From IMG/VR virus record IMGVR_UViG_3300045988_088004: DNA of 34,282 bases; one strand, written 5' to 3'. Within the stretch, counting starts at the first letter, position 1, and the number at the start of each line of letters is the position of its first letter. The notes under the pieces were generated by a model that was given only the letters and a program-made list of their open reading frames with translations, had not been told where the DNA came from and made no database searches. The position numbers were made by a program, and so were the translations under genes. This stretch comes from a virus. Positions 1 through 34,282 of the stretch are shown in pieces.

Positions 1-55
1 GCTACTTATCTTGACAACAAAGCAACAGGAACTCATTTAGTAACAAATAGTGGTA
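1..55. repeat. Terminal direct overlap; identical to 34228-34282 (circular contig closure)
   Basis: Read directly: the 55 nt gctacttatcttgacaacaaagcaacaggaactcatttagtaacaaatagtggta occur at both window ends, and the reading frame is continuous across the junction. Confidence 0.95.
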
Positions 56-807
56 GTTTTACATTAAATGAAACAACTGAAGTTAATCTAGGTTTTTATA
101 TATATAAGCAATCATTTGCAAATCAACAATTTAAAATACAACTAGAAAAAGGCTCAACAGCAACAACATATGAGCCATATAAAAGCAATAGTGCATTATT
201 AACATTAGGAGATAAAGAAATATGTAAAATAGGAAGCTATGAAGATAAGATATTCAAAGCCATAAAAGGTAATGAAATATATGATAGCCTAGCATCAGAA
301 GAAAAAAGCACACTAGACTACGGTAAATGGTATTTAAGAAAAAATACAGGTAAAGTAGTATTAAACGGAACTGAAAATTACAATTATTTCTTTTCAACAG
401 CAGGTATATTTATTTATAGAAATACTACAACGCCTTCAATAAATGACACAGAAAATATAAATTGTATAAGTAATTATTTTAAAGGAACATCTAGAACAAA
501 TATAAGAAGCAACCTAGCAAGTGTAAATAATGTATGTAGTACATATCAAAGCGAGTTTGTATTTGCTAATAAATCATTATCTACTGTAAATGATTTTAAA
601 GCTTGGCTAAGTACACACAATACAACTATTTACTACAAATTAGGAACACCAACAAACGAAGTATTTAACGATACTATTCAAGATCAATTAGATGACATTT
701 ATAATAATATGCTATCATACGAAGGACAAACTAACGTAAGCCAAGTAAACGACGACTTACCATTTAATATAAATTCAACAGCACTAAAAGACTTAAATAA
801 TTTATAG
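1..807 (+). CDS. Tail fibre / receptor-binding-like protein, 3' part of the wrap-around gene that starts at 33745
   Basis: Frame 1 is open from base 1 to TAG at 805-807. Base 1 equals base 34228, which is in frame with ATG 33745, giving a 429-aa ORF on the circle. The sequence is N/T/S/Y-rich and beta-type and lies in the tail module. No family recognised. Confidence 0.6.
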   Translation, partial: ATYLDNKATGTHLVTNSGSFTLNETTEVNLGFYIYKQSFANQQFKIQLEKGSTATTYEPYKSNSALLTLGDKEICKIGSYEDKIFKAIKGNEIYDSLASEEKSTLDYGKWYLRKNTGKVVLNGTENYNYFFSTAGIFIYRNTTTPSINDTENINCISNYFKGTSRTNIRSNLASVNNVCSTYQSEFVFANKSLSTVNDFKAWLSTHNTTIYYKLGTPTNEVFNDTIQDQLDDIYNNMLSYEGQTNVSQVNDDLPFNINSTALKDLNNL

Positions 808-817
808 GAGGTAAAAT

Positions 818-2521
818 ATGATTAAAATATTTGAAGCTACAGACAAGATATATACTTCAAATGGTGATAAGATTATCTTACCTTTAAAAGCAAAAGTACA
901 TAAACAAGATAACGGAGACTTCTACTTAGACCTAGAAGCTCCTTTGTCTTATATAGACTATTTAGTGCCTAATAATATCATAGTAGCTAATACACCACAG
1001 GGCGACGAGCCTTTTAGAATAGCCAACGTAGAGAACACCAGAACTAAAATAAAAATAAAAGCTTATCACGTTTTTTATGACAGCAAGAATTATTTAATTC
1101 AAGACAGCTACGTAGTAGATAAAAATTGTAATGACGCCCTAGACCACCTAAACAGTTCGACAGATAATACCAGCCCATTTACGACTATTTCAGATATAAC
1201 TAAGATAGCAAGTTATAGATGCGTAAGAAAAAGCCTATATGAAGCTATACAAGTGCTACTAGAACGTTACGGAGGGCATTTATACCGTGATAACTGGACT
1301 ATAGGAATAAAAGCAAGTTTAGGACAGGATAACGGAGTAACTATTAGATATGGTAAGAACTTAAAAGATATTAAAGCTACTTATGACTGGAGCAACGTAG
1401 TAACGAAGCTACTACCAGTAGGAAAAGATGGAATACTACTAAACGCAACAGATCCGTACGCATCAGTTTATTTACTAAGCCAAACGCAGTATGAAATACC
1501 ATTCACAAAAACGGTGAGCTTCGACCAGAGCAACATATCAGAAGACGACTACAAAGACGAAGAAACTGGAGAAGTGGACGTGGATGCATATACACAGGCA
1601 TTAGTTAACGACCTAGCAGAGCAGGGACAGAACTACATAGAAACAAATTCGCTACCAGTAGTAAACTACACGCTATCAGCAAACGTAGAAAAAGTATCAG
1701 ATATAGGAGATACAATACAAGTAATAGACGAAAAGCTAGGAATAAATCTACTAACTAATATAATCAGCTATGAATACGACTGCGTTTTAGATAAATATAC
1801 ACAGATCGAGTTTGGAAACTTTACGCCTACACTGTCTGGACTAATGAATAGCATTACTAATCAAACTCAAAAAATTGTAGACGAAGGTGTAGCTACAATT
1901 CAAGTCACATTAGGAGACGAATTAAAAGAAGCTCAGGATAAAATATGGAACGCTTTAGGATCTAGTTACGTTATATATGAAGGTGATAAGATCCTAGTAG
2001 TAGATAGTTTACCTAAAGAAACAGCCAGAAACGTCATAATGATAAATAACGGAGGTATAGCCTTCGGACAGAATGGAATAAATGGACAATTCAGTAGTGC
2101 GTGGACTATTGATAATGTTTTAAACATGGAGCAAATAAACGTAATAAATCTAACAGCAGACCTAATTAAAGGCGGAACGCTAAAGCTAGGAAGTAACCTA
2201 AATCAGAATGGACAGTTAGAGGTTTATGACGAAGCCAATACGCTAATAGCCGAACTAGATAAAGACGGACTAAAGATGTACGGTGTAGACGGATCATACG
2301 TACTAATGAATAATACCGTAGGATTTGCAGGATACGACAGATTAGGAAATCAGATATACTGGGTAAGTAAGGACGAGTTTCACATGAAAAAGTCAGTAGT
2401 AGAAGAAGAAATAACTTTATGTAATAAAATGAGATTTATACCTATTGAAATTTATGACGATAATAATAAATTAGTAAATGACGGAATAGGACTAGTATCA
2501 GTAGCAGGAGGTGGTAACTAA
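818..2521 (+). CDS. Tail-associated lysin-like / phage minor structural protein (Tal, prophage-tail endopeptidase family)
   Basis: RBS ggagg lies 7 nt upstream. The N-terminus MIKIFEATDKIYTSNGDKIILPLKAKVHKQDNGDFYLDLEAP...FRIANVE is typical of siphovirus Tal N-terminal domains. Position in the tail-tip module. Confidence 0.7.
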   Translation: MIKIFEATDKIYTSNGDKIILPLKAKVHKQDNGDFYLDLEAPLSYIDYLVPNNIIVANTPQGDEPFRIANVENTRTKIKIKAYHVFYDSKNYLIQDSYVVDKNCNDALDHLNSSTDNTSPFTTISDITKIASYRCVRKSLYEAIQVLLERYGGHLYRDNWTIGIKASLGQDNGVTIRYGKNLKDIKATYDWSNVVTKLLPVGKDGILLNATDPYASVYLLSQTQYEIPFTKTVSFDQSNISEDDYKDEETGEVDVDAYTQALVNDLAEQGQNYIETNSLPVVNYTLSANVEKVSDIGDTIQVIDEKLGINLLTNIISYEYDCVLDKYTQIEFGNFTPTLSGLMNSITNQTQKIVDEGVATIQVTLGDELKEAQDKIWNALGSSYVIYEGDKILVVDSLPKETARNVIMINNGGIAFGQNGINGQFSSAWTIDNVLNMEQINVINLTADLIKGGTLKLGSNLNQNGQLEVYDEANTLIAELDKDGLKMYGVDGSYVLMNNTVGFAGYDRLGNQIYWVSKDEFHMKKSVVEEEITLCNKMRFIPIEIYDDNNKLVNDGIGLVSVAGGGN

Positions 2522-4302
2522 TGGCGAGTGCATCTAATTCAGTAAACTTAACTTCAAACAATGGATATAAGTATACATTAACAGCTAGTTTTATCGAAAA
2601 TAGTACAGATATCGCTAATAACACTTCTAACGTAACAGTCACAGCTACCATAAAGTCAAATGGTGCAAGCTGGAGCAGTAGTTATAATTCTACGTTAATA
2701 ATTTATTGGCATGACAACCGAGAAAACTACGACAGACAAGTAGCTAGCATAAATCTAAAAAGTCTAGGAGCAAATGCTAGTGCTAACGCATCAGAAACAA
2801 TAAATGTAACACATAAAGACGACGGAACTCTATCAGGATATGCCTACGCTTCATTTAATAAAGGCGGTACTAGTGCATGGACTCCAAACAACGGAGGAGT
2901 AAGTACGAACTGGACGGCACTAACTACAATAGCCAGAGCAAGCCAACCTTCTATAAATACGTGGCCTCAAAACAGCCCAGACTTTAATATAGGTGATACA
3001 ATAACTATTCATATGAATAGAAAAAGTACAGCATTTACTCATACAGTAACACTATACTTTGGAAACTACTCATATCAAATAGCTACAGAAGTAACAAATA
3101 ACTGCACGCTGGATACTAGTGCAATAGCAAATAATCTATATCAGCAAATACCGAACGCAAGCGTAGGAGAAGGAAATATTACAGTAATAACCTATAATGG
3201 ATCTACTCAAATAGGTACGAAAAGTTGTTTATTTTATGCTCACGTAGTAAATTCTAGTCCTACATTTAATCAGGCATATTTAGACAGTAACTCAACCACG
3301 ACAGCTATTACAGGAAACAACCAGCAAATAATCAGAAACAATAGTACATTAAGAGTAAACGTCACGAACGCACAGGCAAAAAACTATGCAACTCTAAGTA
3401 GCGCTAAAGTGGTTATTAACGGACAGACTTATACAGCTTCTTTTAGTGGATCAAACGCAACTTTTAATATCGGAGTGCTAAATATTTCTGATAATATTAC
3501 AGCTGTAGTATCAGTAACAGACAGCAGAGGCATTACTACTAACAAAGATTTACCTATAACTATCTTAAACTGGGAATTACCTACGGCTATTATTACTCTA
3601 CAAAGACAGAATAACTTCTATAGTGAGACGGATATAAACGTAAATGCGGAATATTCAAGCCTAGATAATAAAAATACAATATCTATAAAAGTCCGCTATA
3701 AAAAGGTTTCGGATGCAACATATAGCAACTGGACGACACTACAGGACGACGTAAAACAGCAATTTACTTTAGATAATAATTACGAATGGAACGTCCAAGT
3801 AGTTTTAGAGGATAGGATAGGAACGACCACATATAATTTAGTGCTAAATAGAGGTATTCCGATAGCGTTCTTTGATAGACTAAAAAGAAGTCTTGGTATA
3901 AATTGTTTCCCAAAAGATACAGAAAGCCTAGAAGTAAATGATTTAAACATTTTAAATAAAATACTTGGAACTGAGTTGTATAACAATACCACAGGCTCAA
4001 ATAGTGCTATCACACTTTCCGAAAGTGCAGCTAATTTTACTTATTTGGAGATATTTTATAGAAACAACGATAATTATTATAATTCTACTAAAATATATCA
4101 GCCTAACGGAAAAATTGCATATTTAGACGCAGATTATCCGTATACAAGTGGTGAAGGCTATTCTTATGCAAAAAAGACTTCAGTACAAATATCAGGCACA
4201 AGTATTAGACCGATAAATTACGTCGAATTAACAGTAATGCCGTCAGGTGCTAACATACTAAATAAAAACAATATTTATATAACTAGAGTAGTAGGATATT
4301 AA
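2521..4302 (+). CDS. Tail fibre / receptor-binding protein (593 aa)
   Basis: ATG overlaps the upstream stop (TAATG). Long N/S/T-rich beta-type protein, last large gene of the tail module. Family assignment uncertain. Confidence 0.55.
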   Translation: MASASNSVNLTSNNGYKYTLTASFIENSTDIANNTSNVTVTATIKSNGASWSSSYNSTLIIYWHDNRENYDRQVASINLKSLGANASANASETINVTHKDDGTLSGYAYASFNKGGTSAWTPNNGGVSTNWTALTTIARASQPSINTWPQNSPDFNIGDTITIHMNRKSTAFTHTVTLYFGNYSYQIATEVTNNCTLDTSAIANNLYQQIPNASVGEGNITVITYNGSTQIGTKSCLFYAHVVNSSPTFNQAYLDSNSTTTAITGNNQQIIRNNSTLRVNVTNAQAKNYATLSSAKVVINGQTYTASFSGSNATFNIGVLNISDNITAVVSVTDSRGITTNKDLPITILNWELPTAIITLQRQNNFYSETDINVNAEYSSLDNKNTISIKVRYKKVSDATYSNWTTLQDDVKQQFTLDNNYEWNVQVVLEDRIGTTTYNLVLNRGIPIAFFDRLKRSLGINCFPKDTESLEVNDLNILNKILGTELYNNTTGSNSAITLSESAANFTYLEIFYRNNDNYYNSTKIYQPNGKIAYLDADYPYTSGEGYSYAKKTSVQISGTSIRPINYVELTVMPSGANILNKNNIYITRVVGY

Positions 4303-4316
4303 GATAAGGAGGAAAA

Positions 4317-4529
4317 ATGACTGCAGTACTAACAGCTGTAATATCAGGACTATGCGTAGCAGTTCCTAGCATAGTAGCTACGATATTAGCTAATAAAAGA
4401 AATAACGACCTAGTACTATTTAGAATAAACGAACTAGACCAAAAAGTACACGAGCATAATCAACTTATTGACAGAATGTATAAAATAGAAAACAGAGTAA
4501 CTATTTTAGAGGAAAATAAAAAAGACTAG
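4317..4529 (+). CDS. Small membrane protein, XhlA/BhlA(UviB)-like, holin-associated
   Basis: RBS aaggagg. One N-terminal TM helix (AVLTAVISGLCVAVPSIVATIL) followed by a charged coiled coil (DQKVHEHNQLIDRMYKIENRV). The architecture resembles BhlA/XhlA peptides. Confidence 0.45.
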   Translation: MTAVLTAVISGLCVAVPSIVATILANKRNNDLVLFRINELDQKVHEHNQLIDRMYKIENRVTILEENKKD

Positions 4530-4634
4530 GCGGTAACCTAGTCTTAGTCAGGAAGTTATTAAAGAAAGAGTATTTATAATGAGAGGTGCGTACGCATTTA
4601 TAGTATTCACTAATCAAGAAAAATAATACAAACA

Positions 4635-4662
4635 GGCTAGGATAATTCCTAGTCTTTTTTTT
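4635..4662 (+). terminator. Rho-independent terminator ending the late operon
   Basis: The stem is ggctagga/tcctagtc with loop taat, followed by 8 T. Confidence 0.7.
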
Positions 4663-4700
4663 ATGGTACAAAAAGGACAGCTCCGACAGGAGTAGTCTAG

Positions 4701-6056
4701 TTACGACCGAAAAACAAGAGTTATATTTAAGTCTTCGTCTATCGTGATATTCTTTATAACACTATTCCATAAAGCCCGCTTTTTTTCCTTTTCTAAATTG
4801 TTATAAATAGTCTTCCAGTCATTTACAAAAAACTTGTTAATATCTTTTATTTCTTTGTTAGAAGTTGTTAAGGCTTCTATTTTTTTTAATTCTTTTTCCA
4901 AGTCGTCGTATTCTATATCATAATCAGAAGCAGAGATCCGACCTTTACGAAACATATAATTTAGGTTATCAAGTTCTGTTTTAATGTCTTTTATTTGTTT
5001 TTTAAGCTTTTCTTTTTCAGGCTTCGGAAGTATTTCAACGTCTGTACGCACAGATGCAATATGCTTATTTAACAAGTCTTCTACGTTTTCTATTAAAAAC
5101 TTTTCTATCTTTTCTTCCGTTATTCCTTTTTTGAAACTACATAATTTAGTACTTTTATGTTTACCACAGACGTAGCTATAATATCTTTTTTTTCCGTCGT
5201 AGTATTTTCCAACAAAAGAAGACTTACATTCAGGACATTTAATCATACCAACAAATAAATATACATTTTTATTCTTCCTGACTTTTACATTGCCTTTTAT
5301 ATATTCCTGATTTAAAAGGTATTCTTTTTCTGTAATATAAGCTGGAGCATAATTATAATTATCTTTATATTTTCCAGTATATAAGTCACGTTTCAAGATC
5401 CGAGCATAAGTCCTATAGTCCTTTGTTAAATTGTATTTTTTGTTAATATATATGCAAGTGCTACGAATTGAACGATAAGTCGAAAAGTGATCGAAAATAT
5501 CATTTACAATAGCTTCGGTTTCTTTATCTTTGATTATTACTTTTTTTCCGTCTTTTTCACCAATTTTATAGCCAAAAGGGAGCGAGCCTGTAACGGCTTC
5601 ACCCTCACGTACTTTATACTCAAATACAGCTTTAATACGTTCGGATCCTCTATCTAATTCATGCTGGGCTAGTGACAATTTTAAATTAAATAAAAACATA
5701 CCGTTAGAAGTGGTAGTATCTACGTTTTCTTCTTTTATAGCTATCATGTCTGTATTATTCTGTTTTAATAATTGCAAAAGTTTATTAGCTTCTAACACAT
5801 TCCTAGAAAGTCTATCTATTCTGGTGAATAAAATAGCATCCAATTTAGGAAGATCATTTATCATTCTTTGCAGGTTAGGACGTTTCATGTTGGAAGCCGA
5901 ATAGCCTTCGTCTATGTATAAATCAATTAAGTTATGATTATTTTCATTACACCATTTTTCTATTTCTTCTATCTGGGCTTTGGTAGAGTATCCGAACTTT
6001 TTTTGTTCTTCATGGGATACTCTAACATAACCGCCTATTTTTAAAACTTTTTTCAA
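4701..6056 (-). CDS. int: Large serine recombinase (phage integrase)
   Basis: N-terminal resolvase catalytic domain (GGYVRVSHEEQ...DEGYSASN...IDRLSRN), then a recombinase domain and a Cys-rich zinc ribbon (CPECKS...C...C). The maximal ORF reaches 6071, but GGAGG at 6065-6069 favours the TTG start at 6056 (MKKVLKIGGY). Confidence 0.9.
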   Translation of the reverse strand: MKKVLKIGGYVRVSHEEQKKFGYSTKAQIEEIEKWCNENNHNLIDLYIDEGYSASNMKRPNLQRMINDLPKLDAILFTRIDRLSRNVLEANKLLQLLKQNNTDMIAIKEENVDTTTSNGMFLFNLKLSLAQHELDRGSERIKAVFEYKVREGEAVTGSLPFGYKIGEKDGKKVIIKDKETEAIVNDIFDHFSTYRSIRSTCIYINKKYNLTKDYRTYARILKRDLYTGKYKDNYNYAPAYITEKEYLLNQEYIKGNVKVRKNKNVYLFVGMIKCPECKSSFVGKYYDGKKRYYSYVCGKHKSTKLCSFKKGITEEKIEKFLIENVEDLLNKHIASVRTDVEILPKPEKEKLKKQIKDIKTELDNLNYMFRKGRISASDYDIEYDDLEKELKKIEALTTSNKEIKDINKFFVNDWKTIYNNLEKEKKRALWNSVIKNITIDEDLNITLVFRS

Positions 6057-6071
6057 AAAGAAAACCTCCAA

Positions 6072-6090
6072 TGTTTACAAATAGAAAATA
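6072..6090 (+). repeat. Junction motif copy (tttacaaatagaaaataaa), 19 nt identical to 11753-11771
   Basis: Read directly. It lies between the integrase start and a small + ORF. TTTACA plus 16-17 nt plus CATAAT could act as a promoter. Confidence 0.6.
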
Positions 6091-6132
6091 AAGTACATAA
6101 TACTAATAACTTTTTCAGAAAGGAGCGATATT

Positions 6133-6240
6133 ATGAATATCGAGAAGTTCTATGAAATGTTATTTAAACTGTATGCAGAGCAAGAACATTTAAAAATTAA
6201 ATACGAACTTTTTTTTAAGCAAAATGTTTCAAATAGTTAA
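6133..6240 (+). CDS. Small ORF (35 aa), hypothetical
   Basis: RBS gaaaggag lies 7 nt before the ATG. Product is MNIEKFYEMLFKLYAEQEHLKIKYELFFKQNVSNS. Its end is convergent with and overlaps the repressor stop. Too short for confidence. Confidence 0.3.
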   Translation: MNIEKFYEMLFKLYAEQEHLKIKYELFFKQNVSNS

Positions 6241-6575
6241 TTATCCATGCTGTCTAGATAAATTTTCATAATTTTACGGTATAGTTCTTCTTTTTTCTCA
6301 GCTGGAAGATCACTATTAAAAAGAGCGTCTATTCTGGAGATAACGTCTACAGCGTCGTCAAAGTTATTCGTCTCAATTCCGAAGTATGATATATCTATTT
6401 CAAAAACTTCGCAGAAGCGTTTTAAAGTATTAAGTGTAAGGCTTCTTTTACCAGCTTCGATATTGCAAATTGCAGGACGAGATAAGCCCACTTTTTCAGC
6501 TAATTCATATTGCCTCCAACCGTGAAGGAGACGCAGTTCTTTAATCTGTTTACCAATGCGTTTATGATTTATCAT
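6237..6575 (-). CDS. cI-like XRE-family HTH repressor (112 aa)
   Basis: HTH IGKQIKELRLLHGWRQYELAEKVGLSRPAICNIEAGKRS. RBS aggagg lies upstream of ATG 6575. The 150-aa track ORF extends into the promoter region with implausible hydrophobic sequence. Confidence 0.8.
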   Translation of the reverse strand: MINHKRIGKQIKELRLLHGWRQYELAEKVGLSRPAICNIEAGKRSLTLNTLKRFCEVFEIDISYFGIETNNFDDAVDVISRIDALFNSDLPAEKKEELYRKIMKIYLDSMDN

Positions 6576-6611
6576 ATTATAACCTCCTAGTGTATTATGT
6601 AACAATAATAT

Positions 6612-6681
6612 CAAAAAAGTTACATTAGGAAAATAAAAAACGTAAATATTACAAAAAGTTTCCAAAATATAGCAAAAAGTT
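6612..6681. promoter_or_regulatory. Three direct CAAAAAGTT repeats (candidate operators) in the cI/cro intergenic region
   Basis: Copies at 6612-6621 (six A), 6652-6660 and 6673-6681. The last abuts the -35 of the rightward promoter. Confidence 0.4.
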
Positions 6682-6682
6682 A

Positions 6683-6711
6683 TTGACATTATGAAAACGT
6701 TTTTTTATAAT
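6683..6711 (+). promoter_or_regulatory. Early rightward promoter, consensus TTGACA-17-TATAAT
   Basis: TTGACA at 6683-6688, a 17-nt spacer and TATAAT at 6706-6711, directly upstream of the Cro-like gene and divergent from the repressor. Confidence 0.75.
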
Positions 6712-6733
6712 GAAAATAGAAAGGAGTAACAGA

Positions 6734-6940
6734 ATGAAAAGATATAATTTAAAAAGTTTCCGAGAGAAACAAGGGCTTAATCAATTAGAAATGTCTAAAA
6801 AACTAGGAATATCTAAGAGCTACTATGTAGCAATAGAACTAGGCAATAGCGAGGCGTCCTTTAGAGTAGCAGAAGCACTATATAACAATTTTAAAGACAA
6901 ATACGACGATATATTCGAACTACTAAAAAAAGGAGTATAA
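6734..6940 (+). CDS. Cro-like XRE-family HTH regulator
   Basis: RBS aaggag lies 7 nt before ATG 6734. HTH LKSFREKQGLNQLEMSKKLGISKSYYVAIELG. Divergent from the repressor. Confidence 0.75.
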   Translation: MKRYNLKSFREKQGLNQLEMSKKLGISKSYYVAIELGNSEASFRVAEALYNNFKDKYDDIFELLKKGV

Positions 6941-6941
6941 C

Positions 6942-7073
6942 ATGGAGGAAAAATATCAGGAAGCAATAATACTACTAAGCGAATTACTAAGCGATCCAGA
7001 TAAAGAAAAAGAAATAGAAATATTAGAAAGAGAAATTAAAGAGTTAGAGAATTATAGAAAAGAGGATATTTAA
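6942..7073 (+). CDS. Small acidic coiled-coil ORF (43 aa), hypothetical
   Basis: RBS aaaggag. Its stop overlaps the next ATG (TAATG). Confidence 0.4.
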   Translation: MEEKYQEAIILLSELLSDPDKEKEIEILEREIKELENYRKEDI

Positions 7074-7888
7074 TGAAAGAAGATATAAAAGTAAGTTACG
7101 AACAAATAAAAAAAGCAAATGAAGAAATAGAAAATATAAAACTAGGTACTAAAGGATACGCTCAGGTAAACGAGAGAATAAAAGCGTATAGAAAAGTTTA
7201 TCCTACAGGATCAATAATTACACAGATAGAAGAACTAAGAGACGACTACGTAAGAGTAAGAGCAGAAGTAAGAGACGAAAAAGGAAGTTTTATAAGTACT
7301 GGAACAGCTAGCGAGATGCTAACAGGAGATAGTAAAAAAGACTATATAAATAAAACTTCAATGGTAGAAAACTGCGAAACGTCAGCAGTAGGTAGAGCTT
7401 TAGGCTTTGCAGGTTTCGGAGTAGATACAGCTATAGCAAGTGCAGAAGATATAGAAAGATCTAAGCAAAAAAATAAAACCTTTGAAATTTATAATAATAT
7501 GTTTATTAGGGACGAGGAAGCTAAATACGTAATAAAAGTGGTAATCGGAGATTTAATGCGAAAAATGGGAGTAGTAAAAGCAGGACTAAGTGCCGTAGTA
7601 GAAAAAGAGTTATGGACTTCTTTAGAAGAAATGACTACACACCAGCTATTAAAGTTAGAAGGTAAATTAAAGACTTTGAATATGGAAACTAACAGCTGGC
7701 ACGATTTATATAACGAAAATGTAAAAATAAAAGACGTAGTACCAAAAGGACAAGAAGTAGTATACGAGAGTAGCTGGTATAAGTTTGGTAAAATGGCACT
7801 AGAGCAAGCAGGAACGGACGAATTATTAAGAAATGATATTATTAACAGCTATATTGATATGGGGATAAATTTAGAGGATAAAAAGTAG
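7073..7888 (+). CDS. Hypothetical early protein; possible single-strand annealing/recombination protein
   Basis: Lies two genes upstream of SSB in the early operon. The motif NCETSAVGRALGFAGFG recalls phage SSAP-type proteins. The assignment comes from memory of the motif only. Confidence 0.4.
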   Translation: MKEDIKVSYEQIKKANEEIENIKLGTKGYAQVNERIKAYRKVYPTGSIITQIEELRDDYVRVRAEVRDEKGSFISTGTASEMLTGDSKKDYINKTSMVENCETSAVGRALGFAGFGVDTAIASAEDIERSKQKNKTFEIYNNMFIRDEEAKYVIKVVIGDLMRKMGVVKAGLSAVVEKELWTSLEEMTTHQLLKLEGKLKTLNMETNSWHDLYNENVKIKDVVPKGQEVVYESSWYKFGKMALEQAGTDELLRNDIINSYIDMGINLEDKK

Positions 7889-7897
7889 GTGGATAAT

Positions 7898-8152
7898 ATG
7901 TACTGGGACTTAACAAACGAGGATCTAGAAAAAATAAAAGAAATATCAGAAGTAACAGGCGTAGACTACGAACTAAAAGGAAACTTAGTACCAGTAGACA
8001 GCCTAATATACGCTTTAAAAGATATGCTATACGAATATCATAATAAACAAGAAGAAATAGACGATTTAAAACAGGAAATAGAGGATAACTACGAGCCAAG
8101 AAAAATAGATCCGTACGAAGAATACGGAGTATCAAGAAACGACTTTTTTTAG
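7898..8152 (+). CDS. Hypothetical acidic protein
   Basis: RBS aggtgg precedes ATG 7898. The track start GTG 7889 lies inside that RBS. Confidence 0.55.
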   Translation: MYWDLTNEDLEKIKEISEVTGVDYELKGNLVPVDSLIYALKDMLYEYHNKQEEIDDLKQEIEDNYEPRKIDPYEEYGVSRNDFF

Positions 8153-8161
8153 GAGGATAAT

Positions 8162-8278
8162 ATGGAAGATAAATATAAAGTATTAGTAAATTATTTAAAA
8201 GTAATTATAGAAGACCAAACATATATAGCAACAGTAGATATTAAAAAAATATTAAAAGCATTAGAGGAGGTAGAGTAA
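8162..8278 (+). CDS. Small ORF (38 aa), hypothetical
   Basis: RBS aggagg precedes the ATG, and the stop overlaps the next ATG. Short. Confidence 0.3.
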   Translation: MEDKYKVLVNYLKVIIEDQTYIATVDIKKILKALEEVE

Positions 8279-8358
8279 TGAAAGCAATTATAATTACTAC
8301 GATTATATGCGTAACTTTGATAATTTTATCAGCACTAAATAAGAAGGGAGATAAATAA

Positions 8359-8760
8359 ATGAATAAATGTTTCATAACAGGGCGTATAGCCAATAACTTA
8401 GAACTAAGAAGCACTAGCACAGGCAAAAGTATATGCGAATTCAGACTAGCAACAAATAGACTAACAAATAGAGACGGAGAAAAAGTGGCAGACTTTATTA
8501 ACTGTAGAGTATGGGGAAAAACAGCCGAGAACTTAGTAAAATATCAAACTAAAGGAAATTTAATTGCTGTATCAGGTAGAATGCAAGTAGACATATACCA
8601 AGACAAAGAAGGAAAAAACAGATATAACAATTATTTACTAGTAGAAGAACTAGAGTTCCTAGAAAAGAAAAAAGAAGAAGATAACGAGTTCAAAGACCTA
8701 AAAACAAAAACAGAAGTACAGGATCAGTTCGAATACACAGATGAAGACCTTCCATTTTAG
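8359..8760 (+). CDS. ssb: Single-stranded DNA-binding protein
   Basis: OB-fold N-terminus (NKCFITGRIANNLELRSTSTGKSICEFRLA...FINCRVWGKTAENL) and an acidic tail ending DEDLPF. Confidence 0.9.
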   Translation: MNKCFITGRIANNLELRSTSTGKSICEFRLATNRLTNRDGEKVADFINCRVWGKTAENLVKYQTKGNLIAVSGRMQVDIYQDKEGKNRYNNYLLVEELEFLEKKKEEDNEFKDLKTKTEVQDQFEYTDEDLPF

Positions 8761-8769
8761 GAGGAAACA

Positions 8770-9105
8770 ATGAATTTATACAATGAACTAGAAAGTAAAA
8801 TACAAGAGCTAGAAGTAAGTATCAGATCACTAAGGAAAACAGGAACAAACTACGCACAGGCAGAAAGAGACTATAAAGTACTACTAAGGCAAGAAGTATT
8901 AAAGTTAAGAGACGAAGGGCAAGCAATAGGAGTAATTACTTTAACTTGCTATGGTATTCCGTCAGTAGCAGAAGCGAGATTTAAAAGAGACATAGCCGAA
9001 ACCATTTATAAAGCTAATCTAGAAGCAATAAATAGTATTAAGTTACAACTAAGATTATTAGAAAACCAGATCCAGAGGGAATATGGTACGCAAATATCAC
9101 AATAA
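8770..9105 (+). CDS. Hypothetical coiled-coil protein
   Basis: RBS taggagg, 111-aa ORF in the early operon. Confidence 0.55.
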   Translation: MNLYNELESKIQELEVSIRSLRKTGTNYAQAERDYKVLLRQEVLKLRDEGQAIGVITLTCYGIPSVAEARFKRDIAETIYKANLEAINSIKLQLRLLENQIQREYGTQISQ

Positions 9106-9415
9106 GAAAGTAGAATATGACGGCTATACCTTCGACAGCATCAGAGAAAAGAATTACTATATAAAATTAAAACTTCTAGAGAAAGCAGGAAAAATAAAAG
9201 AACTGGAGCTACAAAAAGAGTACGAACTCCAGCCAAGTTTTAAGCTAAACAATAAAACAAGCCGAAAAATAACGTATAGAGCCGATTTTACGTACAAAAC
9301 AACCGAAGACGATAAATTACACGTTGTAGATGTAAAAGGCTTTAGGACGGACGTATATAGGCTGAAAAAGAAGCTATTCGAATATAAATATAGAATTGAA
9401 ATAGAGGAGATATAA
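9083..9415 (+). CDS. DUF1064-family protein (RecU/resolvase-like fold)
   Basis: KYHNKKVEYDGYTFDSIREKNYYIKLKLLEKAGKIKELELQKEYEL matches the DUF1064 N-terminal pattern (Y..KK...DG..FDS..E...Y..L). Confidence 0.6.
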   Translation: MVRKYHNKKVEYDGYTFDSIREKNYYIKLKLLEKAGKIKELELQKEYELQPSFKLNNKTSRKITYRADFTYKTTEDDKLHVVDVKGFRTDVYRLKKKLFEYKYRIEIEEI

Positions 9416-9416
9416 A

Positions 9417-9767
9417 ATGAAGAAATTAGAAACTATCGAAAATGAAGTTAAAAAAATTTTAGAAAAAGAGCCAGTAGCAAGAAAAGACGATATGTACTTA
9501 TATTTTATTTACTGTACTAAATATGGAGTGTTAAATAGTAAAGCATTCGTACAACTTTTTTATAACAAAAGCTTTAGAAAAGAGTACAATATACCAGTAT
9601 TCGAAAGTGTATCCAGAGCCAGAAGAAAACTACAGCAGGAATACGAATATCTTAGACCAGAACAAAAGGTACAAGATGCGAGAACAAACAAAGAGGGAGA
9701 CTATATCAGATATGCTATAAACGATAGCAGAAACTCAAACTTTAAAAAGTTAATAAATCAGGACTAA
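9417..9767 (+). CDS. Hypothetical protein
   Basis: RBS ggagatataaaATG, 116 aa. Its stop lies inside junction motif copy 9762-9785. Confidence 0.55.
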   Translation: MKKLETIENEVKKILEKEPVARKDDMYLYFIYCTKYGVLNSKAFVQLFYNKSFRKEYNIPVFESVSRARRKLQQEYEYLRPEQKVQDARTNKEGDYIRYAINDSRNSNFKKLINQD

Positions 9768-9785
9768 AAGGTTTCAAATAGAAAA
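9762..9785 (+). repeat. Junction motif copy gactaaaaggtttcaaatagaaaa
   Basis: The 17-nt core gactaaaaggtttcaaa is identical at 10853 and 13046. It contains the upstream TAA stop and runs to the next ATG. Confidence 0.8.
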
Positions 9786-10039
9786 TGAATAAAGCAGAAA
9801 AAGAAGTATATCAGAAGACTATAGAGCTATATAACGGACGCTGTGCTATTTGTGGTAATAATCAGATCCAGATGCATCATATAAGATACGGAGGACTACA
9901 GGGAGGAAGAAAAACGTATATAGGAAACGTAATACCGCTATGTAAGAAGCACCACGACTTAGTTCATACTAACAAAAAGAAATATATGCCAGAACTAATA
10001 AAAATGATAGATAAAAAGTTACAAATAGAAAATAAATAA
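9785..10039 (+). CDS. Small HNH/zinc-ribbon-like protein
   Basis: CAICGN...MHHIRY...CKKHHDLVH is a Cys/His pattern of a minimal HNH-type fold. No obvious SD sequence; it starts directly after the junction motif. Confidence 0.45.
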   Translation: MNKAEKEVYQKTIELYNGRCAICGNNQIQMHHIRYGGLQGGRKTYIGNVIPLCKKHHDLVHTNKKKYMPELIKMIDKKLQIENK

Positions 10040-10047
10040 TAAACAAA

Positions 10048-10078
10048 GTTTCTAAATAATAATAAAATATGATATAAT
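10048..10078 (+). promoter_or_regulatory. Candidate promoter with extended -10 (TGaTATAAT) for the replication genes
   Basis: TG at 10070-10071 and TATAAT at 10073-10078. A motif-like aaagtttctaaat occupies the -35 region. Confidence 0.45.
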
Positions 10079-10108
10079 GATAGCAAGCTAGGAAGATAGG
10101 AGAAGGAT

Positions 10109-10858
10109 ATGAAAGAAAGTAAAGTAAAAGACGAAAACTACATAAATATACAGGGCTGGATGGTAACTAAACTAGGGCTAAAAGGAAACGAGTTACTAAT
10201 ATACGCAATAATCTACGGTTTTTCTCAGACAGAAGATCAAACATTCAACGGATCGTTACAATACCTAGCAGACTGGACTAATTCAACTAAGCAGGGAGTA
10301 ACTAAGAACTTAAAAGCACTAGTAGAAAAGGGATATATAATAAAAGAGGATAAATATATAAATAACGTAAAATTTTGTGAATACTATGCAACAAAGTTTA
10401 ATACGGTATACAACTCAGTTGCACAGGGTATGCAACAAAGTTTAACAGGGTATACAACAAAGTTTAATACCCCTATGCAACAAAGTTTAACTAATAATAT
10501 AAATGATAATATAGATAATAAACTAGATAATATTATAGAATTAAAAGATAATGTACCGTATCAGGAAATAGTAAACTACTTAAATAACTCAGCAGGTACT
10601 AACTATAGAGCTTCTAGTAAGAAAACTAGAGAACTAATAAAAGCCAGAATAAACGAAGGATATACACTAGAAGACTTTAGAGTAGTAATAGAGAAGAAAA
10701 CTAGAGACTGGATCAACGATAATAAAATGAAGGGATATCTAAGACCAGAAACACTATTCGGATCAAAGTTCGAAGGATATCTAAATCAGCCAGTAAAAGA
10801 GCTAACTACTAAAGATCTAACACCATATACAGACTTTAGTGAGTTTTATACGGACTAA
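10109..10858 (+). CDS. Replication initiator/organizer (N-terminal wHTH, C-terminal conserved phage domain, DnaD-like)
   Basis: The C-terminus YQEIVNYLN...TNYRASSKKTRELIKARINEGYTLEDFRVVIEKKTRDW...YLRPETLFGSKFEGYLNQ matches the 'phage conserved hypothetical C-terminal domain' found on replication proteins. Iterons lie inside the gene. Confidence 0.75.
   Translation: MKESKVKDENYINIQGWMVTKLGLKGNELLIYAIIYGFSQTEDQTFNGSLQYLADWTNSTKQGVTKNLKALVEKGYIIKEDKYINNVKFCEYYATKFNTVYNSVAQGMQQSLTGYTTKFNTPMQQSLTNNINDNIDNKLDNIIELKDNVPYQEIVNYLNNSAGTNYRASSKKTRELIKARINEGYTLEDFRVVIEKKTRDWINDNKMKGYLRPETLFGSKFEGYLNQPVKELTTKDLTPYTDFSEFYTD
10389..10491 (+). repeat. Four direct CAACAAAGTTTAA(T/C) iterons, candidate origin of replication
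   Basis: Copies at 10389, 10433, 10455 and 10478 (spacing 44/22/23 nt), each within a ~22-nt unit gggtat(a/g)caacaaagtttaa. An AT-rich stretch follows at 10492-10560. Confidence 0.6.
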
Positions 10859-10880
10859 AAGGTTTCAAAAAGAAAAGAAA
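10853..10880 (+). repeat. Junction motif copy gactaaaaggtttcaaaaagaaaagaaa
   Basis: 24 nt identical to copy 13046. tttcaaaaagaaaagaaa is identical to 29872-29889. Confidence 0.8.
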
Positions 10881-10898
10881 GTTAGGAGAAAAGAAAAT

Positions 10899-11117
10899 AT
10901 GAACGTAAAAGAAAACGACCTAATAGAAGTAGAGTATCCAATAGGAGAAAAAAAGCAAAAAGAAGTACTACAGGTAATAAAAAACTTCAATAACGAATTA
11001 TACGTAAATACATACGTAGGTAAATATAAGCTAGAAGACTTTAGTAAAAGAGATATAAAAATACTATCAGTACTATCATACGAAGTTTTTAATAAAGAAA
11101 AAGAGGTAATAAAGTAA
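10899..11117 (+). CDS. Hypothetical protein (72 aa)
   Basis: RBS taggaga precedes ATG 10899. The track start 10839 would read through the junction motif and overlap the upstream gene. Confidence 0.5.
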   Translation: MNVKENDLIEVEYPIGEKKQKEVLQVIKNFNNELYVNTYVGKYKLEDFSKRDIKILSVLSYEVFNKEKEVIK

Positions 11118-11557
11118 TGAGAATAGAAGAACTAGTAAAAGGACTAAACTTTTTAGGACTAGCATACGGAAAAGAATACAGCCAGTTAGAAGCTCAGCAA
11201 GTTTACGAGTTCATAAAGGAGTATGACTACGAGACATTTATCAGAGCGACTAAGGACATTATAAGAACTTCGAAGTTCTTACCAAGAATAGCGGATCTTA
11301 TAGAAGCCTGCAACAACCAAAAAGAAGCTAAAAAGGTAGAAGTAATAGAGTATATGAATGAATGCGGATATTTTTATCTATCATATAGACCAGAACATAA
11401 ACTAGACGAAGCACACGCTAGAAGAAATTATTTAAAAGCCAAAATGTTTATAGAAAAAGGGATAATTCCTGACTGGTTTCAAAAAGATATAAATTATTAC
11501 TATAATAAGATGCAAAATGCACAACTAGAAACAAAAACAAATAAATTATTAAGCTAG
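11117..11557 (+). CDS. Possible helicase-loader/inhibitor (G39P-like) replication accessory protein
   Basis: The N-terminal pattern ...AYGKEYSQLEAQQVYEFIKEYDYETFIRATKDIIRTSKFLPRIADLIEAC resembles the G39P family. Follows the replication initiator. Confidence 0.4.
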   Translation: MRIEELVKGLNFLGLAYGKEYSQLEAQQVYEFIKEYDYETFIRATKDIIRTSKFLPRIADLIEACNNQKEAKKVEVIEYMNECGYFYLSYRPEHKLDEAHARRNYLKAKMFIEKGIIPDWFQKDINYYYNKMQNAQLETKTNKLLS

Positions 11558-11580
11558 ATATCATTCTAGCTTTTTGTTTT
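11552..11580 (+). terminator. Rho-independent terminator at the end of the early operon
   Basis: The stem is agctaga/tctagct with a 6-nt loop, followed by tttttgtttt. The stop codon lies in the stem. Confidence 0.65.
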
Positions 11581-11678
11581 CAAATAGAAAAAATAAATAA
11601 AAAAATAAGTACTAAAAGAAAATATGGATCATATAATGTAATGAGAAGGGCGGTGATAAAAAAACTTCTTCCATACAT
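11580..11678 (-). CDS. Candidate 32-aa hydrophobic peptide (type I toxin-like)
   Basis: Minus-strand GGAAGGAG (11691-11684) lies 5 nt before ATG 11678. Product is MYGRSFFITALLITLYDPYFLLVLIFLFIFSI. A minus-strand TATAAT sits at 11723-11718. It could also be a chance ORF in A-rich DNA. Confidence 0.3.
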   Translation of the reverse strand: MYGRSFFITALLITLYDPYFLLVLIFLFIFSI

Positions 11679-11723
11679 AAAAACTCCTTCCAGACATTCT
11701 TTATAAACCCACCACTAATTATA

Positions 11724-11750
11724 GGCTAGGACTTTTTTCCTAGTCTTTTT
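11724..11750 (+). terminator. Rho-independent terminator
   Basis: The stem is ggctagga/tcctagtc with loop cttttt, followed by ttttt. Confidence 0.6.
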
Positions 11751-11751
11751 A

Positions 11752-11774
11752 CTTTACAAATAGAAAATAAAAAG
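11752..11774 (+). repeat. Junction motif copy ctttacaaatagaaaataaaaag
   Basis: 19 nt identical to 6073-6091. Confidence 0.7.
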
Positions 11775-11796
11775 TGTAAATATTTTCATTTAGTTA

Positions 11797-11825
11797 TTGA
11801 CTATATAGGTAATATATGGTAAATT
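11797..11825 (+). promoter_or_regulatory. Promoter TTGACT-17-TAAATT with TG extension
   Basis: TTGACT at 11797-11802, TGg at 11817-11819 and TAAATT at 11820-11825. Upstream of the AbrB-like ORF. Confidence 0.6.
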
Positions 11826-11880
11826 TAAGATGATAAAGGAGGCAAAAAGAATATGAAAATAACAGAAAGTAGGTGATAAC

Positions 11881-12048
11881 TTGAAACTGGTACAACAAAA
11901 ATACTATACAGCGTCAGGAGAAGCAAAAGTAAACTGCTATAAATTAGCGATATCAAAAAAGCACCTAGAAGAAGCAGGAATAAACGAGAAAGACGATCTA
12001 GAAGCATACGTAGAAAAAAATAAAATAATAATTAGAAAGAAAAAGTAA
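11881..12048 (+). CDS. AbrB/SpoVT-like small DNA-binding protein (55 aa)
   Basis: TTG start 5 nt after aggtga. KVNCYKLAISKKHLEEAGINEKDDLEAYVEKNKIIIRKK fits the looped-hinge-helix pattern. Not in the ORF track because it is under 60 aa. Confidence 0.45.
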   Translation: MKLVQQKYYTASGEAKVNCYKLAISKKHLEEAGINEKDDLEAYVEKNKIIIRKKK

Positions 12049-12063
12049 AATAGGAGAAAGATT

Positions 12064-12366
12064 ATGATAGACGAAAAATATAGTAAAGATAATACACACG
12101 TAATAAACTCTTATATGCTAACTTCAAGAAATGGTATAAAAAAAGAAGTGGAATGGATCATAGAAGCACGCAAATTAAGAGAATATCCAGTAACACGCTC
12201 AGTAAATAGTTATATAAGAGAATGGAGAGGGCATAATCGACTTTATAAATTAGGGCTATATAAGAGCCATACAAAAGACGTAGACTTAGAAGAATATATA
12301 AAAGCTAAGGATAAGATATTAGGTATCTTTAAGGCTATTATATGGTTTATATTAGGAGGGATATAG
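12064..12366 (+). CDS. Hypothetical protein with C-terminal TM segment
   Basis: RBS taggaga, 100-aa ORF. Confidence 0.55.
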   Translation: MIDEKYSKDNTHVINSYMLTSRNGIKKEVEWIIEARKLREYPVTRSVNSYIREWRGHNRLYKLGLYKSHTKDVDLEEYIKAKDKILGIFKAIIWFILGGI

Positions 12367-12367
12367 A

Positions 12368-12547
12368 GTGACTGAAAGAGAACTAATAGTAAAGTTTTTA
12401 CTAGATAAGACGCCAGTAGTATTAGATATAGATAATCAGGTCTTAAAATACGATAGGTACAATATATATTACAGGATATATAAATATATAAAAGAACTTG
12501 AAGAAGAAATAAATAAAAATAAAGGAGATGTTAAGAATGAAAATTAA
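12368..12547 (+). CDS. Small ORF (59 aa), hypothetical
   Basis: GTG start after aggaggg. It fills the gap between flanking genes. Low confidence. Confidence 0.3.
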   Translation: MTERELIVKFLLDKTPVVLDIDNQVLKYDRYNIYYRIYKYIKELEEEINKNKGDVKNEN

Positions 12548-12941
12548 AGTAATAGATTTATTAAATAAAATAGCAAATGATGAAGAAGTACCTAAAAAAA
12601 TAAAAATAAAAAATGTTATATATGAATATAGAGGTTATATGTATTGTACTGAAAAAGCAAATTATCAAGATATAGAAGATTATTTATTTGGAAAATGGAA
12701 TTTTAATATATTAAATGACTATGCAGAAATAATCGAAGAACCAAAGAAGATAGAAAAATTAGATGTTGCATTATTAGGACAATGTGATAATTGGTTAAGA
12801 TGTCCTACAAATAAAGTAACAAAACAAGATGTAGAATTAAATCCATATATTATAGATAATATAAGAGAAAATACATTATATTTTCAAAGAAAAATAAATG
12901 AACTAATAGATGAAATTAACAAATTAAAGGAGAAAAAATAA
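12537..12941 (+). CDS. Hypothetical protein (MKIKVIDLLNKIANDEEVPKKIK...)
   Basis: RBS aaaggag lies 8 nt before ATG 12537. Lower-GC codon style than the flanking genes. Confidence 0.55.
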   Translation: MKIKVIDLLNKIANDEEVPKKIKIKNVIYEYRGYMYCTEKANYQDIEDYLFGKWNFNILNDYAEIIEEPKKIEKLDVALLGQCDNWLRCPTNKVTKQDVELNPYIIDNIRENTLYFQRKINELIDEINKLKEKK

Positions 12942-13045
12942 AGAAGCTAAGGAAGTGATAAAGAGTGATAGGTAAGATAATAGGACTAATAATCATAGCA
13001 ATTTTAGTATTATTTATATATTGCTGTTTAGTAATTAGTAAAGAC

Positions 13046-13074
13046 GACTAAAAGGTTTCAAAAAGAAAATAAAG
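13046..13074 (+). repeat. Junction motif copy gactaaaaggtttcaaaaagaaaataaag
   Basis: Read directly. It contains the TAA of a 28-aa TM mini-ORF (12965-13051). Confidence 0.8.
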
Positions 13075-13084
13075 AGGTGATATA

Positions 13085-13507
13085 TTGCTATACGAAGAAT
13101 ACGAGGAGTATAAAAGTAGATATTATGAAGCACAAAGAATATATAACGATATTTTAAATGAAAAAGAAGAATTATTCGCAAAGACACAGCCTAAAGCAAC
13201 TCAGATAACTGGAGAAAAAACAACAGGAGGTAAACACGAAAATTTATTTGACGAGTATCTGATCCAGAAAGAAAGAAAAAACATAGATAAGAGACTAGAA
13301 GAAGCAAAGTCTATCCTAGACGATAGAGAAAGGCTTTTAAAACTAAAGGAGCTAGAAGTAAGAGCCAGCACGCATAGCCACGACAAAATATATAGATGCA
13401 GATATATAGATAGGTTCACAATAGAACGAACAGCTAGATTATCAAACTATAGCAGATCTCAGGTATTTAATATATTAAAAGAAATCAGGGAACATTTAAA
13501 AAAATGA
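13085..13507 (+). CDS. Putative late-gene transcriptional regulator with sigma-70 region-4-like HTH
   Basis: TTG start after agaggtga. The C-terminus IYRCRYIDRFTIERTARLSNYSRSQVFNILKEIREHL resembles a region-4 HTH, as in DUF1492/RinA-type phage activators. Lies upstream of the late operon. Confidence 0.45.
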   Translation: MLYEEYEEYKSRYYEAQRIYNDILNEKEELFAKTQPKATQITGEKTTGGKHENLFDEYLIQKERKNIDKRLEEAKSILDDRERLLKLKELEVRASTHSHDKIYRCRYIDRFTIERTARLSNYSRSQVFNILKEIREHLKK

Positions 13508-13525
13508 AAAAGGAGAAATGAGAAT

Positions 13526-13999
13526 ATGGATAAAGAAGAAATAGTATATTGGAAATGGAAAAACACTATAATAGACTTTGATGCTATAAGTAATGAAACA
13601 ATTGATTATAATGGATATGTTACTAAAAAAGATTATATATTTTATTATTTAGGTACACCAGACAGACAAATTCATGAATGGTACAATGGAGGTTTTTCTT
13701 CAGAATACAATAGTGCTTTAATATATGCTAGACAATTAGGGCTTGTAGAGAATTATGTTGATTATGAAAATAAAATATGCGAATTAGAACAACAAGTCAG
13801 AGAGCAAAAAGAAGTAATTGATAGAAAAAAATATTTATTAGCAGAACAAGGTGCAGAATTAAAAAAAATATATAGTGAAATAGACAAATTGCAAGGAAGA
13901 ATAGATAAAGCAGTAAAATATTTAGAAGCACCTAATAGAGATAGTTTTGATTATAGTAAAGCAAGAATTTTAGATATATTAAATGAGGTGTCAGAATGA
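13526..13999 (+). CDS. Hypothetical coiled-coil protein, island paralog set
   Basis: RBS aaaggaga. Shares LEQQVREQKEVIDRK with 14322-14621. The C-terminus ...ILDILNEVSE resembles its neighbours. Confidence 0.55.
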   Translation: MDKEEIVYWKWKNTIIDFDAISNETIDYNGYVTKKDYIFYYLGTPDRQIHEWYNGGFSSEYNSALIYARQLGLVENYVDYENKICELEQQVREQKEVIDRKKYLLAEQGAELKKIYSEIDKLQGRIDKAVKYLEAPNRDSFDYSKARILDILNEVSE

Positions 14000-14325
14000 A
14001 TATTTTAGAAGAATTAAAATTATCTAAAAAACAAAATAACAATAAAAGGTATGATTATTTATGTAAACAATTTAATGTTGTTAACTATGCTATGAAATTA
14101 GAAAAATACACTATTAAATTACAACAAGAAAACAAACAATTAGATGAGGCTATAACAATTTATGATATACTTGTAAAATCAAATATTGAAGAAAATATAA
14201 GATTACGAAAAATAATTACTAGAGTTCTGAAGTATATTGATAGTCAGACCTGCAATATGCCAAGAAATGGTTGTTCTCAAAGATTATCAAGAATAAAAAA
14301 AATGCTAAAAGAGGCGTCAGAATGA
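13996..14325 (+). CDS. Hypothetical coiled-coil protein, island paralog set
   Basis: ATGA overlap with the upstream gene. QQENKQL motif; ends ...MLKEASE. Confidence 0.55.
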   Translation: MNILEELKLSKKQNNNKRYDYLCKQFNVVNYAMKLEKYTIKLQQENKQLDEAITIYDILVKSNIEENIRLRKIITRVLKYIDSQTCNMPRNGCSQRLSRIKKMLKEASE

Positions 14326-14621
14326 ATATGGAGAAAGAATTAGAAAATTTATTAGATAATTATGAAAATGTAATTTATGGACAAGTATTTACGATAACCC
14401 CATCAATACATCAATTACATTTACTACTAGATTATATTGCAAATTTAGAACAACAATGTAAAAAACAAAAAGAAGTTATTGATAAAGTAGCAGAAAAAAT
14501 AAAGGATTATAAAATTTATTGTGAAAAAAATAAAGGATTTACTGAATACACTGACATTGAAATAGAAGCGATAGAGCCAGTAATAAGTAAATTAGAAGAT
14601 ATATTACAAGAGGAGAAATAA
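14322..14621 (+). CDS. Hypothetical coiled-coil protein, island paralog set
   Basis: ATGA overlap. The junction gaggcgtcagaATGAatat is nearly identical to the 13996 junction. LEQQCKKQKEVIDK motif. Confidence 0.55.
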   Translation: MNMEKELENLLDNYENVIYGQVFTITPSIHQLHLLLDYIANLEQQCKKQKEVIDKVAEKIKDYKIYCEKNKGFTEYTDIEIEAIEPVISKLEDILQEEK

Positions 14622-14625
14622 GAAT

Positions 14626-15063
14626 ATGAAAAAAATTATAAAGTGTTTACTAGATAAATTTATAAAGAACTCAGAAATATATAAAGATGCAGTAGAAGAA
14701 GCGGAAAGCTATGATATTGAATGTGGTAAAAAGCAGAGAAGAATAGAAAAATTACAGAGTGATTTAAAATTTAAAGAAAAAGAAAAACAGGAATTAGTAT
14801 TAAGTGGCCAAACTGTCATTGAAGAAAAAACAGAAACAATTAAGAACTTGAAAGTAGAGATAGAAAGACTAGAGACTAAGCTTAAAGAAAAAGAAGCTGA
14901 AAGAAGAAAAGCTGTTAGTTCAATTGGAGGTTTAAAAACAAAAATAGTAAATAGAGATAAAAAAATTAAAAAATTAGAAGATACAAATGATTTCTTAAGA
15001 AATCATAGGAGAGCACCTAATTTAGAAGAACTTAAAGATTATCAATTAAGGAGAAAAAAATGA
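14626..15063 (+). CDS. Hypothetical K/E-rich coiled-coil protein
   Basis: RBS gaggaga, 145 aa. Confidence 0.55.
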   Translation: MKKIIKCLLDKFIKNSEIYKDAVEEAESYDIECGKKQRRIEKLQSDLKFKEKEKQELVLSGQTVIEEKTETIKNLKVEIERLETKLKEKEAERRKAVSSIGGLKTKIVNRDKKIKKLEDTNDFLRNHRRAPNLEELKDYQLRRKK

Positions 15064-15191
15064 GAAAATTCATAATTATAATAGTTGAATCAATGTTGTT
15101 AATCTTACTAGCAATATATAGCATATTTTCAACAATGATTTTAGAAGATTATAAAGATCAATTGATAAACGATTGTGTTTGTAGGAGGTAA
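15060..15191 (+). CDS. Small membrane ORF (43 aa)
   Basis: ATGA overlap. TM segment FIIIIVESMLLILLAIYSIF. Confidence 0.35.
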   Translation: MRKFIIIIVESMLLILLAIYSIFSTMILEDYKDQLINDCVCRR

Positions 15192-15194
15192 TAA

Positions 15195-15512
15195 ATGAAT
15201 ATAGAAGAATTAGCATTTAAAAACTATTACGAATTGATAAATATACAAAAAATAGATTTATTGTTGATAATAGAATTTTTGCAAAAAGATAGAAAACAAT
15301 GGATTGATCAGTTTACACAAACACATAATGAAAGTGTTGAAATTCAAAAAGAAAATAAACAACTAAAAGAAGAAAAAAGAAAAGTAAGAGATTATATAAA
15401 TAAGCATTGTGTAAATGAAAAAATATCAAAAGAAGTAGGATATAAATGTTATACAATGGCAGATACAAACGAATTAGAAAAAATAATGAAAATATTAGGA
15501 GATGATAAATAA
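15195..15512 (+). CDS. Hypothetical coiled-coil protein, island paralog set
   Basis: RBS taggagg. Motifs MNIEEL... and QKENKQLKEE; ends ...IMKILGDDK. Confidence 0.55.
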   Translation: MNIEELAFKNYYELINIQKIDLLLIIEFLQKDRKQWIDQFTQTHNESVEIQKENKQLKEEKRKVRDYINKHCVNEKISKEVGYKCYTMADTNELEKIMKILGDDK

Positions 15513-15582
15513 TGAATATAGACTTTGAAACAATTATGAAAAAGCAAATGGAACAAATGGAATATAAGGTGGGTGAGTAAAA

Positions 15583-15819
15583 ATGAATAAATATCATTTA
15601 GTAGTTTATTTTTCTGATAAAATAAATTTTGAAACTTATATAGACAGCCAATTAGATATAAAAAAATTTACAGATAAACTAAGAGAAAAATTTAATACAA
15701 AAGATAATATATTTATAAATTTTATAGGTGATGATATTAAATATTGTGTTAATAAAAATAATGTATTGTTTTATACAATTGAATTAACACAAAAAGGCAT
15801 AACAGAGGTTGGTGATTAA
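15583..15819 (+). CDS. Hypothetical protein (78 aa)
   Basis: RBS ggtgggtgag precedes the ATG. Last sizeable ORF of the island. Confidence 0.5.
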   Translation: MNKYHLVVYFSDKINFETYIDSQLDIKKFTDKLREKFNTKDNIFINFIGDDIKYCVNKNNVLFYTIELTQKGITEVGD

Positions 15820-15879
15820 ATGATAAATGAAGAACTACAAGAAAAGTTGTTAAGAAATTGTATAAAAATATTGGACTAA

Positions 15880-16272
15880 ATTAGACTTTTTATGTGAGAT
15901 AATAGTAATGTGAAATAATATAAAATGGTGGCCTATGAAAGAATTCCCGTACCAATAGGGAATTCACTATCTTTAGTAGGTAGTGATACTGAATAATAAA
16001 GGAACGCAATTAGACGTATTCTAATTAAAGGTAACTCAGACGAACATATTTTATTGAACTCGAGATAACAATAAAAACAATTCTAGGCAGAGAAGTGACG
16101 AAAGATTTTATTATTTAGTATCAGTATCTATTAAAGATACTAATATAAGCACCACAAACAGGTACGAACGGTGGAAGACAGCGACAAGCTGTCTAGAGGG
16201 TATAATTTTTTTTCATATTCTTTTATGTATCCTCTAGAGAGCTTATTAGAAGACTAGAAATAGTCTTTTTTT
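15880..16272 (+). ncRNA. Candidate structured ncRNA / late-operon leader (unclassified)
   Basis: About 0.4 kb with no credible ORF in a genome otherwise packed gene-to-gene. Hairpins: gaattccc/gggaattc (15941-15965), aattaga/tctaatt (16008-16026), agacagc/gctgtct (16176-16194), tctagagggta/tatcctctaga (16192-16238). Long-range gatactga (15985-15992) pairs with tcagtatc (16121-16128). Ends at the terminator 16250-16272. Boundaries and strand are inferred. Confidence 0.35.
16250..16272 (+). terminator. Rho-independent terminator 20 nt upstream of the holin start
   Basis: The stem is aagacta/tagtctt with a GAAA loop, followed by a T run to 16272. Confidence 0.7.
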
Positions 16273-16291
16273 ATTGCAGAAAGGAGAACTT

Positions 16292-16495
16292 ATGATACTA
16301 AATAATAAAGTTTTTACAGTTTTAAAATGGATATTAGCTACTGCTGTAGCTCCTACAATAGCACTAATTACAGGGCTAGGAGAATTATATAACTTTGATG
16401 CAACTTTAATAGTAGGAACAATATCACTAGTAGCATCATTTTTAGGGGCATTACTGGGAGTATCAAATTATAACTATCAAAAGAAGGAGGAGTAG
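16292..16495 (+). CDS. Holin (two TM helices, charged C-terminus)
   Basis: RBS aaaggaga precedes ATG 16292. Product MILNNKVFTVLKWILATAVAPTIALITGLGELY...IVGTISLVASFLGALLGV...QKKEE, immediately upstream of the endolysin. Confidence 0.75.
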   Translation: MILNNKVFTVLKWILATAVAPTIALITGLGELYNFDATLIVGTISLVASFLGALLGVSNYNYQKKEE

Positions 16496-16497
16496 TT

Positions 16498-17184
16498 ATG
16501 GCAAAATATATATCACCAGAAGAATTTATAAAGCAAACAGAAGGACACGCATATGATATGGACGGAGCATACGGAGTACAATGCGTAGACGGAATAAAAA
16601 AGTTCGTTCAAGACGTATATGGAGAAAGTAACTTCAGCTGTGGTAATGGCTGGGCTTACGGACTATGGGTATGCTACGGAACTAACGGAGTACAAAGATA
16701 CTTCGATAGAAAGCCATATAGCGAAGCTAAAGAAGGAGACTGGATCATTTGGAACTGGGGAAGCAAAGGTGCTTCAAAGAGCCACGTGGGAATGTTCATT
16801 AAGAACATAAACAGCAAGCTAGTACAAGTATACGGACAAAACCAGAACGGAAGAAAAGCATTTAGCTTCTGTAATACGTATAGAGAAGGTATTCTAGGTG
16901 TGCTAAGACCAAAGATATACGAGGATCAACCAGCACCAACAGAGCAATACATAAATATACCACCTTCAATAGAAGTAAGAAATATTTATAACAAAGATAC
17001 TAAGAAGCAATTCAATGTTATTAAACCTAAGAAGTTCGGAGGTTTAACATACAAGATTTATAACTTAGTAGAAAATGGATACTATGCAGAGATCCAGACA
17101 AGAGATTATGGTAGATGCCTAGTAAGAGTAACTAGTATGACACCTATTACTAATACTCCAATGTATAAGAACGGTAATTACTAG
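16498..17184 (+). CDS. Endolysin, N-terminal CHAP domain plus C-terminal cell-wall-binding domain
   Basis: CHAP catalytic Cys context YGVQCVDGIKKF and His context SHVGMF. RBS aaggagg. Adjacent to the holin. Confidence 0.85.
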   Translation: MAKYISPEEFIKQTEGHAYDMDGAYGVQCVDGIKKFVQDVYGESNFSCGNGWAYGLWVCYGTNGVQRYFDRKPYSEAKEGDWIIWNWGSKGASKSHVGMFIKNINSKLVQVYGQNQNGRKAFSFCNTYREGILGVLRPKIYEDQPAPTEQYINIPPSIEVRNIYNKDTKKQFNVIKPKKFGGLTYKIYNLVENGYYAEIQTRDYGRCLVRVTSMTPITNTPMYKNGNY

Positions 17185-17187
17185 GCT

Positions 17188-17553
17188 ATGTATAAGAGTT
17201 GTACGAGATGCGGAAAAGTACACGATACGAACTACAAATGCAACCATAATAGATATAAAAAAGATACAGAAGCAAGAAAGCTAAGGCAAAAAAATATATG
17301 GCATACTAAGTCTGAGGAGATCAGAAAGAAAAGTAATTATCTTTGTAGTGTATGTAGAGAAGAAGGAAGATACATATACAAAGGACTAGAGGTACACCAT
17401 ATCACACCAATAGAAGAAGACAGAGACAGACTACTAGATAACTATAATCTAATATGTTTATGTAATTCCTGCCATAGATTAGCAGAATTAGGAAAAATTG
17501 ATAAAGATTATCTTTTTAAGTTAGCAAAGGAAAGGGAAAAAAATGATAAATAA
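17188..17553 (+). CDS. HNH endonuclease (packaging-associated type)
   Basis: CTRCGK...C, CSVCREEG...EVHHITPIEE...NYNLICLCNSCH. HNH proteins accompany HK97-type TerS/TerL in cos phages. Confidence 0.85.
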   Translation: MYKSCTRCGKVHDTNYKCNHNRYKKDTEARKLRQKNIWHTKSEEIRKKSNYLCSVCREEGRYIYKGLEVHHITPIEEDRDRLLDNYNLICLCNSCHRLAELGKIDKDYLFKLAKEREKNDK

Positions 17554-18268
17554 TTATAATGTGTATATGCATATATTTCCTAACCAAAAAAAATATATAG
17601 GAATAACTTGCAGAAACCCACTTAAAAGGTGGGGACATAATGGATACGGATATAGGTTGCAACCTAAAGTATATAATGCAATTTTAAAATATGGCTGGGA
17701 TAATATAGAACATAAAATATTATTTACTGATTTATCAAAAAAAGAAGCAGAACAAAAAGAAATAGAACTTATAGCAAAATACAAAGCTACTAATATTAGA
17801 TATGGTTATAATATCGAGAATGGCGGTAATACGATAGGTAAACACAATAGAGAAACAATACAAAAGATTAGAGAAGCAAATATAGGTAAATTAGTTAGTG
17901 ATATTACTAAGAATAAAATAAGTAATGCTAATAAGGGCAGAGTTATTACTGAAGAAACTAGACAAAAGTTAATAGAAGCAGGTAAAAAACCTAAAAGTGA
18001 AATAGGAAAGCAACATATAAGAGAAGCTAAATTAGGAGAAAAAAACCCTATGTATAATAAACCTAAAAGTAAAGAGACAATAAAAAAATATCAATTATCA
18101 AGAGGGACAAAGAAAGTAATTCAATATGACTTAGAAGGAAACATTATAAGAATATGGGACAGTACTTATGATGCAAGTAAAGAATTAAATATTTGTTTAA
18201 AAAACATAAGAAGAAGTTGTATATCTAAATATAATGCTGGAGGTTATAAGTGGTTATATGTTGACTAG
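17543..18268 (+). mobile_element. Free-standing GIY-YIG homing endonuclease gene (I-TevI-like, NUMOD3 repeats, C-terminal HTH)
   Basis: GIY-YIG core VYMHIF...KKYIGIT...RW...NIENGGN. There are four repeats of the type ET.QKI.EAN.GK. The C-terminal pattern is VIQYDLEGNIIRIWDSTYDASKELNI...I. Lower-GC codon style than its neighbours. Overlaps the HNH stop by 11 nt. Confidence 0.85.
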
Positions 18269-18496
18269 AAAGTCTGACGACTAACCCGCCCCCAGTACGC
18301 TTAAGTAGTGGAAAACTTTTTTCAAAACCCACACGCCACCTTCAAACACAAAAAATATAAAAATACTATGTTTTTTTGGAAAAAACGCACAGAAACGCCG
18401 AAATAAGAGCGAAAACAGATAAAATAGGGTAAATAATCGAGAAAAATATAAAAAACGCCGTGTAAGGCTAAAAATAGGGATAGGAGCGATAATTAA

Positions 18497-18700
18497 ATGA
18501 AGTTAAAAGTAGAATACCTACCTATAGACGAGATAAAACCATACGAGAATAATGCTAAGATACACACTCCAGAACAGATAGAGCAAATCAAAGCAAGTAT
18601 CCAGCAATTCGGAATGAATGATCCTATAGGGATATGGAGTAAAGAGAATATCATAGTAGAAGGGCATGGACGATTACTAGCGTGCCAAGAGTTAGGATAA
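18497..18700 (+). CDS. ParB-like nuclease N-terminal domain, 5' fragment of a frame-broken ParB-methyltransferase gene
   Basis: IDEIKPYENNAKIHTPEQIEQIKASIQQFGMNDPI...EGHGRLLACQELG then TAA. The sequence continues seamlessly in the -1 frame. Confidence 0.8.
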   Translation: MKLKVEYLPIDEIKPYENNAKIHTPEQIEQIKASIQQFGMNDPIGIWSKENIIVEGHGRLLACQELG

Positions 18701-19761
18701 AAGAGATACCAGTAATAAGACTGGACGACCTAACAGACGAGCAAAGAAAAGCCTATACGCTCGCACACAACCAATTGACAATGAATACAGGATTTGACTT
18801 AGATATTCTAAATCAGGAGCTAGCAGATATCAGCATAGATATGCAGGAGTTCGGATTTGAAGACATAAATAAAGACGATTTTAATATCGAGGAAGACGAC
18901 TTCGAGTTCAACGAAGAAGAAATACCTGAAGCCAAAGCGAAACGAGGGGAAATCTACAAATTAGGAGAACATATCCTGATGTGTGGAGATAGCACAGCTC
19001 GACAGGACGTGGAAAAACTACTAAATGGAAAAATAGCAGACTTAGTAGTTACAGATCCACCATATAACGTAGCGATTTCTAATAGTCAGGGAATGACAAT
19101 AGAAAACGATGATATGTCAGACGAGAGCTTCAGGAAATTTCTAAATAGTGCATTTGAAAACATGAGTGATAGCCTAAAAGAAGGCGGAGCGTTTTACGTT
19201 TGGTATGCTTCCAGAGAACATATAAACTTTGAATCAGCATTACTAAATAATAACCTAACAGTAAGACAACAGCTAATATGGGTAAAGAACTCGTTAGTAC
19301 TTGGTAGACAAGACTACCAGTGGAGACACGAACCATGCTTATACGGATGGAAAGACGGAGAAGGTCATTATTTCATATACGACAGGACACAAAGTACAGT
19401 AATGGAGCAAAAAGAAATCGATATAGATAAACTAAGCCCAGAAGAAAGCAAAGAATTATTAAAAAAAATATATTCAGAAATACCATCCACGATAATAAAA
19501 GAAAACAAGCCACAGAAGAATAACCTACATCCAACTATGAAACCAATAGAACTAATAGGAAAGCTAATACATAACAGCTCAGAAAAAGGACAAATAGTTC
19601 TGGATTTATTCGGTGGATCAGGAAGCACACTAATAGCCTGCGAGCAGTTAGGAAGAAAGTGCTACATGATGGAATACGATCCGATATACGTGGATGCAAT
19701 TATACAAAGATATGAAGAATTTACAGGAAAGAAAGCAGAACTAATAAGTAGGGGAGATTAA
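18682..19761 (+). CDS. DNA methyltransferase (N6A/N4C beta class, DPPY), 3' part of the ParB-MTase gene
   Basis: IKEIPVIRLDDLTDEQRKAYTLAHNQL (rest of the ParB domain), motif IV VVTDPPYNV and motif I LDLFGGSGSTLIACEQLGR. Confidence 0.85.
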   Translation: MPRVRIKEIPVIRLDDLTDEQRKAYTLAHNQLTMNTGFDLDILNQELADISIDMQEFGFEDINKDDFNIEEDDFEFNEEEIPEAKAKRGEIYKLGEHILMCGDSTARQDVEKLLNGKIADLVVTDPPYNVAISNSQGMTIENDDMSDESFRKFLNSAFENMSDSLKEGGAFYVWYASREHINFESALLNNNLTVRQQLIWVKNSLVLGRQDYQWRHEPCLYGWKDGEGHYFIYDRTQSTVMEQKEIDIDKLSPEESKELLKKIYSEIPSTIIKENKPQKNNLHPTMKPIELIGKLIHNSSEKGQIVLDLFGGSGSTLIACEQLGRKCYMMEYDPIYVDAIIQRYEEFTGKKAELISRGD

Positions 19762-19765
19762 TGAA

Positions 19766-20563
19766 ATGATAGAAAAAGTAAACCCAAGCCACCCAGATAA
19801 AGTGGCAGACAGAATAGCAGGAGCAATAGTTGACCTTGCTTATACAAAAGAAGAAAATCCAAAGGTAGCAGTAGAAGTGCTAATAGGACATGGAGATTGC
19901 AAGATTATAATAGAAACTTCTGTATATATAGAATATGAAGAAATAAATAAAATTGTTGAAAGAATAACTAACAACAAAAATTTAAATGTAGAAATAAACG
20001 AAGTAGCACAGGATGAACACTTAGCCAAAAATCAAAGTAAAGAAATAAGATGTGGAGATAATGGAATATTTAAAGGTGTACCATTAACAGGCAACGAAAA
20101 AATGATTAGCAGATTAGCAAAACAAATATATGATGAATTTCCTTATGATGGAAAATATATACTAACAGATGATAAATTTATATGTTGCCAAAGTAATGCA
20201 ACAGACCACGATTTAAAAAAACTAATAGGAGATAGTGAAGATTATATTTTTAATCCATTAGGTTATTGGACAGGTGGAACAGATGTAGATACAGGAGCGA
20301 CTAATAGAAAGTTAGGTTCAGATATGGCACAAAGTGTTACTGGTGGAGGACTTCACGGTAAAGATTTATCTAAAGCTGATGTATCAGTAAATATCTACGC
20401 ATTCTTAAAAGCTCAAAAAACAGGAGAAACAGTAGAACTATGCTGTGCAATAGGTGATGACACAATAGATGGTAAGCCTTATAGCGAAATAGTTGAAATA
20501 GCAAGAGATTATATAAACAAAGTCGGTGGCTTTGAGAAGTTCGCAGAGTGGGGATTATTTTAA
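19766..20563 (+). CDS. metK: Compact S-adenosylmethionine synthetase homologue (265 aa)
   Basis: SHPDKVADRIAGAIVD resembles MetK GHPDKIADQISDA. CGDNGIF resembles GAGDQG. GGTDVDTGATNRKLGSD resembles GGPMGDCGLTGRKIIVD. GGGLHGKDLSKADVS resembles GGGAFSGKDPSKVDRS. Confidence 0.8.
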   Translation: MIEKVNPSHPDKVADRIAGAIVDLAYTKEENPKVAVEVLIGHGDCKIIIETSVYIEYEEINKIVERITNNKNLNVEINEVAQDEHLAKNQSKEIRCGDNGIFKGVPLTGNEKMISRLAKQIYDEFPYDGKYILTDDKFICCQSNATDHDLKKLIGDSEDYIFNPLGYWTGGTDVDTGATNRKLGSDMAQSVTGGGLHGKDLSKADVSVNIYAFLKAQKTGETVELCCAIGDDTIDGKPYSEIVEIARDYINKVGGFEKFAEWGLF

Positions 20564-20606
20564 AAAGACCATTATAAGATGAGATAAAAAGAAATGAGGT
20601 GGAATA

Positions 20607-20978
20607 ATGGCAAAAATGACATTAAACGAGCAAGCCCAAGAGATAATCAGAATAGCAGAAGAAAGCGGAGTTCAGAGTAACTTCTTTTTTATAACTACAT
20701 TTAAAAGATATCAAGTTCAACTAAATATGCTAACAGAACTAGAAAAGAAGATGAAGGACGACGGGATGCTAGTTACTAAAGAATACGTAAAAGGCAGAAA
20801 GAATTTATATTCTAACCCAGCACTAAAAGAATACAATACAACAACAGACAGTGCGAACAGAACAGTATCAACACTAATGAAAATAATTAAGAACTACAAC
20901 GTGGACGACGGAGAAACAGAAGTAGAAGAAGATCCACTACTAAAAGCTATAAACGGTAGTGACGACTATGAAGAATAA
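20607..20978 (+). CDS. terS: Terminase small subunit (P27-like)
   Basis: 123 aa directly upstream of and overlapping TerL. The pattern ...FKRYQVQLNMLTELEKKM...LVTKEYVKGRKNLYSNPALKEYN is typical of P27-family TerS. Confidence 0.7.
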   Translation: MAKMTLNEQAQEIIRIAEESGVQSNFFFITTFKRYQVQLNMLTELEKKMKDDGMLVTKEYVKGRKNLYSNPALKEYNTTTDSANRTVSTLMKIIKNYNVDDGETEVEEDPLLKAINGSDDYEE

Positions 20979-22647
20979 GGCGTACGATTTTTGTAAGATA
21001 TCAGTAAATCAGGAGACTACTCCTAAATACGTAAAATTACAAATGCAGGAGTTTATAGACACAGTAGAAGACAAAGACAAAAAATATACCATAAACGAAA
21101 CTAAACTAAAACAAGTAAATAATATATTAAAGCTATTAGTAATGCCTAAAGGACTAAAAGCAGGACAGACGCTATACGAATGTACTACAGGCTATCAATG
21201 GCTTTTTTATATAGCTATACTATGTACGGTATATAGAAGCAACCCTAAAAAAAGAAGATACGAAATAGGAGTACTAGAGATATGCAGGAAGAACTTTAAA
21301 ACGTTTACGATAGCGACTATCTTTATACTACTATTCTTAACAGAGCCGAAGTTCTCTAAGTTTTTTAGTGTAGCTCCAGACGGAGCATTATCTAGAGAAG
21401 TAAGAGAAGCGATAAGCGAAATTATCAGGAGTTCGCCTTTGATATACGAGTACAAAGATAATAAAAGATTTAAGATCCTGAGAGATTATATTCTTTTCAA
21501 GCCGACGCAGGTAACATACATTCCGTTAAGTTATTCTACAAGTAGATTAGACGGAAGATTACCGAACGCCTTCATAGTAGACGAGGCAGGAGCATTACCA
21601 ACCAGCTACGCTATCGAAAGTATGAAGTCAGGACAATTAAACATACTAAATAAATTAGGCTTTATAATCAGTACTAAATATCCTACAATAGATAACCCTT
21701 TCGAAGACGAAGTAAATTACTCTAAGAAGGTACTAGACGGACTAGAGAAGGACGAGACTAGATTTAGTTTATTATACGAGCCAGATAAGACGAAGGACTG
21801 GGAAACGGACGATATGATCCTAAAGCAAAGCAACCCTGTGGCATTAGAGATACCAGAGATATGGAACGACCTAGTAAAAAAAAGAGCGTACGCAATAGCC
21901 GTAGAGAGTGCGAGGGAAAACTTCGTAACAAAGCATTGCAATATTATATATCAGGGAGCAGGAACAGAAACCTATATAGACGTAAAAGACGTACAGGAGT
22001 GCAAACAAGCTAAAATAAACTGGAACGGTAGAGTAGTATACGTAGGACTAGACCTATCAGAGAGTAACGATAATACCAGCGTAAGCATGGTTACAGTAGA
22101 CGACAATAACAATATACTAGCTGACAGCTTTGCCTTTATTCCAGAGGGAAGAATAGAAGAAAAAACAGTAACAGAGAAGGTAAATTACAGGGAACTAATA
22201 AGAACAGGAAAAGTAATAGCCTGCGGAGACAAAGTAATAGACTACGCAGTAGTAGAAGACTTTATATTAAATCTAGAGACTAAATACGGAGTACAGATCC
22301 AAGCTATAGGATATGACCGCTGGAATGCACTTAGTACAGCTCAGAAACTAGAGCGAGCAGGATATAACCTAGTAGAGATCAGACAGCACTCTAGCGTATT
22401 ACACCCACCTACAAAGTTACTAAAAGAAAAGATACTAGCTAAAGAGTTCCAATACGAAAATAATACGCTACTAGAAATCAACTTCCAGAACGCAAGATGC
22501 ACGTATGACACAAATAAAAATATGTACGTACACAAAAAGAAAAGCACAGGAAAAGTAGATATGGTAGTTTCAATGCTAAACGCAATATATCTACTACAGC
22601 AAGACGTATTTTTAAATCAGATGGACTTTGCTATTCAGGTATTTTAG
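20968..22647 (+). CDS. terL: Terminase large subunit
   Basis: Terminase_1-type ATPase (RKNFKT Walker A-like, FIVDEAG Walker B) and nuclease half (VYVGLDLSESNDNTSVSMV...GYDRWN). The maximal ORF starts at GTG 20959. Confidence 0.9.
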   Translation: MKNKAYDFCKISVNQETTPKYVKLQMQEFIDTVEDKDKKYTINETKLKQVNNILKLLVMPKGLKAGQTLYECTTGYQWLFYIAILCTVYRSNPKKRRYEIGVLEICRKNFKTFTIATIFILLFLTEPKFSKFFSVAPDGALSREVREAISEIIRSSPLIYEYKDNKRFKILRDYILFKPTQVTYIPLSYSTSRLDGRLPNAFIVDEAGALPTSYAIESMKSGQLNILNKLGFIISTKYPTIDNPFEDEVNYSKKVLDGLEKDETRFSLLYEPDKTKDWETDDMILKQSNPVALEIPEIWNDLVKKRAYAIAVESARENFVTKHCNIIYQGAGTETYIDVKDVQECKQAKINWNGRVVYVGLDLSESNDNTSVSMVTVDDNNNILADSFAFIPEGRIEEKTVTEKVNYRELIRTGKVIACGDKVIDYAVVEDFILNLETKYGVQIQAIGYDRWNALSTAQKLERAGYNLVEIRQHSSVLHPPTKLLKEKILAKEFQYENNTLLEINFQNARCTYDTNKNMYVHKKKSTGKVDMVVSMLNAIYLLQQDVFLNQMDFAIQVF

Positions 22648-22656
22648 GAGGGTAAT

Positions 22657-23727
22657 ATGATAAAACACGATAATATATTTTATGTGAGAAATATCCATGC
22701 AATAGGCGGAGTAGAAACGTACGTATACGAGCTAGCTAAAAAGTACAAAGACTACGATATAGCAGTAGTATGTAAGACTATAGCTCCAGAACAACTAAAA
22801 AGACTAAAAAAGTTCTGTAGAGTTTATATCCATAAAAACGAACAAATAGAATGTAAATTACTAATAACTAACTGGGATACGTCTATCATTAAATACGTAA
22901 ATAAAGAAGCTAAAGTATATACAGGACTACATACAGACTATAGTAATTCAACAGAGATACTAGGACTTCCTAAAGACGATCCGAGAATAACATATATCGG
23001 AATAACAGAAGACAGTAAAAAGAAGTTCGAAGATATAACAGGAATAAAAAGGACTATTCTATGTAGAAACCCTTTAGAATTGGAGGAAGATCCGCCAGTA
23101 CTAACACTAATGAGTGCAACTAGACTAAGCTCCATAAAAGGCGGAGATAGAATGCTAGCAATAGCAAACGAGCTAGATAGACAGGGTATAGATTATATAT
23201 GGCTACTATATACTACAGACGAATATCAGAGCAACCCAGTATGGAAAAATAAAAACGTAATACACATGAACAATAGATTAGATTTAGGTAAGTTTATGAG
23301 AAAAGCAGACTGGATAATTCAGCCGTCAATATGCGAAGGAGATAGTTACACACTAAAAGAAGCACTATATCGAGGAGTACCAGTAGTAGTATGCGAACTA
23401 CCATACTTTAAAGAGATAGGAATAAAAGACGGAGAAAATGCTTTATTTTTAAAAGAAGACAGTAGCAACGTAGAAGAAGTAGTAAAGAAAATGAAAAAAC
23501 CGCTAAAGTTCAAATTCGAGCCAGTAAAAGATGGATACGATAAACTACTAGCAAAAGGTAAAAGCATATATCAGCAGGAATTAAAAACAATGGTAGAAGT
23601 ACAATGTATAAACAAATACCACGACTTAGAACTAAAGAGACTAATAACTCCAGAAGATAAACCATACAAAGTAAATAAAATAAGAGCAGAAGAACTAGAA
23701 GAATTAAATCTAGCAGTAAGGAGGTAA
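22657..23727 (+). CDS. GT4-family (GT-B, retaining) glycosyltransferase with a C-terminal ~45-aa domain duplicated in the next ORF
   Basis: RBS taggaggg. IGGVETYVYELAK N-terminal half. The C-terminal half carries E-x7-E: PSICEGDSYTLKEALYRGVPVVVCELPYF...GENALF. Confidence 0.8.
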   Translation: MIKHDNIFYVRNIHAIGGVETYVYELAKKYKDYDIAVVCKTIAPEQLKRLKKFCRVYIHKNEQIECKLLITNWDTSIIKYVNKEAKVYTGLHTDYSNSTEILGLPKDDPRITYIGITEDSKKKFEDITGIKRTILCRNPLELEEDPPVLTLMSATRLSSIKGGDRMLAIANELDRQGIDYIWLLYTTDEYQSNPVWKNKNVIHMNNRLDLGKFMRKADWIIQPSICEGDSYTLKEALYRGVPVVVCELPYFKEIGIKDGENALFLKEDSSNVEEVVKKMKKPLKFKFEPVKDGYDKLLAKGKSIYQQELKTMVEVQCINKYHDLELKRLITPEDKPYKVNKIRAEELEELNLAVRR

Positions 23728-23732
23728 GAGAA

Positions 23733-23933
23733 ATGGTAAAAGTACAATGCATACTAGACTACAACGATCTACAACTAAAGAGACTAGTAAAAGTAGGAGA
23801 AGAATTAGAAGTAGCAAAAGCTAGAGCAGAAGTTCTAGTAGAAAAAGAACTAGTAAAAGTAGTAGAAGTAATTCCAGAAGAAGAAAAAACACCAGCTAAA
23901 AAAACTACAGCAAAAAAAACAAATAAAAAATAA
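23733..23933 (+). CDS. Small protein (66 aa) with K-rich tail; paralog of the glycosyltransferase C-terminus
   Basis: MVKVQCILDYNDLQLKRLV compares with MVEVQCINKYHDLELKRLI at 23590. RBS aggaggtaagagaaATG. Confidence 0.6.
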   Translation: MVKVQCILDYNDLQLKRLVKVGEELEVAKARAEVLVEKELVKVVEVIPEEEKTPAKKTTAKKTNKK

Positions 23934-23966
23934 TAAAACAACTAATAAATCAAAGGAGGTGGAGAA

Positions 23967-25277
23967 ATGGGACTATTCGATAGATTTAGAAAAGAAGAAA
24001 AAAGAGAAGAAACACCAGCTCCAGTTAATCAGGAAATGGTAGCAAACGACGTATTATTAAAAGCATTATTAAATAGCGAGCCTATTACCAGAGAACAGGC
24101 ATTAACATTACCTGCAGTATCAGGAGCGGTAGATTTCATAAGCGGAATGATAGCGTCAATGCCAGTAAAACTATACAAGTATAAAGACGGTAAAGTAGAA
24201 AGTAAGGACGACGATCCTAGAGTACTACTACTAAACGGAGACACAGGAGACACTCTAGATGCATTCCAGATGAAAAAAGCAATGGTAGAAGACTATCTAC
24301 TAGGAAAAGGTGGATACTCATATATCAGGAGAAATAGAAACGACGTAACTGGACTATTCTACGTAAAAGATATATACGTAAGTGCTATACCTAATTTCAA
24401 ACCAATATATAAAGACTTTTATCTAATAGTAGAAGGCCAAACTTACCAAAAGTACGAGTTTATAAAGTTACTTCGTAATACAAAAGACGGAGCAACTGGA
24501 GTAGGACTAACAGAAGAAGTAGGAACAGCACTAGAAACAGCATTTAATACGCTACTATATCAACTAAATATAGTTAAATCTGGAGGAAATAAAAAAGGCT
24601 TTCTAAAATCACAAAGAAAGCTAGGGCAGGACGAAATAAACGTATTAAAGCAAGCATGGAACAACCTATATGCTAATAGTACAGAAAACGTAGTAGTTTT
24701 AAATAATGGACTAGAGTTTCAAGAAGCTAGTAATAGCTCAGTAGAAATGCAACTAAACGAAAGCAAGAAGACGCTACAGGCCGAAATAAATAATATATTT
24801 CATATATACCCTAATGATTTTTATAGGACATTTAAAGAAGGAATATATCCAATAGTAAAAGCATTCACTACAGCTTTAAACAAAGACTTATTACTAGAAA
24901 AAGAAAAGAATAAAATGTTCTTCGAGTTCGACGTAAAAGAGATCCTAAAAGCAAACCCTAAAGAGCAAGCAGAAATATATAAACTATATAAAGAAATAGG
25001 AATGCTAACTATAAACGAACTAAGAAGAATGGATAACAGAAATATGATAGAAGGAATGGACGTATTAAATGTAGGATTAGGAGCAGTACTATACGACGCA
25101 AATACGCACCAATTCTATACACCTAATACAGATACAACAGCTAATATTACAGATACACCAGAAGCACAGCCAGAAAGTGCAATAGACGAAAACGCAGAAG
25201 CACAAATACAAAAATTGTTATTAGATAAAGAACTAGATACAGAGTTTGAAGAAAGCGGAAATAGTTCTGACGCATAG
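23967..25277 (+). CDS. Portal protein (HK97 family)
   Basis: 436 aa with RBS aaaggagg. Positioned before the protease and capsid genes. Motifs ...ALTLPAVSGAVDFISGMIASMPVKLY... and ...GGNKKGFLK... are typical of Phage_portal. Confidence 0.9.
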   Translation: MGLFDRFRKEEKREETPAPVNQEMVANDVLLKALLNSEPITREQALTLPAVSGAVDFISGMIASMPVKLYKYKDGKVESKDDDPRVLLLNGDTGDTLDAFQMKKAMVEDYLLGKGGYSYIRRNRNDVTGLFYVKDIYVSAIPNFKPIYKDFYLIVEGQTYQKYEFIKLLRNTKDGATGVGLTEEVGTALETAFNTLLYQLNIVKSGGNKKGFLKSQRKLGQDEINVLKQAWNNLYANSTENVVVLNNGLEFQEASNSSVEMQLNESKKTLQAEINNIFHIYPNDFYRTFKEGIYPIVKAFTTALNKDLLLEKEKNKMFFEFDVKEILKANPKEQAEIYKLYKEIGMLTINELRRMDNRNMIEGMDVLNVGLGAVLYDANTHQFYTPNTDTTANITDTPEAQPESAIDENAEAQIQKLLLDKELDTEFEESGNSSDA

Positions 25278-25292
25278 GAGGAGGTGATATAA

Positions 25293-26000
25293 ATGTTAGT
25301 TAGAGTAAAAGAAGATAAAGTAGAAATCTCTGGCTATGTCTGAGTAAACGCTATAGAGCGAGATAGTAAGCCACTCTGGAGCAGAGTAGGACAATTCATA
25401 GAACGTATATGTAAAGGAGCTTTTAAAAAAGCACTAAAAAGAAACGACGACGTACATATACTTCTTAATCATGACTGGGACAGAGATCTAGGAAGTACCA
25501 AAGCAGGAAACCTAGAACTAGAAGAAGATAACATAGGACTAAAAGCTAGAGCCACTATCACAGATCCAGAAGTAATTAAAAAAGCCAGAGCAGGAGACTT
25601 AGTAGGCTGGAGTTTCGGTTTCTCAGACAGAGACGTAGAAAAATCTATTAGAGACGGAATGCCACACAGAGCAGTAAAAGACCTTGACTTAGCCGAAGTT
25701 TCTATCCTTGATAGAAGAAAGTCACCAGCTTACGAAGGTACACTAATCACAGCCAGAGCAGAAGAAGACGTAGTACACTTCAGAGGCGAAGACTTCATAG
25801 ACGAAGTTCAAACAAAAGAAGAACAACCAGAAGAAACACCAAAAGAAGAAGCATCTACACCAGTAGAAGCAGAGGTACCAGAAAAAGCAGAAGCTCAGGA
25901 GGTACCAAATGAGGCAGAGCCTAAGCAACATGAAGAAGTTGTAAATATAGATTATTCTAAATATGAAGAAATCATAGCAGAAATGAAGGAGGAAAAATAA
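25293..26000 (+). CDS. HK97-type prohead protease (S78) with acidic C-terminal tail; one in-frame TGA at 25341-25343
   Basis: A strong RBS aggaggaggtg precedes ATG 25293. Reads MLVRVKEDKVEISGYV*VNAIERDS...GAFKKAL...VHILLNHD...GWSFGF... in one frame through to 26000. There is no ATG/GTG/TTG in frame between the TGA and 25659. Confidence 0.8.
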
Positions 26001-26002
26001 CT

Positions 26003-27181
26003 ATGGAAAAAGAACTAAACGAAAGAAAGAATGATCTTATTACTAGAGCAGAAGAAACTCTAAATAAGGCAAAAGAAGAAAAAAGAGAGCTAACAGAAGC
26101 AGAAGCAGAAGAATTAGCAGAAATCAGAGATAATGTAAGACGCATTATGAAAACATTAGAATTGAAAGGAGAGTTTGACAAAATGGAAGGAAAAGCATTA
26201 GAAAAAGAAGGGCTTCCAAAAGACGAAGCTAAAACAGAAGTAGAAATCGAAAAAGAAGAAAGAGCATTAAACGAAGAAAAAGCATTCGCTGATTATATTA
26301 GAGGAGTAGTAACTAACGAAAGAGCTACTAATATGACTTTAACCGATAATGGAGCTGTAATTCCTACTACTATTGCTAATCGTATTATTCGTAAAGTATA
26401 TGATATTTCACCTATTTTACAAAAATCAACTAAATACAATGTAAAAGGAACACTAGAATTACCATACTACGACGAAAGTACACAAGCTATTACAGTAGCA
26501 TTCGCTACAGAGTTCCAAGAACTAGAAAGCAATATCGGAAAATTAGATAGTATTACTTTAACAGGATACTTAGCAGGAGCTTTATCTTTAGTTTCAAGAT
26601 CACTAATTAACAATTCTCAATTCGATATCGTAGCATTCGTAGTAGACGTAATGGCTTATGATATTTCTAGATTTATTGAAGATACATTACTAAACGGTAA
26701 AGGATCTGTAACAGGTTTATCTAACTTAACTAATGTTAAGACTACAGCATCAGCTACAGAAGTAACAGCAGACGAACTAATCTTAGCACAAGGACAAGTA
26801 AAAGACGTTTATCAAAATAACGCTATCTGGATCATGTCACCAGCTACAAGAGATGCTATCCGTAGCTTAAAAGACAAAATGGGAAGATATTTATTACAAG
26901 ACGATATCAGCTTACCATTTGGAAAATCTTTATTAGGAAAACCTGTATATGTATCTGATAATATGAACGATATCACAGCAGGAAAAACAGCAATTTACTA
27001 TGGAGATATGTCAGGACTTGCTACTAAGTTCTCAGAAGAATTAAGCATCCAAGTATTAAGAGAAAAATATGCTACAATGCACGCTGTAGGAGTAGTAGGC
27101 TGGATCGAGTTCGATAGTAAAGTAGAAAACGCTCAAAAGATCGTAGCAGTAAAAATGGCTGGAACAACTCCAAGTGCATAA
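26003..27181 (+). CDS. Major capsid protein, HK97 fold with N-terminal delta (scaffold) domain
   Basis: 392 aa with a coiled-coil N-terminus of about 100 aa, then ...TNMTLTDNGAVIPTTIANRII...GYLAGALSLVSRSLINNS.... Follows the protease. Ends ...AGTTPSA. Confidence 0.9.
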   Translation: MEKELNERKNDLITRAEETLNKAKEEKRELTEAEAEELAEIRDNVRRIMKTLELKGEFDKMEGKALEKEGLPKDEAKTEVEIEKEERALNEEKAFADYIRGVVTNERATNMTLTDNGAVIPTTIANRIIRKVYDISPILQKSTKYNVKGTLELPYYDESTQAITVAFATEFQELESNIGKLDSITLTGYLAGALSLVSRSLINNSQFDIVAFVVDVMAYDISRFIEDTLLNGKGSVTGLSNLTNVKTTASATEVTADELILAQGQVKDVYQNNAIWIMSPATRDAIRSLKDKMGRYLLQDDISLPFGKSLLGKPVYVSDNMNDITAGKTAIYYGDMSGLATKFSEELSIQVLREKYATMHAVGVVGWIEFDSKVENAQKIVAVKMAGTTPSA

Positions 27182-27245
27182 GAAAAAATATAATTAAAAA
27201 ATATTATTTGTTGCTTAGGTAACTCCAAAAAGAAGGAGGTAGAAA

Positions 27246-27542
27246 ATGAATAGTATTTCAAAAGTAAGTGATATCACTACTAACGATATAGCCGAATATA
27301 TCAGACTAGTAGAAGTATCACAGGACGACAAGAATACACTATCTAACTTATTAGAAATTGCTAAGACCTTTATATCAAATTATACAGGACAGACAGACCT
27401 AGATCAGTATCAGGACTTCGTAATCGTAGCATTGATACTTTGTCAGGATATGTGGGATAACAGGACGCTATACGTAGATAAAGCGTCTCTATCATATCCA
27501 GTAGAGACAATTCTAGGAATGCATAGTATCAACTTACTATGA
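27246..27542 (+). CDS. Head-tail connector (gp6-like)
   Basis: ...ITTNDIAEYIRLVEVSQDDKNTLSNLLEIAKTFISNYTG... is the gp6-like pattern. Position after the capsid gene. Confidence 0.7.
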   Translation: MNSISKVSDITTNDIAEYIRLVEVSQDDKNTLSNLLEIAKTFISNYTGQTDLDQYQDFVIVALILCQDMWDNRTLYVDKASLSYPVETILGMHSINLL

Positions 27543-27901
27543 GTAAGCCAGTAAACGCAGGCAAGTATAATCGTAGAATAGTTATATATGAAATAGTGGA
27601 GGGTATAGACAGTGCAGGCTTCCCAGCACCAGTAGAAAAAGATATACTTACTACTTATGCAGAAGTAAAAACTTTACGAGGCTATACCCTAATTACTAAT
27701 AATAGTGACTTTGACAAAGCATACGTAAACTTTACTATTAGATATTCGAGTACAGTAGAAGAAACATACTACAATAGCAATAATTCAAATAGAGATATTT
27801 TAATTAAGTTTAGAGATAAAGATTATAAGATAGAATATCTAAATAATATAGACTTTGCTAACGTAGAGCTAGAACTACAAGCTAAGGAGGTAACTCATTA
27901 A
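27539..27901 (+). CDS. Head closure / head-tail adaptor protein
   Basis: ATGA overlap, 120 aa. YNRRIVIYE...TTYAEVKTLRG pattern; gene order. Confidence 0.6.
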   Translation: MSKPVNAGKYNRRIVIYEIVEGIDSAGFPAPVEKDILTTYAEVKTLRGYTLITNNSDFDKAYVNFTIRYSSTVEETYYNSNNSNRDILIKFRDKDYKIEYLNNIDFANVELELQAKEVTH

Positions 27902-28323
27902 TGGCTAAGTTCGTAATGCAACTACCTACAGAGATCCTAAAAGATATAGAATACATTAACGGCAATAGTGATAAGATATTCGGAGAAATGACGCAAGCAG
28001 GAGCAGAAGTAACGCTAAACAATATCAAAAGTAACATACCTAAAAGTTTCGCAGACAGTAATATAATGAATTGTTTAAAAGTAACTAGGGTATATAAAAC
28101 TCCTACAGATAACGGTATAAATACTAAAGTGGGCTTCTTCGGATATTTTACAAATAAAAACGGAGTAAAAACTCCAGCACCGCTAGTAGCAAACGTATTC
28201 GAGTACGGATCTAGTAAATTTACAAAGCAACCTTTTTTTAGAAGATCATTCAAAAAGGCACAAATAGAAAAAGCTATGTTAGAAGCACAAAAAAGATATA
28301 GTAAAGGACTATTAAATGAATAA
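27901..28323 (+). CDS. HK97 gp10-like neck/tail-completion protein
   Basis: TAATG overlap, 140 aa. ...FEYGSSKFTKQPFFRRSF... pattern; gene order. Confidence 0.6.
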   Translation: MAKFVMQLPTEILKDIEYINGNSDKIFGEMTQAGAEVTLNNIKSNIPKSFADSNIMNCLKVTRVYKTPTDNGINTKVGFFGYFTNKNGVKTPAPLVANVFEYGSSKFTKQPFFRRSFKKAQIEKAMLEAQKRYSKGLLNE

Positions 28324-28672
28324 CGAACTACAAACAATATTCGCAAACTTCACAGTAGATGGACAAGCTATACCTGTATCATTTATGAGATATACAGGTA
28401 AGGCTACAACCTATATAACCTATCAGGAAATACAGGACGATACGTCCTTCAGTGCAGACGACGAACTACAAGCCTACGTAAGATACTACGACTTTGATAT
28501 ATATAGTAAAGGTAATTATCTAACAATAGTAGAAAGTGTAAAAGAAATATTAAAAGCAAACGACTGGAGATATCAGCCTAGTATGACTTCGCAGGACTTA
28601 TACGAAGACGATACAGGTTACTATCATAAGACGTTATGCTTTGCAAAAATAGAGGAGGAGCAAAATGGCTAA
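28316..28672 (+). CDS. Tail terminator-like protein
   Basis: 118 aa, overlapping both neighbours, immediately before the major tail gene. Assigned by position only. Confidence 0.45.
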   Translation: MNNELQTIFANFTVDGQAIPVSFMRYTGKATTYITYQEIQDDTSFSADDELQAYVRYYDFDIYSKGNYLTIVESVKEILKANDWRYQPSMTSQDLYEDDTGYYHKTLCFAKIEEEQNG

Positions 28673-29225
28673 AATAGGATTACAAAACTTTTTATATGGA
28701 GTACTTACAGAAGCCAGCGACGGTAAAGCTACATACGGACAAGTGCTAAAACCTGGAAAAGCAGTAAGCTGTAGTGTAAGTATTTCAAGTAACGACGCTA
28801 AGCTATACGCAGACGACGGCTTAGCAGAAAGCGATACTTCATTCCAAAGTGGAACAGTATCAATTGAAGTAGATAACGCAGATTTAACTACACAAGCTAC
28901 ATTACTAGGACATACAATATCAGGCGAGGAAATGGTAAGAAAAGCTACTGATACAGCTCCATACGTAGCATTAGGACGTATCGTAACTAAGATGGTAGCA
29001 GGAAATTATCAGTATAAAGTAGAGTTCTTACCAAAAGTAAAATTCTCAGAGCCTAGCCAAGAAGATACAACTAAAGGCGAAAGCGTAGAGTTCGGAACTA
29101 CTACATTAGAAGGAATTATATCTACGCTAGCAGACGGTACATGGAGCAAAACTCAAACATTCGAAACAATAACAGAAGCAAGAACATACTTAAACGGTTT
29201 ATTCGAATCAACTCCAAGTGCATAA
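28665..29225 (+). CDS. Major tail (tube) protein, phi13-like
   Basis: The N-terminus MAKIGLQNFLYGVLTEASDGKATYG...GKAVSCSVSISSNDAKLYADDG matches the phi13-family major tail pattern. Ends ...FESTPSA. Confidence 0.85.
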   Translation: MAKIGLQNFLYGVLTEASDGKATYGQVLKPGKAVSCSVSISSNDAKLYADDGLAESDTSFQSGTVSIEVDNADLTTQATLLGHTISGEEMVRKATDTAPYVALGRIVTKMVAGNYQYKVEFLPKVKFSEPSQEDTTKGESVEFGTTTLEGIISTLADGTWSKTQTFETITEARTYLNGLFESTPSA

Positions 29226-29230
29226 TAACA

Positions 29231-29260
29231 GGGTAGGCGAATAAACCTACCCCTTTTTTT
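29231..29260 (+). terminator. Rho-independent terminator/attenuator after the major tail gene
   Basis: The stem is gggtagg/cctaccc with an 8-nt loop, followed by 7 T. Confidence 0.8.
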
Positions 29261-29280
29261 AATATAGGAGGATAAATGAA

Positions 29281-29631
29281 ATGAAAGATAATGCAGGTAA
29301 AATAACTTATAAAGAAAAAGAATATAAAGTAGTATTTAATTTAAACGTAATGGAAGCAATTCAAGAAGAATACGGAACACTTGACAAGTGGACGGAGCTA
29401 ACGTCTGGAGTAGATCAAGAAGTAAACGTAAAAGCATTAAAGTTTGGATATACAGCTATGCTAAACGAAGCACTAGAAATCGAAGCAGAAGAAAACGGAA
29501 CAGAATATAAACCAGTAACACCAGCCTTCGTAGGTAGAATGCTTACAGATATCGGACTAGATAATATGACAAAAGTATTACAAGATACAGTAGTAGAAAG
29601 TACTAAAACAGACGAAGGAAAAAACGCATAA
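29281..29631 (+). CDS. Tail assembly chaperone G
   Basis: 116-aa acidic protein between the major tail and tape measure genes. A slippery site lies near its 3' end. Confidence 0.75.
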   Translation: MKDNAGKITYKEKEYKVVFNLNVMEAIQEEYGTLDKWTELTSGVDQEVNVKALKFGYTAMLNEALEIEAEENGTEYKPVTPAFVGRMLTDIGLDNMTKVLQDTVVESTKTDEGKNA

Positions 29632-29870
29632 TTCCTGATGTAATAGAAGGCGAAGAAGCACAGCCTATAGATTTTACATTTTTTTATTATATCGGGAAGT
29701 CTAAACTAAATCTATCATTCAAAGAGACAGGAAGACTAACATATAGGCTATTTAGTAAACTATATCAGCACTACAAAGATAACTTCGATCTAGAATTACA
29801 GATGAGAATAAAAAACGTAACATATAGGGAACTATATAGTAGACAACAGCAAGAGGAAGAATGGTTTTAA
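29281..29870 (+). CDS. Tail assembly chaperone GT (-1 frameshift product)
   Basis: The -1 frame is open from 29619 to TAA 29868-29870 (KKRIIPDVIEGEEAQPIDFTFFYYIGKSKLNLSFKETGRLTYRLF...EEEWF). Confidence 0.7.
29619..29625 (+). promoter_or_regulatory. Programmed -1 ribosomal frameshift heptamer A_AAA_AAC
   Basis: gga aaa aac in the zero frame gives X_XXY_YYZ. This is the conserved G/GT arrangement of long-tailed phages. Confidence 0.75.
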
Positions 29871-29891
29871 TTTTCAAAAAGAAAAGAAAAT
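29871..29891 (+). repeat. Junction motif copy ttttcaaaaagaaaagaaaat
   Basis: 18 nt identical to 10863-10880. Begins right after the GT stop codon. Confidence 0.7.
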
Positions 29892-29899
29892 ACAAAAAA

Positions 29900-29917
29900 A
29901 TGTTCCACGTGGAACAT
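29900..29917. repeat. Perfect 18-nt palindrome atgttccacgtggaacat
   Basis: Read directly. Located 4 nt upstream of the tape measure RBS gaaggag. Confidence 0.9.
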
Positions 29918-29934
29918 TAGGAAGGAGATGAAAC

Positions 29935-30939
29935 ATGGCTAGCTTTGGAGGATCAATAAAACTAACAGGCGCAGACGAGTATAAGAACGCATTAAAGCAA
30001 ATATCACAGAGCTTACGAGAAACTGGATCAGAACTAACGGCCGTAGCTAGTAGATATGATAAGAACGATAGCTCATTATCTACATTAAAGGCAAAAACTA
30101 CAGAAATGACTAGCGTATTATCAAAGCAAAATCAAGCCTACCAGCAATTAAAGAGTGCATACGATACTTTTAGTGCTAAAGTAAGCCAGCAGGCACAGGC
30201 ACACGATAAACTAGTTCAAACATACGAAAAAGAAAAGCAAGAATTAGAGAATATCCGTAAAGCATCTGGAGAAAGTTCGCAAGCCTTTCAAAACCAGCAG
30301 GCTAAAGTAAACGATCTAGCTAGTGCAGTAGCTAAAAGTTCTCAAAATATGAACGAAAACCAGATAGCACTAAGCAAAATGAAAACACAGCTAAACCAAG
30401 CCGAGACAACAGTAAATAAAACAACTAAAGAAATAGAGGAATTAGGTAATGCAACCGAAGAAAGCGGAGAAAAAGCCAAAAAAGGTGGCGAAGGATATAC
30501 AGTATTTAAGAATATTCTAGCTAATTTAGGTACTCAGGCTATAAACAGCTGTATAAATGGACTAAAGTCTTTAGGTGGAGCATTTATAAACGTAGGAAAG
30601 CAAGCCCTAGCAAGCTACGGAGAGTTCGAACAGCTAAAAGGCGGAGTAGAAACACTATTTAAAGATAGTGCAGATACAATACTAGAGTATTCACAAAACG
30701 CATATATGACCGCTGGAATGAGTGCTAACGAATATATGAGTACCGTAACTAGTTTTTCAGCATCTTTAATACAGTCTTTAGGCGGAGACACGGAAAAAGC
30801 CGTAGAATACTCAGATAGAGCTATTACAGATATGTCAGATAACGCTAATAAAATGGGTACTTCTATGGAAATGATCCAAAATGCTTATCAGGGCTTTGCA
30901 AAATCTAATTACACAATGCTGGATAACTTAAAATTGGGT
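29935..30939 (+). CDS. Tape measure protein, exon 1
   Basis: Coiled-coil N-terminus ending ...NYTMLDNLKLG. The apparent stop at 30940 is the first intron codon. Confidence 0.85.
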
Positions 30940-31203
30940 TAACAAAATAGCTCAAGTAAAACCTCGTGAAAACGGTGAAACTCTCACGTAGACAATACCG
31001 TGCGAAGCCTAAAATTACAAAATATTGACAATTCAAAAAAGTAATTTTAGGAACGTGTAACGACTATCCCGAAAGGGAGTACACTCAAGCGAGTGGAAGT
31101 GCGAGGAACTCGAAAGAGTTAAGAGATAGTCTACTCTATATGGCGACATATAGCAGTTCATAAGAGAACGGTACGAAATTAGCGACTTCGTGTGAATGCA
31201 AGG
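30940..31203 (+). ncRNA. Group I intron (264 nt, no ORF)
   Basis: Removing it joins ...MLDNLKLG to YGGTKGEMERLIADANK in frame. Exon 1 ends in U and the intron ends in G. Candidate helices: P1 ttgggt (30934-30939) with gctcaa (30950-30955, U.G at the splice site); P3 cctcg/cgagg (30962-30966/31102-31106); P6 11-bp stem (31008-31018/31041-31051); P7 gacta/tagtc (31062-31066/31127-31131); P7.1 tccc-gaaa-ggga; P7.2 cactc-aagc-gagtg; P8 aactc-gaaa-gagtt; J8/7 aagaga; P9 ctatatg-gcga-catatag. Confidence 0.8.
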
Positions 31204-32640
31204 TATGGTGGTACTAAAGGCGAAATGGAACGACTAATAGCAGACGCAAATAAAGTAAAAGAAGCTAACGGAGAAATGGCTAACCTATCTATAGACAGTT
31301 TCGCAGACGTAACAGAAGCAATACATATTATCCAAACAGAAATGGGTATAACAGGTACTACTTCTAAAGAAGCAGGAAGAACTATTCAAGGATCTGTAAA
31401 AGCCATGAAGTCAGCATGGAGCAACCTACTAACAAAACTAGGTGATGGATCAGCAAATATAGAAGATTTAGTACGTAATTTAATGCTTACTATCGCAGGA
31501 GACGGAACAGAAAATAACTTAGGAGTATTAGGAAACGTAATGCCAGCCGTACAAAGAATATCAGAGGGTATAATGAATGCTTTACCGCAATTATTAAACG
31601 GTATTATTTCAGTATTACCTCAATTCTTAGAAGCTGGAGTAAATATAATTAACGGCCTAGTAACAGGTATTCAACAAAATATGCCAGCTATAATGTCAGC
31701 TACTATGCAGATCATAAATACCCTACTAACTACTATCATAAATAACCTACCTAAAATACTACAAATGGGAATACAAGTAATAGTATCACTAGTACAGGGA
31801 ATAGCTCAGCAACTACCTACACTAATACCGCAAATGGTAGAGACAGTAATAACAATAGTAGAAACTTTAATAGATAACATAGATTTAATAATTGACGCAG
31901 GAATACAGCTAATTATAGGCCTAGCCGAAGGCTTAATAGAAGCACTACCACAGCTGATAGATAAAATACCTATCATAATAGATAAATTAGTAGAAGCCAT
32001 TACGAATAACCTACCTAAGATAATCGAAATGGGTATAACTTTAATAGTTAAACTAGCCGAAGGTTTAATAAAGGCTATACCGCAACTAGTAAGCAAGATA
32101 CCGCAGATTATAAGCTCATTAGTAAATGGAATAGCAAGCTATTACTCTAAAATCTTTAGTGTAGGTGGAGAATTACTAGGAAAAGTAAAAGATGGTATCA
32201 TGAGCGGAATATCAGGAATGCTAGATGTAGGTAAAAATCTAGTTCAGGGATTATGGAATGGTATCGATAACGCTAAAGACTGGGTACTAGATAAAATTAA
32301 AGGTTTCGGGGAGTCTATAGTAGATGGAATTAAATCGTTCTTCGGGATCAACTCACCATCAACTTTATTTAGAGACCAAGTAGGTAAAAACCTAGCACTA
32401 GGTGTAGGAGAAGGTTTTTCAGACGAAATGGCTAACGTAACAAACGAGATGCAGAACGCTATTCCTAACAGCTTTGATACAGACGTAAACGTAGGAACTA
32501 CAACTACAGGAATGAATAATAATTACTTTAATATAGTAGACGCATTTAAAGAAGCACTATCAGAAATGAAAATAGAATTAGACGACGAAGTAGCAGGACG
32601 CTTCGTAGAGAATACAATAACAAACGCTATATATAACTAG
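31204..32640 (+). CDS. Tape measure protein, exon 2
   Basis: Starts YGGTKGEMERL.... Has a long hydrophobic LPxL/LPKI repeat region typical of tape measure proteins. The track ORF's GTG start at 31192 lies inside the intron. Confidence 0.85.
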   Translation, partial: YGGTKGEMERLIADANKVKEANGEMANLSIDSFADVTEAIHIIQTEMGITGTTSKEAGRTIQGSVKAMKSAWSNLLTKLGDGSANIEDLVRNLMLTIAGDGTENNLGVLGNVMPAVQRISEGIMNALPQLLNGIISVLPQFLEAGVNIINGLVTGIQQNMPAIMSATMQIINTLLTTIINNLPKILQMGIQVIVSLVQGIAQQLPTLIPQMVETVITIVETLIDNIDLIIDAGIQLIIGLAEGLIEALPQLIDKIPIIIDKLVEAITNNLPKIIEMGITLIVKLAEGLIKAIPQLVSKIPQIISSLVNGIASYYSKIFSVGGELLGKVKDGIMSGISGMLDVGKNLVQGLWNGIDNAKDWVLDKIKGFGESIVDGIKSFFGINSPSTLFRDQVGKNLALGVGEGFSDEMANVTNEMQNAIPNSFDTDVNVGTTTTGMNNNYFNIVDAFKEALSEMKIELDDEVAGRFVENTITNAIYN

Positions 32641-32652
32641 GGAGGTGGTAAT

Positions 32653-33366
32653 ATGAGAAATTATATAATTCTAAACGGAAATAATTCTAACGATCTAACA
32701 GGACTGTTAATATCCAAGCTACCACCTATCACAAAGCCCAAACAAAGAACGCAAACAAAGGAGATAGACGGTAGAGACGGAGATATAGTTACTACTTTAG
32801 GATATGGAGCTTATGATAAAAGCATAGATATCGGACTATACGGTAATTTTAATCTAGACGACATAATGACGTTTTTTAATAGTAGCGGTACGGTAACATT
32901 CTCTAACGAGGAGGATAAGTATTACAACTATCAAATAGTAGACCAGATAGATTACGAGAGACTAATAAGATTTAGAACGGCTAAAGTAAAGATGCACGTT
33001 CAACCTTTCAAATACTCAGCAGTAGAAGGCATCAGGACATATAATATAACTAATCAGGACGAAATTACTATAAATAATAACGGTAACTATACAGCTAAGC
33101 CAGTAATAACGATAGCAGGATCAGGAACTATAAACTTAAGCGTAAACGGATACGAAGTATTAGTAATAGAACTAGGAGAGACCGCATCTACCATTACCAT
33201 AGATACAGCTAATATGGAAGCATATAATCAAAATACGAGCCAACTAATGAATAGAAGTGTAACAGGCGATTACGATAACCTATATCTAAACGCAGGAAAA
33301 AATACAATATCGTGGACGGGTACTATAACTCAGATCCAGATACAAAACTATTCTAGGTGGCTATAA
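32653..33366 (+). CDS. Distal tail protein (Dit)
   Basis: MRNYIILNGNNSNDLTGLLISKLPPITKPKQRTQTKEIDGRDGD... is the classical siphovirus Dit N-terminus. Directly after the tape measure gene. Confidence 0.8.
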   Translation: MRNYIILNGNNSNDLTGLLISKLPPITKPKQRTQTKEIDGRDGDIVTTLGYGAYDKSIDIGLYGNFNLDDIMTFFNSSGTVTFSNEEDKYYNYQIVDQIDYERLIRFRTAKVKMHVQPFKYSAVEGIRTYNITNQDEITINNNGNYTAKPVITIAGSGTINLSVNGYEVLVIELGETASTITIDTANMEAYNQNTSQLMNRSVTGDYDNLYLNAGKNTISWTGTITQIQIQNYSRWL

Positions 33367-33379
33367 AGGAGGTAATAGA

Positions 33380-33733
33380 ATGAATAACAATAATATGTTT
33401 ATGGTACGAGGTGACACTTTTCGTTTTAGTGTAGAAATAGAAAACCTACAAGAAGACTTAACTAGTGCTTACTTTTCGTGCAAAAAGAACTATGACGACG
33501 TAGAATATATATTCCAAAAGTCATTAGGTGACGGAATAACAAAAAAACAAACTACAGAAAAAAGTAAAATATACGAAGTAGTAGTAGCTCCAGAAGATAC
33601 AGAAAACGTAGAATGCGGTAACTATTTTTATGACTTACAAATAGCCGTAAACGGTGACATATATACACCACTTAACGCTATTCTAAAAATAGAAAAAGAC
33701 GTAACAATAAATAGCGTTACGCCTTCGGCTTAG
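33380..33733 (+). CDS. Small beta-sandwich (Ig/BppU-N-like) virion protein ending in TPSA
   Basis: RGDTFRFSVEIE...YFYDLQIAVNGDIYTPLNAILKIEKDVT pattern. RBS aaggagg. The C-terminus is SVTPSA. Confidence 0.5.
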   Translation: MNNNNMFMVRGDTFRFSVEIENLQEDLTSAYFSCKKNYDDVEYIFQKSLGDGITKKQTTEKSKIYEVVVAPEDTENVECGNYFYDLQIAVNGDIYTPLNAILKIEKDVTINSVTPSA

Positions 33734-33744
33734 GAGGTGAAAAT

Positions 33745-34282
33745 ATGAATTGTAATTACAAAGTAAATATAAAAGATATACAAAATAAATATAAGTTTAA
33801 TATATTTGCTATGGGTGGATATAATGATAGCGACCTAAGAAAAATGATAGAAAGCGTATATTATGCACTACCTAGAGTAAACGGATCAGGAACAAGCGTT
33901 ACTTTAACTGATACGGCTTTTAGTTATATGAAGAATAAATTATATGCTACTGATATAAGCCAAGAAGGAGAGCCAACAATAGATGCACCACAAACAATAC
34001 ATACTATTAGTGGAGATAACGAAGTAGTAGTACGTGGGAAAAATTTAATACCGTTTACTAATCAAGATTTTACTTTAAATGGGTTAAGATATTATGTTGC
34101 TAATGGAAGCTTATATGTAGACGGCACAAGTCATGGAGAAGTATACTCAACAAATGCTAGTTTTAAAAATAATTTTAACTTTACATTACCAGCAGGAACA
34201 TATACTTTACAAAGAGATAATAATATTGCTACTTATCTTGACAACAAAGCAACAGGAACTCATTTAGTAACAAATAGTGGTA
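33745..34282 (+). CDS. Tail fibre / receptor-binding-like protein, 5' part of the wrap-around gene (continues at base 56)
   Basis: RBS taggaggtg precedes ATG 33745. The frame is open to the window end and continuous with 1-807 through the 55-nt overlap. Confidence 0.6.
   Translation, partial: MNCNYKVNIKDIQNKYKFNIFAMGGYNDSDLRKMIESVYYALPRVNGSGTSVTLTDTAFSYMKNKLYATDISQEGEPTIDAPQTIHTISGDNEVVVRGKNLIPFTNQDFTLNGLRYYVANGSLYVDGTSHGEVYSTNASFKNNFNFTLPAGTYTLQRDNNIATYLDNKATGTHLVTNSG

Follow-up and report, generated by a model that had tools for sequence, protein, structure and literature searches.

A glycosyltransferase gene between terminase and portal

The window, by which we mean the whole stretch of DNA that was analysed, is a complete, circularly permuted contig of 34,282 bp from a gut phage. 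Between the genes of the large terminase TerL (positions 20959 to 22647, plus strand; Pfam TerL_ATPase and TerL_nuclease) and the portal protein (23967 to 25277, plus strand; Pfam Phage_portal, 4.7e-44), which form the upstream and downstream borders of an insertion slot, lie two further open reading frames on the plus strand: one of 356 codons with an ATG start (22657 to 23727; hereafter GT) and one of 66 codons (23733 to 23933). The gaps are 9 nt between TerL and GT, 5 nt between GT and the 66-aa ORF and 33 nt between the 66-aa ORF and the portal gene, and the order and coordinates of this gene string agree with those given in a preliminary description of the DNA. That description had also assumed that TerL is normally followed directly by the portal gene, which is borne out by about 20 cassette-free loci of relatives, where the two genes abut with gaps of 12 to 130 nt.

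Shine-Dalgarno sites (AGGAGG) precede both GT and the 66-aa ORF, the latter site lying within the end of the GT gene. No terminator-like site was found on the plus strand from position 16000 to the end of the major tail gene, and the only terminator-like hairpin on the plus strand of the late region (29231 to 29252) follows the major tail gene; we therefore assign GT to the transcription unit of the head genes. Judged from these signals in the DNA, GT shares a transcript with TerL and portal and is translationally coupled to them. The GC content in 1-kb windows across GT (0.33 to 0.36) is the same as that of the neighbouring genes. A DNA methyltransferase gene of the N6/N4 type and a SAM-synthetase-like gene are located 3 kb upstream. 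The host of the phage is probably a Firmicute, as inferred from its closest cultured relatives, which are Lactobacillus and Flavonifractor phages, and from a holin of the Dp-1 type.

The GT protein met the curated cut-offs of two Pfam families, Glycos_transf_1 (PF00534; 33.3 bits, cut-off 26.4) and Glyco_trans_1_4 (PF13692; 31.3 bits, cut-off 27), and matched the PHROG family phrog_2170, annotated as 'glycosyltransferase' (8e-12). Its segment CEGDSYTLKE corresponds to the motif E227-x7-E235; across an alignment of 35 GT homologues, E227 does not vary and E235 shows at least 90% conservation. The AF2 model (pLDDT 93.8) has alternating beta and alpha elements, and a Foldseek search with this model returned 307 PDB matches at E <= 1e-3, the best of which are all GT-B/GT4 enzymes; these neighbours include HepE, TarM, BshA, MshA, PimA, WaaG, GtfA and SdgB (E 1e-9 to 1e-7), the TM-scores being merely about 0.3. 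The sole PDB match by sequence was Gtf1 (4pqg, E 1.6e-3), which covers the C-terminal Rossmann domain only. Gtf1, GtfA and SdgB are cytoplasmic protein Ser-O-GlcNAc transferases of Firmicutes. However, GtfA (5e9t) and SdgB (7vfn) were only two among many equally good Foldseek matches, and because the best neighbours also act on teichoic acid, lipids and small molecules, the fold leaves the acceptor unidentified. As far as profile matches and a predicted model can establish it, the ORF is confirmed as a genuine GT-B/GT4 glycosyltransferase, and both the fold and the E-x7-E motif proposed in the preliminary description hold. The catalytic body comprises residues 1 to about 305 and is followed by a small, beta-rich C-terminal domain. 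No membrane segment or secretion signal was evident in the globular, high-confidence model.

Relatives of GT are encoded on 219 IMG/VR contigs, and 774 clusters were obtained at 50% identity. With the single GT protein as the query, only one viral locus and no genome locus were retrieved, and an alignment query was needed for the scans of related loci. Five contigs longer than 100 kb were left out because, read with genetic code 11, their GT frame is broken. The scan of the genome collection for GT yielded three MAG contigs only, which were not used for host assignment because their taxonomic labels were inconsistent. A search for near-identical DNA in GenBank phages found none. The cultured Butyrivibrio phage Arawn encodes a 30%-identical GT homologue in its replication module, adjoining the gene for SSB; a gene annotated as 'CMP glycosidase' also lies beside this homologue. 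The capsid and tube proteins of Arawn, which grows on B. fibrisolvens DSM 3071, end with ..IASV and ..VTSA, respectively.

The C-terminal domain of GT (residues about 311 to 356; 23587 to 23727, plus strand) is DUF7210/YqbF-N-like and is a paralogue of the 66-aa ORF, the last 45 or so residues of GT showing 53% identity to the latter over 38 residues (BLASTP). AF2 models it as a separate beta-beta-beta-beta-alpha-beta unit, in which R343 and L347 are invariant in the alignment of GT homologues. The 66-aa ORF itself is predicted to consist of a DUF7210-like fold in residues 1 to 46 (pLDDT about 85) and a disordered tail rich in Lys and Thr (EEKTPAKKTTAKKTNKK). Its match to DUF7210 is weak, its PHROG matches (phrog_2616 and others) are every one of unknown function, and a tblastn search against cultured phages found no counterpart. 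The fold search gave no significant match for this module; the best was Bacillus subtilis YqbF (PDB 2hjq; probability 0.95, TM 0.59, E 0.25), a small protein of the skin prophage, the function of which is unknown and the gene of which we take to lie in the head-gene block, next to the capsid gene. In one GT homologue, the segment after the module resembles, by eye, the helix-extended-helix motif at the C-terminus of YqbF. In most relatives the last enzyme of the cassette, by which we mean the set of glycosylation-related genes in the slot, carries the DUF7210-like module as a C-terminal fusion, whether that enzyme is a GT4, a GT8 or an NTP-transferase. The Lys/Thr-rich tail is missing in six cassette-bearing relatives. 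We considered the module as a strict part of the cassette and rejected this, since six other loci have the module with neither the enzymes nor the capsid tag described below.

C-terminal tags and their distribution among relatives

Translated in six frames, the window contains the tetrapeptide TPSA four times, and three of these occurrences are C-termini of proteins encoded on the plus strand. The major capsid protein, of the HK97 type (26003 to 27181; Pfam Phage_capsid, 2.5e-43), ends with ..KMAGTTPSA (tag GTTPSA at 27161 to 27178, TPSA at 27167 to 27178), and the major tail (tube) protein (28665 to 29225; phrog_88 major tail protein, 6.5e-35) ends with ..LFESTPSA (tag ESTPSA at 29205 to 29222, TPSA at 29211 to 29222). 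The last five codons of the two genes (TPSA and the stop) are identical in DNA. The third is a 117-aa protein encoded among the tail-tip genes (33380 to 33733; phrog_1084, unknown function), which ends with ..NSVTPSA (TPSA at 33719 to 33730); here all four codons are synonymously changed (ACG CCT TCG GCT versus ACT CCA AGT GCA), so that the identity is one of the peptide. Homologues of the 117-aa protein in two relatives do not have the tag, and we regard it only as a candidate for a third acceptor. In the capsid protein, the predicted acceptor is the penultimate serine, S391, which is nearly invariant in the capsid alignment, and the last six or so residues are an extension that is missing from the cassette-free relatives. 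The preliminary description had pointed to the shared TPSA tails as the acceptor candidates; the three C-termini are indeed present, but the conserved feature is not TPSA as such, being instead a penultimate serine before a final residue that is small or hydrophobic.

Among HK97-type loci with glycosylation genes in the TerL-portal slot, the last two residues of the capsid and tube proteins match in all 16 of 16, whereas they match in only two of the 21 loci without such genes (p = 1.2e-8). The shared Ser-X dipeptide varies among the genomes (SA, SH, SI, SV, SL and SG) and matches inside each genome. Two relatives with capsid proteins 89% (L091) and 88% (L086) identical to that of the window have a TerL-portal gap of 15 nt without a cassette, and the capsid extension is missing in both, whereas more distant cassette-bearing relatives (41 to 81% capsid identity) have it. 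Thus, as far as can be read from these alignments, the tag follows the cassette and not the capsid phylogeny. L091 has kept the tube tag despite having no cassette. In relatives without a GT4 homologue, the slot holds a GT2, a GT8, a GT1+GT2 fusion, an NTP_transf_3, a CTP_transf_like or a methyltransferase gene, and the tag is present; in three others, the slot is filled by genes unrelated to glycosylation, and there is no tag. Three relatives have a tag with no glycosylation gene detectable in the stretch seen, two of them with ends reading ..SE or ..ES. No correspondence was evident between the last residue of the tag and the GT clade or the cassette type.

The association recurs in lineages in which neither the capsid families (phrog_10, phrog_544 and phrog_422) nor the enzymes are homologous. 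In the SPP1-like module (capsid phrog_544), serine is the penultimate residue of both proteins in 22 of 23 loci with the enzymes, as against one of 11 without them (p = 9e-7); in four of the 23, capsid and tube end with different residues. Our screen for identical last three residues had missed these SPP1-type pairs, which share only the last two, and it was redone with the last two. In a lineage with a P22-type portal, the capsid protein of the GT-bearing member ends with HYTSAPSA, and those of five relatives with 80 to 85% identity and no GT in the contig stretch fetched end with HYSAV or HYSTV. Tag and cassette thus co-occur and co-vary, and the survey that had been proposed earlier, for tails without a GT or the reverse, shows the tag tracking the glycosylation genes (16/16 versus 2/21 in the one family and 22/23 versus 1/11 in the other). 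Note that these statistics are not corrected for phylogeny and that many of the loci come from few metagenomes.

Proposed function and alternative readings

Taken together, these results suggest that GT O-glycosylates the tag serine at the C-termini of the capsid and tube proteins, and of the 117-aa protein as well, a reading that we consider likely. The earlier proposal that GT modifies virion proteins is thereby supported, solely and indirectly by comparative genomics, as no glycan has been observed by experiment. GT would be a soluble, late-expressed GT4 enzyme of the retaining type (retention of configuration is inferred) and would take a nucleotide-sugar donor, although the identity of the sugar and the timing of the modification can at present only be inferred. 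The acceptor, likewise inferred, would be the penultimate serine, and perhaps the neighbouring threonine, of an extension of five to seven residues (..T-P-S-A-COOH) carried by the major capsid and tail-tube proteins and, in the phage of the window, by the 117-aa tail-tip protein. HK97-fold capsid proteins and siphophage tube proteins turn their C-termini outward, as is known from C-terminal display on T7 and P22 and from the Ig-like domains at the C-termini of lambda gpV and T5 pb6, and each capsid and tube subunit would therefore display a sugar on the surface. The constant part of the system would be the tag, which ends in a serine and one small or hydrophobic residue, and the variable part a swappable glycosylation cassette in the head block, composed of GT4, GT2 or GT8 genes, genes for the synthesis of sugar nucleotides or CDP-alcohols, or a methyltransferase gene. 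Since the cassettes vary, different phages probably display different glycans. As for the benefit, we can only guess at shielding from proteases or antibodies, or at adhesion.

If GT instead glycosylated a polymer of the host envelope (wall teichoic acid, lipoteichoic acid or capsule), the tags would be unrelated to it, and the effect would be to block superinfection or to keep the progeny from sticking to debris. The presence of the teichoic-acid glycosyltransferase TarM among the structural neighbours of GT would fit this, as would that of CTP_transf_like and NTP_transf_3 genes, which are typical of CDP-glycerol, CDP-ribitol and CDP-choline pathways, in the alternative cassettes. However, a serine tag that comes and goes with the cassette in three unrelated module families would remain unexplained, the model of GT lacks any evident membrane segment or secretion signal, and the position of GT in the late operon, without a promoter or terminator of its own, implies that it would not be made in a lysogen; we regard an envelope target as unlikely. 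The tags might also be docking sites for a DUF7210/YqbF-like decoration or adaptor protein, with the sugar placed on the Thr/Lys-rich tail of that protein or on another target. The DUF7210-like module is the one element common to all cassette types, the tail of the small protein is Thr-rich and predicted to be disordered, and YqbF, the protein closest to the module in fold, comes from a prophage, where its gene is taken to adjoin that of the capsid. On the other hand, that tail is missing in several cassette-bearing relatives and the module occurs without the enzymes and the capsid tag in the six loci mentioned above; moreover, the sole universally conserved residue of the tag is a hydroxyl amino acid, and the proven tags of mycobacteriophages likewise end in serine. 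Docking therefore appears improbable to us.

It is also conceivable that the association of tag and cassette is a mere by-product of common descent and of mosaic recombination among linked genes, without a functional link. Our counts treat related loci as independent, and the cassette and the capsid gene can be co-inherited since they are just 2 to 4 kb apart. Yet the tube gene, with the same last residues, is 5 kb further off, the tag varies while remaining matched within genomes, the association recurs with non-homologous capsid families and enzymes, and the closest cassette-free relatives of the capsid have no extension, so that linkage alone is quite unlikely as an explanation. Still less probable, and in our view barely tenable, is a role of GT in glucosylating hydroxymethylated bases of the phage DNA to evade restriction. 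Many phage GT-B enzymes do so, such as the alpha- and beta-glucosyltransferases of T4, the Arawn homologue adjoins the genes for SSB and the 'CMP glycosidase', and the window has the methyltransferase and SAM-synthetase-like genes upstream of the slot. Nevertheless, that methyltransferase belongs to the N6/N4 type, those window ORFs that were scanned revealed no gene for a hydroxymethylase, a TET/5mYOX enzyme or a TAGT, and the GT ORF has no match to the TAGT profile. One relative (L165) has a separate TAGT-type DNA glycosyltransferase beside its GT4, and the cultured relative LL-Ku, a phage of L. delbrueckii, has a TAGT gene but neither GT4 nor tags. Base modification also says nothing on the tags.

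Returning to glycosylation of the tags, we can extend this reading, tentatively and with more doubt than confidence, to a portable virion-glycosylation system in at least three unrelated capsid lineages, in which a transferable C-terminal Ser-X sequon would be served by interchangeable cassettes, the DUF7210/YqbF-like module would act as an adaptor from enzyme to tag, and some cassettes would attach teichoic-acid-like or methylated sugars. Because the pairing of tag and cassette recurs across three unrelated phage lineages, virion glycosylation is probably widespread among phages of the gut and rumen. If the tag serines are indeed glycosylated, the 219 contigs and 774 clusters would mean that such modification is common and has evolved or spread over unrelated head modules, and a matched Ser-X tag on capsid and tube would be a signature for annotating viromes. 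Surface glycans could then affect how well phages survive in guts rich in proteases and antibodies, how they adhere to mucus or fibre, and how the immune system recognises therapeutic phages, and a six-residue tag with one enzyme of 356 residues would be a simple tool to display sugars on capsids. Were the system portable as well, phage surface glycans would be widespread and rapidly diversifying, and a minimal tag-enzyme pair would be available for the glyco-engineering of particles.

Comparison with known glycosylation systems

In the literature searched, we found no report of virion glycosylation in Firmicute phages or in those of the gut or rumen, and evidence from phages other than mycobacteriophages is reportedly described as scarce in a study of mycobacteriophage glycosylation. 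Mycobacteriophages, namely Che8, Corndog and Myrna (Freeman et al. 2023, Cell Host Microbe 31:1216; via PMC12363180, PMC12619734 and PMC10877033), are the only phages in which particles are known to have been shown to be glycosylated, and the glycans are reported to be located at the C-terminal ends of the capsid and tail-tube subunits (PMC12619734; PMC12363180, citing Freeman 2023). The Che8 capsid and tube proteins end with ..TGS and ..DGS, respectively, and the Corndog capsid protein and gp49, presumed from gene order to be the tube protein, end with ..VGS and ..GDS. The mycobacteriophage system therefore resembles that of the window in having phage-encoded glycosyltransferases and a serine-containing C-terminal tag on both proteins, and a methyltransferase can be part of the cassette in mycobacteriophages as well as in relatives of the window phage. 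In Corndog the cassette, gp35-38, even lies within the head-gene block, between portal and protease, so that there is a precedent for such a cassette within the head operon, and the preliminary description is to be corrected on this point.

The two systems differ in several respects. The enzymes of mycobacteriophages (Che8 gp108-110 and Corndog gp35-38) are a GT2 with a TylF-like methyltransferase, a GT2-like protein and a GT25, whereas that of the window is a GT4 and is not homologous to them. Homology of GT to the Che8 enzymes was rejected, as hhalign of the GT alignment against Che8 gp108 gave a probability of 0.4%. The serine is the last residue of the mycobacteriophage tags, and in window-type tags it is penultimate, with A, V, L, I, H or G at the very end. 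Window-type cassettes are accompanied by the DUF7210-like module, and the hosts of mycobacteriophages are Actinobacteria, unlike the probable Firmicute host of the window phage.

The Firmicute enzymes Gtf1/GtfA, which modify serine-rich-repeat adhesins, and SdgA/SdgB, which modify SD-repeat proteins of Staphylococcus aureus, share the GT-B/GT4 fold with GT; they are soluble and act on serines of folded or unfolded proteins in the cytoplasm before export or assembly. Enzymes of the GtfA/SdgB type are, however, about 500 residues long and carry an inserted beta-domain, whereas GT has 356 residues and no inserted domain in its model; GtfA requires a partner, GtfB. Their substrates are long, Ser-rich repeats, in contrast to the single short C-terminal tag of the candidate acceptors in the window. 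The islands for flagellin O-glycosylation in Clostridia and Listeria (such as C. difficile CD0240-0244 and Listeria GmaR) are bacterial loci, the soluble glycosyltransferases of which modify Ser or Thr of a highly repeated subunit before assembly, and the acceptors there are internal, surface-exposed residues. The cassettes of these islands are themselves variable, combining GT2, nucleotidyl- or phosphotransferase and methyltransferase genes, and in this they resemble the alternative cassettes in the slot of three relatives of the window phage.

Genome organization and the glycosyltransferase gene

A 429-aa ORF spans the two ends of the window (33746-34282 joined to 1-~753), so the 34,282-bp contig is complete and circularly permuted; ENA also has it as the metagenome scaffold NIEL14-1_SAMEA2042114. 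The phage, with a GC content of about 32%, looks like a temperate siphophage. The tail-tip genes (818-4302) and a serine recombinase gene (4701-6071, minus strand) are followed in order by the repressor, the replication genes, holin and endolysin, HNH and GIY-YIG nucleases, and a ParB_N plus N6/N4 DNA methyltransferase (18682-19761, +). The last gene occupies the position corresponding to that of the TAGT (TET-associated glycosyltransferase, PF20691) genes that lie immediately 5' of the terminase genes in Lactobacillus phage LL-Ku (L246, 90-938; annotated as 'beta-glucosyl-HMC-alpha-glucosyltransferase') and in L165 (1-115), one of the loci (L-numbers) fetched around relatives of the glycosyltransferase (GT) or capsid protein. 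Directly 3' of the methyltransferase gene and just upstream of TerS, a 265-aa protein having only the N-terminal domain of SAM synthetase is encoded (19766-20563, +; PF00438; phrog_1569, unknown function).

The late genes comprise TerS and TerL (20959-22647), the GT (22657-23727), a 66-aa ORF (23733-23933), portal (23967-25277), capsid (26003-27181), head-tail genes, the major tail (tube) protein (28665-29225), the tape-measure gene, Dit, and a 117-aa protein (33380-33733). The tape-measure gene (29935-32640, +) consists of two ORFs (29935-30942 and 31192-32640), and the insert at 30930-31153 (+) matches Rfam Intron_gpI (RF00028; 57 bits vs. a gathering score of 50, E 5.6e-14). The insert, which is absent from the output of the whole-window Rfam scan at the gathering threshold, is a probable group I intron inside a structural gene; the spliced junction would join ..MLDNLKLG to YGGTKGEM...

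The preliminary description had recognized a GT-B/GT4 enzyme with an E-x7-E motif in a tight late-gene string, and our analyses bear out each of these points. The protein matches Pfam Glycos_transf_1 and Glyco_trans_1_4, both above the curated cut-offs, and the PHROG 'glycosyltransferase'. The best Foldseek matches of its AlphaFold model (mean pLDDT 93.8, built on 35 homologues) are GT-B/GT4 enzymes with E 1e-9 to 1e-7, and its neighbours include HepE, TarM, BshA, MshA, PimA, WaaG, GtfA and SdgB. The single PDB-sequence match of its profile is Gtf1 of Streptococcus parasanguinis (4pqg, E 1.6e-3), and the E227-x7-E235 motif is conserved in the alignment with its homologues. The gene lies 9 nt from TerL and 5 nt from the 66-aa ORF, AGGAGG ribosome-binding sites precede both the GT and the 66-aa ORF, and the only plus-strand terminator-like hairpin in the late region is 3' of the major tail gene.

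C-terminal tags and the genes between TerL and portal

The six-frame translation of the window contains TPSA four times, three of which are the C-termini of the capsid, tube and 117-aa proteins, in agreement with the shared tails reported earlier. The 117-aa protein is tagged only in the window lineage, and its TPSA is encoded by synonymous codons that differ at all four positions, suggesting that selection acts on the peptide.

Loci were sampled twice independently, around GT relatives and around capsid-protein relatives. In about 20 distinct loci with a window-type head module, TerL abuts portal (gap 12-350 nt), the capsid protein ends ..KMA or ..MASA, and the tube ends are unrelated. When the TerL-portal gap holds glycosylation genes, the capsid protein has an extension of 5-7 residues in every locus, and the last two residues, Ser and one more, are common to capsid and tube (PSA/PSA, PSH/PSH, PSI/PSI, ASV/TSV, PSA/VSA, ASL/ASL, ISG/ISG, PSL/VSL and PSV/VSV). 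After removal of duplicates, the shared Ser-X ends were found in 16/16 loci with such genes and in 2/21 without them (Fisher p = 1.2e-8, not corrected for phylogeny). The closest capsid relatives lacking the cassette, L091 (89%) and L086 (88%), have no capsid extension, whereas more distant relatives with the cassette (41-81% capsid identity) have it. Eight tagged loci have no homologue of the window GT, the gap being filled by GT2, GT8, a GT1+GT2 fusion, MobA-like nucleotidyltransferases, a cytidylyltransferase-like protein or a methyltransferase, while in L140, L141 and L128, where the gap holds other genes (resembling, by eye, those of HicB-type antitoxins and anti-repressors), the capsid proteins are untagged. 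Simple co-inheritance would not readily account for these three observations.

The association recurred in unrelated head modules. GT homologues with 63-69% identity lie between the minor-capsid and scaffold genes of an SPP1-like module (Terminase_3, SPP1_portal, capsid phrog_544), in which the capsid protein ends ..SVSL and similar; the tube protein, presumed as such from gene order alone, ends ..TASL. A capsid-centred survey found penultimate Ser in both proteins in 22/23 loci with the enzymes vs. 1/11 without (p = 9e-7), and identical last two residues in 19/23 vs. 1/11 (p = 7e-5); capsid proteins without the cassette are six residues shorter and end ..VVLAKFKK or ..VVLAKFTA. In a P22-portal-type module, a 72%-identical GT is encoded upstream of TerL and the capsid protein (phrog_422) ends ..HYTSAPSA; five relatives (80-85% identity), for which no GT was found in the fetched contig stretch, end ..HYSAV or ..HYSTV.

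The co-occurrence of tails and glycosylation genes in related phages was thus confirmed, although tails without any GT, which the preliminary description regarded as contrary evidence, do occur in loci for which part of the contig only was available. L196 has tags and no glycosylation gene in the 8 kb upstream. In L137, L132 and L152, which have the pairs ..ASE/..ASE, ..DSE/..ESE or ..SES/..VES, portal follows TerL directly and the available part of the contig shows no glycosylation gene; the tags may be of another type, or the cassette may be elsewhere on the contig. L091 (TerL-portal gap 15 nt; capsid ..QMKSA, not extended) retains a tube end ..GSAPSH like the PSH-type phages, a pattern suggestive of a mosaic or of a cassette lost recently.

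The enzyme family and its small C-terminal module

A word-indexed search yielded 547 relatives of the GT at E <= 1e-3, and an exhaustive search 774 clusters at 50% identity (126 with E <= 1e-30); 219 IMG/VR contigs encode a relative. Most homologues are one polypeptide of a catalytic body, a beta-rich domain of about 40 residues, a linker and a Lys-rich tail. The window differs in that the GT ends with the small domain, which occurs again (53% identity), together with a Lys/Thr-rich tail, as the 66-aa ORF. The small domain weakly matches DUF7210, and its model (pLDDT ~85, residues 1-46) best resembles the B. subtilis prophage protein YqbF, without significance (prob 0.95, E 0.25).

Several variants were noted. 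In the homologue P0072, a segment ..KELKKLKKADLIEKAHEYGVEIIDDTLTKDQIIELIQ.. follows the small domain, replaces the Lys-rich tail (alignment columns ~470-517) and resembles, by eye only, a helix-extended-helix (Rho_N/SAP-like) motif. In L202, L203, L205, L207, L211 and L174, a DUF7210-like ORF (67-84 aa) precedes the scaffold gene, with no enzyme gene alongside; their capsid proteins are untagged, yet the tube ends ..TFTPSL or ..TFTPTASL. In L053, L055, L057, L064, L069 and L074, several of them on contigs >100 kb, an in-frame stop (genetic code 11) cuts the GT frame after about 180 codons and the tblastn match runs past it, which could reflect stop-codon reassignment or pseudogenes. In the SPP1-like loci L165 (11169-13797) and L174 (5018-6870), two or three paralogous ORFs adjoin the GT and share an N-terminal motif, (D/Q)GVWRT(I/V)GGRR(I/V)FI, with no significant Pfam or PHROG match.

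Possible roles and known glycosylation systems

The earlier inference that the GT modifies virion proteins is supported by the reproducible association of tag and cassette, and the system is best regarded as a variant of phage virion glycosylation; we consider this mechanism, inferred from comparison of sequences without mass-spectrometric evidence, likely. The enzyme is unlikely to glycosylate DNA: the window ORFs that were scanned include none for a hydroxymethylase, a TET-like protein or TAGT, L165 has a separate TAGT gene besides its GT4, and the cultured relative LL-Ku has TAGT with neither GT4 nor tags. The fold does not exclude modification of the host envelope, which the TarM-like neighbours would suit, but this role leaves the tags unexplained and is at odds with the position of the gene within the late operon. 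Nor can it be excluded that the DUF7210-like module docks on the tags, which would then not be acceptors, although the module also occurs without tags and its Lys-rich tail is not universal.

The arrangement of GT and tags seen in the window was not found in any cultured phage of the August 2025 collection. The closest cultured capsid relatives are from L. delbrueckii phages (60%) and a Flavonifractor phage (54%), so that a Firmicute host is supported, only by inference. The Butyrivibrio rumen phage Arawn has a 30%-identical GT of the same GT4 plus small-domain architecture in its replication module (L001 19968-21047), and its capsid (L248 3945-5144) and tube (L248 7008-7565) end ..KKIASV and ..EKVTSA. 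A 78-aa ORF right 3' of its capsid gene (L248 5168-5404) ends ..LSGLGLVEKV, like the small module.

Papers citing Freeman et al. 2023 report glycans on the C-terminal ends of the capsid and tail-tube subunits in the mycobacteriophages Che8, Corndog and Myrna, and name Che8 gp110 and Corndog gp38 as glycosyltransferases that are required (PMC12363180; PMC12619734). These enzymes are unrelated to the window GT, and Ser is terminal there and penultimate in the window. In the GenBank records, the Che8 capsid and tube end ..NKTGS and ..YSDGS, and the Corndog capsid and gp49 (the tube by gene order) end ..PLVGS and ..IKGDS. Between portal gp34 and protease gp39, Corndog encodes gp35-38 (a TylF-like methyltransferase, an unassigned ORF, a GT2-like protein and a GT25). 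Both the matched Ser tag on capsid and tube, as in Che8 and Corndog, and the cassette within the head block, as in Corndog, therefore have precedent.

Follow-up and report, generated by a model that had tools for sequence, protein, structure and literature searches.

Glycosylation of phage virions has so far been shown only for mycobacteriophages. The virions of Che8, Corndog and Myrna are O-glycosylated (Freeman et al. 2023, Cell Host Microbe 31:1216; cited in PMC12619734, PMC12363180 and PMC11256854), with glycans that reportedly sit on both the capsid and the tube protein, at the C-terminus (PMC12619734, citing Freeman 2023; PMC12363180), and one cassette can contain several glycosyltransferases (GTs) and, in actinophages, also a methyltransferase (PMC13313380). 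The abstract of the discovery paper is reported to find little evidence of virion glycosylation among phages at large. The capsid and tube proteins end in ...KTGS and ...SDGS in Che8, and in ...LVGS and ...KGDS in Corndog. Among bacterial systems, GtfA/Gtf1 (PDB 4pqg), the O-GlcNAc transferases of serine-rich-repeat adhesins, are cytoplasmic enzymes that place a sugar onto protein Ser. The oligosaccharyltransferase PilO/TfpO of Pseudomonas aeruginosa 1244 glycosylates the C-terminal Ser of pilin; this residue, at the very end of a surface protein that polymerises, constitutes a minimal portable O-glycosylation site.

The DNA analysed here is a stretch of 34,282 nt (the window) from a temperate phage encoding a serine recombinase and a CI-like repressor; all the genes discussed lie on the + strand. 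It resembles Che8 and Corndog in that the GTs are phage-encoded and the capsid and tube proteins share C-terminal residues (GS/GS in Che8, GS/DS in Corndog), and Corndog also in that Corndog's GT genes are part of the head operon, with portal on one side and protease on the other. It differs in its hosts, Actinobacteria in those cases and low-GC Firmicutes of the rumen and gut here; in the Ser, terminal there and penultimate here (Ser-x-COOH); in bearing the tag on further virion proteins; in the location of the cassette, a hypervariable slot between the large terminase (terL) and portal genes; and in that glycosylation is here only predicted. When the seven proteins Che8 gp108-110 and Corndog gp35-38 were compared by BLASTP with the cassette enzymes, no homology was detected (best E 0.05, short stretches). 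The likeness is one of analogy, with non-homologous enzymes and a different motif.

The window GT shares with GtfA/Gtf1 its GT4 family and GT-B fold, and Gtf1 (4pqg) is its best PDB sequence match (E = 8e-5). However, this match is weak and local, covering only residues 200-278 (~80 residues of the generic donor-binding region); there is no full-length similarity to GtfA, the window has no GtfB-like partner, and the acceptor of GtfA is a set of long Ser-rich repeats, whereas here it would be a short C-terminal tag. With PilO/TfpO the locus would share a Ser near the extreme C-terminus as a minimal portable site, but that membrane enzyme performs a periplasmic, lipid-linked, en bloc transfer, while the enzymes here are soluble Leloir-type GTs and their targets are assembled in the cytoplasm.

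Shared C-terminal tails in the window

The initial annotation had claimed that the capsid, tail tube and a 117-aa protein all end in TPSA, that no other ORF does so, that the capsid and tail genes share an identical 17-nt 3' end, and that the third gene specifies the same four residues with other codons. All of these claims held. The major capsid protein (MCP; 26003-27181), of the HK97 family with an N-terminal delta/scaffold-like region, ends ...KMAGTTPSA, its appendix G-T-T-P-S-A being encoded at 27161-27178 and followed by a stop codon at 27179-27181. It matches Pfam PF05065 (Phage_capsid, 2.5e-43) over residues 117-384 of 392, and phrog_10 as well; since the PF05065 match stops at residue 384, the tag falls outside the domain. 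In close relatives without a tag the protein ends ...KIVAVKMAS or ...VQMKSA. The AlphaFold2 model of the MCP, based on a shallow alignment of 93-100% identity, was unusable (pLDDT 35), and exposure of the capsid tag is for this reason argued only from the ends of profiles and homologues; a PDB sequence search with the MCP returned a sole match, the Rhodobacter GTA capsid.

The major tail (tube) protein (TTP; 28665-29225) ends ...GLFESTPSA, the appendix E-S-T-P-S-A (29205-29222; stop codon at 29223-29225) following a conserved ...YLNGLF. It matches phrog_88, major tail protein (6.5e-35), over residues 1-165 of 186, its untagged homologues end ...YLTGLFT or ...GLFGH, and a PDB sequence search with it returned nothing meaningful. 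The third carrier, a 117-aa protein (33380-33733) encoded between the genes for the distal tail protein Dit and the tail tip, ends ...INSVTPSA and belongs to phrog_1084, a family of unknown function. AlphaFold2 predicts an Ig-like beta-sandwich (pLDDT 90.6) with its last 12 residues disordered, and Foldseek returned Ig-like matches to this model. Its eight-residue appendix, I-N-S-V-T-P-S-A, is encoded at 33707-33730 in codons different from those of the capsid and tube copies; homologues end ...KDVTRE when untagged and in TPSA, TPSV, IVSA, TASL, TPSH, EISG and others when tagged. The tags are thus appendices, lying past the family profiles and past the C-termini of untagged homologues, and this much is shown.

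TPSA occurs three times in the 46-protein proteome, always C-terminally, against 0.04 occurrences expected, and the probability of at least three identical C-termini is 2.6e-4 when C-termini are drawn from internal 4-mers. The 17-nt string CAACTCCAAGTGCATAA has exactly two copies in the window, at the 3' ends of the capsid gene (27165-27181) and of the tail tube gene (29209-29225), and none of 100 shuffles contained two or more matches. An intrinsic terminator-like hairpin (29231-29252) follows the second copy. Given the same peptide and the codon usage of the window, identical T-P-S-A-stop codons would be expected with P = 0.007, so the 17-nt identity is itself non-random. In the 117-aa gene the same residues are written acg cct tcg gct tag, all four codons and, beyond what had been annotated, the stop codon being different.

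Glycosyltransferase cassettes and tails in related loci

The window encodes a GT4-family glycosyltransferase (22657-23727; GT-B, retaining-type) with an EX7E motif (E227...E235) and a C-terminal domain resembling a neighbouring 66-aa protein (p66). Its match to Pfam PF00534 (Glycos_transf_1) scores 33.3 bits (cut-off 26.4 bits), it falls in phrog_2170 (annotated glycosyltransferase), and it meets the CAZy GT4 criterion of a Glycos_transf_1 domain plus an EX7E motif; in alignment A2 the residues E227, G228 and E235 do not vary, and E227-x7-E235 is constant across seven homologues of 36-85% identity. No second GT-B gene was found in the window. The GT gene starts 9 nt after terL (20959-22647; PF03354/PF20441, on the identical gene of L081), and its position inside the late operon is shown: the stretch from terL through the tube gene has no + strand terminator, and the GT gene has neither a terminator of its own nor an above-chance promoter. 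The cassette also includes p66 (23733-23933), which has a Lys-rich tail and a weak match to Pfam DUF7210 and is a paralogue of the C-terminal domain of the GT. The portal gene (23967-25277; PF04860, on homologues) forms the right border of the slot and terL the left. In GT-less relatives the portal gene begins 10-70 nt after terL, while in others the same slot holds GT2, GT8, GT4-GT2 fusion, nucleotidyltransferase or SAM-methyltransferase genes.

About 340 related loci made up the comparison set. Among dereplicated loci of the window's lineage in which the terL-portal junction is visible, a non-acidic S-x capsid appendix was present in 23/23 loci with a GT cassette and in 0/62 without one (Fisher p ~1e-19, without phylogenetic correction). 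The TTP has a penultimate Ser in all 19/19 GT+ loci but in only 8/42 of the GT- loci, and in this lineage the profile of the DUF7210-like domain matched 22/23 GT cassettes against 0/65 GT-less loci. Fitch parsimony on the capsid tree required at least five independent co-transitions of tag and cassette. Among these are L002 and L007, which have neither tag nor cassette although they are nested in the tagged clade, at 88-89% capsid identity.

A second, unrelated capsid family, phrog_544, behaved similarly, with a GT in 25/27 tagged loci and in 0/16 untagged ones; there the tag, ...S-L, is carried by the capsid, the tube protein and a tail-completion protein. Loci fetched with the GT alignment alone include the further capsid families phrog_422 and phrog_267, whose capsids share S-L, S-V, S-A or S-I ends with tube-like proteins of ~165 aa. 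Over all the loci compared, at least two large proteins with the same S-x end were found in 67/106 GT+ loci and in 22/129 GT- loci (p = 3e-13), most of these 22 being truncated upstream of the slot. About one third of the loci with a more distant GT4 homologue showed no shared S-x ends in the available stretch. The co-occurrence of tags and GT cassettes in several unrelated capsid lineages is shown. The PF ends in L256 were discarded as belonging to unrelated proteins, one of them a dUTPase.

These comparisons altered the definition of the tag. The initial annotation had taken TPSA as the shared unit; what is conserved is a flexible appendix of 5-8 residues in which Ser-x-COOH (x = A, V, L, H, I, T or G) follows a short G/T/S/P linker. 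Sortase LPXTG signals, class I PDZ ligands (S/T-x-hydrophobic-COOH) and ssrA-type degrons (...LAA) were considered and do not fit; the invariant Ser occupies position -1 rather than -2, and the tails include no LPXTG and no ...AA end. The same annotation had proposed aligning homologues to see whether the tail is conserved and tracks the GT, a recent gene-conversion patch without conservation at the protein level being the outcome that would refute a tag. That is not what was seen: conservation at the protein level, in differing codons, is shown, and in two unrelated capsid lineages the tail goes with GT cassettes almost without exception.

Within genomes the terminal dipeptide is matched in 25/27 distinct tail pairs, against 8 expected. 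Across genomes, the codons of matched tails are identical in some cases and wholly different in others; the same tag is written in different codons, including AGY versus TCN serine, in the window, L101, L103 and L105. Depending on the lineage, tags have been gained by the 117-aa protein, by a protein encoded upstream of the tube gene, by the head-tail connector or by the tail-completion protein. Stretches of identical nucleotides also recur, with 16 nt in L008 (in codons synonymous to those of the window but different, including TCT versus AGT serine), 12 nt in L011/L012 and 10 nt in L003/L004 and L013/L014. The 17-nt identity noted in the initial annotation represents a real homogenisation within the genome, superimposed on selection for the peptide.

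The glycosylation reading and its alternatives

Because shared tails are found, in relatives, almost only where GTs adjoin packaging genes, the phage is probably sugar-coated. We lean, by a modest margin and without biochemical evidence, towards the tails being a portable tag, serving as acceptor or as recognition signal, for O-glycosylation of the virion by enzymes of the phage. The suggestion in the initial annotation of a recognition tag read at the peptide level, possibly as an acceptor for the phage GT, is supported; glycosylation itself is inferred, not shown. In this view, a flexible appendix, made of a G/T/S/P-rich linker, an invariant Ser and one final residue that is small or hydrophobic, would follow the final structural element of virion proteins exposed at the surface, in this phage the capsid, the tail tube and the Ig-like tail protein. 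A soluble cassette (the GT4 enzyme plus the DUF7210-like protein), co-transcribed with the head genes from the terminase-portal slot, would recognise the free C-terminal ...S-x-COOH and O-glycosylate the Ser, and possibly a neighbouring Thr. This would take place in the cytoplasm, as virions assemble or earlier; the other enzymes found in the slot of relatives would furnish the tag with different glycans, and the sugar coat would vary accordingly. The action of the GT on the tag, the residue modified, the glycan and any benefit (shielding from antibodies, proteases or lectins in the gut and rumen) are all inferred.

The identity of the last residue does not follow from the enzyme. A correspondence with GT clade was rejected at the available resolution: L116 and L011, whose GT4 enzymes are 91% identical, have A/A and H/H as last residues, and in the second lineage S-L is constant across different cassette types. 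With no such correspondence, a simple model in which the GT pocket reads x is insufficient. Neither this matching of last residues nor the occurrence of acidic ...SE tags without a GT is explained by the glycosylation reading. Matched acidic tags (...ASE/...ASE, ...DSE/...ESE, ...SES/...VES) were seen in L029, L035, L136, L141, L145 and L168, with no GT in locus stretches of 13-20 kb. Among non-acidic tags, L103 and L293 have S-V and S-L ends and no GT in the available stretch; L271, also without a GT, is ambiguous because its capsid ends ...PGL.

These exceptions leave room for a first alternative, which is possible but not likely: that the tags are read by another factor, either a host or unrecognised phage enzyme making a different modification, or a docking partner that binds free C-termini, with the GT cassette an optional later step or a correlated passenger. 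It is supported by the matched acidic tags, by certain S-V and S-L tags whose loci lack a GT, and by a last residue co-ordinated within genomes that does not follow GT type. Against it, no candidate reader gene is common to the tagged loci, and the non-acidic tag is linked to GTs through at least five co-transitions and across unrelated capsid families. The DUF7210-like domain of p66 was dropped as a reader, since in the second lineage it occurs in GT-less loci and is absent from GT2-type cassettes. The insert of L136 encodes a 389-aa protein with an ADP-ribosyltransferase domain; the gene maps of L029, L145 and L168 showed no counterpart.

A second alternative, which we consider unlikely, is that the GT acts elsewhere, either on phage DNA or, for lysogenic conversion or exclusion, on host wall polysaccharide or teichoic acid, and that the tags are structural (spacers, assembly aids, or charge or solubility tails). 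The phage is temperate, GTs of temperate phages often convert host surfaces, as is generally known (see also PMC12619734), and in the Butyrivibrio phage Arawn the homologous GT is located among replication genes. However, this explanation leaves the joint gain and loss of tags and cassettes in several lineages unaccounted for; the GT belongs to the late operon and is not placed like a moron beside the attachment site, the early genes tested included no hydroxymethylase or other partner for DNA hypermodification, and a structural role needs no identical C-terminal dipeptide on unrelated folds. That the shared ends are merely a by-product of recombination, as copied patches (concerted evolution) or module-boundary sequences without peptide function, has in its favour the 17 identical nt of the window, non-random even given the peptide, and the 10-16 nt pairs of the other loci, but is very unlikely given the lack of flanking homology to support conversion, the wholly different codons in the window's third gene, L103 and L105, the conservation of the motif in unrelated lineages in step with GT presence, and the restriction of last-residue mismatches to the very recent relatives L081 and L087.

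The glycosylation reading can be extended to a bolder one, for which the case for and against seems to us evenly balanced. Several unrelated capsid families of abundant Firmicutes siphophages of the rumen and human gut would use linker-Ser-x-COOH, a minimal and portable C-terminal sequon, as a genome-wide address for glycosylation of the virion; any exposed structural protein would join the sugar coat by acquiring the tail, the dipeptide would be uniform per genome, and glycan diversity would come from swapping GT cassettes in the terL-portal slot. This would be a new, sequence-predictable class of protein O-glycosylation directed by the C-terminus, the first outside actinobacteriophages. If the tags are glycosylation sites, a sugar coat would be a common feature of the virions of abundant phages in the gut and rumen, and it could be predicted from sequence alone, given a GT cassette plus matched Ser-x C-termini on capsid and tube. 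The hypervariable cassettes would then point to diversifying selection on the surface glycan, e.g. by mucosal antibodies, lectins or proteases, and a six-residue tag with one soluble GT would make a compact glyco-engineering tool for phage particles or other proteins.

A search of cultured phages for near-identical DNA found no relative of the window, the sole match being ~140 nt within an intron. Scanning the entire window against Rfam at the gathering threshold gave no match. A homologous GT is present in the cultured Butyrivibrio phages Arawn and Idris, which provide an existing test system; in Arawn, the capsid ends ...IASV and the tail protein ...VTSA.

Matching C-termini in the window and its relatives

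The major capsid protein (MCP, HK97 family; 26003-27181), the major tail tube protein (TTP; 28665-29225) and a 117-aa protein (33380-33733) end in ...KMAGTTPSA, ...GLFESTPSA and ...INSVTPSA, respectively. The initial annotation had claimed that no other ORF ends in this way, and this held: TPSA occurred three times in the 46-protein proteome, every time at a C-terminus, against an expectation of 0.04. In simulations, the probability of three identical C-terminal 4-mers arising by chance was 2.6e-4. The capsid and tube genes had in common the exact 17-nt string CAACTCCAAGTGCATAA; given the identical peptide, the probability of identical codons under the window's codon usage was 0.007. In the gene for the 117-aa protein, each of the five codons for T-P-S-A-stop differed from the capsid/tube version.

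The Pfam Phage_capsid match on the MCP covered residues 117-384 of 392, and the phrog_88 match on the TTP residues 1-165 of 186; since both stop short of the C-terminus, the two tails lie outside the conserved folds. The gene for the 117-aa protein sits between those for the distal tail protein Dit and the tail tip, and its product was predicted by modelling to be an Ig-like beta-sandwich (pLDDT 90.6) with the last 12 residues disordered. At 88-89% identity, capsids without the tag ended in ...KIVAVKMAS or ...VQMKSA; tube proteins without it ended in ...YLTGLFT, and 117-aa protein homologues without it (identity up to 89%) in ...KDVTRE. Comparison with these close relatives identifies the tails as appendices. 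In about 340 related loci, collected from IMG/VR, JGI metagenomes, GTDB genomes and Logan/ENA assemblies, the tail was variable apart from three features: its last residue was small or hydrophobic, the residue before that was Ser, and a short linker rich in G, T, S and P preceded the two. Capsid tails included ...GTTPSA, ...GSTPSV, ...GNTPSH, ...GTKPSL, ...GTPASL and ...SSEISG; tube tails, ...TTPSA, ...SAPSH, ...SPSVSV, ...SPVSL, ...TQASL and ...NTISG; and tails of the 117-aa protein, ...VTPSA, ...VTPSV, ...PIIVSA, ...QTASL, ...PTPSH and ...AEISG.

Within a genome the ends matched. Of 27 distinct tail pairs, 25 had the same terminal residue on capsid and tube, compared with 8 expected (permutation p <= 1e-5), and mismatches (V versus A in the related locus L081, T versus A in L087) were confined to relatives sharing at least 95% identity with the window. 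Three-protein matches were seen in loci L101 (...PASL, ...QASL, ...TASL), L105 (...GTSA, ...TPSA, ...TVSA), L149 (...TPSA, ...IRSA, ...TVSA) and L029 (...AASE, ...SASE, ...LPSE). Homogenisation at the nucleotide level is visible in the 17 identical nt of the window and in 16 identical nt of locus L008, which uses synonymous codons unlike the window's (including Ser TCT versus AGT). Selection at the peptide level, which the initial annotation had also claimed, is visible where one tag is encoded by differing codons, with both families of serine codons in use, as in the third gene of the window and in L101, L103 and L105.

Co-occurrence with a glycosyltransferase cassette

The window encodes a GT4-family glycosyltransferase (GT; PF00534 above cut-off, invariant EX7E motif) starting 9 nt past the large terminase gene terL, the gene order being terL, GT4, a 66-aa Lys-tailed protein and portal. 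No terminator-like sites were found on the + strand from terL to the tube gene's end, and promoter-like matches were fewer than expected by chance. In relatives the same slot contained GT4 alone, GT2 plus GT4, two GT2 genes, a GT4-GT2 fusion (573-584 aa) with or without a SAM methyltransferase, or GT2 plus a nucleotidyltransferase with or without GT8. A DUF7210-like domain of ~48 residues (consensus LKKKVKVRCIKNYNDLELNRLIEVGEEYEVTKERAEYLVEKGLVEILE) was present in the 66-aa protein (23733-23933) and at GT residues ~300-356 (23554-23724). Every GT cassette of lineage 1, the window's capsid lineage (relatives L001-L185), contained this domain, although a profile of it matched only 22 of 23; it was either fused C-terminally to GT4, GT8 or a nucleotidyltransferase, or stood alone as a Lys-tailed protein of 62-77 aa. 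None of 65 GT-less lineage 1 loci had it. It showed no specificity for GT loci in the second lineage, and its function is unknown.

When only dereplicated loci with a visible junction were counted, the capsid carried a non-acidic S-x appendix in 23/23 cassette loci versus 0/62 cassette-less loci; L149, which a regular expression had misclassified, was scored as tagged. In cassette-less loci, the gene next to terL was either portal, starting 10-70 nt further on, or one for a homing endonuclease. The tube protein had a penultimate Ser in all 19 GT-positive loci versus 8 of 42 GT-negative ones. The capsid tree required at least five independent state changes, tag and cassette coinciding each time; among these changes, L002 and L007, inside the tagged clade, had lost both, and L149, L093 and L180 represented separate lineages with GT and tag.

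An IMG/VR search based solely on a GT alignment also recovered phages with other capsid families (phrog_544, phrog_422, phrog_267), in many of which the capsid and a ~165-aa tube-like protein (phrog_3099) ended in the same S-L, S-V, S-A or S-I. For lineage 2, 80 relatives of one phrog_544-type capsid were sampled and counted only if at least 4.3 kb was available upstream of the capsid gene; a GT was present in 25/27 tagged loci versus 0/16 untagged. The tag there was nearly always ...S-L, and the tail-completion protein carried it too. An annotation-free statistic applied to every locus (at least two proteins of >=100 aa with the same S-x end) was met by 67/106 GT-positive versus 22/129 GT-negative loci (p = 3e-13), the 22 being mostly contigs cut upstream of the slot. 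Among cultured phages, this GT family was found only in the Butyrivibrio phages Arawn, Idris and Closwp03; in Arawn the capsid ends in ...IASV and the tail protein in ...VTSA.

Proposed mechanism and misfits

With moderate confidence, we favour the view that the tails are a C-terminal acceptor or recognition tag for phage-encoded virion O-glycosylation, a possibility raised in the initial annotation; both glycosylation and GT action are inferred, with no biochemistry behind them. Soluble GTs would be produced alongside the head proteins and would recognise the free ...S-x-COOH on the flexible appendix; a Ser or Thr there would be O-glycosylated, and further cassette enzymes may extend and methylate the glycan. 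As the tag would be portable, we propose that coat membership is open to any exposed protein gaining it. The tag could have originated as one substrate's native end copied to other proteins, an inference for which the candidates are the untagged lineage 1 capsid (...MASA) and the untagged lineage 2 tube protein (...TFTPSL).

Described phage virion glycosylation is limited to the mycobacteriophages Che8, Corndog and Myrna, in which glycans are found on capsid and tube C-termini and phage GTs are required (PMC12619734, PMC12363180, PMC11256854, citing Freeman 2023). The sequences, which were checked, end in ...KTGS and ...SDGS (Che8) and ...LVGS and ...KGDS (Corndog), and Corndog has its GT genes between portal and protease. 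These ends and this GT position point to the same logic as that proposed for the window. In contrast to Che8 and Corndog, however, the enzymes of the window's group show no detectable homology to theirs, the motif is different and the hosts are Firmicutes. The literature searched held no description of such tags, or of virion glycosylation, in rumen/gut Firmicutes phages.

Some loci did not fit. Six with 56-59% capsid identity (L029, L035, L136, L141, L145, L168) had matched acidic tails, the capsid/tube pairs being ...GTPASE/...GGSASE, ...GGGDSE/...GGAESE and ...GGESES/...GGVES, and no GT or DUF7210-like domain across 13-20 kb. Loci L103 and L293 had S-V and S-L tags, yet no GT within the available stretch; L271 also lacked one within its available stretch, and is ambiguous because its capsid ends in ...PGL. 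It is possible that a second reader or a host enzyme acts on the tags: the GT-less tagged loci, and a last residue that does not track the GT, leave room for this and limit confidence. That the GT family sets the last residue is rejected at the resolution available, no such correspondence having been observed.

Genome organisation and other observations

The window is a complete, temperate siphophage genome (32% GC); its full head-tail module is accompanied by genes for a serine recombinase and a CI-like repressor. The gene after that for the 117-aa protein (33746-34282; product ending ...STALKDLNNL) continues at positions 1-~800, which shows the window to be a whole genome in circularly permuted form; Prophage_tail (818-2521) and DUF859 (2521-4302), the tail-tip genes, lie at its beginning.

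L103 is a prophage of a different phage lineage (GCA_045633265.1, region 3819-15265), with portal directly after terL. Four of its proteins have S-V ends (...KPASV in the capsid, ...KTLSV in the tube-like protein, ...SNLSV in the 117-aa homologue and ...YTKSV in a DUF859 protein), with codons differing in all four.

A group I intron (30930-31153, +; RF00028, E = 5.6e-14, 57 bits with the gathering score at 50) splits the tape-measure gene into ORFs 29935-30942 and 31192-32640; a whole-window Rfam scan at the gathering threshold did not recover it. Some 140 nt of the intron (~31049-31187) resembled sequences in Klebsiella and Aeromonas podophages at 80-83% identity; two Listeria phages had a shorter match of ~37 nt, at 97%. 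The split was also present in L087, L105 and L180, and in L081 the gene is unbroken (933 aa).

The prohead protease gene (S78; 25293-26000, +) contains a 6-nt insertion, GTC-TGA, placing an in-frame stop (25341-25343) at codon 17 (...EISGYV*VNAIERDS...). Two independent assemblies, L087 and L088, have the insertion in common; L081 lacks it and its gene is intact (229 aa). No second such TGA occurs in the window. Read-through or recoding, a downstream restart and a shared defect are all possible.

A ParB-like, N6/N4 DNA methyltransferase gene occupies two overlapping frames (18497-18700 and 18682-19761, +), corresponding to one 420-aa ORF in L081 and L082, and is followed by a truncated S-adenosylmethionine-synthetase-like gene (19766-20563). 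Homing-endonuclease genes (GIY-YIG/NUMOD or HNH) recur around terL, at 17543-18268 in the window and in the relatives L014 (671-1360), L090 (5295-5954), L046 (7365-8117) and L096 (2555-3253); in several relatives they fill the terL-portal slot, the site of the GT cassettes.

Follow-up and report, generated by a model that had tools for sequence, protein, structure and literature searches.

The interrupted tape-measure gene

The tail tape-measure (TMP) gene of the virus in IMG/VR record IMGVR_UViG_3300045988_088004 is interrupted by 264 nt at positions 30940-31203 of the window, by which we mean the whole 34,282-nt stretch of DNA that was analysed. The ORF list gives two plus-strand ORFs in the TMP region, at 29935-30942 (335 aa) and 31192-32640 (482 aa), and the stop of the first is a TAA made of bases 1-3 of the interruption (30940-30942). 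The original prediction, which described two TMP ORFs split by 264 nt containing in-frame stops, was correct in its coordinates and in its statements about the sequence. It was also right that the interval lacks a homing endonuclease, as no ORF of more than 43 aa lies inside 30940-31203 on either strand.

With 30940-31203 removed, the Gly codon GGT is followed in frame by the Tyr codon TAT (...NYTMLDNLKLGYGGTKGEMERLIADANK), and the join of 30939 to 31204 gives a fused TMP of 813 aa that reads ...NYTMLDNLKLG|YGGTKGEMERLIADANK. Exon 1 (29935-30939, plus strand; 335 codons) ends ...NYTMLDNLKLG and is defined by the ORF list and PHROG tape-measure profiles, and exon 2 (31204-32640, plus strand; 478 codons plus stop) starts YGGTKGEMERL and is defined by PHROG profiles and an alignment with the sister phage L206. 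The junction peptide of a spliced TMP would span …LDNLKLGYGGTK…, and 31203 is the sole position for the terminal G (omega-G) that preserves the reading frame. A single fused product had been anticipated at about 812 aa; the single protein stands, and its length is 813 aa.

Both ORFs match PHROG tape-measure families at adjoining profile positions, with phrog_991 ending at 484 and resuming at 486, and phrog_58 ending at 465 in the first ORF and resuming at 474 in the second when the ORFs are searched separately. The fused protein yields a single PHROG stretch over residue 335/336, covering residues 4-783 for phrog_58 and residues 145-376 for phrog_6900.

The window is a segment of a temperate siphovirus genome. 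It encodes a serine recombinase (4701-6071, minus strand) and a CI-like repressor, as well as SSB, DnaD-like replication genes, a DNA methylase, TerL, portal, the major capsid protein and tail genes. The major capsid protein shares ~60% identity with its counterparts in Lactobacillus delbrueckii phages, and no close cultured relative emerged from a megablast comparison of 24.8 kb of the window with INPHARED, which matched the intron core only. No tRNAs were found in the window. The late region holds two unusual passenger genes (19766-20563 and 22657-23727); one of these ORFs matches only the S-adenosylmethionine synthetase N-terminal domain, and the other, an insertion between the genes for the large terminase and the portal, resembles group-1 glycosyltransferases.

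Uninterrupted relatives

Comparison with intron-less TMP alleles, which had been proposed as a check, fixes the junction. Orf843 of Lactococcus phage phiLC3 is uninterrupted across it (...NYTMLDNLKLGYGGTKEEMQRL...), as are 79 of the 80 nearest IMG/VR relatives of exon 1, the remaining one (L025) carrying a 244-nt ORF-less intron. The string …NLKLGYGG… is contiguous in 108 of the 120 top database hits for the fused protein, and the full-length matches are mostly ~800-840 aa long with at most 84% identity and mostly 100% query coverage. The motif rebuilt by the in-frame fusion, which the original prediction had taken to be conserved in tape-measure proteins, is therefore one that is contiguous in >100 uninterrupted TMPs.

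At the DNA level, an intron-less sister phage (L207; 34,158 bp) is 88% identical to the window, with an alignment that stops at window position 30941, and the alignment with L206 picks up again exactly at 31204. A record from another sample (L205) is 100% identical to the window over 5.9 kb, intron included, and represents the same phage; additionally, the exon-1 protein is present on several contigs.

Assignment to group I introns

The interval matches the Rfam group I model RF00028 (Intron_gpI) at 57 bits, above the gathering cut-off of 50 (E = 6.9e-14), over window positions 30930-31153 in a cmscan of the slice 30800-31350, so that the assignment originally suggested holds at the curated threshold. 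The match is full-length (model positions 1-253 of 253). Its alignment has U30939 facing G30950 at the P1 terminus, places P3, P4, a minimal P5, P6, P8 and P9, gives AAGAGAUAGUC as the J8/7-P7 string, and inserts, after P7 and ahead of the P3 3' strand, 31 nt that correspond to P7.1/P7.2. This Rfam support comes from one permissive small-slice search, the bit score of which is nonetheless above the curated cut-off. The match was obtained only with the 551-nt slice and was lost by Infernal speed filters in scans of 3.5-kb slices and of the whole window, the latter at both gathering and E-value thresholds. As a 3.5-kb positive control also gave nothing, we treat the negative large scans as filter artefacts that are uninformative on other introns in the window.

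All elements of the ribozyme lie on the plus strand. P1 pairs the final six exon bases, TTGGGT (30934-30939), with the internal guide GCTCAA (30950-30955), where G30950 pairs with U30939, the splice-site U of the U•G wobble; Rfam alignment and covariation both support the exon strand. P10 could form between ATA at 30947-30949 and the exon-2 TAT, a weak pairing of 3 bp read from the sequence only. P2 is absent from the window intron. P3 pairs CCTCGTG (30962-30968) with TGCGAGG (31100-31106; covariation), P4 (30972-77/30996-31001; Rfam alignment and covariation) spans 30972-31001 and encloses a minimal 3-bp P5 (30982-84/30990-92), and P6 (31008-31051) is an 11-bp stem (31008-18/31041-51) whose 22-nt loop includes TTGACA.

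In the 3' half, the P7 strands GACTA (31062-31066) and TAGTC (31127-31131) form a pseudoknot with P3, and the hairpins P7.1 (TCCC-GAAA-GGGA, 31067-78) and P7.2 (CACTC-AAGC-GAGTG, 31082-95), both supported by covariation, follow the first of these strands. P8 (AACTC-GAAA-GAGTT, 31107-31120; Rfam alignment and covariation) leads into J8/7 and the P7 3' strand, AAGAGATAGTC (31121-31131), the catalytic core signature identified by Rfam alignment and motif search; a search for AAGATATAGTCY with at most one mismatch returned a single match in the window, at these same positions. P9 (CTATATG-GCGA-CATATAG, 31136-31153; Rfam alignment and covariation) is followed by two 3' peripheral hairpins found by de novo RNAalifold, GTTC/GAAC (31156-59/31166-69) and ACGAA/TTCGT (31173-77/31187-91), the second with the conserved loop ATTAGCGAC. 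The loops of P7.1 (GAAA), P8 (GAAA) and P9 (GCGA) are of the GNRA type. The terminal G (31203) at the 3' splice site is G in 42 of 42 aligned homologues, where it precedes a TAT or TAC Tyr codon.

Covariation was assessed on a structure alignment of 42 distinct ORF-less copies at the same site, the window copy included. RNAalifold, run unguided, recovered P1, P3-P6, P7.1, P7.2, P8, P9 and the two 3' hairpins, 39 of the 62 pairs showing compensatory changes when the P7 pseudoknot is not included. Once P7 is included, standard pairs form in 98.3% of cells, and double changes are seen in 40 of the 64 pairs. Controls in which the 3' partners were slid by 1-3 columns left 30-41% of cells paired, and the observed values were matched by 0 of 500 shuffles on four of five measures and by 17 of 500 for further pair types.

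The changes are spread over the fold. Four of the six P1 pairs have compensatory changes, and exon and guide covary as CTGGGT/GCTCAG, CTCGGT/GCCGAG, TTGGGT/GCTCAA and CTAGGT/GCCTAG. Exon base -1 is T in every intron-bearing allele, and the corresponding Gly codon of empty alleles is often GGC, GGG or GGA. At the central P3 pair, 26 sequences have C-G, 13 have A-U and 3 have U-A. P7 pairs in 100% of cells, and one double change (A-U to G-C) occurs there, in two sequences; double changes occur in 4 of 5 pairs of P7.2, 5 of 5 of P8 and 7 of 7 of the last 3' helix. By comparison, the minimum-free-energy fold of the single sequence yields local hairpins with z = -3.96, and the opposite strand folds as well (z = -3.95); thus, thermodynamic stability alone is non-discriminating.

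Much of the architecture had been anticipated. The boundary features named in the original prediction (U30939 paired with G30950 of the guide GCTCAA, and G31203 as the final intron base) are all present, the GNRA-type loops and the J8/7-P7 signature were found, and the covariance folding that it proposed, carried out here on homologues, supports P1, P3-P9 and P7.1/P7.2. The core helices that it listed are confirmed in their order, and to that list we add the short P5 and the two hairpins after P9 (31156-69 and 31173-91). Subgroup IA is defined by P7.1 and P7.2, which follow P7 and precede the P3 3' strand (PMC3984707), and the presence of both hairpins, with covariation, agrees with the predicted subgroup. 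A finer placement in IA2, by analogy with other phage introns, would be a guess.

The same data bear on the idea of a different kind of insertion, be it a small mobile element, a gene for an sRNA, or a signal for recoding by frameshift or bypass. The record of Streptococcus phage MissG1 labels the homologous stretch just 'ncRNA', which would suit such an origin. However, the group I covariance model matches the interval along the entire model, the pseudoknotted core is backed by covariation, direct or inverted terminal repeats are absent, and the boundaries follow group I splice rules. We give a non-intron insertion next to no weight and regard it as effectively refuted by the RF00028 match and covariation. 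Together with the absence of the interval from intron-less relatives, these comparative results make it very probable that 30940-31203 (plus strand; 264 nt, no ORF) is genuinely a self-splicing intron of group I, with IA-type architecture, in the TMP gene of a temperate siphovirus.

Predicted splicing of the tape-measure transcript

Family membership suggests that the window intron would be removed by two-step transesterification. The transcript would fold into the P1-P9 core, in which the guide GCUCAA would pair with the exon end UUGGGU and present the U30939•G30950 wobble. Exogenous guanosine, bound in P7, would then attack after U30939, and the freed exon 3'-OH would attack after G31203, so that the joined exons form an mRNA encoding a single TMP of 813 aa. 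On unspliced RNA, the intron-initial TAA would halt ribosomes at the splice site and thus should keep them from unfolding the ribozyme. In-frame stops near the 5' splice site are considered an aid to the folding or splicing of bacterial group I introns (PMC3984707). As P5 has 3 bp and P10 ~3 bp in the window copy, splicing efficiency might be below that of its relatives.

These minimal P5 and P10 helices, the lack of an endonuclease gene in the intron and the two ORFs of 335 and 482 aa given by gene callers could also be read as signs of a decayed, non-splicing relic, with the TMP either a broken pseudogene in a defective prophage or made as two separate polypeptides. Yet all core helices, the U•G pair, the terminal G and the J8/7-P7 core are intact in the window copy, and the remaining genome is that of a complete, syntenic phage. 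Exon 2 has no plausible start, since the GTG at 31192 is intronic and lacks a ribosome-binding site; thus, a functional TMP needs splicing. The recurrence of the intron-bearing 5.9-kb segment, without a single difference, in an independent sample, the several contigs with the exon-1 protein and the unbroken junction region in 108 of the top 120 protein matches also argue against decay. We consider a relic very unlikely, and an active intron remains our preferred reading.

A widespread intron lineage at one site

Retrieval by the conserved P3-P4 motif AAACCTNGTGAAAACGGTGRAAC returned at least 119 IMG/VR loci, at least 101 of them at the …MLDNLKLG| site. Both ends could be resolved for 85 same-site copies, of which 41 are short and ORF-less (244-341 nt). 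The other 44 are long, at 407-928 nt, and almost all of these measure 794-928 nt; those long copies that were examined have an HNH ORF in P6. Thus, the HNH ORF is not universal in this r1t-type lineage, as it is missing from 41 of the 85 resolved copies.

Named phages with an intron at the same codon boundary include Lactococcus phage r1t (928 nt; the HNH gene is ORF41, between ORF40 and ORF42) and Streptococcus phages Javan520 (919 nt; HNH gene in P6), MissG1 (275 nt; ORF-less, annotated only 'ncRNA') and Javan271 (298 nt; ORF-less, and the second intron there, downstream of another). The window intron is 75-84% identical to those of r1t and its relatives by blastn, and AAACCTNGTGAAAACGGTGRAAC is common to them. 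A search of the window with nhmmer profiles of the 5' and 3' cores gave no second family copy.

Probable loss of the endonuclease gene and possible routes of mobility

Among the copies that were fetched, the closest to the window intron are two of 794 nt (L179 and L177) with an HNH ORF in the P6 loop; their identity to it is 84% in the last 160 nt and 79% in the first 85 nt. The P6 stem is homologous, reading TTTAAATTA/TAATTTAAA in L179/L177 and CCTAAAATTAC/GTAATTTTAGG in the window. In the two long copies the P6 loop starts TTGACA-17 nt-TAAAAT, followed by the HNH ORF; the 22-nt P6 loop of the window has TTGACA at 31024-31029, matching the -35 box of this HNH promoter, and neither a -10 box nor a complete promoter is left in the window intron. 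The TTGACA at 31024-31029 is probably the scar of an endonuclease-gene deletion. With nearest-neighbour similarity and the 6-nt promoter remnant giving the direction, we lean towards loss of the gene by deletion rather than its gain by relatives. If the gene was lost, the intron would be inherited vertically, or copied only with a related endonuclease-encoding intron in the same cell.

The window also encodes free-standing endonucleases. A 241-aa ORF (17543-18268) is a GIY-YIG protein with NUMOD1 and NUMOD3; its score for TIGR01453, 'group I intron endonuclease', is 63 bits (cut-off 56), and this ORF overlaps the end of the gene for a 121-aa HNH protein (17188-17553). A 414-nt non-coding gap follows the GIY-YIG gene, ahead of the DNA methylase gene (18682-19761), and a low-sensitivity search detected no hidden intron near the GIY-YIG gene.

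Collaborative homing, in which the phage's own GIY-YIG or HNH protein would cut the intron-less TMP gene at ...GATAACTTAAAATTRGGT|TATGGTGGTAC..., would give this intron a means of spread, and the TIGR01453 match and the NUMOD1 and NUMOD3 domains fit such a role. A collaborating endonuclease gene is expected beside its target gene, as in described cases, but the GIY-YIG gene is not adjacent to the TMP gene, lying 12.7 kb upstream. The 121-aa HNH gene is ~13.4 kb upstream of the intron, with nothing to tie it to the TMP site, and the endonucleases of this intron lineage are of the HNH type inside P6, not GIY-YIG. Thus, although collaborative homing is documented in other phages (PMC3984707), the mobilisation in trans that the original prediction had thought conceivable found no support here, and we hold it to be highly improbable. 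Deletion of a resident HNH gene remains the reading that we favour for the ORF-less state.

An insertion hot spot in the tape-measure gene

The coding stretch for NYT-M-LD-NLKLG-YGG (window 30918-30939) holds three intron insertion sites within 22 nt, as seen at window 30918-30939, L206 2680-3540, L004 (Javan271) 1620-2520, L099, L104, L110 and others. The first site, ACGAT|GTTAGAT, contains a different, unrelated group I intron with an HNH_3/NUMOD4 gene in L206, a 90%-identical sister, and in Javan271. It lies 7 nt upstream of the second, ATGTTGGAT|AAC, which is occupied in at least 15 IMG/VR copies, those listed all ORF-less and 260-266 nt long. The third, TTGGGT|TAT, is used by the window and r1t. 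In Javan271 the first and third sites are both occupied, and a 22-nt micro-exon separates the two introns.

The sister clade at ATGTTGGAT|AAC (among its members L099, L104, L110, L128, L130, L159 and L174) is inserted in the same gene 15 nt upstream of the site of the window intron, and its 5' end (TAACAAAATAG…) is nearly as in the window subclade. Its guide is GTTCAA rather than GCTCAA and its exon end TTGGAT rather than TTGGGT, which amounts to one matching change. This site shift with a compensating guide change is compatible with a reverse-splicing-type relocation. That the ribozyme lineage moves without its own endonuclease, perhaps via RNA-guided reverse splicing, seems to us a rather unlikely proposition. 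If ORF-less copies do relocate or spread by reverse splicing, the 22-nt segment would be a natural test bed.

The 812-aa protein P0044 has N- and C-terminal parts nearly identical to those of the window TMP, with a divergent module (…YLDNLNIGIKGTKEG…) in place of the intron-site region (window TMP residues ~225-390). This module would mark a recombination mosaic boundary at the homing site.

Implications for annotation

The TMP should be annotated as one 813-aa spliced product and not as the two genes (335 and 482 aa) that gene callers give, and many "split" TMP genes in phage catalogues may likewise be intact. Routine phage-sized Rfam scans miss this above-threshold intron, and thus the family is probably under-annotated. 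The context is of modest interest, with a three-site hot spot within 22 nt and a near-equal mix of endonuclease-containing and ORF-less copies.

Comparison with known introns

By its sequence, the window intron is one more copy of the known and abundant r1t-type TMP intron family. The original prediction was right about its identity as a group I intron and did not recognise its membership in this lineage. A passage in PMC4177764, citing van Sinderen et al. 1996, states that r1t carries a group I-like intron. With an r1t-type TMP intron known at the exact gene position since 1996 and abundant in public phage data, we regard the window intron as an ordinary one of low novelty.

The r1t intron shares with that of the window an identical site (…MLDNLKLG|YGGTK…), ~78-81% identity over both core halves, and the helix set P1, P3-P9, P7.1/P7.2 and 3' hairpins. 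It differs in its length of 928 nt, in the 186-aa HNH ORF and promoter in its P6 loop, and in its larger P5 and P7.1, whereas the window intron has 264 nt and no ORF, starts with TAA, and has minimal P5 and P7.1. MissG1, Javan271, L025 (244 nt) and ~40 others share the window's site and lineage and are also without an endonuclease gene; at 244-341 nt, these ORF-less copies bracket the 264 nt of the window intron. Over the whole intron they are 67-75% identical to it, P7.1 is larger in most of them, and the sole copy with the same sequence as that of the window is in L205, the same phage.

More distant relatives occupy other genes. By blastn, the 3' core of the window intron (31042-31198) has matches of 75-83% identity in the genomes of Staphylococcus, Enterococcus, Klebsiella and Bacillus phages, some of these matches being annotated Intron_gpI. 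The introns of Staphylococcus Kayvirus/Twort-like phages and of T7-like Klebsiella phages, as well as the td, nrdB and nrdD introns of phage T4, belong to subgroup IA and have P7.1/P7.2, as in the window; however, they lie in other genes (DNA polymerase, helicase, ribonucleotide reductase and others), and most have P2 and longer peripheral domains. The intron of Foley et al. 2000 is reportedly a group IA intron in a phage late gene from a low-GC Gram-positive host, occurring with an endonuclease ORF or in shortened form; it is said to be polymorphic among close relatives, in a host gene and at a site that differ from those of the window. Passages in PMC5601072 and PMC3952083 discuss that intron.
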